The notes beneath the pieces are model-generated. The model was not told where the DNA came from. It made no database searches and saw only the letters and a program-made list of their open reading frames with translations. DNA of 64,000 nucleotides from Rhizaria sp. SCN 62-66 (taxonomy: Eukaryota): positions 1 to 64,000 of the forward strand of contig MEDY01000023.1 in the NCBI GenBank assembly GCA_001724265.1. The letters are read 5' to 3'. Shown here one piece after another: positions 1-64,000 of this stretch (within the stretch, counting starts at the first letter, position 1; the number at the start of each line of letters is the position of its first letter). The position numbers were made by a program, and so were the translations under genes.

Positions 1-419
1 AATTGTATTACAAAATCAACTTCCACCACAAATTTGCTTGGTCAACTACGGATATTTTAGCCACAGCTACGGATATTTTTGCCCGCAGTAGTACTAGTAC
101 TGTGGTTTGCTGTGCGAAGGGGATTTTAATGCAGAATGTCGTTTGTAACATATCTCTTCACTAAAATATAAAATTGCGTACATAGTGACTCGTAATAACA
201 TATTTAAGACTATTCTATTGTTAGTCGTACTAATATTAACATTAAAACCTATAAGTTCATGTCGTCGGCAGTTATCATCAGAAAAATGTATGATTTAAAA
301 CATAACACTAAATATTTTAAATTCGATGGCGGAACCCATCGATTTAAAGCAGCATCCGAACAAGATGCGCTTCATTTTTTGCTTCACACTCCGTCCATCT
401 TACTGTAAAGTGTGCACAA

Positions 420-493
420 GCTCTTGTGGCTCAGTTGGTAGTAGCGTGCGGCTGTTAACCGCAAGGTCGCTGGTTCGAGCCCAGCCAGGAGCG
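420..493 (+). tRNA. tRNA-Asn (anticodon GTT), intronless
   Basis: Cloverleaf: acceptor GCTCTTG/CAGGAGC; D-arm TGGCTCAGTTGGTAGTAGC; anticodon stem TGCGG/CCGCA around loop CTGTTAA; T-arm GCTGG-TTCGAGC-CCAGC; discriminator G; no encoded CCA. Confidence 0.95.
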
Positions 494-507
494 TTTTTTT
501 TTTTTTA
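494..507 (+). terminator. RNA polymerase III poly-T terminator of the tRNA
   Basis: Run of 14 T immediately after the tRNA 3' end. Confidence 0.85.
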
Positions 508-1014
508 TGTGGCGCTTTTTTCATTCCCACGCGGCTGCGCGCAGTCCTACACGCGCCACACAGTTAGCAGAAGCTCGTACGAGCTTTGCTTTTTGCTCGC
601 TCGAAGCAGCTGTTGCATTTCACCCAAGCCCGCGTCATGCTGTTCCTTCGATGTTGCTTGCACAACTACAGTCGTGACAATCTGTTTGCTCTAAACATCT
701 CGTCATTCTTATTCGTATTGTTACTTTCATGTACGTAGTACGTGTATTAATATTACTTATCAGCTTGCAAATTTACAACAGTCTCTCTTCAATCAATTCA
801 CTGCATTTGCCTCTTCACCATCATCATCTCTCTTCTCAGGCCTCACAGTCTCACGTTCTGTCGCATCTCGACATGACACGCCACGCAGGCAGAGTCGCTC
901 GTCGCGTCGCCAGTCACTGAGTGTCGCACTCGTCCCCCCCGGTCACACTGACACTCTCTGTCACGATAGTCACTCAGTCAGCCACCATCGGTCGCATTCC
1001 TCGGTTGCGGGACC

Positions 1015-4000
1015 TCAGTCGGACCACGCGCCCTCGAAGCCGACAAAGCCGGTGAGCAGGAAAAGCACATAATAGCTCTTCTTGGAGAGTTTGGAGCACC
1101 AGTTCCACGCCGACGTGAGCCGGCCGTCGATGCAGCTGCCGGCGCTGCTGTAGTCCTCGGCGCCCGAGCCGTCGAAGGCGTGCTTGAAGAAGTCGCTCAT
1201 GATGTACTCAGTCAGCGCGCGGACCGACTTGTTGTTGCCGTAGAAGGCGCGGATCCACCCCGCCAGCACGCGCCGCGAGTGCTGCGGCGTGTAGACCGCG
1301 GGGCACGGGTAGATCGAGTTCTTGCTCGAAGGCTGCACTTCGCTCAGCGTGCCCGCCGCGATGCCCGCGCCGGCGGCCGCAGTGTCGCCGCGGTTCGCCC
1401 GCTCCGCCAGCGCGGCAGCCGCCGCGTCGCCGCGGACGCTGTCGGCCACGGCGACGGGGTGGATGCCGTAGAGCGCGTCGGTGCGCAGCGCGTTGGCGAC
1501 CTCCGGGTCGACGGCGGCCGCGGCGGCGGTTTGGCGGGCCTTCTTGGCGCGCTTGTGCTTGCTGCTGCCGCTGACGCTCATGTTGCCGCTGTCGTCGTCG
1601 TCGCTGTCGCCGCTGTCGGCAAGGGCCAAAGCCTGGCGGTCGGCCTCGGCGAAGAACTTGTTGATGTCTTCGTCGCTCACACCGACAGTATCGGCAGCGC
1701 AGCTCACATCAGAGTTCGCGTCAGCGGCGGCGGCGGCTTGGACAGCGTTGTTAGGGTTACTCTGAGCGTTAAGAAAGTCCCTCTCGGCCTTGGCGGCGTT
1801 GAAGGAGGCGATGGCCTGATCGAGGCGCTGCACCGTCGCCACGAAGGGGGCCAGGATGCGCTCGACCTAAGGGATATATTACGTACGTATATGAGCACAA
1901 GTTAAAAAAAAAGTTCATTTTTCACATATCAAGCTATAATATCAGTTAATGTTAAATATCACAACAGTATGCCTCCTATATCGAAGTTAGATAGTTTATC
2001 GTAGTTTTTTTTTCTTCAGTTCAGTAGTCGTACCTGTGTGTACTTGTCGATGAAGACAAAGGCGTTGGGAACGTTGATGTCGCCCAGGTGCACGGCCGAG
2101 GAGCCCACCCAGCGGTTGTTAAACTGCGCGTAGGCCTGTGTCATGATCTCGCTCATCGCACGGCCCACCAGAGGCGCGTTCTGCATGCGGTTCAGGCCCT
2201 GCATTGTGATATCAGATTGCAGGTTACAGACAACAAAGCGAAGAGAGCGGATTGGACAACACAACAATCAATAATAAGTAAAAATCAAAGGATAAATCCA
2301 AACGTAAGCATAAATAATTAATATCATGACAGTTATATCTCGATTGAATAGAGTGCGTAATCACGTCTAAAATTACTTAGTTTATCGCTGTCACGCGCGG
2401 TGAAACGTACCTGTCCGGTGTTCTGGAGCCTGTGCGGGTTGCTCTCGGAGAGCATATCTGCGTCAGCGACGGACCACAGCTTCATCATGTTGAGCATGAT
2501 GAGCCGCCACAGCGCGAGCGACTGGCGCACATACATGAACTGCGTGGCGTGGTTGTGGTTGAGGCGGGCCCCCATGGAGCCGCTCTCGATCTCCAGCGAC
2601 CGCGGCGGGTTGGCCGTGCCGAAGGGCTCGAGGAAACGGATCGTGGCGTCGATGGGCGCGATGGCCTGCTGGAGATAAGCCGTGGCGTCGCTGGCGGCGT
2701 GGATGACCGACATGAGCACGTCCAGCGGCAGCACGGGCGTAGGGCCGAAGGCCTTCACGCGCACGGTCCCGTCGCTATGGAGACCACCGCAAATATAACA
2801 CAAAAGACAAAAGAAAGCGGTTAGTATCAGCGTTATGATGTCTTGTTGGTTCATGAAAAAAAGACTTGACTTTGACATCAATGAACTCTTTTTAAACTAA
2901 GGCCTAAAAATAAAGATAAATATCACAAAATCACAGATTATAGGAATTAATTGCAGAGATATACTGCAACATGATCGCGTACTCGTCAACCTCATAGAAC
3001 TTGGGGTCGGCGCTCTTGCACGCCGAGGGAAGCGTGAACCGCCCCGCACGCGCGGCCTCGGTGCTGGCCTTGCTTTCATAGAACGGCATCGCGGCGAGCG
3101 CGGCGGCGCGCTTGAGCGCGGTGGCCGTGGCGGCCGCCTGCCCGCCCGCCGCGGCGGCCGCGACGGCGGACTGCGCGCGCGCGGCCGCGGCCTCGGCAGC
3201 GGGGAGCCCAAAACCCGGGTCGCCCGTGTCGCCGGCCGCCGTCCACCGCGCCTTAAGCCGCTCCAGCGCCTGCGCGCGCACCGTCACGGCGGCGGCGGCG
3301 GCAGCAGGCGACACGGACCGGCGCGCCGTCAGCGGGGCCGACGCTAGCGGGAGGTCTGGATCCCGCAGCAGCGCCTCGGCCGAGTACGGCGCGAGCACCG
3401 ACCGCGCCGTCTTGATCGGCGCGAGCGGGGAGAAGCCGAAGGCGTCGCGCATAGGCGGAGACTGGGCGTCCATGAGCACAAACATGAGCTTACCGTAGAT
3501 GCCGCGCAGCTTCTCGGGATTGCGGATCTTGTGTCGGCGCCCGATCTCGAACACCGTCTGGAAGAAGGCCGCGTGCGGCGCGAAGCCCGCGCTGGCGCTC
3601 TGCGAGTTGGCGCTGCTATTGCGCGAGAAGGAGAAGAACGACTGCGTGTTGGCCGTGGTCGCCGCGGCGTTGGTGGCGGTGGCCATGCGCTTGACGGCCT
3701 TGACGTCGTGCGCGGCCGACATACCCAGCAGGAGCGAGTACACCGCCGCGAGCTCCGTGCGCATTGCCTCCGAGCGCGCGCCGTAGCCCTGGTGCACGCA
3801 GTCAACGTTGGAGGTGTACTCACTGGTCTCAAGCGCGTCCTGCAGGATGCGCAGCAGACAGCGCTCGCTCTCGTCGAGCCGGACCGGAGTGTACTTCATC
3901 CGGTCCTGGAAGTTGTCGAACTGCTCGAGCGCCGCCAGCCCGAGCCGTGCACTCTCACGCGCACTATCCTCATCACTACCAACCGCATTGCTAGCAGCAG

Positions 4001-4768
4001 CTGCAGCATCAGCATCAGCAGTTGTATCGGAGTCAGTCATAGTGAGAGGGACGACGGGGGCGTCGATCACAAGCTTGTTCGCGCTCGCGCTGGCGGCGGT
4101 GGCGTTGGCAGTGGCGTCAGAGGCAGTCATGGCGGCAGCGGTGCTGTCGGCGGGGACGATCTTGGTGATGTTTGCGTTGGTGCCGGGCTCAATGCGGGTG
4201 GCCGTGTGCGTGCGGCGTTGCCCCTTCTTGTGCAGACCGGCGAAGCAGTATTCACAGTAATCGTCCTGAGAGCGCCGCAGAGCGAGCATGGTAAAGACCA
4301 GGAGAGAGGATGTGAGAAGTGTGATGTGAGGGATTAATTGGCAAAGCAGACAACTGATGAATACAAGTGAACAACGTGATGTCTTAGAGCATCAAAGCAC
4401 AAACACATTGAGTTGCGTTATATTATCGAAAATCGCGCATTGCGTATGGGAAGATGATGACGAACCTGGCATTGTGCGCAGGTGACACAGGCGGGCTGGT
4501 CGTCGCACTCGACGCACATGCCCAACGCGTGCACCACCACAAACGAGCGCGACTGCGACAGCGCCTCAAGCTCGCCTGCAAGCGGCGGCGGCAGGGAGGT
4601 AGGGAAGCAACGAACAGAGTGCAAGAGAGAGAGAGAGGCAAGAGCAATGAATGTGAGTGCGATGGACAATCAGAGCAGAGGTTGAGCTGAGAGCGAAAGA
4701 AGAGAATTAGATTTGTTCGAGAGTTAAGATGAAGAGAACGTACGAGAGCCGGCAGTCTGAGATGACAT
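1015..4768 (-). CDS. B-box zinc finger + UPF0652/DUF2009 family protein (~932 aa, 6 exons)
   Basis: Exons 4768-4744, 4575-4466, 4265-2983, 2774-2411, 2198-2034, 1866-1015 join in frame across GT-AG introns; ends TGA. B-box [32 protein letters not shown]. Family motifs [65 protein letters not shown]. The first small exon is less certain. Confidence 0.85.
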
Positions 4769-5684
4769 GGGGAGCAGGAAGCCGCAGTAGCGCTATCGTT
4801 GGACGACAGTGAGTGCGAGTGGCTTTGTCTGCTTGGTATATCGGCAATGGGTGAGTGCAGAGACAAGAAGACACAATTAATGTGTAAGAGAGTGTTGATT
4901 TGAAAATGCGAATGGTTGGCGAAGGCTCAACAAAAAGAATGCGTGCAAAAGAGGCAGCGTTGGCGCCGCAAAGTCATCTCCGTGTTATGGTCCTCCTAAG
5001 CAGAGGGAACGAAAGCCAGTGCTCCGATCTAGTTGGCAGACAAGCACAAAGCAGAGGAGACGAAAACAAAAAAAGTAGCACAACGCCACGAAGAAGAAGA
5101 AGAGCAGATTGCATCCTTGTTGAGTTCCACTAGGAAGCCCGAGAGAAGAGCATGTACGAAAGCTCGTGGACACTGGAATCTGAACAACTACGAAGCTCAG
5201 TTCTGGTGCCATATCAAGCATTCATGTGCTATAAAAAGAAATTATAAAAGAATTTGCACTGTTCCTTTACGAACAAGGTAGATCATCCCTAAAATCGGTG
5301 AATATGACCATATCCAAGCTCTTTGTTTGTTCGCCCTCCGCTCCCGGTCACCGCGCGTTGCTCCGCACACCACGAACGAGTCACATCCAGCTGGACCTTC
5401 CAAAAGATGTTCAATCTCAACCAGGACTGGGCTATTTCAACTGAAGTCAAGGTTGTATAAGATTTCAACTATTTTTTGATACGATATCGATGGATAATTT
5501 CTGTAGGCGCTCATCACCAGAATATATCTTCAATGCAAGTAAAGTAACGAGAGTGCGCAGCGCGGTCATAAAACGACATTGTATTCCTATAATAGTATGA
5601 AATTTTTTCTTTGGGTTTCAATTAAAAGGCATCAGCATCCTATATCTATTCCTCACGCGATGAGTTTTCGACACCGATGCGGAT

Positions 5685-7556
5685 TTAGAGACCGAGCGAG
5701 CGGAGGAGGCTCTCCGACACAGTCGCGGACTCCTCAATCGCAGCAACAGCGTTTTTGTTGTTCTGCTCCTTGTAGTCCTGGCCGATCCACTGGCCGATGC
5801 GCTTGATGACGGTCAGGCGGTCCTGCGCGAGCGTGGAGGCCGTGTTGGTGCCCAGGATGGCGCAGTGAGAGGTGCGCGCGGTGACCATCGTCTCGCAGCC
5901 TTCCGCGATGGGCTCGACGCCGGGCAGCTTCGACAGCGCCTTCCAAGGATCAATACCACCATTAGTGAAGTATGTGTTAGATGCCGAAAAGACGAAGCCG
6001 CCGTAATGGTTGCGCGCGGTCTGCGCAGCGGCGAGCACGTACTTGCCGTTGTCGTCGGGCAGGCCGAAGACGTCAGCGCAGAGCTTGTAGAAGAGAGACG
6101 GGGACACCAGCTTGGCGTGGCCCAGGGCCTTGCCGGTAACCTATGGACGGCAAATAAAACGATATTAGAAACCGCAGGGAGATCAACAACAGCAGCAACA
6201 AAGTAGAGAAAAGCGCAAGAAAGCGAGGGATTGGTGAGAAAGTGAAGTGGAATGCGTCACGACAGTACAGAACAAAATGAGGGTGAAACCAATAAAAATA
6301 AGCAAAAAAATACAAATATTAACATGATCTAGCTCCAATTCCGTCAGCTCTGCGATGAAGACAAAAAGAATGCGTACCTGGTAGAAGCCGAACTCCGTGC
6401 AGGTCTGCCAGGTCCACTGGCGCATCATCCCATTGCCCCAGCGCGTGCTGTTCATACTGGCGACCATGTCGGCGTACGAGTGGTCGATGCACTTGGAGCC
6501 GCGCAGACGGAGCCACTCACGCATAGAGCTGGCGAGCCCGGCGTAGGGGCTCGCCTGGGTGGCAAGGTCCTTGCACAGCGTGACGATGTTCTGCGCCGCC
6601 GCGTCCTTGTGGTACTGGATGATATCAGCCACGCGGTCCGTCAGCGAGTAGAAGAAGGTCTCGCGCGCCAGCACGTCCGCGCGCGCGGGGCTGGTGCCCG
6701 AGGGCGGGGCCGTGCAGAGCAGGAAGTCGTCCGCCAGCGCCGCGGCGTCGCCGCCCTGCAGCTTCTGCTCAACCGTGACAAGCGCCTTGCGGATGTTCGA
6801 GACGCAGGTCGCGCCGCCGAACTCGGTCAGCGCGTCCTCGACGACCTCGTAGTACTGGTAGAACGCCACCTCGGGCTCCAGCGGCGCGCTCGAGGCGAGG
6901 GACGCGATGGCGATGTGCGGGTACTTGAGGCGGAACCAGGCCGACAGCGAGCCGCCATAGGAGCCGCCCCAGACGGTGATGGGGCCGTTCTTGCTGCGGT
7001 CCGTGTAGCCCATCGCGGTAAGGAAGGCGGCCAGGTCCGCGAGCGCCTGCTGGGACGACAGCAGACGCAGCGAGGCAGGCGAGAGGTCAGCCGTGGGCTT
7101 CGAGTCGCCGTAGAAGCGGTGCTCCAGCGCGACCATACGCGCGCTGTGCGCCTTGGCAGCGTCGTGCACGAGCCCGGACATGAGGTAGTTGGGCGACAGC
7201 GGGCCCTCAGAGCCGATATAGACGTGCACAGGCGGCGGCGACTCGGGGGACGAGGCGGCGGCGTAGGCGTCGTTCATGTAGTACTTCTGCTGCCACGTCG
7301 CCGTTGAGTCGTGCGCGAAATGGTCCGCGAGCTGCGTAAACCACAGCGCCTCGTTAGGCGCGATGTACGCGCCCGTGTGCGGGCAGGTGGAGCCGAGCTT
7401 GTTGGCCGTGAAGGACGCCAGAGTTTCGGCGGTCACGGTCGGGGGCGCGACCGTCTGCATCGGGGTCTGCTTGGTCCAGATGCCGGCCTCGGAAACCGAA
7501 GCCAGGCCCAGGAAGGCCGCGGCCGCAAGGGCAAGCACGGAGAGATTGAGACGCAT
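5685..7556 (-). CDS. Secreted/lysosomal serine peptidase, family S28 (PRSS16/PRCP-like), 2 exons
   Basis: Exons 7556-6378 and 6140-5685; ends TAA. Signal peptide MRLNLSVLALAAAAFLGLAS; motifs FTQLADHF, LEHRFYGDS, LSSQQALADLA, GGSYGG (Ser), RQWTWQTCTEFGFYQ, NGGIDPW (Asp), SHC (His). Confidence 0.92.
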
Positions 7557-8413
7557 CGTCGTGCTAGATACGCGCAGAAGCAAACACCACCAGGCAAAGA
7601 GTGTCGAAAGAAAAAATGGTGAGCGCAAGAGGAGCCAATAGGTTGCGGGTGTCGAGTTTGTGCAAGTCAATAAAAGAATTTGGCACAAAATTATTCAAGC
7701 AAAGTATACTTTTACAAACAAGCTATGTGTTTTGTGGTGCCAAAGTCGTTTTGACGCAAGAAACGTCGAGAATAAAGATGATAAACTGGTCGCACTCACG
7801 TCATCGCTTGGCGACGCGTCGGTCGGTTTGGGACCGCCAGGTTGAAAAAATATTAGTGGTGAGATAAATATTTAGGCTAATATGATGTTCCATTCAAATA
7901 ATAGGAGCTATAATTGGATAAACATAATCATTTAAACATGCGGATTATTTCACTAGGTGCACAATAGTGTTGACAATGAATTCACGAGGATATGTCTTGT
8001 TTTTACACTTTTTTGCGCATGATTGTTATGCCCATGCAACAAATGATTTTTTTACTCACACTCGAGCGTGATATTACTTAGTTTCGTCAACTCACTTTCA
8101 TACCACTCAAAGAACTTATTATATCACCATAAGAGCCAGTTTGTTTCCACAAGTCTTTGTCTTGGTGTGTTCACAACTCTTACACTTAGAAGTTACGGCT
8201 CGCCGACTTGCAATACACCCAATGATTTGATTCTATCTGCATGCACATAATTAAGGATGTATTAGATAATAATGATCACATAAAAAGTATCTTGTGTCGT
8301 TTCGCACAGACAAGACTGATTGGCCTTGCGTCACAGAGCGTCTCTGTCACTCGTTACGAAACGAAACACCCACGCATCATCACACAACAACGAACGACAA
8401 GCACACCCAGCCA

Positions 8414-8501
8414 GTCCGTCCGTCCGTCCGTCCGTCCGTCCGTCCGTCCGTCCGTCCGTCCGTCCGTCCGTCCATCCGTCCGTCCGTCCGTCTGTCCGTC
8501 T
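8414..8501. repeat. (GTCC)n tetranucleotide microsatellite, about 22 units, downstream of the rhomboid gene
   Basis: Near-perfect GTCC tandem array with a few ATCC/GTCT variants. Confidence 0.95.
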
Positions 8502-8549
8502 GCCTGTATCGCCAGTGCCGACTGCGAAGACTATCAGCCGCAGCGCCCT

Positions 8550-9971
8550 TCACCAGGGATAGTTGCGGCGCTTGCGCGCCATGGCCTCGTACTGGTACAC
8601 GGCAAGCCCGGACAGATAGCCGCCCAGATGCGCCATGTGGCCCAGCGGGGAGACGAAGAGCCCGGCCGCGGTGCCCGCGACGCCGCCCAGGTCGAACGCG
8701 GCCAGCACGGGCAGCAGCGTGCGCGCGCTCAGCGTGATAGCGAAGAAGAGGCTGAACTGCGTGTTGGGATACGTCAGGCACGTGTTGCTGATAAGAGCGC
8801 CCAGAGCGCCCGACGCGCCGAGCATGGGCGCCAGAAATGAGTACGCGGCCTCGGCGTTGCCGCGGCGCGAGAGCGCAAAGGCGAGCCCGGCGCCGCCGAA
8901 GACCTGCGCAAGCGAGGCAACGACGCCCGCGCCCAGCCACACGCCCATGAACTTGTTGAAGGACCACGTCTCGTCGTAGATGCGCCCGATTGACAGCAGC
9001 GCAATGGTGTTGAAGAGGAAATGGAGCCCTGACTGGTGCGAAAAGGCCGAGGTGACGAGCGTGTGCAGACGGCCCGCCATGACGTGGCTAAACGAGGTCA
9101 TGAAGTGCTCCGCCATGCGCTCCTGCAGCGCGGGCACGCGCCAGCAGAGGAAGACGACTGTATTAATAGCCGTGATGATGTGCGTCGTGCCCAGCCGGTA
9201 CGCGTTGCCGTTGAAGAGCAGGTAGTGCTTGCCGTGGTGCGTCACCAGCGAGAGTCCCAGCAGCGAGAAGAGCGACCGCGCGCCGCGCAGCTCGGGCAGC
9301 AGCGCCTCGTCCGCGCTCGACATCGTGTCCGGGGTCAGGAACAGACCGTAGCCCGCGGCGCCCAAGAGGGCGAAGCGCGCGCCCGTGGCAAAGTCGCGCG
9401 ACCAGGAGCCGCTGTTCTTGCCGCTGCCGTCCTGCTCCTGCTTGTTGCCACTGCTCTGCTCGTTTTTGCTATTGTTGTTGTTGTTGTTGTTGTTGTTGCT
9501 GTTGCTGTTGTTGTTGACAGTAGCGTCGGCGGCGGCCGTGACGCCGCGAATGAGGGCCACGGTCTGCGAGAGGGTAAGGCGGGGTGCGGCGGCGGCGCGG
9601 GCGGCCACCGTGGCCGGGGACAGCGACGCGATCGAGCGGGCGAACGCGGAGAACGACGTCGGAGCAGCAGCAGCATCAACAACAGCATCAGTCTCGGCGG
9701 CGTTGCTGCGAGTGTTAGTCGTGGCCATGCTGGAGCTCGAAGCAGCACGGAAAGGGCGGGCAAGCAGGGTGACAGGCGCATCGAGGAGAGAAGCCGCGCT
9801 GGAAGTCACCGCCGTCGCAGCAGAGACAGCAGCAGTGTGGCTGAGAGCGCTGCGGGCCTTGTTGCCAGCGACTCGGGCACTCGTGCTGGAGGTGAACAGA
9901 GTCGCGGCAGCGGTGGCTGACTTCAGGCCGCCCTTGGAGAGCATGAGTCGGGAGGACGCGCGGGAGAGCAT
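8550..9971 (-). CDS. PARL: Mitochondrial rhomboid protease (PARL/Pcp1-like), single exon
   Basis: ATG at 9971 begins an Arg/Ser/Ala-rich presequence (MLSRASSRLMLSK). Motifs TSAFSHQSGLHFLFN, LGASGA (catalytic Ser), GHMAHLGG (catalytic His); ends TGA. Confidence 0.88.
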   Translation of the reverse strand: MLSRASSRLMLSKGGLKSATAAATLFTSSTSARVAGNKARSALSHTAAVSAATAVTSSAASLLDAPVTLLARPFRAASSSSMATTNTRSNAAETDAVVDAAAAPTSFSAFARSIASLSPATVAARAAAAPRLTLSQTVALIRGVTAAADATVNNNSNSNNNNNNNNNSKNEQSSGNKQEQDGSGKNSGSWSRDFATGARFALLGAAGYGLFLTPDTMSSADEALLPELRGARSLFSLLGLSLVTHHGKHYLLFNGNAYRLGTTHIITAINTVVFLCWRVPALQERMAEHFMTSFSHVMAGRLHTLVTSAFSHQSGLHFLFNTIALLSIGRIYDETWSFNKFMGVWLGAGVVASLAQVFGGAGLAFALSRRGNAEAAYSFLAPMLGASGALGALISNTCLTYPNTQFSLFFAITLSARTLLPVLAAFDLGGVAGTAAGLFVSPLGHMAHLGGYLSGLAVYQYEAMARKRRNYPW

Positions 9972-10330
9972 GGAACGCGCTGTAAGAGAAGGGAAGAGCA
10001 CACAGAACGAAGAGCGAGGGTATGCCGAGAGATATGAAGTGGAAATGACGACGAGTGAGAGTTCGAGAAGTCAGAAAAGAGGCGGCGTTGGAGAAATAAA
10101 GGGACCCATACAGAATTCGATTTGAAACAAGAAAATGAAATAGCACGTTTAATCCTATCATTGCTATACATAAACTAAACAACGATGGGAACATGGTTTT
10201 CACGGAGTGAATAGAAGGCTGACCACAAGCTTGAGCTGCGATCGGCCGCGAAGGGCCCCAACAACCACGCTGAGTGATGACTTTGCGCCAAGACATAGAT
10301 CGCGCTGAACTCTCCGCGCCTCGCTCTGCA

Positions 10331-11299
10331 ATGTCGACTGGGTTAATTTTAGCGCTTGTCGCGCTTGTAGTTGTAATTATCGCGCTTGTCCTCTCGCGCT
10401 CGTCCTCCGCAGCCTCGTCTTCGTCTCGCCGCACCATCCTGCTGACAGGCGCCATGGGCAGCGGCAAGACGGCGCTGCTGCACGCCCTTGAGCGTGGCAT
10501 CTTCGCCAAGACCATCACCTCGACCGCGCCCAACACCCGCGCGTTTGTTCCCGCGGGCTTCGCGCCCTCTGCCGCTGCGGCCGCGAAGAACTGGCAGTTC
10601 GTCGACGTCCCGGGCCACGGCTCTTTCGGGCTCGCAGTCACGGCTGCGCTGCCCGAGACGCGCGCCGTCGTCTTTGCTGTCGACCGCACCGACGAGGCCT
10701 CCTGGCCGCTTGCCGCCGCGCGCATCTACGCGCTCTGCACGGCGCCCGCGCTCGCCAAGGCCGCCGTGCCCATCGTCATCTACGCAAGCAAGGTGCGTCT
10801 CATGACTAAACTTCATAATTCCGAATTTTCACACTAGTTCACCATAATCATCCTTTTTTGTCCCAAAATTCAAACATAATCAAGATAACACGATAATCTA
10901 ACTTAATCCATTCTATATTTCCTATGCTGCGTCTTTTCTGTTCCTCTGTAATCGCGACTCGCTCGACTCGACAACAAACAGTCGGACCTGTCGGTCTTCG
11001 CGCGCCCTCTGCCCGAGCTGCGCGCCGCCCTCGAGACGGAGCTGACGCGCCTGCGCCGCGTGCAGGCTGCCGCGGCCGCCGCGGGCCCGCAGCTCGAGGC
11101 GCTGGGCGGCGCCGCCGACGCCGACACGGTCCCGCTGGTCGACCCCAAAAAGACGCCCGCACGCGGCAGTAACGCCAAGGCGTCTGCGGGCGTTAGTCTG
11201 GACGATTTGTGGTGCCCCGTGACGCTGGTCGCGGGCTCGGCCGCCGATGGCACCGCGGCCTCGGTCGTGGCCGAGCTGGGCCGCATTGCGGTCGCGTGA
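10331..11299 (+). CDS. SRPRB: Signal recognition particle receptor beta subunit, 2 exons
   Basis: Exons 10331-10792 and 10982-11299. N-terminal TM anchor, P-loop GAMGSGKT, DVPGH, VVFAVD, ASK|SDL, LETELTRLR helix; ends TGA. Confidence 0.85.
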
Positions 11300-11951
11300 G
11301 TAACTTATTACACTGTACAAGTATGCCACTACGCTACGTCTTATTGATTGATACCGCCTGTCTCATAGATGATGTGTTGTGCAAACGTGTGGCTGTTTTT
11401 ATGCGATCTCTATGAGTGGGGCGCGTAGAAATTGATACCGCTGGCCTTGCTGGGGCCGTGGGCTTACAGTCACTGTTGCGATCAGAGACATCACGAGCGC
11501 CAGTACTCAAGGAGTTTCTTGTTTTGCGATTTTCTGTGTGTGATTGAATACATATGTGTTTATGAGTTCAGTTTTGGCTAGGTATAACATTCTTTCATAT
11601 CATATCGTAAAGGTAGCGGTGTGAAAAACGTTATATAGGTTCATGTATGTGATGTGCGAGTTTTTTTTGCATCTTGAAACATTAGCCACAGGATCGTTCA
11701 AATTTCTGACTCGAGCCTGCTTTGTTTTGATCGTCAAGAACAAATTTTAGACAAATTATAGATCTAACACTCGATTTTAACATTGATTTTCTTTTTATAT
11801 TTTCTCAAAGTGCTTTTTGTTCCGACTGTCAGAGAGTCTTCCGTTTCTATTCCTCCAGTCGTGATTTGCCCGACCAAACTCTCCACTCCCCGACGCGCAC
11901 TGCCTTTCTGTCGCTTTCTCGCGACACAGCGCCCGCGCGCGCGGCTTTGCA

Positions 11952-14900
11952 ATGAGCCAACGCAAGCACTCCTGGCGCGCGCGCCCCAGCGCCGCGGACC
12001 TGGCGGTGCTGGCGGCGGCCGCGGAGGCGCGCTTCATGGTCTCCCGCGAGCTGGGGCCCACGCGCTTTGAGCTGCGCCCTATCAACACGGCGGGCGCCTC
12101 GACGAATGCCAACAATGCACCGCTAAACAACGCCTCTTTATCTTTTAGCGATGCAAGTGCCGCTGCGATCAATGCTCAGCAGCAGCAACAGCAACACCAG
12201 CCACAACCTAAGCGTTTTGTTGTCTCTATTGGTGGAGACCTTACATGCTCTTGTCACAGCAACGCAGCAGCACCGAATTCGACAGCTCCGAGTAGTGGCT
12301 CTAATACCACCGCTAGCAGCAGCGCCGGCTCTAGCTCTCTATCATCTTCGTCATCATCTTCACAACAACAGCAACAGCAGCCACAGTCTCTGCTGTGCGT
12401 GCACGTCGTCTACGTGCTCACTCACCTGTTCCGCGTGCCCGCCGGCTCCCCGCTGCTGTGGCAGCTGAGCCTTGTGGACCGCGAGGTGGACGCAATGCTG
12501 CGGGACAGGGAGCGCCATGCGCGCGCGCAGGCACTCGCGCGCACACGCAACAACAATAGCAACAACAACAACAACGGCCGTGCGAGTGGGAACAGTTCAC
12601 ATGCTGCGAGTGCGGCTGCGACAGTCACAAATACTGAACAGTCTCAGTCAGCTGATGGCGGCGGCAACGGCGAGCAGCGGCCTAACTTCGACTCGGCGCG
12701 GCCTGACTTGGTGCAGCGGCGGCTCGACTTGTTGCCCAACGGGGTCACGATCAAGACGCTGCGGCCGCGCTGCCTGCCGCCCGCGCCCGCGCTGGTGCTG
12801 GTGCCCACGATTGCGGCCGCCAGGGCTTTGGGCGCCGCTCACGCGTACAATGCCGCCGCCTCTGCCGCCGCCGCTGCCGCCGCCGCTGCCGCCGCTGCTG
12901 CCGCCGCTGCCGCCGCTGCTGCTGGTGCGGACGCGAGTGCGAGCCCGGATGCAGGCGACGACGATGACGAACGTGAGCTTGAGCAACAGCAGCAATAGCA
13001 GCAACATCAGCAGCACGAGCAACAAGAGCGAGAGAAACAGAGGCAGCTGTATCTGCAACAGCAACAGCGGCGACAGCGACTGTTACGCGCCAGCAACAGC
13101 AACAATAACAGGTCTAGTAACAATTGGTCGACTCGGTCCGGGGGCGGCGCTCTCTCCGCTGTCGCTGCCGAGGCCGCCGCCGCCGCGCTGCCGGTGCTGC
13201 TGCCGCCGCCGCCGCCGCTGTCCGCGCCCCCGAGCGCGGCGTTGCTGCCGATCCCGATAACCGTGAGCACAGGCTACTGGGCTGACGAACTGCTGCTTAC
13301 GGTCACCCCGTTGCCGGCGCTGCCCACAGTCGCTGCGGCGCCTGCGCTCACGGTCACAGGCACGGCCACGGCTGCGGCGGCGAATGATGGCGGCGCCAGG
13401 GAGAGCGAGACGGTGCGCGTGCCAGTCACGGACTGCAACGTGCTCTGCCAGTGCGAGTGCGAGCGCGAGTGCGGGTGCCGACAGGGAAATCGAGCGCAGA
13501 GCAGGCTGGCGCTGCTTCAAGCGCAGTCGCAGCTGCTTTGGCGCACCGGATGGTCGCTCAGGGACCTGGACGCACATACGCAGCATCTCAAACGCGTTAG
13601 CAACGGGTTACAGTCACAAAAGGGGGCGAACAACACGATTACGCTTGAATTTCCAACAGCAGGCGCGCCAAGTGCTGCGGCAGCGCGTTCTTCTGTTACT
13701 GGCGCGATTGCCAACGCAAGGGTCGAGGTTGCCGCCCCGACTGCAGCCTCCGCCGTTGAGACGATCACAGGCGCGCTCCTCGAGCGTCTGCCGCCGCTGC
13801 CACCCTTTACTCCGCTTTGTGCTCCGGATAATAAGGACGCTGGCGGCGCCTCGACCGCAGAGTCGGCCGGTACCGAGGCTGACGCAGAGCCCGTGGAGAC
13901 GGAGGCCGAGAGTGTGGATTGCTGCATTTGCTACGAAGCAATGACTTACCAGGAAGAGGTACGCGTACCTAAACAACGTCGATGATCAGAATTTCAACTC
14001 GTTTTGTGCTTTTATCTTATTTTTTGGGTTATTTTATCAAATTTCTCACACTTTTACTTTTTCTTTGCTTTTTTCTTGCCTCTCTCGCGCATACTTCGCT
14101 GGCTTACACGCGGTCATACTCTCAGCTTGACGGCGCTCTCTATCCGTGTTGGTCCTCTTGCGGCAACTACTTCCACGCGCACTGCCTGCTCACCTGGGTG
14201 CGCCACAACACCAAGCCGCGCTCCACATACCCGCACAGCAACAGCAGCGGCAGCGGGAACGTGCGGGGCGCGGGAGTCACGTGTCCCCTGTGTCGCGCCG
14301 AGCTCGAGTGGGCCGTCGCGGAGGCACTCGCAGAGATGGGCCGCCGGACCGAGAAAATCCGGGCCGCGCGCGGGGACGCGGCTGCGCGTGCGCTGGCGCA
14401 GCGGCGGCGTGGGTTTTGGGCAGGTACTTACGCAAGTAAGGGGCTCAGCAGCAGCTGCGCCAACATTCGTGGAGATATGAAGGTGTATCAGCAGTATATG
14501 GCTGCGGCGGTCGCCAGGTATGCGCTGGGCGAGGCTGCGGGAAGGCTGCTGCGGGTGCAGACGAGGATTGCGAATTTGCAGTCACTGCAACAGAAGCAAC
14601 AGCAGCACCACCAGCCGCCGCAGTCATCACACGCGTTGTCGCCGTGGCAACAGAAGCGTCAGCAATAGCATGTGCTTCACTCGCTCTTGCAGCTGCAGCC
14701 GCGGCTGCAAGCGCAGCTAAAGCAACAGCAGCAGCGCCTGTTGTTGCAACTCAAGCACTTGCAGTCACAGTCTTCGCAGACGACGCTGCAAGCCGGTAGT
14801 TCGCTGTCTCCGAGTGGAGTCGTTGTGCTCGGCGCGCGCCGCGTACTCACGACGACTGTGGGCACCTACACGTTTCCGTTACAAGCAGCAGCGGCATTAG

Positions 14901-17900
14901 GCGAGCTGACACAAGAGCAAGAGCAAGAGCAAGAGCGTCTGTACGAGACTGGGCTCGGGTTAGTTTCCTGGCCGAGCGTAGCTTACTTGCGACCGCACAG
15001 CAAACAGCTTTCACTGGCACCGACAGCGCCCGAAACAAAAGAAAAGGCGAATGCCGTTGCAGCAAGAACACGCAAGTCCTCTCTGTTACTCGCGACCTCC
15101 AGCAACACGCGCAGTGGCAGTTCCGGTCTTAACCGTTCAACTGCAGCGACTTCACCGAGCTCTTCACAGTCGCAGTCTAAGTTGCAGTCTGAGGCGCTGT
15201 GGCGGCGGGGGCGGGGGCTAGGCTCTTTGCACGGCCGCTGCACCCTGTGCGGGGCCGGGGGGCCGCCGAAGCCCTTGCACGAGGTCGAAGGCAGCGCAAG
15301 TACAACTGATAACACCTCAACGCAGATAACCACAACAATATCTAGCAGCAGCTCTGGTCTGGGTTTAAGCACTATTGCGAACACACGGTCCATGTCTCAC
15401 GCTGTTGTCCCAGGCTCTATCTCTGGCTCCAGCGGCTCAAACCCAACTGCTTTGGTTGTCGGCTCGAACAATCACAGTCTATCTGGGAGCGTTGTTGGTG
15501 GCATCACAGGCTCGGGTGTTGGCAGTGGGAGCATCAGTCTTTTTGTGTCGCCAACAAGCAGCAACACGAACGCGCACGTCGGAAACATCTGTAACAACTT
15601 GGGTTTGTCATCACAGCAGCGGCAACAACGGTTGCAACGATAGCGGCTGCGGCAACCGCAACAGCAGCAACAACAGCCGCTAGCTTTAGAGAGCAGCACA
15701 TTCCTCACTGTCAGCTCACACATTAGCAGCAGCAGCGGCCTTACTGCGAGTGGCGCTAATCACGACACGAACTCCAGTGGTTCCCCTCCTGTTGCAGCTG
15801 CTCCTGCTGCCGTGCCGCTGGTGTCGTGCCTGCGGTGTGCATGGGTCTCACTGTGCCACCCTTGCGTCGCGATAGTACTCGATAGCAACAGCAAGGCTGA
15901 CAGTAGCTCAAGCACGGTTGATTCTGCGGCATGCAATGATGACGACAACGAGGCCTTTCCCCTAAAGGCTGCAGACGCGAACAGTCCCGCCCGCTTGCTC
16001 TCTCTTCTGTCCCCCTGCGCTCCGGTGTACTCGTCATCTTGCCTCAGTGACGGCGAGCAGGAAGGGACAAAGGCGCACGTGTGGGCCTACAGGCACGATA
16101 TGGAGCTTGAATCAACATCAATTCCTCAAAAAAGCCCTGAGGATAGTCTGAAACAGGTTAGTTTTAATGAGTCCCCAAGGAAAGCAGCGCTAGCATCTTT
16201 GTTTGCGTCAATGACAGCTTTTGTATCTCAGAACAATGACAACAAGCGCGATGCTGCAATCACAAAGCAACACAACAATAAGAGCGTGAATGTTCACTCT
16301 CGCTCTGTGTTGCACTAGCCCTTACAACCCCAATTGCCTTCACAGCTCCTGCGCCGCACCGCCGCCGGCCGCCGCGCCTTGCTTCTTGCGCTCAGGGCCG
16401 GACTTCACAGTGCGGGCCGTTCGCTGCACTCCCTGTGCGGCCTGCAGGGGCTGAGCACTCTCGCAGACCTAAGCACGACTGGTGACGGTGAGAGCGCCTC
16501 TGTGAGCGCGTTTAGCATGCTTGTGAGCCCAGGTCTTGTCACTCAACAACAGCAAGATATTAACTGCGACGGGAGCACAAAAAGCAGTGATTGTGAGCCG
16601 AATGACGTACATAACTCCGAATCAGATCTCGGAGCTGCTCTTGACCTTGGTTCTGATACTAACTCTGACTCAGACTGCACTCAGCAACAGAGCCAGCAGT
16701 CGCGGTTTGTCTTAAGCAAGCAGCGGCGCCAGCGGGAGCAGCAGGGGCCGCGGCGGGCGCAACAGCAGTCTCGGTCTGTGCAGCGGCAGCGGCGCGCACA
16801 AGAGCGGCGCAGGCGGCAGCGGCTGTGGCAACAGGGAGCTCGAATCGCGTTGCACTGGTCTGATGACGATCACACTGAAGACACAGCAACTTTGTGCAGC
16901 AAAACCGAAGGCGGTGAAAACAATGTTGAGTCAGCGTTGTTTCGCGAGCTTTCTGACGCTTCTCTTGTCCTCACGCTGCCGTTGCCGCGCGCTCTTTTCT
17001 CGTTATCTCTTGAACAAAGCAATTTCGCTATGCTCGAGCTCCAGCGCGCGGCAGGGCTGCTCTCTGTGGGACCGCGGGCGCTTGCCACGGCGGCGCTGAA
17101 GTCGCTGGCGCAAGGTCACTTGGAACAGAGTAGCGCGGTAGCCCACTCAGAACTACAGGAGGCTGCTCAAAGTCACACTGCTGATGACGCGTCTGACAAT
17201 ACATGCATATATAAGCGTAGCTGCGGTGGGAGCGAGTCCAAATACCTCCGTTTGTGGCGTGTCGCCCCCGCGCTGTCTCCGCTACTCACCCCATGGCTTG
17301 GCTCCCAAAGCTCTTAGTTGCAGTCGCCGTCACGGCTGCAATCGCAGTCTCATCTTATCCTGCGGGGACACCACGCCGACTCGACTGGTATCGGTAGTGG
17401 CGAGGTTACTAGCGAGAGCTTGGAGGGCAAAACTGCGGTTTGGGGAGGCTTTTGGCCCAAGAACGACAGCTCCTGGGATAAAGGCTCTGAGTTACTGCTA
17501 AAAACACACAATACTAATCTCGATGACGTACGTGCTCTTGACGCGTGTGTGTGTGGCTCTGACAGTGTTGGTGAGTGTAAATGCGAGTGTAAGAGTAGCC
17601 GTGAGCAGCAACGTGATTGTGACGGCGACTGGGGCGTTTCTACCACCGTCGCGCTTTGTGACAATCGTAATAGCAGCAACGATGACAACACGTCACAGCA
17701 GAAGCCTTTGCTGGTACTCACAGTGAGCATTCCGCTTGCACCCATTGCTGCTGCGCTTTGCACTGGCATTGATAGTATTGACGCGAATCTCAATGAAGAC
17801 AACAATGACGGTGATGCAGCGAGGGACAAGACGAACAACATGAATGATTCGGAAATTTGCGTTGATAATGAAACGTCGTCTGCTGCTGTACGAGCTATTG

Positions 17901-20900
17901 CGACAAGCCTCGGCAGCGCAGCACACCGCGTCACCCAGTCGTTGCTGCTCCTGGCGTCTCTGCTAAGGAGCGTTAACAGGCAAGACATCTCTTGCGACAA
18001 GGCGTTTGGCGAAGTTGGCACATTAGAGGCGAATCAAGGCAATACTGCTGGGCTGCAGTCTTTATCTTGTGTTGACGCGAGCGCGAACGCGGAGGTTGAC
18101 TCTAATGTTGGTACTGTAGCCAAAGCTGCTCACGACGCTGATTCTGATTCTGCATCTGTTGTTTTCACTACTTCTCAAACATTCGGAGCGGAAGCAACAG
18201 CAGCTTCAGTGCCAGCAACAATGCTCTCGAGCGACTCATGTTGCGCGTGCTGCGGTGGCAAAATCGACGCGTTGACCCGCACTCAGGCTGACGCTGACAC
18301 GGAGTCCGAGCCCAGTCGCCTCCATTGCCGCTTCCCGTGCGGCCACCGCGCGCACGTGGCCTGTGCTGCGCTTGCCGTGGTTACGAGCGGGGCCACACTG
18401 CGCTGTCCTCACCGGTCGCACCACTACCTGCTCCACAAAGACTCTCCTTACAACAGTCACAGCAAGCTGAGAAGCAGTGTCTCGAGCTTTAACGCGCTGC
18501 CGCTGACGTCACCGCTGTTGATCGCGCTTGCCTGTCTCGGCCCCGCCGCTGCGAAGACAGTGATTTCAGCACTGCGCTATCTTTTAGCGCCGCAGCGCCG
18601 CAAGGACGCAGTGAAAGCCGCCGCCGCAGCCGCCGCAAAGGCCATCCTGTACCTGCCCCACGCACCGCAGAACAACGACAGCGCCGCAAGTGACACTGCG
18701 AGCAGTGTAGTCACGGCTGCGGCGACTGCGGCCGCAGTCTCCGCTCTGGACCTGAGCCCCGCACTGCGCACGCGCCTTGCTGCCCTGGGCCCGGCGCTTG
18801 CTGCGCTGCTGCGCGCGCGCGCGGCGGCGACGGGCCTCGCCGAGCGCAGTTTCCTGCTCGCGCAGCCCTGGGTGTTTCCGGGGCTGGCGCTGCCGCCCGG
18901 CGCGCTGGCGCTGGCGGCGGCGCTGGCCGCGGCGCGGGGCGCGGGGGAAAGGGCCGCGGCAGCGTTGCAGCTGCGTGCGCTAGCTCCTGAGAATCAGCAG
19001 CAGCTACTGCGACAGAAACAGAAAGATGCTACAGGCACTGAGATGGTTGTATCTCTGACAGCTGTTGGTCACAGTAATGCGAACAGCAAGGCTCGTGTTG
19101 GCGGTAAGCTTATGCAGGGACGAGTTCAACAGCATCAACAACGACATGGGAAGTCACAGCCTCAAGATCAGCATTCTCCGACTGCTTCACTGTCGCTTTC
19201 ATCGACGCCTTTGCTAGGCGATAATGCAAGTAAACACAGTAAGATTCAGGAGTTGCAGACCCATTCATAGGCTAAAGTCAAGACAAGCCGTCACGGAAGT
19301 CACTCTGGTGCCTTGGATGCAAGTCCCTTTAGTGGTATACTTGACCTCACAGTGGGTGGGACGTCCACAACAGTAGTAGCAGCACCAGGGGCAGATACAT
19401 CAGCTGCAACTGCGGCTGTCAAAGCTGGTCGCTTGTCGAAGGGCCTTACAACCAAGGGCTTATCAAAGGGGATTGTAAACGAAACTACAGGTAATCTAAG
19501 CTCACTGGTTAGCACCGCACCATTAGCGACCAATCTAGCGGCTGTTGGCGTTGTCAGTGCAGCAAGCATGCTCACAGTCGCTCCGTCTGCCGTAATTTAT
19601 CCGAGCATCGACGCGATTATTGAAAACAACATCAACGTTGATAGTTATCATCGCCGCGCTGAAAACGAAACCGACACTGAGACTGAAGCTGCAACGCAAT
19701 ACTTACAGCAGCAACACGAGCAGCAACAGCAGCGACAGCAGCGGCTGCAGGAACAGCAGCAACAACAACACGCATTGCTAGAGCTGTCAAAAGCTGCGGT
19801 GACAGCATCTTTAGCAGAGGCGGAAACACCTCTCGTTATTACAGCTCGCAACATTGATACAAGTCAAAACAACGTTGACGCTGATGTTGATGCTGCTGCC
19901 TCTTCTGAACGGGCTGAACATGATCCTCTTCTGCTGTCTCGAGTGCTGGAAAGAGGATCGGAGAGTCAAACAGAGGGTGACTGCTGGGATGTGCACTCCT
20001 TGCTCCCATCGCGTTTACGCGACTTGTCTCGGCCGTCAACGGCGTTGCCAGCAGCATCAACAGCCGCAGTAGTGAGTGTGCGGGCTGATGTCGAGACTCT
20101 ACATGCTAATGATGCTGCTGACGCGGATCATATGAACGGAGATGACAATGACGCAGATGAAGATGGGGATGATGAGGACGGAAGCGATGAGATCGACGAG
20201 CTTGTGTCAGATTTCCTCTCATTTCAACACGATTTTTCTCTTGGCACGCTATCCTTTGACGCGGACTCTGCTGGCAGCAACGATAGTGATGGAATCAATG
20301 TTGACACCAACGTCTTTAACGCCATCACGACTGACGACGCGAAGAGCGACCCCAAATACCACGTTGGTCGTCTTTACGGGAGCATTGACGACGAGTGCGA
20401 GCTCGAACCAGTGTTTGAGCATGATCATGAGCGCGAGCGCGAGCGCGATGCCGAACACGGCGCCGAACAAGTTCACGAGCGAGAACCAGAGCTGGAGCCG
20501 GAGCCGATGCCAGAGCACGACCAGCAACAGCATGAGCAGGCGTCCGAGCCCCGTTCAGCGTTAGATCCAGAACGGGTTGAGACGGTGACTGTTGTAGCTG
20601 AAGCGGCAACAGAGATTGATGTTCACGCCGGGTTTGAGGCTGCGATTGCTTCTGGTGTCATTGGTGACGATGAGAACGATAATGTGCTTGTCAGCGCCGG
20701 TGCCCATGATATTGAGCATGAGAGCGATTGTGAGCTTGAGCTGTCGTTTGACGCACGCGCATTAGCAGAAGCGCTTACACAAAACAACCAGAGCAGCAGT
20801 ACCCGAGATGCAAATAATATCACAACGACCAATGACTCTAGCATCAGTACGATCAATAGTGTTTCCTTCAGCAGTTATGTTGATGATGCTCCTGCTAGTC

Positions 20901-21808
20901 TCCGAGCCACTAGTATTAGCAACACTGACCGAAATAGTCGCAACTCTAGTCAAAGTTACACTTCTTTTGCGAGCGCCAGTTCTATCGCGAGCCAGAACGT
21001 TCGCGGAGGCAAAGTTGCGAGGGGCCGGCCTGCTGGTCCTTCAGTTACCGCGACTGAGAGCGCTAGTTTTAGAGCTGCCCTATTCACGACTGTCACCCCA
21101 GGTATTGGCGCTATTTCTTGTGCCGCTGTGCCAGGAAAGCTTGCGACAATCAAGCGGGCTGAAAACAAGAGCGCTAGCGCGAATGCTACGGCTCCGAACA
21201 CCAACGATGGCGCAAGTCACATTCATAGTCACGGTTTCACTGCGGCGAGTGCTGCAATGACCGGCGTCAGTCTAACTGGCTCCGGAGTGACTAGCAGCAG
21301 GCATAGTGGCTCTAGTGCCGGCACTAACGCTGTCAACGGCTCAGGTGTGCGTCAGAGGGGCCGCGCTCCGCTGGGCTCTCTCAAAGGCGCGCCGCAACTT
21401 CAGGACTCGACTTCGTTGAGTTCACAGTTACAGTCACCGTCGCATTCACTGCCACATTTGCACTCGCAGCAACTGCAGCAGCAGCAGCAGCAGCAACACC
21501 AGCGTTTGCATTCACCTCTGCAACAGCAGCAGCAGCAGCGACAGCAACTGCAACAACAGCCACAACAACAACAGTCATTTCTCCAGTTTGAGTTACGTTC
21601 GCATTCACTTAGCTTGCAGCCAGGGCCAAACACTAGCACCGCTGTGCCCGCACAGTCGCAGCTGCCGTTACGGGGCTCACAGTCAGCTCCAGTGGACTCT
21701 CAATCACTCCTGCAGCTCCCTCCAGTCCGCGGCGTCAGCAGCAATGCAAGTAACAGCAGCAGCAACGTTAGCAGCAATTCTGGAAGCAGTCACAAATGGA
21801 GGAACTGA
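11952..21808 (+). CDS. ZSWIM2: ZSWIM2/MEX-like E3 ligase (SWIM-RING-ZZ-RING), ~3229 aa if six in-frame TAG codons are read as sense
   Basis: Exons 11952-13958 and 14126-21808; ends TGA. SWIM: RELGPTRFELR..FVVSIG..CSC..LCVHVVYVL..LLWQLSLVDREV. RING1: CCICYE|..CWSSCGNYFHAHCLLTW..CPLCR. Split ZZ-like: HGRCTLC ... CLRCAWVSLCHPC. RING2: CCACC..PCGHRAHVAC..RCP. The ORF-track pieces are in one frame per exon, separated only by TAG at 12996, 14666, 15641, 16316, 17315 and 19268. Confidence 0.85.
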
Positions 21809-22305
21809 TGGTTGATTCACACGCAGATGTGTATTTCTCTCTATAGGATACTCTTTAATTTTTTTATTTAAAACTACACGCATACTTACAACTTAGTCCT
21901 ATCACTTGATAGTCATTCTACTTAGCAATAAACACCTTGTTCTGCAAAGAAACACAACTGATTTGAGAGACCATGTGTTAAGTGTATTTCTACATTCTAC
22001 TATGTATTGTTTTTGGATTCTCAATCAGAGCAGCATTAGCAATAACAGCAGCAGTGACTGTTAGTAGCGACAGATCTTGCGGCATATTCTTTGCTCTGGA
22101 ATAGGAAGACAGGAACACAAAATTTCATCAATAATTATCATCACATGCACTGAAACAACAACAATTATATACTATTATATCTATATCTCGAGACAGGAAA
22201 GCAAGACTACTCACAAGAATATTCTCACTCCGCTTCGAGTTGCATTTGCCCACCCTCGAGAGGTCCAGAGAGGCTTGACTAGTAAGCTCAAGACGGCTTA
22301 GCGGC

Positions 22306-23253
22306 TTAAGCGTTGTCGGAAGCGTTGTAGGACCCGATGCCGGAGGTGTCGAGGCCGACGGTGGCGTCGTGCTGGTAGAGGAACTTCTGGTACTCGTCGT
22401 CGCTCAACCCGTCGCGGTTCACGCCGCCCAGGAAGACCAGAGGGAAGACCAGCGCAGTCACCAGCGCGGCTGAAGAGAAACGGAGAAGGAATTGGGACAA
22501 GAGCAGAGTAGAGGTCGGGAATGAGCGGTTTTCAGAATAAAAGCAGTGGATAAAGGGATAAAGTAAGGCAATGTCGATCCAATATGACCAAACAAAGTAT
22601 AATCAAAGCATTTGACCACAAGTGCAATCGAAGAGATGACACGTACACCAGCCGGCCTTGAAGAAGATGAAGCCCCACTTGCGCATGTAGCAGTGCTCGT
22701 CATCGGTGCCGGGCGGGTTGAACACGTGCATGGCGCCGCCCTCGCACTCGGCGTAGAAGATGAGCATGGTGACCGGGTAGATGATGGCGAGTGCGTAGAG
22801 AGCGTAAATGGCGCCGCGCAGAAAGACGTTGCGGATGGTGACGCCCAAATAGCGCAGCACGCGGCGGTATTCCTGCGTAGGGATCGGCAGCGTCTTGCCC
22901 TGCAGGATCGCCTTGCGCACGCCGCCAGTGGTCGCGATGGTGACGAAGAAGACGAGGAGGAAGGTGCTGATGCCCAGGTCAGCGACGATGGGCGCGTCGG
23001 CGTAGTACACGCGGTGCCCGTCAATCGTCACAAAGCTCTCAGAGCGCCAGAGACCCGTGCGGTCGTGCGAGAGGAACGACAGCGCGGTGATGCCGAAGTT
23101 GATAATCCAGTTGGAGATGGAGACGAAGATGATGCTGATGATAAAGTGCTTCGAGCTCATCGCCTGCGCAGGCGTCTGCGAAATCGCCGCGCCGCCGCGG
23201 GTAAACGGGTCCGTGTCCAGGTAGCTGGACGCGCGGTCTTGGTCGCTCAGCAT
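22306..23253 (-). CDS. Multi-pass membrane protein, possibly DUF2456-like, at least 2 exons
   Basis: Exons 23253-22647 and 22469-22306; ends TAA. About four hydrophobic segments; LW..PIVADLGISTF..VRKAILQGK and C..KWGFIFFK resemble DUF2456 from memory only. 5' end uncertain. Confidence 0.65.
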
Positions 23254-23992
23254 CTGACTGTAGAGACGCAGAGGGTCAAGGCAGGGCGCGCCGCGAGGTC
23301 AGTGACAAAAAAGTGACGATAGTGAGGGCAGGAGGGACGGACGGGATACAGCGCGTTAAAAAAAGATTTGCAAAGTGTTCTTAAAATATATTATGAAGAG
23401 AGAAGTATAGACTTCGGATACCAAGCTCCGGAGTTTAAGTGTCGGAGTTAGCGGGAGATACAGCAAGTGCTAGATAGGACTTGCCTCGTCGTTCGAAGGC
23501 CAGCCACTCGAAGAAGAAGAGGAAGAGTTGTATTATCAACTCGCCGGCAACTTCCGAGTGGCGACTCGACCTCGCAACTAGCTCGATTTTATCGAGCGAA
23601 TGCACGCTTTTCTCTCGCACAGTCGTCCTGAGGGTCAATGTATGGAATTTAGATGTTGTTTTGCTACTATATTTATTTCTGCAAATGTCATCAGGAACGT
23701 TTTCACGCCAGTGTCTATCATTTTCTCACAGCCTCGCTGCTCCTCTCTCTCGCGCCGGATCTCAGGTCTTTTCCCCCCTTTCTGCAGCCCAGTAGCTGGT
23801 TGATCCTTTTGCGTGCACGCATCCCGCAGTTTTATTAGTCTCTGTATTTAATTTGTGCTCGCTTTACTCTCGCGCCGTCTCGGTAGAGCTCTCGAGAGGA
23901 CAGCGCACCTACACACTTGCACCGCCCTCTTTGCTAAAGCAACACCACTCGCGCTCTTGCGTGTGTGCTTAGAAACACAGACAACCAGCACA

Positions 23993-24610
23993 ATGAGCGG
24001 CGTGCTTGACGATTCTTCAGGTAACTCCGCGTCCGAAATCGACATCCCCGACCATGATCACGACGACCACTTTTACGCGCATGTCTCGCAACAACAACAA
24101 CACAACAACGGCGGCGGCAGTCGCAACAGCCACGGCTACTACAACAGCGGCGGCAGCAGGAGCGCGGCCGTGAGCAACAGCGCCACAGCCAACGCCGGTC
24201 GCGGCGGCCGCGGCCCGTTCTCGGCCCCGGCCCCAACTGCTGCGACGGCGACGGCGACGGCTCGGAGCAGCAACGGCGCCGGTGTCCGCGGCGGCGCTGA
24301 CACTGGCACGGCCGCGGGGGCGGCGGGGACGGCGGGAGCGGCCGGCACGGCGGCGACGGGGACGGGCGCAGCCAGCTCTATCAACAAGAGCGCGAGTGGC
24401 ACCGCAAAACCGATCCCCGCGCCCGCCGCCGCCACCGCCGCTGGTGCCGCCGCCGGTGTCGCCGGCGCTGCTGCTGCTGGTGCTGCTGCTGCGGGCGCGA
24501 ACGGTGCTGGCGTCTCGGTTGGCGACAACGACGACGACAACGATGACGACAACTCGAATGGTCCGTCTCTCCCCTCTGCGCTCGCCGCTTGTCCCAGCCT
24601 GAGCCCAAGT

Positions 24611-24648
<38 letters not shown>

Positions 24649-25302
24649 TTGCGTTGTTGTTCGTTTGAGCGTGATCTTGCGACTGTATTGCATATCACAA
24701 CAATAATTCGATCACAATATTTATATCGACTCTTTTCTTACTCAATTTCCGACTTTCTCTCACTGTTTTCTCTCTTCTTTCCTTTCCCTTCGCTTCTTAG
24801 CGGATGACACGATCCAGTTCACGTATGACGCCGCGGCGTTCGAGGCGATCCAGCCCGACCCGGCCTTCGTAAACCCGGGCGAGGCCAACTGGCAACGTCT
24901 GCGCGCGCACTGGACCCGCAACTCGGACCCCAACGCGCAGGACCAGGTACGTTCACGTTCACGTCGCTCACAACAACAGATATAAACATATCGCTCACTT
25001 TGGAGAAACGCATCTTCTAACGACATGTTATTCTATTATCTATATCAAGATGCTTTTTATTTGATGAAACAAGCATCTTGTGTTTGAAATAATGACTCTT
25101 GCCCTTGCTTTTTCTCAATTTTCCGCTGCCTGTGATTTGTTTTTGTTTCTTCTCTGCGCAGGACGACGAGGACACGATCCACGACATCGACGTCGAGCAC
25201 GTCATGGTCTGTCTGCACCAGTACAAGCCTTTCCCGGCTCACGTCCCGCTCAACAGCATGATTGAGATCCTCTCCGTGCTCTGGGAGGAGGAGGGGTTCT
25301 AA
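23993..25302 (+). CDS. DUF4050 (Gag1-like clamp) family protein, 3 exons
   Basis: Exons 23993-24560, 24801-24946, 25162-25302. Motifs FVNPGEANWQRLRAHW and PFPAHVPLNSMIEILSVLWEEEGF, with TAA at the family-typical C-terminus. Confidence 0.8.
24609..24660. repeat. Intronic (TGT/TGC)n trinucleotide repeat
   Basis: tgttgctgttgctgttgctgctgttgc... inside intron 24561-24800. Confidence 0.8.
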
Positions 25303-25633
25303 TTAAGACAGGTACCGTACCAGGCGGTTCTAAACGATCGAATCGATACGGGGAACTTCTAAACAGTAGATCCGTAATGGAAATACGATATCAAACAAAA
25401 CTAGGATGATTTATAAGCAAAAAGGACTAACCACATGTATCGTGAGATAGAAAAGATACAGAAACATAACATGTATGATTACACTCGCTATACACTGGAG
25501 TAAAAATTTGTTGCTTTTGTATGAAAATGAATCACGGACTTCCGTACTTACTTACATTAAACATGAATAGGCACTTGGCTTTGGCCCGAGTCAATGAGTC
25601 AAACAGATAATACATGTACTTAACGAAATTATA

Positions 25634-25665
25634 AAACTAAACTAAACTAAGCTAAGCTAAACTGA
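25634..25665. repeat. Short (AAACT/AAGCT)n pentanucleotide repeat downstream of RagC/D
   Basis: aaactaaactaaactaagctaagctaaactga. Confidence 0.7.
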
Positions 25666-25721
25666 GCCGAGAGGCTCACCTACGACTCATACGTCGCACA
25701 CAGTGAGACACAGTACGTCTC

Positions 25722-27759
25722 TCAATTGTGCATGCGCGGCGGCGGCAGCCCCCCGCCGCCGCCGCCCTGCTGCTGGCCCTGCCCCGGCTGGCCCTGTTGG
25801 TACGACCCTGGACCCGGCAGCAGCGCCGCGCCGCCGACCGACCCCGCGCCCGCGCCTGCCGCCCCCGCCGCGCCTGCGGCCGCGGCGGCGGCAGCAGCAG
25901 CAGCGGCGGCGGCGGCAGCGGCAGCGGCGGCGGCGGGGGAGGCGACGCCCATAGCCAGGGGTGTGCTGTCGATCTTGGCCGCGCTGGCAGCGGCGTTTGC
26001 TGCATTGGCGCCGCTGTTAAAGGGGGAGCCCACGCCGACGCCGCCGTGTCCGTGGCCGATGAGGGGAGTGCCGACCGCGCTCCTGTTGCCCGCCGCGCCG
26101 CCGGCGCCGCTGGCGAGGGTGGGCCGGACAGCAGAGGGCGGCTGGATCAGTCCGGGCGGGGCGGGGTGGGAAGAGAAGACGGCGATCTTGAACAGCTTGC
26201 CGATGGCTTCCTTGAACTTGGCGAAGTTGTAGTCGATGAGCCCGGCCTTGGAGTGCGCCTTGCTAGCCATGATGGTCACCAGCGCCAAAGACGGGTTGAT
26301 GCGGCGCATCGAGAGCACGTAGCTGTTGGCCAGCGCGATCGTAGAGACCGAGTCGTCACAGTCCAGAGCGCCGCGCGCGCCGTAGATGCACGAGACGTCG
26401 AGGATCACGTCGATCATGTCCGCGCACAGCTCATACACCTGCGGGAATCATGGTGAGGGCAGAAAGAAAATCAAACAGAGAAGTTATTAGATAAGCATTG
26501 AATTTCGTTGAGATAATAGCAATTTAAGAACACACTTTTAGAGTGTGATCATGTGATCATAGGAGTAAAACAACACATGATGGACAAGCAATTTCTCAAA
26601 TAGTGCCGATATACGTCTTCAAATCTTGCGTCTGCGTACCTGGCTGTCCATGCGCGACGAGTCCGTCGAGAGGTAGAGCTTCGAGAGCACGTCAAACACG
26701 AAGACCTTGTCCATGACGCAGGACGACAGCAGCCCGTCGAGCAACTTCTCCATGAGCCCCAGCTGCGGGATGAGCTGCTGAACGACGCGTGACAGCGCCT
26801 CGAAGACGCTGTGATCGAAAATCGACGTCAGGTGGAACGTGATGCGCAGAGGCAGCTTGGCGAGCCGGAACTCCTCCAGGATGGTGCGCTTGATCTCGGC
26901 GTGAGAGTCGGAGCGGTGCTCGTCAGTGATGTACGAGTCCGAGTCGACCTTGTGCAGCAGCACCGTCAGCGACAGCGCGGGGTTCACCTACAGACAGATA
27001 GCAGACAGAGACAAAGCAGAGAGAAAGATGAGAGTGAGCGACATAATGTAAAGTATAGGTCGCATCAAAATGAACGGTTTTCAAAAGAAAACTAAAAAAA
27101 TAAGATGTGAAATAACACACAACATATACAAATAACAGTGATCTAACAAAGGAGCAAGTATTAGGAGCACTAGGAAGTGTTTTGTTGCGTCGTACCTGGT
27201 AGGCGGTGGAGGCGGTGTAGAGGAGGTACTCGACGGCGTCGGCAAAGCTCTCCTCGTCCTGCGAATCAATCACAAACACAAGTGCGCCGGCGCGGGAAAA
27301 GATGCGGTCGGCCGTGACCTTGGACTTCTTGTCGAAGAACTCGTAGTTGCCGGGGAAGTCGAGCAGCTGGAACTGGATGAGCGCCGAAGGTAACAGCGCG
27401 GGCGGCAGCGGCGGGTAGTCTGCCTTGCGCACCTCCGTCGTCGGCTCGATGAAGAGCGTTTCGTGCGGGGACATTTTGCTAAAGACGACCTTCTGGATGG
27501 AGGTCTTGCCGCTGCGGCGCGGGCCCATGAGGAAGATGCGCGGGCGTTGGTCCGACGTGTTGTTGAGCAGCGTCGCCAGGTCCTCGACGTACGAGTTCTG
27601 GTACGGGGGCTGGTCGAAGCTAGCCTACATCGGTGCGCGAAGAAACGAAGGTAGTATCATGGGGTAGAAAAGCTAAGTGAGTATCCTTCAGGCGCATTTA
27701 ATTTCGTTTCAGGCTTGCTAGCATGTGCTGTGGCGTAGGAGAAATGAGGGACGGACCAT
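25722..27759 (-). CDS. RRAGC: Rag GTPase RagC/D (Gtr2), ~498 aa, 4 coding exons
   Basis: Exons 27759-27757 (ATG only), 27624-27196, 26987-26640, 26438-25722; ends TGA. Motifs RIFLMGPRRSGKTSIQKVVFSKMSPHETLF, DFPG, HKVD, FHLTSIFDHSVFEALSRVVQ, YELCADMIDV, GLIDYNF. Confidence 0.93.
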
Positions 27760-28155
27760 GGTAGAGTTGTGGAGACTCGCGAGAGTTGGGGAGAGCGGCT
27801 GTGGGGGCTGGACGGCGTTAAATAACACTGATATTCACTAGAATAGCACTAATGCAATGTCTATTATTCGGGAAAGCTATACACGTAGCAATCAAACGAC
27901 CGGATTCATCTCTCCCAGACACATCATTTCACTCTGCCCCTGCCTGCCTGCCAGAGTGGAGTCGCGTCGGTCGCAGCAGCTACGGCAGGTTCCCAAAAAA
28001 TCTGGACAACCACACGTTGCCCGCCGACCGGATTCGCCATTATTCTTCACCAAACGATCGTCAATAAACCTAGAATACGAGTATAATACTTGAACACACA
28101 TATTAAACATTGTATCTTTATAACACTCTCACACAACTTGATATATCCCCGCTAA

Positions 28156-35614
<7,459 letters not shown>

Positions 35615-36013
35615 CACACACAACTCGACTGCATGCGACACACATATGTCGTCGCATATGATTGGAGACTCATGAGACTTACATAACGCTAGTTACAGTG
35701 GGCTGTTGTGACATCATATCATGGATTGCATAATGTATAATTATATTAGTGTTTGAACTGTTTACTTAGTGTTTTATCAAATACACATTGATTTGAATCA
35801 TAATCTTATGTTATTGAGTGTTATTTATTCTAAATTTAACAGTTTCGTCCCCCCGCAAATGTGCGATGAGATGAATCTGCTCCGCGCTGGCCTGGACGGA
35901 CTTGTGTTCCGCAATAGCGCGCGCACCAATTAACAGAAGCAACGAATACATGTCTATAAACTGAGGTCGAAACCACACATATGAACACTGAGGAATAGGA
36001 TCGTATCAAGAGC

Positions 36014-38465
36014 TCACCACCAGCCTCCACTCGTCGGCGGCGTCGATGGCCCCGTAGTCCCGCCATTCGCGCTGTTGTTGTTGTTGTTGCTGCTCGCGCC
36101 GCCGTTGCTCGCCACGGTCTGCAACGCCAGCGGCCTCTGGTGTCCCGCGGGCAGCACCGGCGGCGCCGCGGCCCCAGCGCCAGCGCCGACGCCAGCGCCA
36201 GCGCCGATAGTCACCGTGCCGTACATAATGCTCACGCTGCTGCTGCTCTACATGCGGCCGCCGCTGCCGCCGAGGTTGCTGCTGCTGCGGTGGTGTGCAG
36301 CGCTGATGTTGCTGCTGCTGTGCGCAATGTTGCTGCCACTCTGCTGCATGGCGTGTTGATAGGTAGCTTCAACGCGCTCCGCCTTGGCGCGCAGCAAGTG
36401 CGCGCTGCGGCGCATCTGCTGGTACTTGGTGATCGTCTGCGGCAGTGAGTGGCTCTCTCCGCCCTCGCCGCCCTCTTTCGCCACGCCCAGCCGCGACTCG
36501 AGCGCCTCCAGGTTCCCGCCGTCCTCATTCGCACTGGCATTTGCACCGGCGTTTCCAGCTTGAGTGGCGACGTTGCCGCTGAAGCTCGGGTTCGCCCCGC
36601 CGCCGCCGCCGCCGTTGTTGCTCGTAAACGAGGCAACGCGGCGGCTGAGCTTGAGGTGCTCCTTGGCCATCGAGAGCAACTGGTCGGCCTCGGCCTCGGT
36701 CTGCTCGGCCTTGGCGACGAGTGCTGCAACCACCAGCGGCGGCGACAGCAGCTGCTGCAGCGCGCTGTGTTGCGCGAGCAGTGCCACAATCTCCCCTTCG
36801 CGCGCCGCGAACGCGCGCTCGGCCGCGGCCAGGCGGGCGGCGGCGGCGGCGAGCGCGACCTTGGCCTCGGAAGCGGCAGCGGCGAGGCGCTCGACGGACA
36901 GCGAGTGCGTCTCCACCACGGCGAGCGGGCGGGTGAGGAGCGGGTGCGACAGCGTCCAGGCCTGCACGCGCGCCTGCGAGTTGTCCATGGCGCGCAGCTC
37001 GTCCAGAGACTGGATATGTCGGGTTCGCGAAAAAAAAAAGAAAAAAGAAAAGCAGTCAAACGAAGCGGGAGTGGAAATGATAAAGTTAGATTTTGAAGAT
37101 ATATGAAGATTATCGATCCAATATCACTGTAAAATACGATTTAAATGTTGATATTTTGTTAAATAGCATCATGATCGACGACTGAGACTTTCATTCCGCA
37201 TGATGTGTGATGTTATGAAAAGTGAAACGCGACGTACCAGATTCGCGATTTCCTCATTGGCCAGCTTGAGCACGGGGGCAGAGGCAGGCGTGTCTTTGAA
37301 CACGTCGTCCTTCTCCTCGCTTGCGCCGGCACCCGCGCCGCCGTCCTCTTTGCTGCCGCTCGCAGTGATAGCTGCGGCGTTCTCGGGGTACGAGGGCCGG
37401 CGGTCCCTTAGATTCGGCGGCGGGGCACTTAGGTTCGACGACCCCCCTCCATACTGCTGCTGCTGTTGCAGCTGCGAGTTGAGGGGCGGCGGAGGGCGCT
37501 GAGGCGGCATCGCATTCCCGCCGCTCGCCTGCTGCCACTGCTGGTACTGCGGATACTGCGGCTGCTGCGGCTGGTATTGTTGATACGGCCGCGGCTGATA
37601 CGGGGCCCCCGCGGGCGCGGGCGGCGGCGCGCGCGGGTACAGCGAGATTGAACCCGAGCTTGCACTCGCACCTAATCCTCCAGCACCCGCTCCAGCGCCA
37701 GCGCCAGTGTTCATATTGTTCATATTAGCGTTTGCGCTAGCACCACTGCTGCCTGCGGTAAAGCTTCGACTGCCGCCCGCGCCGCCGCCAGCGCCGTAGC
37801 CTGGCGCGCCGTAGCCCGGAGCATTTGGGTTGTTGAGAGAGGCGTTCGCGGCCTGCGCGACGGACATCGGCACGGGGGGGTCGAGCGGGAGTGCGCGGGT
37901 GATGCCCTGGACGACAGAGAGCACGGACTCGCCCTGGGGAGTCCAGTTGGCGATGGCGGGGCAGCGGGAGAGGAAGCCTGCGGGGTCGATCCAGGGGTGC
38001 AAGACAGGGTTCGAGATCTGGGGAGTTGACAAGAGACCAGATGGAAAAATGCAATGTGCAGAAAACAGTGAGAATTGACACACGATGGGTTGAGAGCAAA
38101 GATAAAGAACAAGTGAGCGATTTCAAAAAGATAACAAGTCACAGTTTATACGATTGACATTGTTTGAAGCCCTCATGTAGTTATCTAGACTTGCAAGACA
38201 ACCTGAAACGCATGATGAAGGGAGAGTTGCTGTTTAGTTCGATTGAGCGACGTACGCGGCACGTGAAGGGCGTGGTGGGGAAGTCGGGCGGGACCGTCGT
38301 GGTCATGCGGAGCGAACCGTACGCGGTGGATATCTGCACGTCGAAGGAGTTGCCGTCGGCGGCCCAGGTGGCGGCGGGGAGCCCTCGCTTGAGGGTTTCA
38401 AGCTCGGTGCGCCGCCGCTGCTCCTCAGGGGTCTCCTTTTTCTTGCTCCGGCCGAAGAAAAACAT
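36014..38465 (-). CDS. VPS37: ESCRT-I subunit VPS37 (VPS37A-like: UEV-like N-terminus + Mod(r) domain), 3 exons, one in-frame TAG
   Basis: Exons 38465-38256, 38017-37238, 37009-36014. Motifs VPPDFPTTP, VLHPWID, NWTPQGESVLSVVQ; Mod(r) AEQTEAEADQL..KYQQMRRSAHLLRAKAE. TAG at 36250-36248 is followed by 77 more coding-like codons to TGA at 36016-36014. Confidence 0.78.
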
Positions 38466-38925
38466 CGGGCTGCAGGGAGAAAGCAAGCTTAGCCTGCTAA
38501 ACTAGAAAGCTGTTTACGTTGCCTTGTGGCGGTTAGATGCTAGCGCGCAAGAGAGGAGCGCGGTGATGCGGTGGGGAAAGTGTGGTGACTGTGCAGATTG
38601 AGTGAGCACGAGGCGAAACGAGAACAGCTACTAGACAAGCAAGGTGATCTCAATGAAAGATTTAATTCAATGATCAGTACCAAATAAGACATGATGTTAC
38701 GAAAATACAGCCTGCAGTCTAGTTAACGGTCACACTGGGTCAATATCTATGCTTTTCAGACGGACAACAACAACCTCTCTCTCACTCGCTCGGATCGCGT
38801 CGCCCCAATTCTTCGAAGTCGATTCGTGGTGAACTAAACATTTTTCTGTATTCCTCCTCCAAACCACATCGAGATGAAACAAAAGTTGTTAAAATAGATA
38901 CCAAACAGCCATATAAGATTCATAC

Positions 38926-41232
38926 TTACTTCTTGTTGACGGTGAACGCGATGTTATCGTAGTCCTTGTCCTTGCAATGCTCGCGCGTGATGGTCGCCAG
39001 CTCGCTGCCGTGCTCGACCCCCGTGGCCGCGCCCGCCGTCGCGCCGCGCTGCGCGAGCGCCGCCAGCGCGACCTCGACGGGCTGCGCGGCCCTCGCTGCG
39101 GCCGCCGCGGCCGCCTTGGCTGCCTCGGGGTCGCGCATGCCCTCCGGCCGCGCCTTGGGGGCAGTGCGCACGTCCGCCGCCGCGCGCGCCCCTTCGTCGC
39201 GCACGAAGCCATTCCGGCCCTCGTAGTCGGCGGCCAGATCGAAGTCCTGGGCCGTGAGCGCGTCCCAGACCCAGGCGGGTAGCCGGTGGTCGGCGAAGTT
39301 GAGCGCAAGGTTCTCGCGCACGAAGGCCTCGAACCGGCCGGCGAGGAGCGACTCGCGCATCAGCTTCATGTAGTGCGCCATGTAGCCCATGTTGTGGATC
39401 GACAACAGGTGGCACCCGAGCGGCTGCTTGCCCGCGATGTGGTGCAGGTACGACCGGGGGTACTTCCACTTGCTACACACGTCACAGAGGCACGTCTCGC
39501 ACAGAACGCGGTGGTCCTCGGCGAACTTGGTGCTCGACAGCTTCAGCAGCCCGTCGGGCACGATCGCGGTGCCGAAGCGCGCCGTTCGGCACGGCCACAC
39601 GCAGTCGAACATGTCGACGCCCATCGCCACGCAGACGAGCAGGTCGACCGGGTACCCGACGCCCATGAGGTAGCGCGGCTTGTCAGAGGGCAGGTGCGTT
39701 GCGCACAGGTCGACAACACGCCAGAACTCCTCTTTGTCCTCGCCACCGGCCAGACCGCCAATCGCATAGCCTATCGGTGGGATAAAAAATAGATAAGGAG
39801 ATTTGACAAGGTATATGAGGGATTTGCCAAAAAATAAGTTTAGATGTAAGATTATTAGCACTGCTAGACATTGCGTTTTGTTAAAGAGTTTCTTCAAGTG
39901 AGACGTACCCGGGAGGTCGCGCTTGATCATCTCCTCGAGGCAGCGGCGGCGCAGTGGGGCCTGGAGGCCGCCCTGGATGATGCCGAACAGATTCTGCACG
40001 TCGGGCTTCTTGTGCGCCGCGATGCACCGGTCAAGCCACCGGATAGAGCGCTCCATCGCCTCCTCCACACGGGGGCCGACTACAGTGAGTGCGAGTCAAA
40101 AGCAAGCGAGCAAGCGAGATGATTGAATTATGTGAGACTTAAGAGCATAGACAAACGACTATAGAGCTGAAACAAGAAAAATGGTTAGATTGTCGTGAAT
40201 TCCACACAAATATTATAAAAAAATCATTGAAAAGATGAGATAAATATGAAATATCTGCGTACCGGTCATGGAGTGGCAGACGTCATCGAGCGCCATGAGG
40301 ATGTCCGCGCCGATCTCATTCTGGTACTGCACGGAGCGCTCGGGCGTGAGCAGCAACATCGACCCGTCGACGGGGGACTTGAACTTGACGCCCTGTTCGT
40401 TGATCTCGGCCAGCTCGACCAGCGACACCATCTGGAAGCCTCCGGAGTCGGTCAGTAGGTTCTTGTCCCAGTTCATGAAGGCGTGCAGCCCACCCTTGCG
40501 GTGCACGACGTCCGTCCCGGGGCGCACGCCGAGATGGTACGTGTTGCCGAGGATGATGTTGATGTCCGGGATCGCCTCCACCTGCTTCGCGCACACGCCC
40601 TTGATTGCGCCCTGTGTCCCCACGGGCATGAACACCGGGGTCTGCACAGTCCCATGCGGCAGCTCGAGCGTGCCCGCACGCGCCTTGCCGTGCTTCGCGC
40701 GCTCCGTAAACCGCAGCGCCGGGGACCGCGCCGAGAAGGGCTTGAAGGCCGCCAGACTCGCGAAGTGCGAGCTCGGGTTGGCGACCTCTGACCGGGCGAC
40801 CCCCCACTCCTCGGGCGCGTAGGGCTAGAGATGGATCGCCGTACGCGACGCCGCGCTCACCACCGCAGGAGCAGCGACAGCACCGTCGGTCGCCGTAGCA
40901 GCGGCAGTGGCGTTGGCGGGGGCCGTGGTGGAGCGGTTTTTGGACGGCCGCACGACTGCAGCGGCCGCATTCGCGCTTGCACTGGTATTCGCGCCAGCGT
41001 TAGAGTTCACAGTGGCGATGCTGGGGGAGGCGGCGCCGGGGCTGCGGCTGCGACTGCGAGCGCGGGGGGCCACGCTGGCGGTGTGGTTGTTACTCGTGTC
41101 GGCGTCACTCATGGCGATAGCGTTGTTGTTGCTGTTATCGGCTTGCTTGGAGCGCTTGGCGACGTGGTTGACCGCGGGGGATCCAGTGTTAGAGCTAGCA
41201 GAGGCGTTGGCGCTAGAACTCGAATCAGACAT
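38926..41232 (-). CDS. QTRT1: Queuine tRNA-ribosyltransferase catalytic subunit (TGT), 3 exons, one in-frame TAG
   Basis: Exons 41232-40263, 40079-39909, 39770-38926; ends TAA. Motifs [97 protein letters not shown] at 40827-40825 lies between the available ATGs and the catalytic domain. Confidence 0.92.
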
Positions 41233-42644
41233 GATTTGCGCGTTGAAGCTGCTGTAGTAGTGGCTGTCGTACTGCACTCGCGTCGATGAACCACTGTTGG
41301 AGTTGTCCTCTGCGTCGTCTGCAAACGAGTCGGAGCTAGAACTGGCTGCTTTGAGGTTCTGAGCGTGAGAACTCTTGGGCTTGGTGTTGGTGTTGCTGTA
41401 CGGCGACGGGGGGCGCGGGCGCGGACGAAGCAACGGCTTTACCGAGGGCAAACTGACGCCAGAGACAGAGACGGCAGGGTTGCTGTGAGCGGGACTGTTG
41501 ACGACACTGCTGCTGCTGCTGCTGCTGGTGCGGCGGCGACTGCTGCGGTGGGAGTGGCGCGGGTGCAGGGCGGTGGAGGCGACACTGGTGACAACCGAGA
41601 GCGGGGCCAGGGACGCAAACACAGAGCTGCTGTAGACGCGACGACTAGTGTTAGTGCGAGTGTTCGAGCCAGAGCTAGAGCTGGAGCTGGAGCTAGAGCT
41701 AGGGCAGTTGTGGGTGCTAACGAGCGCAGGCGCGGGGACGACAAAGGTCTTGGCTGCGACTGTGTACGCGCGCGCTGCTGCTACAACTGCTGCCGCTGAT
41801 GTAGTGGTTGTTGTTGAAGCGTGGGGTGTCGCGGTTGCGGAGAATGAGGCAAGGCGACGGGCTGCGGCGGCGAGAATGGTGCCCGGGAGCGAGGAACGCG
41901 GACGCGGCACGGGGAGTGTACGGCGAACGCGCGGGAAAAAAGGGGGCACAGCGCAACAAGACGTGCGGTGTGCGGAGGGAGAGAACTGGTGAAGCGAGCG
42001 GGCCGGAGGGAGGAGAAAGAAGCGAGGATGAGCAAAGGGATGGGGGGAGATTTTCAAGGGCTTCGGAAGAGGCCAAGCGCGTCTTGTTTAGCAAAATGAA
42101 TAGTAGACCACGGCACAAAACTCACGGGATAGACGATATACCGCTGATAAATGCACTGGTTATCGACTCATACGGCACCCAGAGACGCTCCCCGTCGGCA
42201 CTTCGCACCGCCCTTTGTTTGTGGTCACCGTATGCCATTTTTGGGAACCAGCCCAAGCGAGATCGCCGCGCCGCGACGGCACAACACGAGTGACCACAAC
42301 TGGGGTAGCGTGGATTCCGCGAGGTCATGTTGAAGGAAAGCGATCGTCATTCATTGTAGAACTTGATGTGCAGATAGAAATATTGCTTGTGAAAATGTTA
42401 TATAAATTCTATTCCAGAGAGAAGCTGTTTACCCCTGTGCCGACCCGTTCCCGTTCATGACTCGACTCACCCTTTGCCTCATCTTCTCGCCCCGCTTTCC
42501 GCCCATGCTGCGCCCCACAGTCCGCTTCTTTCCACTCTGCAACTTGATAACGCAACAACTGCGCGTGTTTTACTCAAACTAACTACACCAGCACTCCGCT
42601 CCAGCACACCCTACGCGCGCCTACCGCACTGAAAGCTCAGCAAC

Positions 42645-43766
42645 ATGTCTTGGCGCGGTGCCCAGCGCGTTGACCCAAACAAGGTCGTGCCGATCATCTC
42701 CCACAACGACGACGACGCCACGGTCGCGCCCATCCTGCTCCAGGAGACGCGCTCGCACGAGGTCCGTCCGCCCGTGCTGTACCCGGCTCGCAGGCTCACC
42801 CGTCTCGACCTCCCCTCGGCAGACCTCAAGGTACGTCAAATCAAGCAAGCTCGAACCTTAAGCTAATATTTCTCGCTTGTATCGACACATCGAAGCTTCT
42901 ATCTCCACTATAAAACTAATAACAATTTGTTCTATTATTGACATTGTTCTTATTGTTTAAATCCCACATATACGCACTCTAAACCACTTTTTATGCAACT
43001 TGTTTTCTTTCCCGACTTGCCTTCTGCCTGCCTACAGTCTGTCGAGTACGCCAAGCGTCTGCTTGACCGTTTCTCATACAGCGGCTTTCACCAGGACTAC
43101 GCCACTATCTCCATCACTTCTGGCGCCTCCTCCTCGTCCTCCGCGACTTCCTTTACGACCAACAAGGCCTCCTCGGCTGGCTCCGCGGCCGCGCTGCGCA
43201 AGTACTCGGACAAGTTCCGCGTCATGATGGGCGTGCGCACGGTCGCCGACGAGGTCGACCCGTCGTCGCTGCACCTCTTCCCGGCCGAGCTGCGCCGCTT
43301 CCTCACCTCGCGCAAGCGAACGGCCGAGGTGATGCTTGGCGTCGCCTCCGCGGCCTCGGCGCCCGTATCGCTGTCGACGATCTCGAGCACGATCCGCGAG
43401 CTGGGCACCAACAAGCGCATGCGGCTCGACTCGCTCATCTCCATGCTCGACGGCTCAGTCAGCTCCATTGCAGGCTCGGCCGCGCGAGAGCGCGAGCGCG
43501 AGCGTGCTGCTGCGGCGGCGGCGGCCGCGGCGGCGGGCGGCGGCGACGGCAAGGACGGGACCAAGAAGGAGGGTGACGGCGGGACCGCGGGCGCCGGGGA
43601 GGACGAGGACGACGAGGGCGGCGACGGAGACGACGACGACGATGAGGAGTTCGACTACGACGACGACAACAGCGACGACGACGATTATACGGCACGCTAC
43701 CACGACGACGACGAAGACGGCGCCAACGCGTTTGGCGACGACGACAACGACGAGGGCGCGTTCTGA
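42645..43766 (+). CDS. POLR3G: RNA polymerase III subunit RPC7/Rpc31, 2 exons
   Basis: Exons 42645-42830 and 43038-43766. Motifs PPVLYP, RKYSDKF, LFPAEL; acidic tail with DDYTARYHDDDE; ends TGA. Confidence 0.75.
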
Positions 43767-44638
43767 GCGCGCGCAATCGCCCTATAAGAGCTTAGTGAGC
43801 TCAGAGAGGACGGAAAGCCCGACGAGGGCGTTAGAATCAGAGAGTCGTATTAGCTGGGACGGCTACTCCAGTATCGAATTACGCAAAGCGTGGATCCCTC
43901 TCTGTGTGTCTTTGGATTGGTCTAGTTTTAGCGTGCGCTTAAATCTGTATGCTAACTATATTTACGCTCTGTACTGTTGCCGCCGCGCGCTATCGCAACT
44001 ATTTTGCGTTTGTTTCGCCGGTCGCTCGGCTTGTCGGCTGGAGAGAAAGGCCGAGGGGAGGGACGATACTTGCCGACGACTTTATACAACATAGTTCCAT
44101 ACTGCACACATTCGTCCTCCAATAGATCCATTTTATAGCAGAGGTCTACCTAAATTTGCATCCCCAATCTCACCCGCCGCGATTTGAGCGAGATATGCCC
44201 CGATGAGTGCCGAATCCTGAGCCGACTCTTGTTTTCTTTCGGCCGGACGCCGGTCAGACTGGCACGTGATGAACGGACATTGACCGAGTCCCAGTGACGA
44301 TCGGTTGTGTTCTGCTTAAGTGGCCCGAAAAGCTCAATTTTCGCAGCATTATGCGCGCTACAGTCCGTTAAGCGTTATAGTCCGACTATGACGCAGGTAC
44401 TGTGCTATGATGTATATTTATTTAATATTGCTTTTTCAAACAAGTGATTGCGGTGCCGCCTAAACGCACTCTGCTGGCGGCCGCAGGAATCGCAGTTTGG
44501 CAAGACAACGGCCGCGTCGGCGTCGCTTCTTTTGTCACTCACATACGTCCCCGTTTGTCTTAATTTTGCTGCCTTATTGTAGCACCTCTTGTTAGCTATA
44601 TAATACCGCGCGATTTCCGCGTTTGAGGCCGATCTTGC

Positions 44639-45175
44639 ATGGACAAGTCCGACCGCGGTCCCGTCCCGGGCGACAAGCCTTCCAAGGGTGGCGACTGTGC
44701 CCCGCGTAACACCCCCTCCCCGCGCTCTGCAGATCAGCACAGCCCTCATCCTTCGCTGTCACTCGTGTTGCCGCATCACGCGACGCTCGACTCTGTTTCC
44801 GCGTCGGCGACGTCGCCCCTCGTGAACGACATCGAGTACATGCAGAGCGACGCTTCCCCCACTCCCAACCCCGGTCCCGGTCCCAGCAACGCGCGCGCCG
44901 CGGGCGGCACCAACCCCGCGGCGGCGCTTGAGGCGGCCGAGGACGAGGACGAGCCCGCGAGCGAGGCTGACGCCGTTGCCACGAGCCGCAGCAAGCGCGT
45001 GTCCCTCTCCAATCATGTCAGTCTCGGTGGGCACGCCAACCACCCCGGCCACCACGGCGACCAGGACGAGGCTAGCGGGCGCAGCAACTTGACGCCGAGC
45101 GTCGCTCTCCACACCAGCGCGCAGCAGCCACGCGCCAGCGGCCCCAGCCTGCCCAGCAGCAGCAGCACCAACAAA

Positions 45176-45262
<87 letters not shown>

Positions 45263-46520
45263 GCAGCAGCAACAGTTGCTCGAATCTCGAGGCGTCGTCC
45301 TCATCGTTCCTGCCGCAGCCGCATCCACAGCTCCCTGAGCCGTTGCCGCGCCCCCCCGTCGTGCACTCGTCCTCGGCACAATCCCTATCGACGCTGTCAG
45401 CCTCCAGCACGTCAACACCGACAAGCGTCAGCCAGGGCTTCTCCCCGTTCAGCCCGCCCGCGGCGTCGGCGTCGGTGTCGAACCTCGCGGCGGTCACGCT
45501 CGCGGAGACAGTGTCCTCTCTCACCGTTGACACAGCAGATGTAGCAACAGATGCACCAGCAGAGGTTGTGATATCACCGTCAGCAACAGCTGCAGCGGCA
45601 GCAACAGGGCAGAACAGCAGTAGAAACGACACTGAGAGTGTTCGCACTGCCAGTCCAAGCCCTGGCGCATCACACCCACACACAGTAAGCACAACCACTC
45701 GCACTGCCTCTGGCGCTGCTGGGGGCGCTGCTGAGGGTGCTCCGAAGGTTAGCGGACTGAAGCCCCGCGCGAGCCGGAGCCCAATGAACATCCACAACAC
45801 TGGTGCGGGGAATGAATCGACTGACGAGCTCACAATGCAGTTCAACACGGCCAACTTCGACGCCCTCACCGCTTTCCGCACGTTACACGTCCCCGGGGCC
45901 AGCGGCCTGAACGCGAGCAGCAGCGCGAATCCCAGCGCGATGGACGACAGCAGCAACGCCAACAGCTTCAACATCAACACCGAGGCCAGCTCGACGACTG
46001 ACGCGCAAGCGCAGCTTCGGCAGCTGCAGGAGCAGCCTGAGGCGCCGGAGCAAGATGAGGACGACTCAGAACCAGCCCAGGTCGATAGTCAACATCACCA
46101 TAGGCGGCAGCAGCAACAGCAGCATCGACAACAGCAGGAATCCCACACGACTCGCGGCGACTGCACCGCCACCACCAACCCTTTCGCCGCCACCGCCGCC
46201 GGAGGGACTGGGACCGGGACTGGGACCGGTGCTGAAGGCGACGCTGCTGCTGGCGGCCCTGCTGGTCACCACCCGTACGGCCCCGCCGGCACTGCGTCGT
46301 CGCTGCTGGCGATAAGCGCCCTCACCGCGCCCAGCTACGGCGGCGCGACTTTCGGCGCTGGCTACGGTCCTGATGCGGCGGCCGCTGGCGACGGCTACGA
46401 GCCGCGGCTGGGGCAGCACGGTCACGGGCCGATCCCCCCCTCTGCGACCGCGCCGGGGACCGCGGCCGGGGGCGCTACTATGGGTGAGGCGGGGGTTTCA
46501 ATGCCTGCGATGGGTTTCGC

Positions 46521-46556
<36 letters not shown>

Positions 46557-49500
46557 CCGGCAGCAGCAGCGCGCCTATAGCACTCTGCAGCGCGAAGTGA
46601 ACCGACAGTTCGACCGCCCTTTCACCAACACGGCGCTGTCACTGGAGGAGTACCGTGCGCTGCTCAAGTCCAAGCACAACTCGCTCGACTTCTTCCCGAC
46701 CTACAACAGTCTGCAGTACAAAGCCGCCGTGGCCGAAACGCCCTCGGACGTCAAGTGGCGCCGATGCTGCCACTGGACCCTGACCGCTCTCGTCGGCATC
46801 GTCGTGGGGTTGTACTGTTTCGTTATCATCTACATCACGCGCCGCACCAACGGCTCCAAGTTCGGCTACACCGCCGCGCTGCTGGCCGACGGCAACACTG
46901 CGGCGTCGTGGGCGCTCTTTTCCTTCTGGAACACGGGCTTCCTCCTCGTTTGCGCGTTCCTGATCAACTACATCATCCCTTCGGCCGCCAGCGGTATCCC
47001 CGACATTAAGGCCTACCTCAACGGCACAAACGTGCCCGGCAGCTTCACGCTCACGGCGCTCGGCGGCAAGGTTATCGCAACGTACCTCTGCGTCTCGGCC
47101 TCGATGCCTATCGGCGCCCAGGGCCCGCTCACACACACCGGCGCCCTCATCGGGTACGTATTCTATACACTTTTACAAATAACAATTATTTCATCAAATA
47201 TCTGCCTTTTTTTTTAAACTCACGCGTACACAATGTTGCTTTTTGTTTTTGTTTCTTGCCTCATCAGCGGTTGGCTTGCGCACCATTACCAGAGCGCGCT
47301 GAAGCGCATGTTCTGCTGCGCGAACGCGCGCGACGAGATGCGCGACATCGAGGACCGGCCCTCGTTCCCCTCGCACCACCCGCCGCCGCCCGCCCCGGGT
47401 GGGCCGGCCGCAGCGGCAGCAGCAACAGCAGCAACAGCAGCTGCCGCGGCGGGCGCGGCGGGGGCACGGCGGCCGGTGTTGATGGGACAGCAGAGTCTGC
47501 AGCAGCAACAGAGCCCGCAGCCGCAGCAGCAGCGCGCACAGGCCGGCAGCACGGTCAGCCCCGGCGTCGACAGCGCGTCCGCCTTCCCCGTGCCCGTCTC
47601 ACAGTCCCGCCTCGGCGATGGCAACAGCGGCGGCGGCAAGAGCGGTGCGGGGTCGAACCTGGGGCCCATCGGCGCCAACGTCGCCGTGATGGACGGCTCA
47701 GGCTTCTCCCCCGAGGCACCAGGCCACGCGTACGTCTTTGGACAGCCCATGCAGACCTTCGACGCAGACGACGCGGACACGGGCAGCGGCAGCGGCGGCG
47801 GCAGCGGGCGTGGTCTAGCTTCGGACACGGCAGCCATCCCCTCGGCCGCCGCGGCGGGCGGCCCCGGCGCCGGTGTTGGTCCCATGCCAGTGTCACCGGT
47901 TCCCGAAGAGACAGGCTCCAACCTCTCCACAAATAGCACCGCGACCGCCTCCGCCAGCACTGGCGCTGGCGCTGGCGCTGCTGCTGGCTCTACTGTAAAG
48001 GCTGTGACCAAGAGTAGCACGTTAACACACTCGCCTAACCTCTCCAGCATGCTGCCCCCCGGCTCCGGCCCCGGCGCTGGCGCTGGCACTGGCGTGATGG
48101 TGACGGGCTCGTCGTCGTCGGTCGCGCAGGTCTCGGCCGCCGTGGCCGCCGCGCGCGCCGCCGCCCGGGCTCGTGCGCGCAAGCAGGGTCGCCAGCTCAC
48201 TGAGCAGGAGCTGGAGCTAGAGCTCATGCCTCTCACGTCCACCCTCGCCAGTACGCTTGCGAACAACAGCAACAAAAACAACAAGAACATCAACCAGAGC
48301 GTCGCTGGCGCTGGCGCTGGCTCCGCTGTGGTTGCTGGCGCGCCCCTGGGCACGTTCGTCGCCGGCTCAAGCGCCGCCATCGCGGGCCCCTCTTCCGCCG
48401 CGGTCGGCAACGTCGGGTTTGCGACTGGCAACTCGAACATCGCCGCCGTCGCCGCCGCCAACGCCGCCGCGCTCCAGCTCCAGGCACAGCAGCAGAAGCA
48501 GCACCTACTGCAGCAGCAACAGCAGCAGCGGTATGGTGATGACGCCGACATCGACGAAGACGACGACGACGACTTCCGCGGCGGCGGCGGAGCCAACAAC
48601 TCCAACAAGACCTCCCGGTTCAAGACGAAGCGCGGCAGCGCGACGGGCGGCGTCGTCATCTTTACGCGCACGAACTCAGGCCCCCGCCGCACTCGCGCGG
48701 GCTCGGTGACGCAGCTCATCGACCTGGACTCGGAGAACGCCAACGCGCAGTCGCAGGCGATGCGCGCGGACCCGGAGTCGGCGATCGACAACGGCGTGGG
48801 GCAGCGCTGGGGCATTGGCCACGCGCGCGCCGCGGCCGCACTCGCGTACGGCAACGCGGACGGCGCGGCGGCCGCGACGGGGGAGATCGTTGCACGGTTT
48901 GACGAACTCGGCCGGCCGGAGGCGGCGCCGGCGATGATGACGCCCAGCATCAACATCAACGACATCGAGAACATCCACCTCAACCTTAATCTCAACACGC
49001 TGGATGCCAACAACAGCGGCGGCGGCGGCAGCGGCGATGTCGGTGTGTCCACAAGCAACAGCCATGATGCCCGTATTGACGCACTGAGTCCCGGACTCGT
49101 CCCCATGCACGGTCATGCCCACGGTCACCACCGCGCCCACGGTCACTCTGCCCACGGTCACCACGTGCGGTTCGAAGGCGAGGCTGTCGACGACGACGGG
49201 TATTCGCTGTCGTTCGTGGACGAAGAGAGAGACTACACTAACAGCCACGGCCACAGCGGCAGCGGCAGCGGCGGGGACTATACCAGTGAGAGCGACTACG
49301 ACGACGACGGCCACCACCGTCATCATCACGGTCACGGCCACGGTCACCGTGCTCACGGTCACTCTGCTTACGGTCACGGCTCCGGCCCGCAGAGTCTGGC
49401 CCGCAGCCAGAGCGGCCCCAGCGACTGCAGCCACTCGTGCTCTGACGGCGGCGATTGCGGTAGCCGCTGCGGCTCCGAGTGCGACACCGACACGGACGGA

Positions 49501-52500
49501 ATCCCCTGCAGCGACAGCGAATGCAACTGCCACCGCTCCTCGGCCGCGACGAGCCCCGCCAACGGGGACGGCACCACAGTCAACCCCGGCGCTTTGGTGG
49601 TTCACAGCGGCGTCAACGGCGGCAGCGGCTCGACAACTGCTGCTGCTGTCGTGCCCGCAGTGGGCCTGCCGCCCGGCGCCGTGGACGCCCCCGTCCCGGG
49701 CCCCGAGGCCGAGGCCGCTCTGCGGGCGCACGCCGACGCGCAGGCGCAGGCGCAGCGGCCGTCGATTGCGACGCTGTCGCTCGTCACAGGCGCTGACGTG
49801 GGCGCTGCGAATGCTAACGTAGCCGCTGTGACGAACGAACAGCAACAGCAGCAGCAGGGTAAGCACCGCAAGCCCCACGGTCACGCCCACGGTCAATCTC
49901 ACAGTCGCCGCCACGGTCGCCGCCACGGCTCCCACGGCTCTCCCGCGCCTGACCTGGTGCACACGGGCTCAATGCTGGGGCTGCCCCACGCACCCGCTGG
50001 TGCCACGGGCTTCCGCGCCCAGTACGACGCCAACCCGCTCCACCCGCAGCGGCCGCAGCAGCCCGAGGCCCCCGCCGCCGTCGTCCCTGTTGTCGCTCCC
50101 AGCAGTGAAAGCTACGACGCCGACACTGACGCGGCGGTGCTCGGGCAGCGGAGTCCGCAGAACGGTGCCGACCGACCGCGTCGCCGCCGCCACCACCGGT
50201 GCCGAACTTGCGCTCGCAACCGCGCCGCCGCTGCTCACGGTCACTCGTCTGGCGCTAGTACGCCTGCTGCGCATGGCCAGCTGTACGCGCTGCGCTCGCA
50301 CGGCACGTCGCACGACATCAGAGCCAGCGTCACTGAGCAGCAGCAGCAGCAGCAGCAGTCGGAGGCGCGCCACCACCACCGCGGCCACCGCGCTGCTGCT
50401 CACGGTCACTCTGCTCACGGTCATTCTACCCACGGTCACGGTCACAGTCGGGGGGGATACCACGCCACGCAGCGCATGCCGAGCGGCGGCAGCGACGGGA
50501 GCGACCAGCTCCCGCTGCCGCAGCTGCAGCACCACCACAGCGGCAGCAGCCACAGCCACAGCCAGCTCTGCCCCTACGGCGAGCAGCACCCTGAAGTGCG
50601 GCGCAGCTTCAGCGCTGTCGCTGAGCATGCGTTCGGCCATAGTAGCAACGCGGGGAACGCGGGATCAAGTGTTCCCGCAAACAACAACAACAGCAACTAT
50701 CGCAACGCGGCGGCGGCTAACTACAGCAGCATGAGTAGCGTCCACGGCAACACGAGCCGTGCGGCGCCCGCCGCGAGCAACAACAGCAATGGCCACCCCC
50801 CTGGCACTGGCGCTCGCACTGGTGCTTACACTGCGGGCGGTCTGACCAACACGACGAGCTGGATCCCCGGCGGCAACAACTACTCCGCTGGCGGCCCCGG
50901 CGGCCACGGCGGCGCTGGCCCCGGCGGTCGGCCGTACGCGCTGAGCGCCGCGTCCACCACGGCGAACGCGCTGAGCTTCAGAGAGAGCCACTCGCCCGCC
51001 AAGGGCTGCGGCCCGCGGTGGTGGCGCCGCGTCAATCTGCCCTCGTTCGCCAACGACAATGACCGACACGACTTCATTCTCATGGGGTCCGCCTGCGGTG
51101 TTGCCGCGTCAGTGTCGGCGCCGCTGGGTGGCACCATGTTTGCCGCAGACGAGGTACGGCACAAAGGGACTATAACAACGAATTCGCACTTTAAATCAAT
51201 GTTGATTGCTATTAATTGAAGTCATAACACGAAATGTGTACATATAGATATTGTGAATATTTTCTTTGTCACACGCAGATCCTAACCGTGTTAAATCTTC
51301 ACATTTGTTTGTTTGTTTTTCTTTCGTAGATTTCGACGTCGTGGACGGTGCGGATCGGCATCCGGACGCTCTTCGCGTCTATCATGGCCGCGCTGACCGT
51401 GGCCTTTTTCTTTACCGGCTCCGATGACCTCTGGGGCTCGTTCCTGCCGCGTCTCTACGGCTCGTTTTACACCGGCAGCCGTACTCTCGAGTACCGCTAC
51501 TTCGAGCTGCCTGCTTTTGTATTCGTGGGCGCCGTGGTGGGCTCGCTGGGCGCGCTGTTCGCCGACGGGCTGAGCCGGCTCACGCGGCTGCGCGCGCGCA
51601 TTATGGGCGCGAGCAAGCTGGGCCGCGTGCTCGACACCGCGCTGCTGGGGTTGCTGTGGTCCACGCTCTTCTTCTTCGTCCCTATGCTCTGGGAGTGCCA
51701 GGACGCGGACCCGCGGCTGCAGGAGCTCGCCGACGCCGCATTCGCCTCACCGGGCACGTTCGCAGTCAACCGCTACGACTGCCCCGCCGGACAGCATAAT
51801 ACCATGGCAGATCTGACGCTCGTGCGACAGGACTCGATCCTCAAGCACCTCCTCGTCCGCGACATCCAGGTACGCTTCGTTCATACTGTTCAACAGAACA
51901 ATCATGTTATAGAACCAAGAGACATTATCAACATGCCAATGTTTGTGGAACTTTATTCGTTTTTTCAGGTTTTATCTCATCATCATTTGTCACTTTCGTA
52001 TGTTTTGTTTTAACTATTGACGCAAACAGGATTGGTTCTCTCTGACGCAGCTGGTGACCTTTTTCATCATCTACGCGCTCGCCGCCTGTACCATCTCTGT
52101 CGCCTCGGTCGTCTCCGGGCTTATCGTGCCCGCAATCACGATGGGCGCCGCCGCGGGCCGCTTCCTGGGTCTTGCGCTGGCCCTGATCTTCAACCACGGC
52201 GAGAACACACCCTTCAACCCCGGTGCGTACGCCGCGGTCGGCGCCAGCGCGTTCCTGGTCGGCTCCACAGGCAACGCCTTCTCTAGCTGCGTGCTCGTGA
52301 TCGAGGTCATGGCCGACTTCTCGTTCTTTATCCCCGTTGTCATCGGCACCATCGTCGCTTATATCCTCAGCGGGTACATCTCGGACCCCATTTTCACGCT
52401 TATTATCCTCGCGCGCCGACTGCCCGTGCTCGCCGTCGACCCCCCGAGGTACGCAGATCGAAAACTCTTTCACATATATTTTCTTAACGATCGATATCTT

Positions 52501-54945
52501 AAATGTCAAGCATGTTTCCATTTTATTTAAGTAGTATTTCTGAATATCGACCCGTTTGTATTTTTTCAACTTGACCCTTTTTTTTCTTTCTATGCACTCA
52601 ATTCTCATTTTATAACACGTGTCACTGCTCGCTTTGTTCTTGCATCCTTAGGCAACTTGCGACGATGGAGGCGAAGCACCTGATGACGAAAAAGCCTGTC
52701 TGCATTGGCCTCAACGAGCCGGTGCGCCACATTCTCGACATCCTCTCGACCTGCACGCACAACGGTTTCCCCGTCATCTACTCGTCCTGCTCGCTCAACC
52801 GCGTCAACACAAGCAACGCTAACGCCGCCGCCACCACCACTGCTGCGGGTGGGGGGAGCAATCCTTCTGCTGGCTCCGCGGGCGGCGCGGACGCGAGCGC
52901 GGCGGCGGCGGTGGCGGCCCACCACTCCGGGCTGGGCTGCAACACGGCGGTGGCGGGCATGATATCGCGCAAACACCTGATGATCCTGCTCATGCGCCGC
53001 GCCTGGCGCGCCAGCGTTAAGGAGCTCACGCCGACCGAGTTCGCGGACGCCTCTAACTGGTACGTCTTTGTGGTTTCTGACCAACACTTGAAAAATTCGA
53101 TATCTCGACGATATTACACGTCATCTAATATGCATTTAACGTAAAGACACATCACATTGTGACATATGTACACACTCACGATTCATTCTAAAGAAAACAC
53201 ATTGTCTCTCACAATATCACATTGTCACTTTGTACTTTTTTTATTTTCGCTCCTCTTGCAGGCCGATGCCGCGCATGTCGGCGGTGACCGCGGGCCTGAC
53301 GCGCCGCGACCTCGCCACGCGCTTGGACCTGGGCCCCTACATCAACCGCACTCCGCTCACGGTCACGACCCACTATGCTGCCGACGTCGTGTACAAGCTT
53401 TTCATGTCGATGAAGCTGCGCCACCTGCCCGTCGTCGACGCACGCGGCGCGCTGGCGGGGATTATCACGCGGCTGGAGCTGCTCAAGCCCGTGGTGCAGC
53501 ACCGGTACGCCGCCATGGTGCTGCGCGAGAAGCGCGATGTGCGCCAGGGCCGGCCCACGCTGCTGCAGCGCTACTGCGAGGGCAACACGGCCTACGGCAT
53601 CCGCAAGGGGTTTTACGAGGACGAGGACGTCGACGGGGCTGAGCAGGCCGCCGCGCGCTGGCGCCGCCAGGTCACGCTCCAGCACTCCGCCCCCGCCCCC
53701 GCCTCTGCCATCACCACCATGAGTAGGTACAGTGCGGGCCCCGCCGTCGGGCTGGGCGGTGTGGGATTGCCGCTGGCGCCGCTGCCACCGCTGCAGCTGC
53801 CGCAGTCGCACTCGCGCGTACATGCCCCCTGCGAGTGCCGCCGCTGCCGCCGCCGCGACGCCGGTCAAGGCCACGGCCACGGCCACGGTCACGGTCAGAC
53901 GAGCCGCAGTGTGCGCGAGTGCACGAACAACAACAACAACGTCAACGGCAGCGGCAGCAGCAGCAGCGGAGGCAGCGGCAGCAGCAGCAGAGCGGGCTCT
54001 CCAGACAATGCCGGCCACGGCCACGGCAACACCTCCGCCGGCGCCGGCGCAGTGAGCTACATGAACATGTTTGAGCGCGGCAGTCTCATCAAGAACAATA
54101 ACCACGCACACTCGCACGCCCTCAACAGCAGCAACAACAACGCTGTCGACGGCTTGGCCAACGCGCACGTCCCCGTCGTCAACGGCCACAGCGCCGTCGT
54201 TGTCAACATCGGCCCCGCTGAGCACGGTGAGCACGAGCGCGGTCGTAGCCGCAGCCCGAGCCGGAGCCGGACGCATCTGGGCGGCGTGGGGGGGTCCGAG
54301 AGTGAGGCCGAAAGCGAGGCCGAGGCCGACGCGATCTCCCTCGCGCTCGCGCGGCCGCCGGTGCCGAGCGCGGTTGCTATTCCTAACACCGTCGTCGACG
54401 ACGGCGAGAAGGAGGACGAAGACGGCAGCGATGCCACCGAAGACGAGGACAAAGACGGGGATAGCGACAGCGACGACGATGACGACAATGATGATGATGA
54501 GGATGAGAATGGCACTGTGCGCGAGCGCAACATCACCAGCAGCTCCAGCATCGGCGTCGACCCCGGCGCGTCTCACGGCCACGGCCAGCAGCAGCACCGT
54601 CGCCGCCGCCGCCGCGGCTCTGTGTCTGTGTCGGTGAGCCGCGTGCGCGTGTCCGTCTCGCGCGGCGGCTTCGGCGGCGACGACCGCGGCGTGATCGCGG
54701 CGTACGGCGACGACGACGAGGACGCCGTCCACGGCCACGAACGCACCGTGGTGCACGAGCACGACCGAGCGGGTCCCCCCAATGCCGACGTGGACCTGAC
54801 CGTCTCGGGCGGCAGGAAGAAGGACAAGGGCAAGAGCAAGAACGGCAAGGCTGGCAAGCGCAACAGCAACAAGATGGTTGCCGCGCAGCAGCAGCCGGCG
54901 GGGCAGGACGGCGAGGACGACGAGGACGGAGCAAAGCGGGTCTAA
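44639..54945 (+). CDS. CLC chloride channel/transporter (CLC-6/7-like) with two CBS domains, ~3150 aa; apparent 1-nt frameshift at 45261
   Basis: Exons 44639-47153, 47268-51153, 51330-51869, 52030-52448, 52652-53059, 53262-54945; ends TAA. Motifs SLDF, SGIPDIKAYLNG, GAQGPLTHTGA, GVAASVSAPLGG, CPAGQHNTMA, SGLIVP, PGAYAAVGASAFL, THNGFPV, LRHLPVVD. Confidence 0.88.
45179..45270 (+). repeat. (AGC)27-AG-(AGC)3 coding microsatellite (poly-Ser) with one truncated unit
   Basis: Read directly from the sequence; the truncated unit shifts the CLC reading frame. Confidence 0.92.
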
Positions 54946-56211
54946 GTGGCTTGGCCGTCGTCGCTGCAGTTCTCTCCACCGCATCGGACTCCGTATGCTC
55001 TTTTTCTATCTCATGAAGTCATCTTCCCTGATTCTGTCTCGTTTCATTTTTTACTGCCGTGTGCTTCAAGCAAATTTTCTTCTTTGAGTTGTTTTGTTTT
55101 TGCTTTCTTTGTTCACGCTAATCTGTGTTGGTTTGTTTTCTCACCTTCAGTTTGTATTTTTCGACCAAACGTGTTTTATCTCATTCTTGTTATATTACTT
55201 CTGTACTGTTTCCTGTCTTTTAAATGCCGTTCTTACTTCTTTCCTCGTTGGTGTTTTGTTTGAGCGCCGATGTTGATGTACGTGTCCGTTTACGTGTTCC
55301 GAGTTGAATGTGATGATTGGTCTGTGCTTTGTTGTTTATGTTGTGTTATTTGTGCTTGTGCTACCAAGCTGTTCCACGCGGTTCTGGACTGCGAACTAGT
55401 TGATATTACGCCGGTAATCACACCCACACTTGCATTTAACAAAAGAAAAAACATTGTTTTAAACCATCTTTTATCCTGTGTTCTTTGTATCCTGTACGTT
55501 TTTTGAATCTTGGCAACCTTATTCATTCACATAGTCATCCACAGCATCAAAAACACCACCCTTGTGTTTGTTTCCTCTTTGTTCTATGTTTTGTCTCACC
55601 ATGGACAACTTACGACCCTGTTCATGAACAACACCCCGCACTGGCGACACACTGGCCATTTGCGTCATAGATTTGCTAATTTATGTATCCCACAATACAT
55701 TTCACACACATTGATATTCTGATATTTTTTTTCATATGAGTAAGCATAAACATCCGCTGATGCTGTCCCTACAAAATCACATCATTGTCGATGTATTAAG
55801 TGTACTGTAGAACAGGTCGCCAATCTCGGACTTCGTATAAGCCAACGCTGTGACGGCCGTTGTCAACGACCACCCACCAAGTCGATTATCGACCCCAACT
55901 GTGGCAATGATATCCTCAGTTGGTGTGTCGTATTGACGAATACTTGAGATAGGTTGATACTATTAATTAGTTGAATAACAATTATATTTTCACTCATTAA
56001 ATAATTTTGTCATGTTTCTTAGGATACAAGGCTCTTTTTCTCTTATTGCGCTTTGCGCAGTGTTACTAGCTTTACCTGTTACAGCTCATGACAATTGTCT
56101 TCTTTCTTCTTCAGATAACTCTGATGTAAAAATAGACTAGACATCACCCAAACAAACATCCCGATGCGAGATCAACATATGAGCGCAACTACGTCATCCA
56201 GATTGTCGCCT

Positions 56212-59200
56212 TCACTGGCCCTGCTGCCTGTCATCCTCAGTGATCTCGAGCGTCTCCTTGCTGCCCTCCTGCTGCTGGTCAAGCACGCGCATGCTGTGCG
56301 GCAGCACCACGTTGAGCTCGGTCCACTTCTGCAGCGCCAACTCGATGTTGCTCATGTCCGTGGCCACCACGTCGCGGCTGATCTTCGCGTCGCGGCCCTT
56401 GAACGGTTCCAGTCCGTCCATGACGACGCTCTTGAGCAGCGCGATGACCTTGCCAGACTGGCGCGGGAAACATTGCATGAAGCGGAAGCCGGCAATCTGG
56501 AGGAAGTTGACCCACAGCAGCGCCGAGGCCGCCGTCGTGGGCGCATTGCACAGCCGCGCAACCCACGTCCACAGCTCCGCGACCGGCGCGTCACCGCACT
56601 GCGAGTTGTCGACCTGCAGAAACGCGAGGTATTTCCGCACAACGCCCTGCGCGGTCCCGAAGAAAACCTCATCGTCCTCAAAGCACTTGTTCTCCTCGTC
56701 GAAAGTGAACCCCAGACGGCGCTTGTAAGCCGAGAGCGTCTTGAACTCGCTCTCGCGCGGCAGCACGGGCACAGTGAAGATGCTCCGGTCGTTGAAGACC
56801 GAGATTGCAATCGGGCGCATCGCCGGGAAGCGGCCGCACAGCGTGTCCAGCAGCTGTCCCTTCGCGAAAACCTCTGCGTCGACGTCTTTGTCGCGCGTGA
56901 TGATCTGCTCACAGCAGAACAACGCGGCAAACTTGAAGGCCGTCTCAGGCGGAATGTCGCCAGCGCCGCGCGTCGCAGCAGACTGAATAAAAAAGAAGCA
57001 CAATGTTTAAAGTATTTTAAAGTATAGATGAGAAAGTTGTCGGAGATGAAAAATCGTATTAAAACATAGCGAAGGATTTGCCTCATAAGTGAACGTACTT
57101 GCAGGAGCTCTGAAAGCCCCATAGCAGTGGCGTCGACGGAGATGCGCGTGCCAGCTAGCTTGCTGATCTGCGTCTTGATCTCGCGCTTGAGCTCGCGCTG
57201 CGTTTTAATCGGGATCTCGGCTGCCAGCTGCTCGCGCAGGCCCGCTAGCGCGGCAAGCCGCTGTTCGTACTCCTTGAAGCTCTGGAGCTCGGTGTACGCG
57301 ACGCTGCTGCTGCCGCTACCAGCAGCGCCGGCGGGCTTCTTGACAGCAGCAGGCTTGGCCGCAGCAGCAGCTGCAGTCGCACTCGCCGCAGCTGTGGCCG
57401 CACTCTGCTTGGCCTTATTGGCCGCCGCCTCGGCGTCCGCAGCAGCCTGGGCCTTTGCACGCGCCGCCGCAACCGCCGCCGCAGCCTTGGCGGCGTCCTT
57501 GGCGGCGTTGACGGCCTCGATGGCTTTGTTGACCGCCGCCGCCGCGGCGGCCACGCCAGCCTCCGAAGACTCCGCGGCGGCGATCTCGGTCTGCAGCCCC
57601 AGCGCCTCGGCCGCGGCGCGCGCGGCGGGCGTGGGAAACAGCATCGGCGCGGGCGCCACGAGCGCCAGCGCGGCCTTGAGCGACGCCAGCAGCGCGTCTG
57701 CGGCGGCCTCAGTCATTCCACCCGCCGCCGCACCGCCGGCGCTGGCGGCCTTGGCGGCGGCCGCAGTGGCCTCGGCGGCCGCCTGCGTGGCCTTGGTCGT
57801 GGCGGTCTTGAGAGCGCGCTCGCTGGCGGCCAGCTCGGCGAGCGTCTTGCTGCGCTGGGGCGCCTGGAGCGCGACGCGGCGGCGCTCGGCCGAGATCTTC
57901 TCCAGGATGACGTCATCGCGCGCCTCGCTCGTCGCCTGCTGCGCGCGCAAGGCTGCGACGCGCTTTGCACCCGCGGCCACGGCGGCAGCCACTTCGGCGC
58001 TGATGTTTCCGTGCGCGCCGGCAGACGACGACGCGCTCGCCGCGCTGGCGTTCGCGGACGCACTGCCGCTGGCAGAGACAGTGGCGGGCGTCAGCGAGAG
58101 CGACAGCGTGCGCGCTTGGGTTGAGGGGGAGCGTGCCACGCTTGTCAGAGTCAGGGAGCCTGAGATTCAAGAGAATACATGAGTTTGTTGCGCATCGTGG
58201 GTGAGTTAAAAATAAAGTTTGTTAATAGGAGGTCGGGATTCATAGAGCAATGGATAAAATCAGAAATCAGAACAATAGTCAATTTTCGCTCTCAAAGACG
58301 TACTCGAAGTGAGCGAGGGCGACCGCGGAACGATGGGCGCGCCCACACTGGCGCTGCCGGCGTTGATAGTCAGCGAGCGGGGGCCGACTGACGGGGAGCG
58401 CCCGCCGCCGACCGCGGGCGACTTGGGCCTGTTAGGCACAAGTCCACTCGCACTCACACTGGCCACGCTGGCGTTTGCACTGGCGCTCGTGGCGGCGGCA
58501 AGCGCGGCGGCGGCGGCGTCGGCCGCGCGCGCGGCGACGAGAGCGGCGACGCGGTGACGCGCGCGCTCGGTGTTGAGCGCGGCCGTGGCGGCGAGCGTGA
58601 CGCTAGCGGCGCTGCCGCTGGCGTCGGCGCCCGTGGCCGCGGAGGGCGCGGCGGCCAGAGACAGCGAGTGCGACTGCTCGAGCGACGGTGTGAGCATCAA
58701 CCCCCCGGGCGAGAGCAGCAGCGACGCGCCGCCCTTGCTGGTGCCGAGCGCGCTGTTGCGGGAGAAGCTGAGATCGGGCTCGGCAGAAGGGAAGGCGGCC
58801 GAGAACGCGCGCGCAAGCGCGTCCCTGGTCTTGGCCCGGAAGGCTGCGAACGCGGCCTCCTCGTCGTCAGTATGCTCCTCCTCTTCCTCTTCCTCCTCGT
58901 CTTGCTCGCCCTGTCTGCCGTTGCCGCCGTTCTCGCCGTCGCGCCCCGCGAGCGCCCGCTCGCCGGCATCGCCGTCGCACTCGCTGCCCTCGCGGGAGTA
59001 GTACGAGCGCGACGCGGCTGCGTAGCTTGGCGCAAGCGGGACATGCACGCTCTGGTGGTGGTACGACGCAGCCGCGGGCATGTAAACTGCCGCGCCCTTG
59101 TGATAGGAGGCGGCCGCGGGCGCGTAAGCAGAGAGTGACTGCGTGTAGGCGCCGCGCTGAGTCTCCGCGGGAGTGTTGCCGCCGCGGCGCGGGATCAGCG

Positions 59201-59693
59201 CACCGTGGAACGAAAACGCGGCGTTGTTGCTGTTGTTCGGGCCGGGAGTCGCCGGCGCGGCGTTAGCAAGGGCCACAGCGTACGCGGCGGCGTTGGGGGC
59301 GGCGCGGGCGGGGGACGACGCAGAAGCAGCAGCAGTCGTCGCAGACGCGTTTGCAGCGGCAGTGGGAGGGCGGTGCACGTTAGCGTTTGAGTCGGCGCCC
59401 GCACTGCGAAGCGCAAAAGGACTCTGGAGGTCCAACTGTCCCACTTTCTTGCCATTGTTGCTGCTGCCGTCTTTGTAGCTGTTTTGCAGCAGGAAGCGGC
59501 GCAGCACTACCCAGAGCGCGACCAGAATGACGCCGGCCACGAGGATTAGGGTGAGACTGGAACTGAGGCCGCCCGAGCTCACGCCAGAGCCAGCGGCGGT
59601 CGGCATGTCATAGTTAGCCGCCAAGACAGAGTTAGAACGGATGCTGGCATGCGCATGCGCGCTGGCGCGGTCGCTGTTGCTACCGTAGCCCAT
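56212..59693 (-). CDS. GLE1: mRNA export factor GLE1 (~1073 aa, 3 exons) with a predicted N-terminal TM helix
   Basis: Exons 59693-58304, 58159-57099, 56982-56212 join in frame; ends TGA. Coiled coil followed by a GLE1-like domain: FTVP..YKRRLGF..EDDEVFF..GVVRKYLAF..LWTWVARLCNAP..FLQIAGFRFMQCFPRQSGKVIALL. Confidence 0.8.
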
Positions 59694-60343
59694 TGGCAGC
59701 AGGCTCAGAGAGCGTTAGGCGAGCGCGCGATAAGTGGATACAAAGTCGGAGTAGACTATGTGCGATGGAGTCTTACCACGCGTTTAGTCGAGATTAGTGT
59801 TTAATCTACCTGACAACGAGTATATACACCCACAGAGTTTTGTTGGGAGACACTGTGTATGTGCGGAGAAGAGGTAGGAGGTGAGCGAGAGTGGGTGAAG
59901 ATGGTTGGAACAAGAAGTCATAGATCATGTGATAGAAGGCCTAAGCGCAAGTGCGAATTAAATGTCTAGAATAAATACATAACTAGTGCAACAAAACGCC
60001 GCATAAAATATCAAACAACGGATTTTGGTGTCTGCTGCAGGTAATCGCAATCATGCGCACCAACTGACTTTGACCCACTACCCGCGCACAGAGTCTTCAA
60101 AAGTACTTGTGGTCGTCGCTGAACATATCGAACACGTAGCCATAATATATCTTCGTCAATCATGACTAACCTGAAAAATAGAAACAATTAGAACACATAA
60201 TATCAGTTTATTGTCAATTTATTGAACATAGTCTTCATATAAACAATCTAAACATCGTAACATCACCCCCCCTCACAGATGCAACTCGTCTCACTCCAAA
60301 CTCCTAAATTATTCTCATCCATTCTACTGCGCGCTCCACAGGT

Positions 60344-63300
60344 TCACTGCAGGGCCTTGGGCGCGGCAGCAAGCGCCCTGATAGCCTCGACGCGGGCGCG
60401 GATGCCCGCCGTCTGCTGTGCCAGTCGCGCCACAACTTGCTCCCGCCGAGACCACTGCAGCATACCACGCGCTGTCCCACTCATTTCCGCACTGCCACTA
60501 GCAATAGCAGTGCTACCGCTGCGGTTACCGACGCTGCCTTCGTCCTTGCCCTCCTCCTTCTGTGCACTCGCAGCGCCACCAGTCTTGGCGCCCATCACAG
60601 CGCTGCCGTTGGCCTGAGCCTGAGCCTGAGCGAGGTTGACGAGTTTCGGCGAGTACTTGAGCTCGAACAGCGTCTTCTTCGCCTTGAGCAGGTCCGACTG
60701 CGTCGCCTGCACGCCGCTCGCGCCGCCCTCGCCACCGGTACCCGTAGCGGGGGAGCCCGCGGGGGCGCCGTCGAGCCCGCACAGAGGTGCGGAGGACAGA
60801 GACGCCACCACCAGCGGCGGCAGTGACCGCGCCAGACCGCCCTTGGCGACACACGCACCGGCACCGGCGCCGGCGTCGGCGCTCGCAGCCGCGGTCCCAG
60901 GAGTCACGAGCGCGAATGCGCTGGTACTGTTGGCGAGCGTCACCTGCGCGACCTGTGCCCGCAGCGCTGCGATGACGCGGCCCTGCGCCGCCACGTGGGC
61001 CTCGAGCGCGCTCACAGAGCTGCCGTCCAGCGGGATGAACCCACCCGTCGCGCTCGCTGTCGCCACGGTCGTGCCGCTGAGGCCCGGGCCGCCGACAGCG
61101 CCGGCGCCGCCGGACCGCGCGAGCCCAGGGGGCCCGTCTGCGCCGCCGCTGCCGCTGCCGCTGGCGCCGCTGCTGCTGCTGTCGGAGAGGACGAGACCGG
61201 CGCCGGCCATCTCCTGCTCCAGACGCGCGATGCGGCGCTTGTACACGCTCGCGAGCTTCGCCTGGCGCTCGAGCTCGCCCTAAGAGAGAATTGACGGGGA
61301 TGTGACACAAAAGGAGAAAAATCCGATAAAATCCAAGTTAAAAATGTTAGAATTCTAAAATACAAATAAAAAGAGTTGTTTAATTTCACCACTAGTTCAT
61401 TAATGCAATAAAATATCTTGGTTCTTGATCCGCTTTCGCTTTCACGTACCTGCAACGCCTTGACCGCGGCCTGGTATTCGGTTTCGCGCGCGCGAAGCCG
61501 CTCCACCGTCTTCCTGACCGCGTCCTCGCCGCCCGTCGCCAGCGTCGACCGCCCCGCCGCCGCAGCCGCGTGCGTCCCCGCCCCACCGGCGCCCGCAGCG
61601 GCAGCACCGTTGGTGTCGGTGGCGGCGCCGGGGGAGGAGGTGACGGTGACGCCGCCCGCCGAGGCCGACGCGGATGCCAGCGCGGCCTGCAGCGCGTCGC
61701 CGCGTGCCGTGGCGTCCTTGAGCGCGCGTTTGGCCTCGAACAGCTCGCTCATGCGCTGCTCCAGCTCGCCGCGCGCGGCCTCGGCGGCGGCGTTGGCAGC
61801 TGCAGCCTGCTCCAGTCCGGCCCGAGCCTCGGTGGCTCCGGCCAGGGCCGCCCAGGGCCCCTGCTCCACCCACGTGCTCGCGCTCACCTGAAGCGTCACC
61901 ACAGCCGAAGCAGTCGCTGTGGCGCTTGCGCCAGCGGGTTTGATGCCGGGGAGAGCCGACGTCTCAGTCTTGGCTGCTGCGGGAGCGGCGGAGGCGGCGG
62001 CGGCGGCCTCAGCCTCTGCGGCGGCGGTCGCGGCGGCCAGCGCGGCGCAGTTGGCCGTGTACGCGGCGCGCGTGGCCTCCGTCAGCTCGTGCGCCGCGGC
62101 CAGCACATGCGCGATCGTGCTGCGCGCGCGCGTCAACCACCACACCACCGACGGCGGCTCGCGCGAGGCAGCGGCGCTTACATCGCCAGAGCCGGCCTCA
62201 GGGGAGGTACTTAGACTGCGCGGGCCCGTAGCAATTGCGGCAAACGCGCGCCGGCGCTCCTTGACGCTGAGCCCCGTCAGGGGCGCGCTCGCCGTGTCCT
62301 CGGGCGCCTCGTCGGACTCGATCGACAGCGCCGGCAGCGCGGCGGCGCCGGCGACGCAGGTCCGCACGTGCGCCGCCGCGGCCAGACGCAGCAGCGCGCG
62401 CGCCGCGGTCAGCAGCTTCGCGCCCGCGGCCTCTACGGCGGCGGCGGCGGCGGTTGTCGCCGGGGTCCGCATCGCGCACACGGCGGCGGCGCTGCCAGCG
62501 GTGGAGTTGCCCGTGGCGAGCAGAGTGCCCGGTGCGGCGGCGGCGCCAAGCCACTGCATGAGCGCAGGCAGGGCGGCCGTGGCGTTGCCCAGCGTCCAGT
62601 CGCCGTCGCGCGCCAGCAGCGCCAGCGCGCTCAGGCCGCTGTCGCTTGCAGCCGCGCCCGCGGCGCTCGTGGGCACCGGTGCCGACAGAGAACGCAGCTT
62701 GGGCAGCAGAGTGGCGACGGCGCCGGTGCAGGCGTCGCGCAGTTCGTCCACCAACGCCAGAGAACTGGCCCAGCCGCGGGCGCTACCTTCGCCGCTGCCA
62801 TTGCCGCCCTCAGCAGCCTTGCTGGCCTCGGCATCGTCGGTCTCGTCGTCGTCGTCGTCGTCCTCGTCGTCGTAAACGCCCTCGGACGCGGAGGCCTAAA
62901 GTCGGAAATTAGAACATGATAGTAGAGGTTCGTAAGAATAAATATAAATAAAACAATTTGCAAAAAATACATTAAATGCGAGTTTAGCTCTAGTTCGCTC
63001 AGATGGTATCTAGATAGATCAATTAAACGTTTTTAAGCACGATAACATTTGACGTACCTGACGCTTGACCGCGAGCGCGCGCTCGACGCTGCGCGCCACA
63101 GCCGCGCCCGCCGCCGTTACCATGATAACCTCCTCGAGCACCAGCAGCGCGACCACGGCGGACGCGCCGGCCGCGCTGTTGGCGTTGTTGCTGCCGCCAC
63201 CGCCGCCGCTGCCGCCGGCGAGCGTTCTCAGCCACACGGCCGTCTCGGCGCTGTTGTTGCCGCCGTCGCCGCTGCTCCCGCTCTTCTTCTGCTCCTCGAG

Positions 63301-64000
63301 CGCGCGCACGTCGCAGGCGAGCGCGTCGACGTGCCCGTCAGCGCGGCGTAGGGTGACGCGCGTGCCAGGCAGCACGAGTCCGCGCTCGCCGTCGCCCTGG
63401 GACCCGCCGCCAGCGCCGCGCGTGTCGCCGTCGAAGTCCTCCCCCTCGCCGACCGCGACAACGGCCAGCAGCAGTTCGGGGGCCGCGGAGACGGCCGCGG
63501 CGGTGAGTCTGCCGCGCGCCAGCCCCGTGCCCGCCGCCGACTCGAGCAGCGAGCACGTTGACAGCAGGCCGGAGCGGGCGAGCGCGATGCGGCCCATGGT
63601 CGCCGTGAGCGCCGCCAGAGGCACGTCGAAGCTGGACCCCGCGCCGGTCGCGGAGACGCTCGAGAACACGTCGCTGCTGTTCGCGCTGCCACTCCCGCCG
63701 CTGCTGCCCGCAGTATCACCAGAGTCGGCGCCGGTGCCGCCGAGAGTGGTGTCGGCGTTGTCACGGTCATCGGCCTCGGTCGCAGCGGAGGCGGCGGCGT
63801 CGGCGGCCGCGCCCTGGGCGATGGCGGCGACTTCAGTGACGCTCAGCTCGGCGCCGTCACCGCTGGCAGCGATACTCGCCAGCGCGGCGCTGTTGCCACT
63901 CAGTGTGGTGTTGCCAGAGGTAGCGTTTGAGGCAGAGGGAGCCCAGAGGGAGTCGAGCGCGGCCTCGGTGTCGCGCAGGCCGGGCATGAGAGACGGCAAC
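60344..64000 (-). CDS. DCTN1: 3' part of a large Ala-rich coiled-coil protein, probably dynactin p150Glued (5' end outside the window)
   Basis: Exons >64000-63058, 62895-61450, 61279-60344; ends TGA. The ordered segments GPWAALA..ELEQRMSELFEAKRAL, LRARETEYQAAVKALQ|GELE..YKRRI, ALEAHVAAQGRVIAALR, LSSAPL and SPKLVNL resemble the p150 C-terminal half. Recognised from memory, not aligned. Confidence 0.55.

Follow-up and report, generated by a model that had tools for sequence, protein, structure and literature searches.

Organisation of the giant gene

The window (the whole 64,000-nucleotide stretch of DNA that was analysed) probably comes from the nuclear genome of a eukaryote that is uncultured, GC-rich and intron-bearing and has been met only in metagenomes of wastewater and bioreactors. 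It carries, on the forward strand, a giant gene whose first exon (11952..13958) comprises 669 codons from the ATG, contains the TAG at 12996 and ends before GTACGC at 13959. A phase 0 intron of 167 nt (13959..14125; GTACGC...TCTCAG; GC 0.38), which interrupts a RING-like finger, separates it from exon 2 (14126..21808), which has 2560 codons followed by TGA and contains five TAG, no TAA and no internal TGA. The spliced gene runs for 3229 sense codons up to a terminal TGA, with six TAG, no TAA and no internal TGA in frame, where base composition would give about 40 TAG, 30 TAA and 40 TGA; the other two frames contain 25/14/30 and 43/41/120 TAG/TAA/TGA, respectively. The original prediction had described one continuous frame of about 3230 codons. 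The 3229 codons are indeed free of TAA, TGA and frameshifts, but only once the 167-nt intron has been removed: with TAG read as Gln the unspliced DNA yields an ORF at 11865-13985 (706 codons, one TAG) and, in another frame, a second at 13973-21808 (2611 codons, five TAG). A table 11 translation from 11952 breaks at about 690 residues. Under random nonsense mutation alone, the probability that all six stops would be TAG is 0.012-0.021, which is small and not negligible. The Gln codons CAA and CAG occur in a ratio of 84:151, and TAG, if it encodes Gln, makes up 6 of 241 Gln codons (2.5%).

All six TAG codons are present with the contexts that had been quoted. TAG 1 (12996..12998, EQQQQ-TAG-QQHQQ) is within a CAG/CAA run, TAG 2 (14666..14668) reads QKRQQ-TAG-HVL and TAG 3 (15641..15643) QRLQR-TAG-RLRQ; each of these three is also TAG in another, independent assembly, L001, which matches 12871-15683 with no mismatches and so retains 3/3 of the TAGs that it covers. 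TAG 2 is in addition covered by contigs of the data sets X2, X3 and X4 without a variant. TAG 4 (16316..16318, SVLH-TAG-PLQPQ) is spanned by an X4 contig (15661-18470) with no variant listed, while TAG 5 (17315..17317) and TAG 6 (19268..19270) have the contexts SQSS-TAG-LQSPS and QTHS-TAG-AKVK. X2 and X3 have identical contig sizes and are possibly one data set filed twice, and were counted once; neither their contigs nor those of X4, which comes from another study, carry a variant at any TAG covered, and the TAGs are unchanged in a strain that is ~0.2% diverged. The TAGs of the giant gene are therefore not assembly errors. As had been proposed, none of the six lies in intron-like DNA, since the GC content within 45 nt of them is 0.46-0.60 compared with 0.30-0.38 in the two introns read. 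The remaining in-frame TAGs of long ORFs in the window mostly belong to 3′ splice sites and are not codons.

The contigs of X6, a poly(A) metatranscriptome run, include one (15513-15782) that retains TAG 15641 and one (13952-14225) that retains the intron. Depth in X6 is low in 29 of 30 bins, intergenic parts included, and no intron joints are listed. The run may contain DNA or pre-mRNA, and for that reason its TAG-bearing contig carries no weight as RNA evidence. Across X4 and X6 there are 19 SNPs in the giant gene, none of which creates a stop; the between-strain changes are 13 non-synonymous and six synonymous, which indicates that the gene is under little constraint at the protein level.

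The gene had been called ZSWIM2-like, with SWIM, RING and ZZ modules and one TAG between the two halves of the ZZ finger. Pfam, which returned no family at E ≤ 0.01 for the two ORFs, does not support the label, and both the label and the placement of that TAG derive from the reading of motifs. At E ≤ 10 there were only weak RING-type matches (FANCL_C, 0.044; zf-ANAPC11, 5.3; second ORF, residues 60-86), from scans made on each ORF separately, so that the two parts of the RING split by the intron were scanned apart. With 1200 residues that span TAGs 2-5 as the query, HMMER gave five matches among 1.84 billion representatives; four are the organism's own fragments, and the sole non-self match, P0132, is weak (E 5.3e-04), concerns the RING region and aligns nothing at the TAGs. 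A metagenome scan with the giant protein found one locus from 597 pattern matches, which belongs to the same organism (100% identity), and no relative. Judged by these searches, the giant gene is an orphan. Its codon scores are poor (−0.04 to −0.49 per codon). Public ORF predictions of the gene cover query residues 1-180, 184-505, 563-730 and 798-1063, and these fragments end exactly at TAGs (query residues 181, 506, 731 and 1064).

TAG in other genes and the ends of genes

One in-frame TAG was found in each of QTRT1 and VPS37, as the original prediction had stated. The N-terminal extension and first TGT-domain exon of QTRT1 (40270..41175, reverse strand; Pfam TGT, 1.4e-55) served as the query for relatives. 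Its TAG (40825..40827, reverse strand) is within a conserved N-terminal motif common to three metagenomic relatives, and the stretch alignable across every protein compared (ALRF...) lies 46 codons further downstream; the codons that separate the two include no ATG (Met). By BLASTP the protein is 75% identical to P0004 over query residues 101-302, ungapped across the TAG (residue 117) and with one 1-residue gap well downstream, and 52% identical to P0006 over residues 69-301, again ungapped across the TAG. The motif S-x-T-A-x-H matches just upstream of the TAG; the sequence preceding the TAG is exonic, because the residues that it encodes are conserved in the relatives. This TAG, the only alignable site of the eight, faces S, S and D in a variable column. 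As it is upstream of the whole catalytic domain, it would need to be decoded efficiently. The gene ends at TAA, with TGA two codons later. Euglypha, Paulinella and Bigelowiella, all Rhizaria, are among the best named matches of QTRT1, and in a tree of the second exon alone, with thin taxon sampling, the window sequence joins P0005 and P0004.

In VPS37 (Mod_r) the TAG (36248..36250, reverse strand) is followed by 77 codons to the TGA at 36014-36016. Over these 77 codons GC1/2/3 is 0.57/0.71/0.84, with a GC3 of coding type, and the codon score in frame is positive; GC drops to 0.49 only beyond the TGA. A word-indexed search with VPS37 returned only the window's own proteins among 8000 candidates filled by low-complexity words, and a similar search with DUF2009, its 8000 candidates filled in the same way, returned the window's own protein and one 32% match.

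Gene ends were inferred at 14 places in the window, a small sample in which most ends were called from the end of the ORF and a drop in GC and not from homology: nine are TGA, five are TAA and none is TAG. Downstream GC falls to 0.33-0.54 at 11 of 13 measured stops and at none of the eight TAGs, and it drops after each of the five TAA ends. The TAA ends include those of the CLC channel gene (54943..54945, forward strand), where the codon score is 0.78 before and −0.22 after the TAA and GC goes from 0.66 to 0.45, the ORC1/Cdc6-like gene (35371..35373, forward strand; GC 0.72 to 0.39) and the S28 peptidase gene (5685..5687, reverse strand; GC 0.62 to 0.40). For an S28 exon, the nearest clusters in the ESM Atlas were from Perkinsozoa, Streptophyta and Haptophyta and gave no placement signal, and in the PDB the C-terminal exon of S28 found no match.

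An apparent in-frame TAA (47215) and an apparent in-frame TGA (22605) are both within in-frame introns. The former, alone among the TAAs in joining two long ORFs, lies in an intron of the CLC gene at 47154..47267 on the forward strand (GTACGT...ATCAG, GC 0.30). Exonic in-frame TAA or TGA is absent from the 3229 codons of the giant gene and from 5020 sampled codons of strongly codon-biased genes (GC3 ~0.8). TAG is likewise absent from those 5020 codons, as opposed to 6/3229 in the giant gene; only eight exonic TAGs were found in the 64 kb, six of them in the one orphan gene (Fisher p = 0.0036 for the concentration). A codon-score scan took in every stop flanked on either side by 40 open codons and found positive scores both before and after 4/66 TAG, 1/46 TAA and 1/165 TGA. 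The scan separates poorly, two of the four TAG positives being antisense artefacts, and the six TAGs of the giant gene fail it because that gene scores badly.

In view of the 14 gene ends, none of which is TAG, UAG has very probably become a rarely used sense codon that no longer terminates translation, with UAA and UGA still acting as terminators. In this the core of the original prediction is upheld by each test possible within the window, and the stop-free ORF of the giant gene, the recurrence of its TAGs, the ungapped homology in QTRT1 and the intronic position of the linking TAA point the same way. UAG is in frame in three genes, one of which is a conserved housekeeping enzyme.

The meaning of UAG and alternative explanations

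A neighbour-context classifier gave log-likelihood ratios of 21.1 for Q, 10.5 for H, 5.5 for L and −4.3 for S. In 300 calibration trials with six genuine Q sites each, the classifier answered Q 265 times; for true-L or true-S sets, Q was outside the four commonest calls. Three of the TAGs are within CAG/CAA runs and one transition from CAG, while three contexts are Ser-rich (SQSS-TAG-L, QTHS-TAG-A and RM-TAG-SSSS). The context test may do no more than mirror the mutation of CAG to TAG. On the contexts, glutamine appears to be the most likely amino acid, a reading held with fair confidence. UAG would be decoded by a tRNA with the anticodon CUA, and eRF1 would have lost recognition of UAG; a tRNA search of the window, Rfam included, found a single tRNA (Asn-GTT) and no suppressor tRNA within the 64 kb, and eRF1 was not found within the window. 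TAG would arise by C>T from CAG in Gln-rich runs and persist as if synonymous, being avoided in codon-biased genes and accumulating in the weakly biased, fast-evolving orphan gene.

That UAG is a sense codon for another amino acid (Ser, Leu, or Glu, Lys, Tyr or Trp via another near-cognate tRNA) seems somewhat unlikely. The S, S and D opposite the QTRT1 TAG and the three Ser-rich contexts are in its favour, and there are precedents in UAG=Ser in Scotinosphaera (PMC11687900) and in a UAG=Leu rhizarian, exLh (PMC5304391), Rhizaria being among the best named QTRT1 matches. The classifier, however, places Q far above L and S, three TAGs are in CAG/CAA runs and the QTRT1 column is variable; as for Leu, UAG is abundant in the rhizarian, with 384 in 71 genes in that account (PMC5304391), and rare here. 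It is improbable that UAG has a dual, context-dependent meaning, with termination in one set of genes and read-through by a suppressor or near-cognate tRNA in another. Such a dual meaning would fit the small number of in-frame sites, eight, their concentration in one weakly constrained gene and the VPS37 TAG, which could in theory be a genuine but leaky stop that gives a C-terminally extended protein; ambiguous codes have also been reported from ciliates and Blastocrithidia. It is at odds with the lack of TAG at the 14 gene ends and with the efficient decoding that the position of the QTRT1 TAG demands, and six serial read-throughs per mRNA would leave almost no full-length product of the giant gene unless decoding were efficient.

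Reassignment of both UAA and UAG to Gln (NCBI table 6, as in Amoeboaphelidium), with UGA as the sole stop and UAA scarce as a result of high GC, is very improbable. Most known reassignments do shift the two codons jointly (PMC5304391), the TAA of QTRT1 has a TGA two codons on, and the occurrence of no TAA beside six TAG, given the CAA:CAG ratio of the giant gene, has P ~0.07, which is not decisive. The complete lack of exonic in-frame TAA in 3229 + 5020 codons, the position of the linking TAA in an intron of GC 0.30, and the five genes that end at TAA with a drop in GC, with the fall in codon score at the CLC end, all speak against it. A standard code, with the giant ORF as a decaying pseudogene or with the TAGs taken out of the mRNA by U-to-C editing or the splicing of tiny in-frame introns, is highly improbable. 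In its favour, the giant gene lacks homologues save the weak P0132, has a poor codon score and shows near-neutral SNPs, and CCATCTC-TAG in QTRT1 resembles a 3′ splice site. Yet 9.7 kb are without TAA, TGA or frameshift (P of 6/6 TAG ~0.01-0.02 from the stops alone), and in a pseudogene six nonsense mutations should have come with many indels. Micro-introns are countered by the exon-like GC of the TAG flanks (0.46-0.73, as opposed to 0.30-0.38 in introns) and, in QTRT1, by the conservation of the residues just upstream of the TAG, and the standard code as a whole by the lack of TAG at gene ends. We know of no systematic nuclear U-to-C editing in protists. A rare sense UAG, most likely read as Gln, is the preferred explanation, held with good confidence.

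Relation to known variant codes and significance

A code in which UAG encodes Gln and UAA and UGA are stops is of the NCBI table 15 type. Compared with what is generally known of ciliate genomes, the window appears unlike ciliate DNA: GC is 0.52-0.71 and the introns are of 114-167 nt with GTACG 5′ ends. Among the ciliates, two phyllopharyngean lineages and Protocruzia tuzeti have UAG=Gln only (PMC11687900); the variant proposed here is the same as theirs, with UAG assigned to Gln and UAA still a stop. In the fornicate Iotanema spirale UAG encodes Gln, UAA is the primary terminator and UAG makes up ~8% of Gln codons (PMC5304391). The organism resembles Iotanema in that UAG is decoupled from UAA and is a minority codon (2.5% in the giant gene, if Gln) and in that UAA and UGA stop translation. 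By contrast, Iotanema is an anaerobic flagellate for which a transcriptome provides many conserved Gln columns (PMC5304391), while here there are eight sites, judged by context, in an intron-bearing genome with GC ~0.6.

The rhizarian exLh (Sainouroidea) has UAG=Leu with UAA and UGA as stops, and its UAG faces conserved Leu (PMC5304391). It shares with the present case a reassignment of UAG only and a scarcity of UAG in highly expressed genes, and Rhizaria are among the best QTRT1 matches here; exLh, however, uses UAG often, for Leu, while in the window UAG is rare and stands in contexts that favour Gln over Leu (21.1 versus 5.5). UAR=Gln is found in Amoeboaphelidium protococcarum, hexamitin diplomonads, oxymonads and ulvophytes (cited in PMC5304391 and PMC11687900). 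Like these lineages the organism appears to show a stop-to-Gln change in a non-ciliate eukaryote; unlike them, in that UAA is reassigned there too, it has no in-frame TAA and five gene ends at TAA. Within the literature searched, no description was found of the organism or of UAG reassignment in a wastewater eukaryote. The kind of code change is rare but already known, and the organism is probably a further case of it.

Standard-code gene callers cut proteins at TAG, as in the four fragments of the giant gene, so wastewater eukaryotic bins with this code will be mis-annotated. As UAG and UAA nearly always change meaning together, a further, apparently non-ciliate case would be an independent data point that bears on the part of release-factor specificity and suppressor tRNAs in uncoupling UAG from UAA, and the low frequency of UAG bears on how reassignments begin. 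Tentatively, an undescribed lineage, with at least three related species that have the peculiar N-terminal extension of QTRT1, may have captured UAG independently of ciliates, fornicates and exLh, and is possibly an early codon-capture intermediate. If this is true, the organism would provide a natural snapshot of codon capture, in which UAG is gone from gene ends and absent from the 5020 codons of codon-biased genes while CAG>TAG drift proceeds in an orphan gene.

Reading frame and identity of the giant gene

Under the standard code, the region of the giant gene, a long orphan gene of two exons (11952-21808, + strand), is a row of eight ORFs, and in a table 11 translation from 11952 stops pile up after about 690 residues. 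With TAG as sense the eight become two, in different frames, at 11865-13985 (+; 706 codons, one TAG) and 13973-21808 (+; 2611 codons, five TAGs). A T-rich, phase 0 intron of 167 nt (13959-14125, +; GTACGC...TCTCAG, GC 0.38) splits a RING-like finger (CCICYEAM...|...YPCWSSCGNYFHAHC...CPLC). Splicing leaves 3229 sense codons followed by a terminal TGA, with six TAGs, no TAA and no internal TGA. The original prediction of one continuous frame of about 3230 codons thus holds for the length but not for a single DNA frame; its six TAGs were all read from the sequence where it had placed them (12996, 14666, 15641, 16316, 17315 and 19268), with the contexts it had quoted. The other two frames have TAG/TAA/TGA counts of 25/14/30 and 43/41/120; in frame, about 40/30/40 would be expected from composition. 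Set against these numbers, the frame has been kept clear of TAA and TGA, whereas TAG is tolerated.

L001, a contig of another assembly, matches the window across 12871-15683 with no mismatches, and each of the three sites in that span reads TAG. Contigs from runs X2 and X3, which are equal in size and possibly one data set, and from X4 (different study and year; run kind not on record) jointly span the TAGs at 14666, 15641, 16316, 17315 and 19268, with no variants listed there. As the contigs agree at the TAGs, assembly error is excluded as their source. Across X4 and X6, 19 positions in the gene depart from the window (nine at codon position 2), none of them at TAGs; six are synonymous, 13 are non-synonymous and none creates a stop. 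The protein is weakly constrained, and selection seems to keep a 9.7-kb frame without TAA or TGA open rather than conserving sequence.

No Pfam family matched the giant gene at E ≤ 0.01, and at E ≤ 10 there were only weak RING-type matches (exon 2, residues 60-86). When 1200 residues spanning four TAGs were searched in full with HMMER against 1.84 billion representatives, five proteins were returned: four are the organism's own ORF fragments, which stop exactly at TAGs, and the fifth is a weak RING match. The predicted ZSWIM2-like identity, with SWIM and ZZ modules, is therefore unsupported, and the matches point to a lineage-specific, low-complexity RING protein. The gene has a GC3 of 0.57, against about 0.8 in its neighbours, codon usage atypical for the window and negative in-frame codon scores. 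Its CAG:CAA:TAG ratio is 151:84:6, while 5020 codons of other genes (Pfam-supported or long exons) contain no TAG, TAA or TGA and have CAG:CAA = 179:15; TAG is enriched in the giant gene relative to these (Fisher p = 0.0036). TAG acts like a rare, non-preferred sense codon.

Exonic TAGs, introns and gene ends in the window

The window contains about 15 genes: tRNA-Asn, DUF2009, S28 peptidase, rhomboid, the giant gene, a membrane-protein gene near 22-23 kb, Gtr1/Rag GTPase, ORC1/Cdc6-like, VPS37, QTRT1, Rpc31-like, a CLC channel, GLE1 and two unnamed genes. In-frame TAGs in the other long ORFs are mostly 3' splice sites; two are exonic, one each in QTRT1 and VPS37 as predicted. The QTRT1 TAG (40825-40827, −) is 46 codons upstream of the segment (ALRF...) over which every compared protein aligns, and no Met occurs in that interval. 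BLASTP alignments to the metagenomic relatives P0004 (75% identity, query 101-302) and P0006 (52%, query 69-301) cross the TAG (residue 117) without a gap, with S-x-T-A-x-H matched just upstream and PSxH...PFS downstream. Homology flanks the TAG on both sides in a conserved enzyme, and this alignment is the strongest single evidence for UAG translation. In VPS37, 77 more codons follow the TAG (GC1/2/3 0.57/0.71/0.84, positive in-frame codon score), and GC drops to 0.49 only beyond the TGA, not beyond the TAG.

An N-terminal extension of QTRT1 (40690-40860, −), S-x-T-A-x-H ... P-S-x-H ... F-x-P-F-S, is common to the window, P0004, P0005 (a further metagenomic relative) and P0006, and is absent from the other aligned homologues; it marks a clade of uncultured eukaryotes, of which one (P0006) is AT-rich. 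Within 38926-40095 (−), one of the window's in-frame introns reads through in QTRT1 as a 45-codon insert missing from P0005.

Among 14 gene ends, nine are TGA, five TAA (S28, the 22-kb gene, ORC1-like, QTRT1 and CLC) and none TAG; homology backs two, DUF2009 (fixed by a Pfam match reaching the end of the profile) and QTRT1 (alignment near the P0005 C-terminus), the others being inferred. GC falls to 0.33-0.54 in the 150 nt downstream of 11 of the 13 stops measured, and after none of the eight exonic TAGs. Unlike most other stops, the rhomboid TGA is followed by high GC (0.69). A tandem peptide-like repeat (PSVRPSVRPSVR...; 8380-8510, + strand reading) closely follows the rhomboid gene, in a frame antisense to it.

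The only TAA fusing two long ORFs (47215) is inside an in-frame intron (47154-47267, +; GTACGT...ATCAG, GC 0.30) of the CLC chloride-channel gene (44971-54945, +), and a TGA with coding-like flanks (22605) is inside an apparent in-frame intron (about 22450-22610, −) of the 22-kb membrane-protein gene. Several introns are stop-poor and in frame, and so read through as ORF; introns are T-rich (GC 0.30-0.38), and both 5' splice sites read start with GTACG (GTACGC, GTACGT). The CLC gene also has a single uninterrupted, low-complexity exon of about 1300 codons (47268-51219, +), rich in Ala, Gly, Ser and His with HGHGH runs, which has a coding-like codon score (0.23 per codon) and falls between Voltage_CLC profile positions 75 and 113, within the channel domain. 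Some 40 Gln codons in a row (45180-45290, +) precede the first in-frame Met in the CLC ORF, with a TAG (45073) further upstream; the Gln run may be 5' UTR or an N-terminal exon.

Alternative readings and the amino acid

The signal that UAG is a sense codon while UAA and UGA still terminate, the central claim of the original prediction, is real and well observed in the giant-gene frame, the QTRT1 alignment and the TAG-free gene ends. Were the giant gene a pseudogene with random nonsense hits, each hit would give TAG with P = 0.48-0.53 and six of six with P = 0.012-0.021; the lack of frameshifts over 9.7 kb, the alignment across the QTRT1 TAG and the absence of TAG from gene ends also argue against this. 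Removal of the TAGs as micro-introns is opposed by the exon-like GC of their flanks (0.46-0.73), in keeping with the prediction that none lies in an AT-rich, intron-like segment. Reassignment of both UAR codons to Gln, as reported for Amoeboaphelidium (PMC5304391, PMC11687900), conflicts with the five TAA ends and zero exonic TAAs.

Editing may change UAG in the mRNA; the only 'RNA' run, X6, labelled as a poly(A) metatranscriptome, keeps the giant-gene intron and may be DNA. Its contigs cover genes, intron and intergenic DNA alike at a low, near-even level (29 of 30 bins, window 8001-28000), and the library probably contains genomic DNA or unspliced RNA of the organism. UAG may also have a dual meaning, a reading weighed on the 14 gene ends.

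Conserved-column inference of the amino acid is impossible for the giant gene because it has no homologues beyond one weak RING match, and the single alignable TAG faces S, S and D in relatives, in a variable column. A neighbour-context classifier trained on the giant gene itself gave log-likelihood ratios for TAG of 21.1 for Q, 10.5 for H, 7.1 for R, 5.5 for L and −4.3 for S; in calibration, the classifier assigned Q to six-site sets of true Q in 265 of 300 trials. Three TAGs lie within CAG/CAA runs, one transition from CAG, which fits TAG as Gln, and mutational origin alone could also explain it. On balance, Gln is the rather probable meaning of UAG.

Organism and known reassignments

Runs containing 84% or more of the locus words, from three studies, are labelled as bioreactor or wastewater metagenomes or have no organism label (X4); one of them, X1, may be the source of the window. 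The best named QTRT1 matches (60-69% identity) are Euglypha, a transcriptome labelled Amoeba proteus, Paulinella, Epipyxis and Bigelowiella, which is only a hint of Rhizaria. Literature searches did not find the organism described. Reassignment of UAG only is reported to Gln in Iotanema spirale (PMC5304391) and in two phyllopharyngean ciliate lineages and Protocruzia (PMC11687900), to Leu in the rhizarian exLh (PMC5304391) and to Ser in Scotinosphaera (PMC11687900). UAG-only reassignment is thus already known in several lineages, and the window is a further case.

What the first reader, a model, noticed from the sequence alone, without database searches (positions are those of the whole stretch)
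40630..40830. In-frame TAG upstream of the QTRT1 catalytic domain, with no rescue ATG or intron
Seen (minus strand): ATC CAT CTC TAG CCC TAC GCG CCC GAG = IHL*PYAPEEW. After the TAG the first Met is inside TPVFMPVGT, so the conserved [16 protein letters not shown] segment has no ATG unless the TAG is read through from ATG 41232 or 41113. The upstream sequence is GC-rich and coding-like rather than AT-rich like the introns, so this TAG is unlikely to be a splice acceptor. The catalytic and Zn-binding motifs are intact. This is independent support for UAG as sense in a housekeeping gene.
Basis: partly seen in the sequence, partly recalled or inferred. Interest (0 to 1): 0.75.

Follow-up and report, generated by a model that had tools for sequence, protein, structure and literature searches.

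The report
Translated TAG codon inside QTRT1
A stop-looking TAG sits inside the coding region of an intact, expressed tRNA-modification gene of an unnamed wastewater eukaryote, and comparison with relatives shows it must be translated, which fits a genome that reads TAG as an amino acid.

Summary
On the minus strand an in-frame TAG (40827-40825) lies 36 codons upstream of the conserved QTRT1 (queuine tRNA-ribosyltransferase) domain. The next in-frame ATG is inside VFMPVG (40629). The upstream in-frame ATGs are at 41232 and 41112, not 41113.

- Six clusters of close relatives (7 proteins, 57-84% identical) carry the same N-terminal extension. Their protein alignment runs ungapped across the TAG column: ours [18 protein letters not shown], nearest relative SRTAIHL-A-PYTPEEWG, BLASTP E 2e-16. 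The column holds A, S or D.
- cDNA contigs show both real introns of the gene spliced. No joint ends at the TAG, and contigs collinear with the genome cover the TAG and the whole upstream region.
- A second gene (RING protein, 11865-21808) has six in-frame TAGs, one inside a CAA/CAG tract, and no in-frame TAA or TGA.

The best reading is a genome-wide TAG-to-sense reassignment with TAA and TGA kept as stops. The amino acid is probably Gln, but that is inferred, not shown. No suppressor tRNA or eRF1 could be examined, because no genome is held. This is a new member of a known kind, of moderate interest.

The parts
40825..40827 (-). In-frame TAG, codon 136 counted from ATG 41232. It is read as a sense codon.
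   Evidence: Relatives have A, S or D at this column.
40263..41232 (-). QTRT1 exon 1 as modelled from the first in-frame ATG. It holds a low-complexity N-terminal extension, a conserved block, and the first 152 codons of the TGT domain (from 40719).
   Evidence: The 3' end of the exon is set by the cDNA joint 40079/40263.
40720..40848 (-). Conserved block of the clade-specific N-terminal extension (S-R-T-A-I-H-L ... F-K-P-F-S-A-R-S-P). It contains the TAG.
   Evidence: Alignment A1: S129 and A132, upstream of the TAG, are invariant in 9 of 9 sequences. BLASTP of this stretch alone gives E 2e-16 against P0001 and 1e-10 against P0002.
41110..41112 (-). Second in-frame ATG (codon 41), an alternative start.
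40080..40262 (-). Intron 1: 183 nt, GT..AG, AT-rich.
   Evidence: A spliced contig in run X3 shows the joint 40079/40263.
39909..40079 (-). QTRT1 exon 2.
39771..39908 (-). Intron 2: 138 nt, GT..AG, AT-rich.
   Evidence: A spliced contig in run X3 shows the joint 39769/39908 with cut +1. Sequence.
38926..39770 (-). QTRT1 exon 3, with the C-x-C-x-x-C...H zinc motif and a C-terminal extension. It ends in TAA (38928-38926).
41233..42199 (-). Transcribed 5' leader, at least this long. It is open in the QTRT1 frame from 42087. Its only ATG is a 3-codon mini-ORF at 42171.
   Evidence: 1 ATG in 967 nt against 7.9 expected. Contigs X1 records 4-7 and X2 records 12, 13 and 15 cover it.
11865..21808 (+). 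Neighbouring RING-finger gene with six in-frame TAGs (12996, 14666, 15641, 16316, 17315, 19268). It is the independent witness for TAG as sense in this genome.

Best explanation
The TAG at 40827-40825 is an ordinary translated codon inside the QTRT1 coding sequence. The mRNA starts upstream of 42199. Ribosomes most likely start at AUG 41232, the first AUG after a 3-codon mini-ORF; AUG 41112 is the alternative. They read through a 135-codon serine/alanine/asparagine-rich extension and decode UAG as an amino acid. They continue through a conserved 45-residue block into the catalytic TGT barrel, giving a protein of about 661 residues. This works because the organism has reassigned UAG genome-wide from stop to sense, probably to glutamine through a tRNA with anticodon CUA. 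UAA and UGA remain terminators. Shown here: the TAG is real, it is in frame, it lies in transcribed sequence, it sits within protein sequence conserved on both sides, and it is one of seven such TAGs in two genes. Inferred: the identity of the amino acid, the start codon, and the tRNA/eRF1 mechanism.
For: 1. Conservation across the codon. Seven relatives in six 90% clusters (P0001-P0006 and P0121) carry the extension. In alignment A1, S129 and A132, upstream of the TAG, are invariant in 9 of 9 sequences. The extension alone aligns ungapped across the TAG column: 27 of 46 identities and E 2e-16 against P0001, and 20 of 43 and E 1e-10 against P0002. Every relative has a sense residue there (A, S, S, S, S, S, D). 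The four relatives that start with M begin 70-150 residues upstream of it.
2. Need. The solved human QTRT1 aligns from its residue 18 to the 36th codon after the TAG. No ATG lies between the TAG and VFMPVG.
3. RNA. Run X3 holds contigs with the two QTRT1 introns removed (GT..AG), and X1 and X3 with the neighbour's intron removed. Genome-collinear contigs of cDNA-type runs cover 40556-40830 and 40809-41042, and then 40841-42199, the last part including polyA run X2.
4. Other genes. The frame 13973-21808 is 2611 codons with 5 TAGs and no TAA or TGA, and under the standard code it splits into six abutting ORFs. Its upstream exon adds a sixth TAG inside CAA CAG CAG CAA TAG CAG CAA. Among single stops flanked by at least 200 open codons on both sides there are 8 TAG (7 on coding strands), 1 TAA and 1 TGA. 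The TAA is intronic.
5. Leader. There is 1 ATG in 967 nt against 7.9 expected; 0.2% of 2000 shuffles had as few. This fits scanning to AUG 41232.
Against: At the QTRT1 column the relatives have A, S or D, never Q, so this codon says nothing for glutamine. No tRNA with anticodon CUA is in the window: only tRNA-Asn was found. No genome is held, so neither tRNA nor eRF1 could be examined. No RNA contig has 31 or more letters on both sides of the TAG: X3 record 20 has 16 downstream and X1 record 3 has 3 upstream. The tool also labels X1 and X3 'probably DNA', although they hold spliced joints. A fairly stable RNA fold starts 8 nt after the TAG (z -2.03; 7 of 200 shuffles fold as well), as readthrough stimulators do. 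Evidence for TAG as sense rests on only two genes in this window. Only four gene ends could be judged for terminator use, and none uses TAG.
Confidence: 0.82

Rival explanations
1. UAG is still a stop codon in this organism, and QTRT1 (and the RING gene) are made by leaky or programmed readthrough by a near-cognate tRNA.
For: A stable fold (-51.8 kcal/mol, z -2.03) begins 8 nt after the QTRT1 TAG. No tRNA(CUA) or eRF1 change could be examined. TAG is rare: 7 codons against 247 CAA+CAG in 3862 codons.
Against: A 2611-codon frame would need five successive readthroughs, and a sixth in the upstream exon. The other six TAGs share no downstream structure: z 0.38, -2.85, -1.29, 0.91, -0.81, 0.70. 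The bases after the TAG (CCC UAC) do not match the readthrough contexts I recall (CARYYA, CUAG; recalled, not tested). An essential catalytic domain would depend on an inefficient event.
Confidence: 0.08
2. TAG terminates a 135-codon upstream ORF, and the enzyme starts downstream at a near-cognate codon, for example the in-frame CUG at 40755 with A at -3 and G at +4, or by reinitiation.
For: An in-frame CTG in a good context lies 12 codons before the conserved ALRF, which would give an N-terminus of canonical length (sequence; human alignment).
Against: The residues immediately upstream of the TAG are conserved as protein and continuous with the downstream ones in all relatives. These relatives have ordinary sense codons there and AUG starts far upstream. 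Two AUGs in good context precede the CUG. TAG is plainly internal in the RING gene.
Confidence: 0.05
3. The TAG is the 3' end of an intron (acceptor ...ctctag|CCC), as several introns of this window end in TAG.
For: In-frame TAGs at 34251, 51327, 61282 and 62898 look like intron acceptors. The run before this TAG is pyrimidine-rich.
Against: The 21 nt before the TAG encode SRTAIHL, which is identical in P0001's intron-free protein. Upstream G+C is 66% against the AT-rich introns. A GTACGG..TAG mini-intron of 20 nt would lead into a frame with a TGA just upstream, and contig X3 record 20 is contiguous there. The contigs report joints for three other introns but none here. That last point is absence of evidence only.
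Confidence: 0.02
4. The TAG is a recent nonsense mutation or an assembly error in a dying gene.
For: None beyond the stop itself.
Against: The same TAG stands in three assemblies from two studies, including a strain that differs at 7 other letters over 2.4 kb. The rest of the gene is intact, spliced and carries all TGT motifs.
Confidence: 0.02

Closest known systems
UAG-only reassignment to glutamine in eukaryotic nuclei: Iotanema spirale (PMC5304391, abstract and passages read); Hartmannula sinica and Trochilia petrani (PMC11687900, abstract and Introduction read); NCBI table 15 pattern
   Same: TAG appears inside coding sequence while TAA (and here TGA) still ends genes. TAG is a minor codon: about 8% of Gln codons in I. 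spirale by that paper, and about 3% here if it is Gln.
   Different: This is a different kind of genome. The window has about 59% G+C, AT-rich introns of 115-207 nt with GTACG donors, and proteins full of low-complexity tracts.
Amoeboaphelidium protococcarum, reported to read TAG and TAA as glutamine (statements in PMC5304391 and PMC6299283, passages read)
   Same: A non-ciliate, intron-bearing eukaryote with TAG as sense.
   Different: TAA shows no sign of being sense here: the one TAA between long open frames is intronic. Amoeboaphelidium genomes have about 40% G+C (PMC10608142, Table 1), and the accession numbers printed in that paper suggest they are annotated in NCBI.
UAG to leucine in the rhizarian exLh and in uncultivated phyllopharyngean ciliates (PMC5304391; PMC11687900)
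   Same: UAG alone is reassigned, and UAA is kept as a stop.
   Different: Here one TAG sits in a pure CAA/CAG tract and two more lie in Q-rich text. This favours Gln over Leu, but the window has no conserved-column evidence either way.
Eukaryotic QTRT1, catalytic subunit of queuine tRNA-ribosyltransferase (solved human and mouse structures 7nq4, 6h42, 7b2i)
   Same: Best matches are E 3.5e-56 (exon 1) and 7.2e-48 (exon 3). The TGT domain and zinc motif are present.
   Different: It carries an N-terminal extension of about 170 residues and a C-terminal extension of about 100 residues that the solved chains lack. The conserved part of the N-terminal extension is shared only with a small clade of unnamed relatives.

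Membership tests
QTRT1 / tRNA-guanine transglycosylase (Pfam PF01702 TGT) | TGT domain above the curated cut-off | tested here: met
   189.3 bits (exon 1 frame) and 253.4 bits (exons 2-3 frame) against a cut-off of 26.3.
QTRT1 / tRNA-guanine transglycosylase (Pfam PF01702 TGT) | Closer to the eukaryotic catalytic subunit than to bacterial TGT or the accessory subunit QTRT2 | tested here: met
   QTRT1 chains score E 3.5e-56 and 7.2e-48, bacterial TGT 3.4e-45 and 4.9e-39, and QTRT2 7.7e-12.
QTRT1 / tRNA-guanine transglycosylase (Pfam PF01702 TGT) | Catalytic aspartates (in LTDSGGFQ and GVGYPVD) and the zinc site C-x-C-x-x-C...H | tested here: met
   The motifs are present in the translations and lie in invariant columns of A1 and A2. 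Their role as catalytic and zinc residues is recalled from bacterial TGT literature and comes from no call.
QTRT1 / tRNA-guanine transglycosylase (Pfam PF01702 TGT) | Queuine insertion activity, and heterodimer with QTRT2 | not testable with these tools
   No assay was possible. No QTRT2 gene was sought because no genome is held.
Nuclear code with UAG reassigned to sense | In-frame TAG inside a conserved CDS where homologues have sense residues | tested here: met
   for one codon (QTRT1).
Nuclear code with UAG reassigned to sense | In-frame TAGs in several unrelated genes | tested here: met
   Seven TAGs in two genes of the window. This is a small sample.
Nuclear code with UAG reassigned to sense | TAG not used as a terminator | tested here: inconclusive
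   Four judged gene ends use TGA, TAA, TGA and TAA. The number is too small, and the ORFs were delimited by TAA/TGA by construction.
Nuclear code with UAG reassigned to sense | Cognate suppressor tRNA (anticodon CUA) | not testable with these tools
   The window holds only tRNA-Asn(GTT), and no genome is held.
Nuclear code with UAG reassigned to sense | Altered eRF1 stop-codon recognition | not testable with these tools
   There is no eRF1 gene in the window and no genome is held.
Nuclear code with UAG reassigned to sense | Identity of the inserted residue (Gln for a table-15 pattern) | tested here: inconclusive
   One TAG lies inside a CAA/CAG tract and two lie in Q-rich text. The QTRT1 column has A, S or D. 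A search for RING-gene homologues found none.
Gene-specific programmed stop-codon readthrough | A single regulated site with a stimulatory context or downstream structure | tested here: not met
   There are seven sites in two genes, and no shared structure.

The most novel reading that the evidence does not exclude
The window comes from a eukaryotic lineage not yet described as a code variant. It is GC-rich, intron-bearing, non-ciliate and lives in wastewater or activated sludge. It has uncoupled UAG from UAA and reads UAG alone as an amino acid, probably Gln. That would be a further independent origin of the rare UAG-only reassignment. The QTRT1 codon would be its cleanest single-gene proof, because protein conservation runs across it.
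Probability: 0.45. Interest if true: 0.7.

Novelty: new member of a known kind. Interest (0 to 1): 0.55.

Why it matters
Codes in which UAG and UAA have different meanings are few. The literature read here calls them 'particularly interesting and rare' (PMC11687900, Introduction), because the release factor must keep recognising UAA while giving up UAG. This QTRT1 codon is a clean, checkable instance in a housekeeping enzyme. Any gene caller using the standard code would truncate the gene or miss its start. Such a caller would also split the neighbouring RING gene into many fragments. If the organism proves to be a new lineage, it adds an independent origin of the UAG-only code outside ciliates and fornicates. 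It would also be a GC-rich genome in which to study how tRNA(CUA) and eRF1 co-evolve. For annotation of wastewater metagenomes and metatranscriptomes, it is a warning that some eukaryotic bins need a table-15-like code.

Tried and rejected
- **Own-genome search.** No genome is held, so tRNA(CUA), eRF1 and a genome-wide codon survey were impossible.
- **Earlier findings of the scan.** There was nothing on this genome. Two notes on TAG=Gln phages have no bearing.
- **Scan of metagenome contigs for DNA of relatives.** 80 loci were kept of 402 confirmed, the best at 57% identity. All that I inspected or judged by identity were distant Tgt genes, and L073 is bacterial. No DNA of P0001-P0006 was obtained, so the relatives' codon at the TAG column is unknown.
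- **Search of 1.84 billion representatives with the 72-residue extension block.** One hit at E 6e-4, a KRAB zinc-finger protein, which is spurious.
- **Search for homologues of a 557-residue RING-gene fragment around TAG 16316.** None was found, so there is no conserved-column test of the amino acid.
- **AlphaFold2 of the nearest relative P0001 with 30 aligned sequences.** The barrel is confident, but the extension block scores only pLDDT 55-66. No structural role could be read, and no fold search was run.
- **Pfam batch of 52 further ORFs.** It failed because one reference contained stops, and I did not resend it.
- **Bacterial promoter/terminator scan.** Irrelevant to a eukaryote.
- **A 20-nt mini-intron GTACGG..TAG.** Rejected.
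- **A 43-nt intron GTGAGT..AAG (42125-42083).** It would join ATG 42238 in frame to the open leader. It is not supported, because polyA contig X2 record 15 (41925-42199) is unspliced, but it is not excluded.
- **Parts without cover.** In one search the cDNA-type runs X1, X2 and X3 gave no depth in the bins 42264-42424. X1 gave none over 39688-40170. This is recorded here only, as the tool asks.
- **Taxonomic placement.** Named QTRT1 hits (fish, insects, moss, green algae, oomycete, Balamuthia) all sit at 54-65% identity and place nothing. I built no tree.

Full report
**Observation.** The window is eukaryotic nuclear DNA. It has G+C-rich exons and AT-rich GT..AG introns. On the minus strand a QTRT1 gene runs from about 42200 to 38926. 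At 40827-40825 the frame that encodes the Pfam TGT domain reads I-H-L-TAG-P-Y-A-P-E-E-W. That frame has no other stop between 42087 and the first intron. The next one is at 40629, inside V-F-M-P-V-G. The solved human enzyme aligns from its residue 18 to the 36th codon after the TAG. A standard-code reading therefore leaves the catalytic domain without a start.

**Gene anatomy.**
- Exon 1 ends at 40263. Intron 1 is 40262-40080 (183 nt).
- Exon 2 is 40079-39909. Intron 2 is 39908-39771 (138 nt).
- Exon 3 is 39770-38929, followed by TAA.
- From ATG 41232 the spliced frame is 1986 nt, with stops only at codon 136 (the TAG) and codon 662.
- Pfam TGT scores 189 and 253 bits.
- The best solved matches are the eukaryotic catalytic subunit QTRT1 (E 3.5e-56 and 7.2e-48), ahead of bacterial TGT and far ahead of QTRT2.

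**RNA.** One look-up found 8 runs, and 6 of them hold part of the stretch. I laid X1, X2, X3 and X6.
- X3 has one contig joining 39769 to 39908 and one joining 40079 to 40263, both with GT..AG ends on the gene's strand.
- X1 and X3 each have a contig that removes the neighbour gene's intron (42828 to 43036). These libraries therefore contain spliced cDNA, although the tool labels them 'probably DNA'.
- No joint was reported at 40825.
- Contigs collinear with the genome cover 40556-40830 (X1 record 3) and 40809-41042 (X3 record 20).
- Further contigs cover 40841-41976 (X1 records 4-7). In polyA run X2 they cover 40933-41151, 41340-41757 and 41925-42199.
The only true bridge is X6 record 28 (40654-43033). 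X6 keeps the neighbour's intron and the intergenic DNA, so it behaves like DNA.
- The RNA data therefore support an unspliced TAG but do not prove it.
- The data also show that the TAG is real. It stands in three assemblies from two studies, one of them a strain with 7 other letters different over 2.4 kb.

**Relatives give the decisive evidence.** A protein search gave 8000 scored candidates, of which the best 120 were listed. The closest are unnamed:
- P0001: 84% identity, 5'-partial.
- P0002: 78%, 566 aa.
- P0003: 78%.
- P0004: 80%, with its cluster member P0121.
- P0005: 69%.
- P0006: 57%.

All of them carry an N-terminal extension. Alignment A1 (9 sequences) shows a conserved block that begins upstream of the TAG. 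The window has S-R-T-A-I-H-L-[TAG]-P-Y-A-P-E-E-W-G, P0001 has S-R-T-A-I-H-L-A-P-Y-T-P-E-E-W-G, and P0002 has S-T-T-A-S-H-L-S-N-F-S-A-E-E-F. S129 and A132, both upstream of the TAG, are invariant in 9 of 9 sequences.

Using only the 72 residues before the canonical domain, with X at the TAG, BLASTP gives ungapped alignments across the X. They score 27 of 46 identities and E 2e-16 against P0001, and 20 of 43 and E 1e-10 against P0002. The column holds A, S, S, S, S, S and D in the seven relatives that have the block. P0001's protein is continuous over both intron positions. It is therefore an intron-free reading of the same region.

It follows that the codons immediately before the TAG are coding and in the same polypeptide as those after it. 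That excludes a splice acceptor, a separate upstream ORF, and a downstream start as the main product.

**The rest of the window.** With TAG read as sense, the frame 13973-21808 is 2611 codons with 5 TAGs and no TAA or TGA. Under the standard code it breaks into six abutting ORFs. Its upstream exon (11865-13985) belongs to the same gene, because the RING finger is split by an AT-rich intron. That exon adds a sixth TAG inside CAA CAG CAG CAA TAG CAG CAA.

Counting single stops flanked by at least 200 open codons on both sides gives 8 TAG, 1 TAA and 1 TGA. Seven of the TAGs are on coding strands, and the eighth is probably an antisense frame. The TAA lies in a GTACGT..CAG intron, and the TGA is on the strand opposite the chloride-channel exon. 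Four gene ends that could be judged use TGA, TAA, TGA and TAA. In 3862 confident codons there are 85 CAA, 162 CAG and 7 TAG. So TAG, and only TAG, behaves as a rare sense codon here.

**Which amino acid.** This is inferred, not shown. One TAG sits inside a pure Gln-codon tract, and two more lie in Q-rich text. TAG is one transition from CAG, and Gln is the commonest known meaning of reassigned UAG (PMC5304391 passages; PMC11687900 abstract and Introduction). The QTRT1 column is variable (A, S or D) and gives no vote. A search for homologues of a RING-gene fragment found none. I put Gln at about 65% given that TAG is sense.

**Start codon and leader.**
- Between 42170 and 41233 there is no ATG in any frame. 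Within 42199-41233 there is one, a 3-codon mini-ORF at 42171. That is 1 observed against 7.9 expected, and 0.2% of 2000 shuffles had as few.
- This fits scanning to AUG 41232.
- A basic patch that the relatives share lies upstream of AUG 41112, which weakly favours 41232.
- One point is unexplained: the QTRT1 frame stays open for 285 codons upstream of 41232.
- A GTGAGT..AAG element (42125-42083) would join ATG 42238 in frame, but the polyA contig over it is unspliced.

**Rivals.**
- **Programmed readthrough.** Its only support is a fold that starts 8 nt after the TAG (z -2.03). The six other TAGs share no such fold, and six readthroughs in one gene are implausible.
- **A near-cognate start.** An in-frame CUG at 40755 is in good context and is possible in principle. 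It would discard the conserved block.
- **Pseudogene or assembly error.** The intact, spliced, multi-assembly gene argues against this.

**Comparison with what is known.** UAG-only reassignment to Gln is described for:
- Iotanema spirale (PMC5304391);
- the ciliates Hartmannula sinica and Trochilia petrani (PMC11687900).

Amoeboaphelidium is reported to read both TAG and TAA as Gln (PMC5304391 and PMC6299283, passages). This window does not look like any of these. It has about 59% G+C, introns of 115-207 nt, and no named close relative. Amoeboaphelidium genomes are about 40% G+C (PMC10608142, Table 1).

I searched the held literature four times and found no description that fits. These searches do not cover subscription journals. 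I could not name the organism, so 'undescribed lineage' stays a possibility (about 45%), not a result.

**Verdict.** The TAG is a translated codon within a conserved, clade-specific N-terminal extension of QTRT1, in a genome that uses TAG as a rare sense codon. As a phenomenon it is a new member of a known kind. Its value is as a clean marker of a variant code in an unnamed wastewater eukaryote.

Noticed in passing
window 41233-42199 (minus strand): The QTRT1 frame stays open for 285 codons upstream of the first in-frame ATG. The same stretch has no ATG in any frame except a 3-codon mini-ORF at 42171. RNA-type contigs cover it. It could be a long uAUG-free leader, a non-AUG start, or a missed 5' exon.
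   Followed up: partly
window 42083-42238 (minus strand): ATG 42238 (context AAAATGG), followed by GTGAGT..AAG (42125-42083, 43 nt), would splice in frame into the open leader. The one polyA contig over it is unspliced.
   Followed up: partly
window 11865-21808 (+): A giant RING-finger gene of more than 3300 codons. An AT-rich intron near 13985-14130 splits the RING motif. The gene has six in-frame TAGs, is very rich in low-complexity tracts, has no Pfam hit, and gave no homologues for a 557-residue fragment.
   Followed up: partly
window 40725-40827 (minus strand): An RNA fold of -51.8 kcal/mol (z -2.03) starts 8 nt after the QTRT1 TAG. The other six TAGs share no such fold.
   Followed up: yes
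proteins P0002, P0004, P0006 and window codons 25-30 of QTRT1: The N-terminal extensions of the clade share a short basic patch (K/R-rich, looking like a nuclear localisation signal). P0121 and P0007 begin with arginine-rich N-termini that look like presequences. Neither was tested.
   Followed up: no
window 44971-54945 (+): A chloride-channel (CLC) gene with CBS domain, split by AT-rich introns. It carries very long low-complexity inserts, including a 1333-codon open frame. One intron (47154-47268, GTACGT..CAG) stays in frame apart from a single TAA.
   Followed up: partly
window 38926-38945 (minus strand): The QTRT1 stop TAA overlaps a GTAAGT that looks like a splice donor (AAGAA|GTAAGT). 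A further 3' exon is not excluded. The relative P0001 ends at a similar place.
   Followed up: no
window 420-493 (+): tRNA-Asn (GTT) is the only RNA gene found by ARAGORN and Rfam in the 64 kb.
   Followed up: yes
window 38400-43200: Run X6, and X2 of the same study, carry a variant strain. It differs by scattered substitutions, a 12-letter length difference within 41340-41757 (a serine-rich stretch holding a run of repeated three-base units), and a 3-letter deletion in intron 1 at 40127. The TAG is unchanged.
   Followed up: partly
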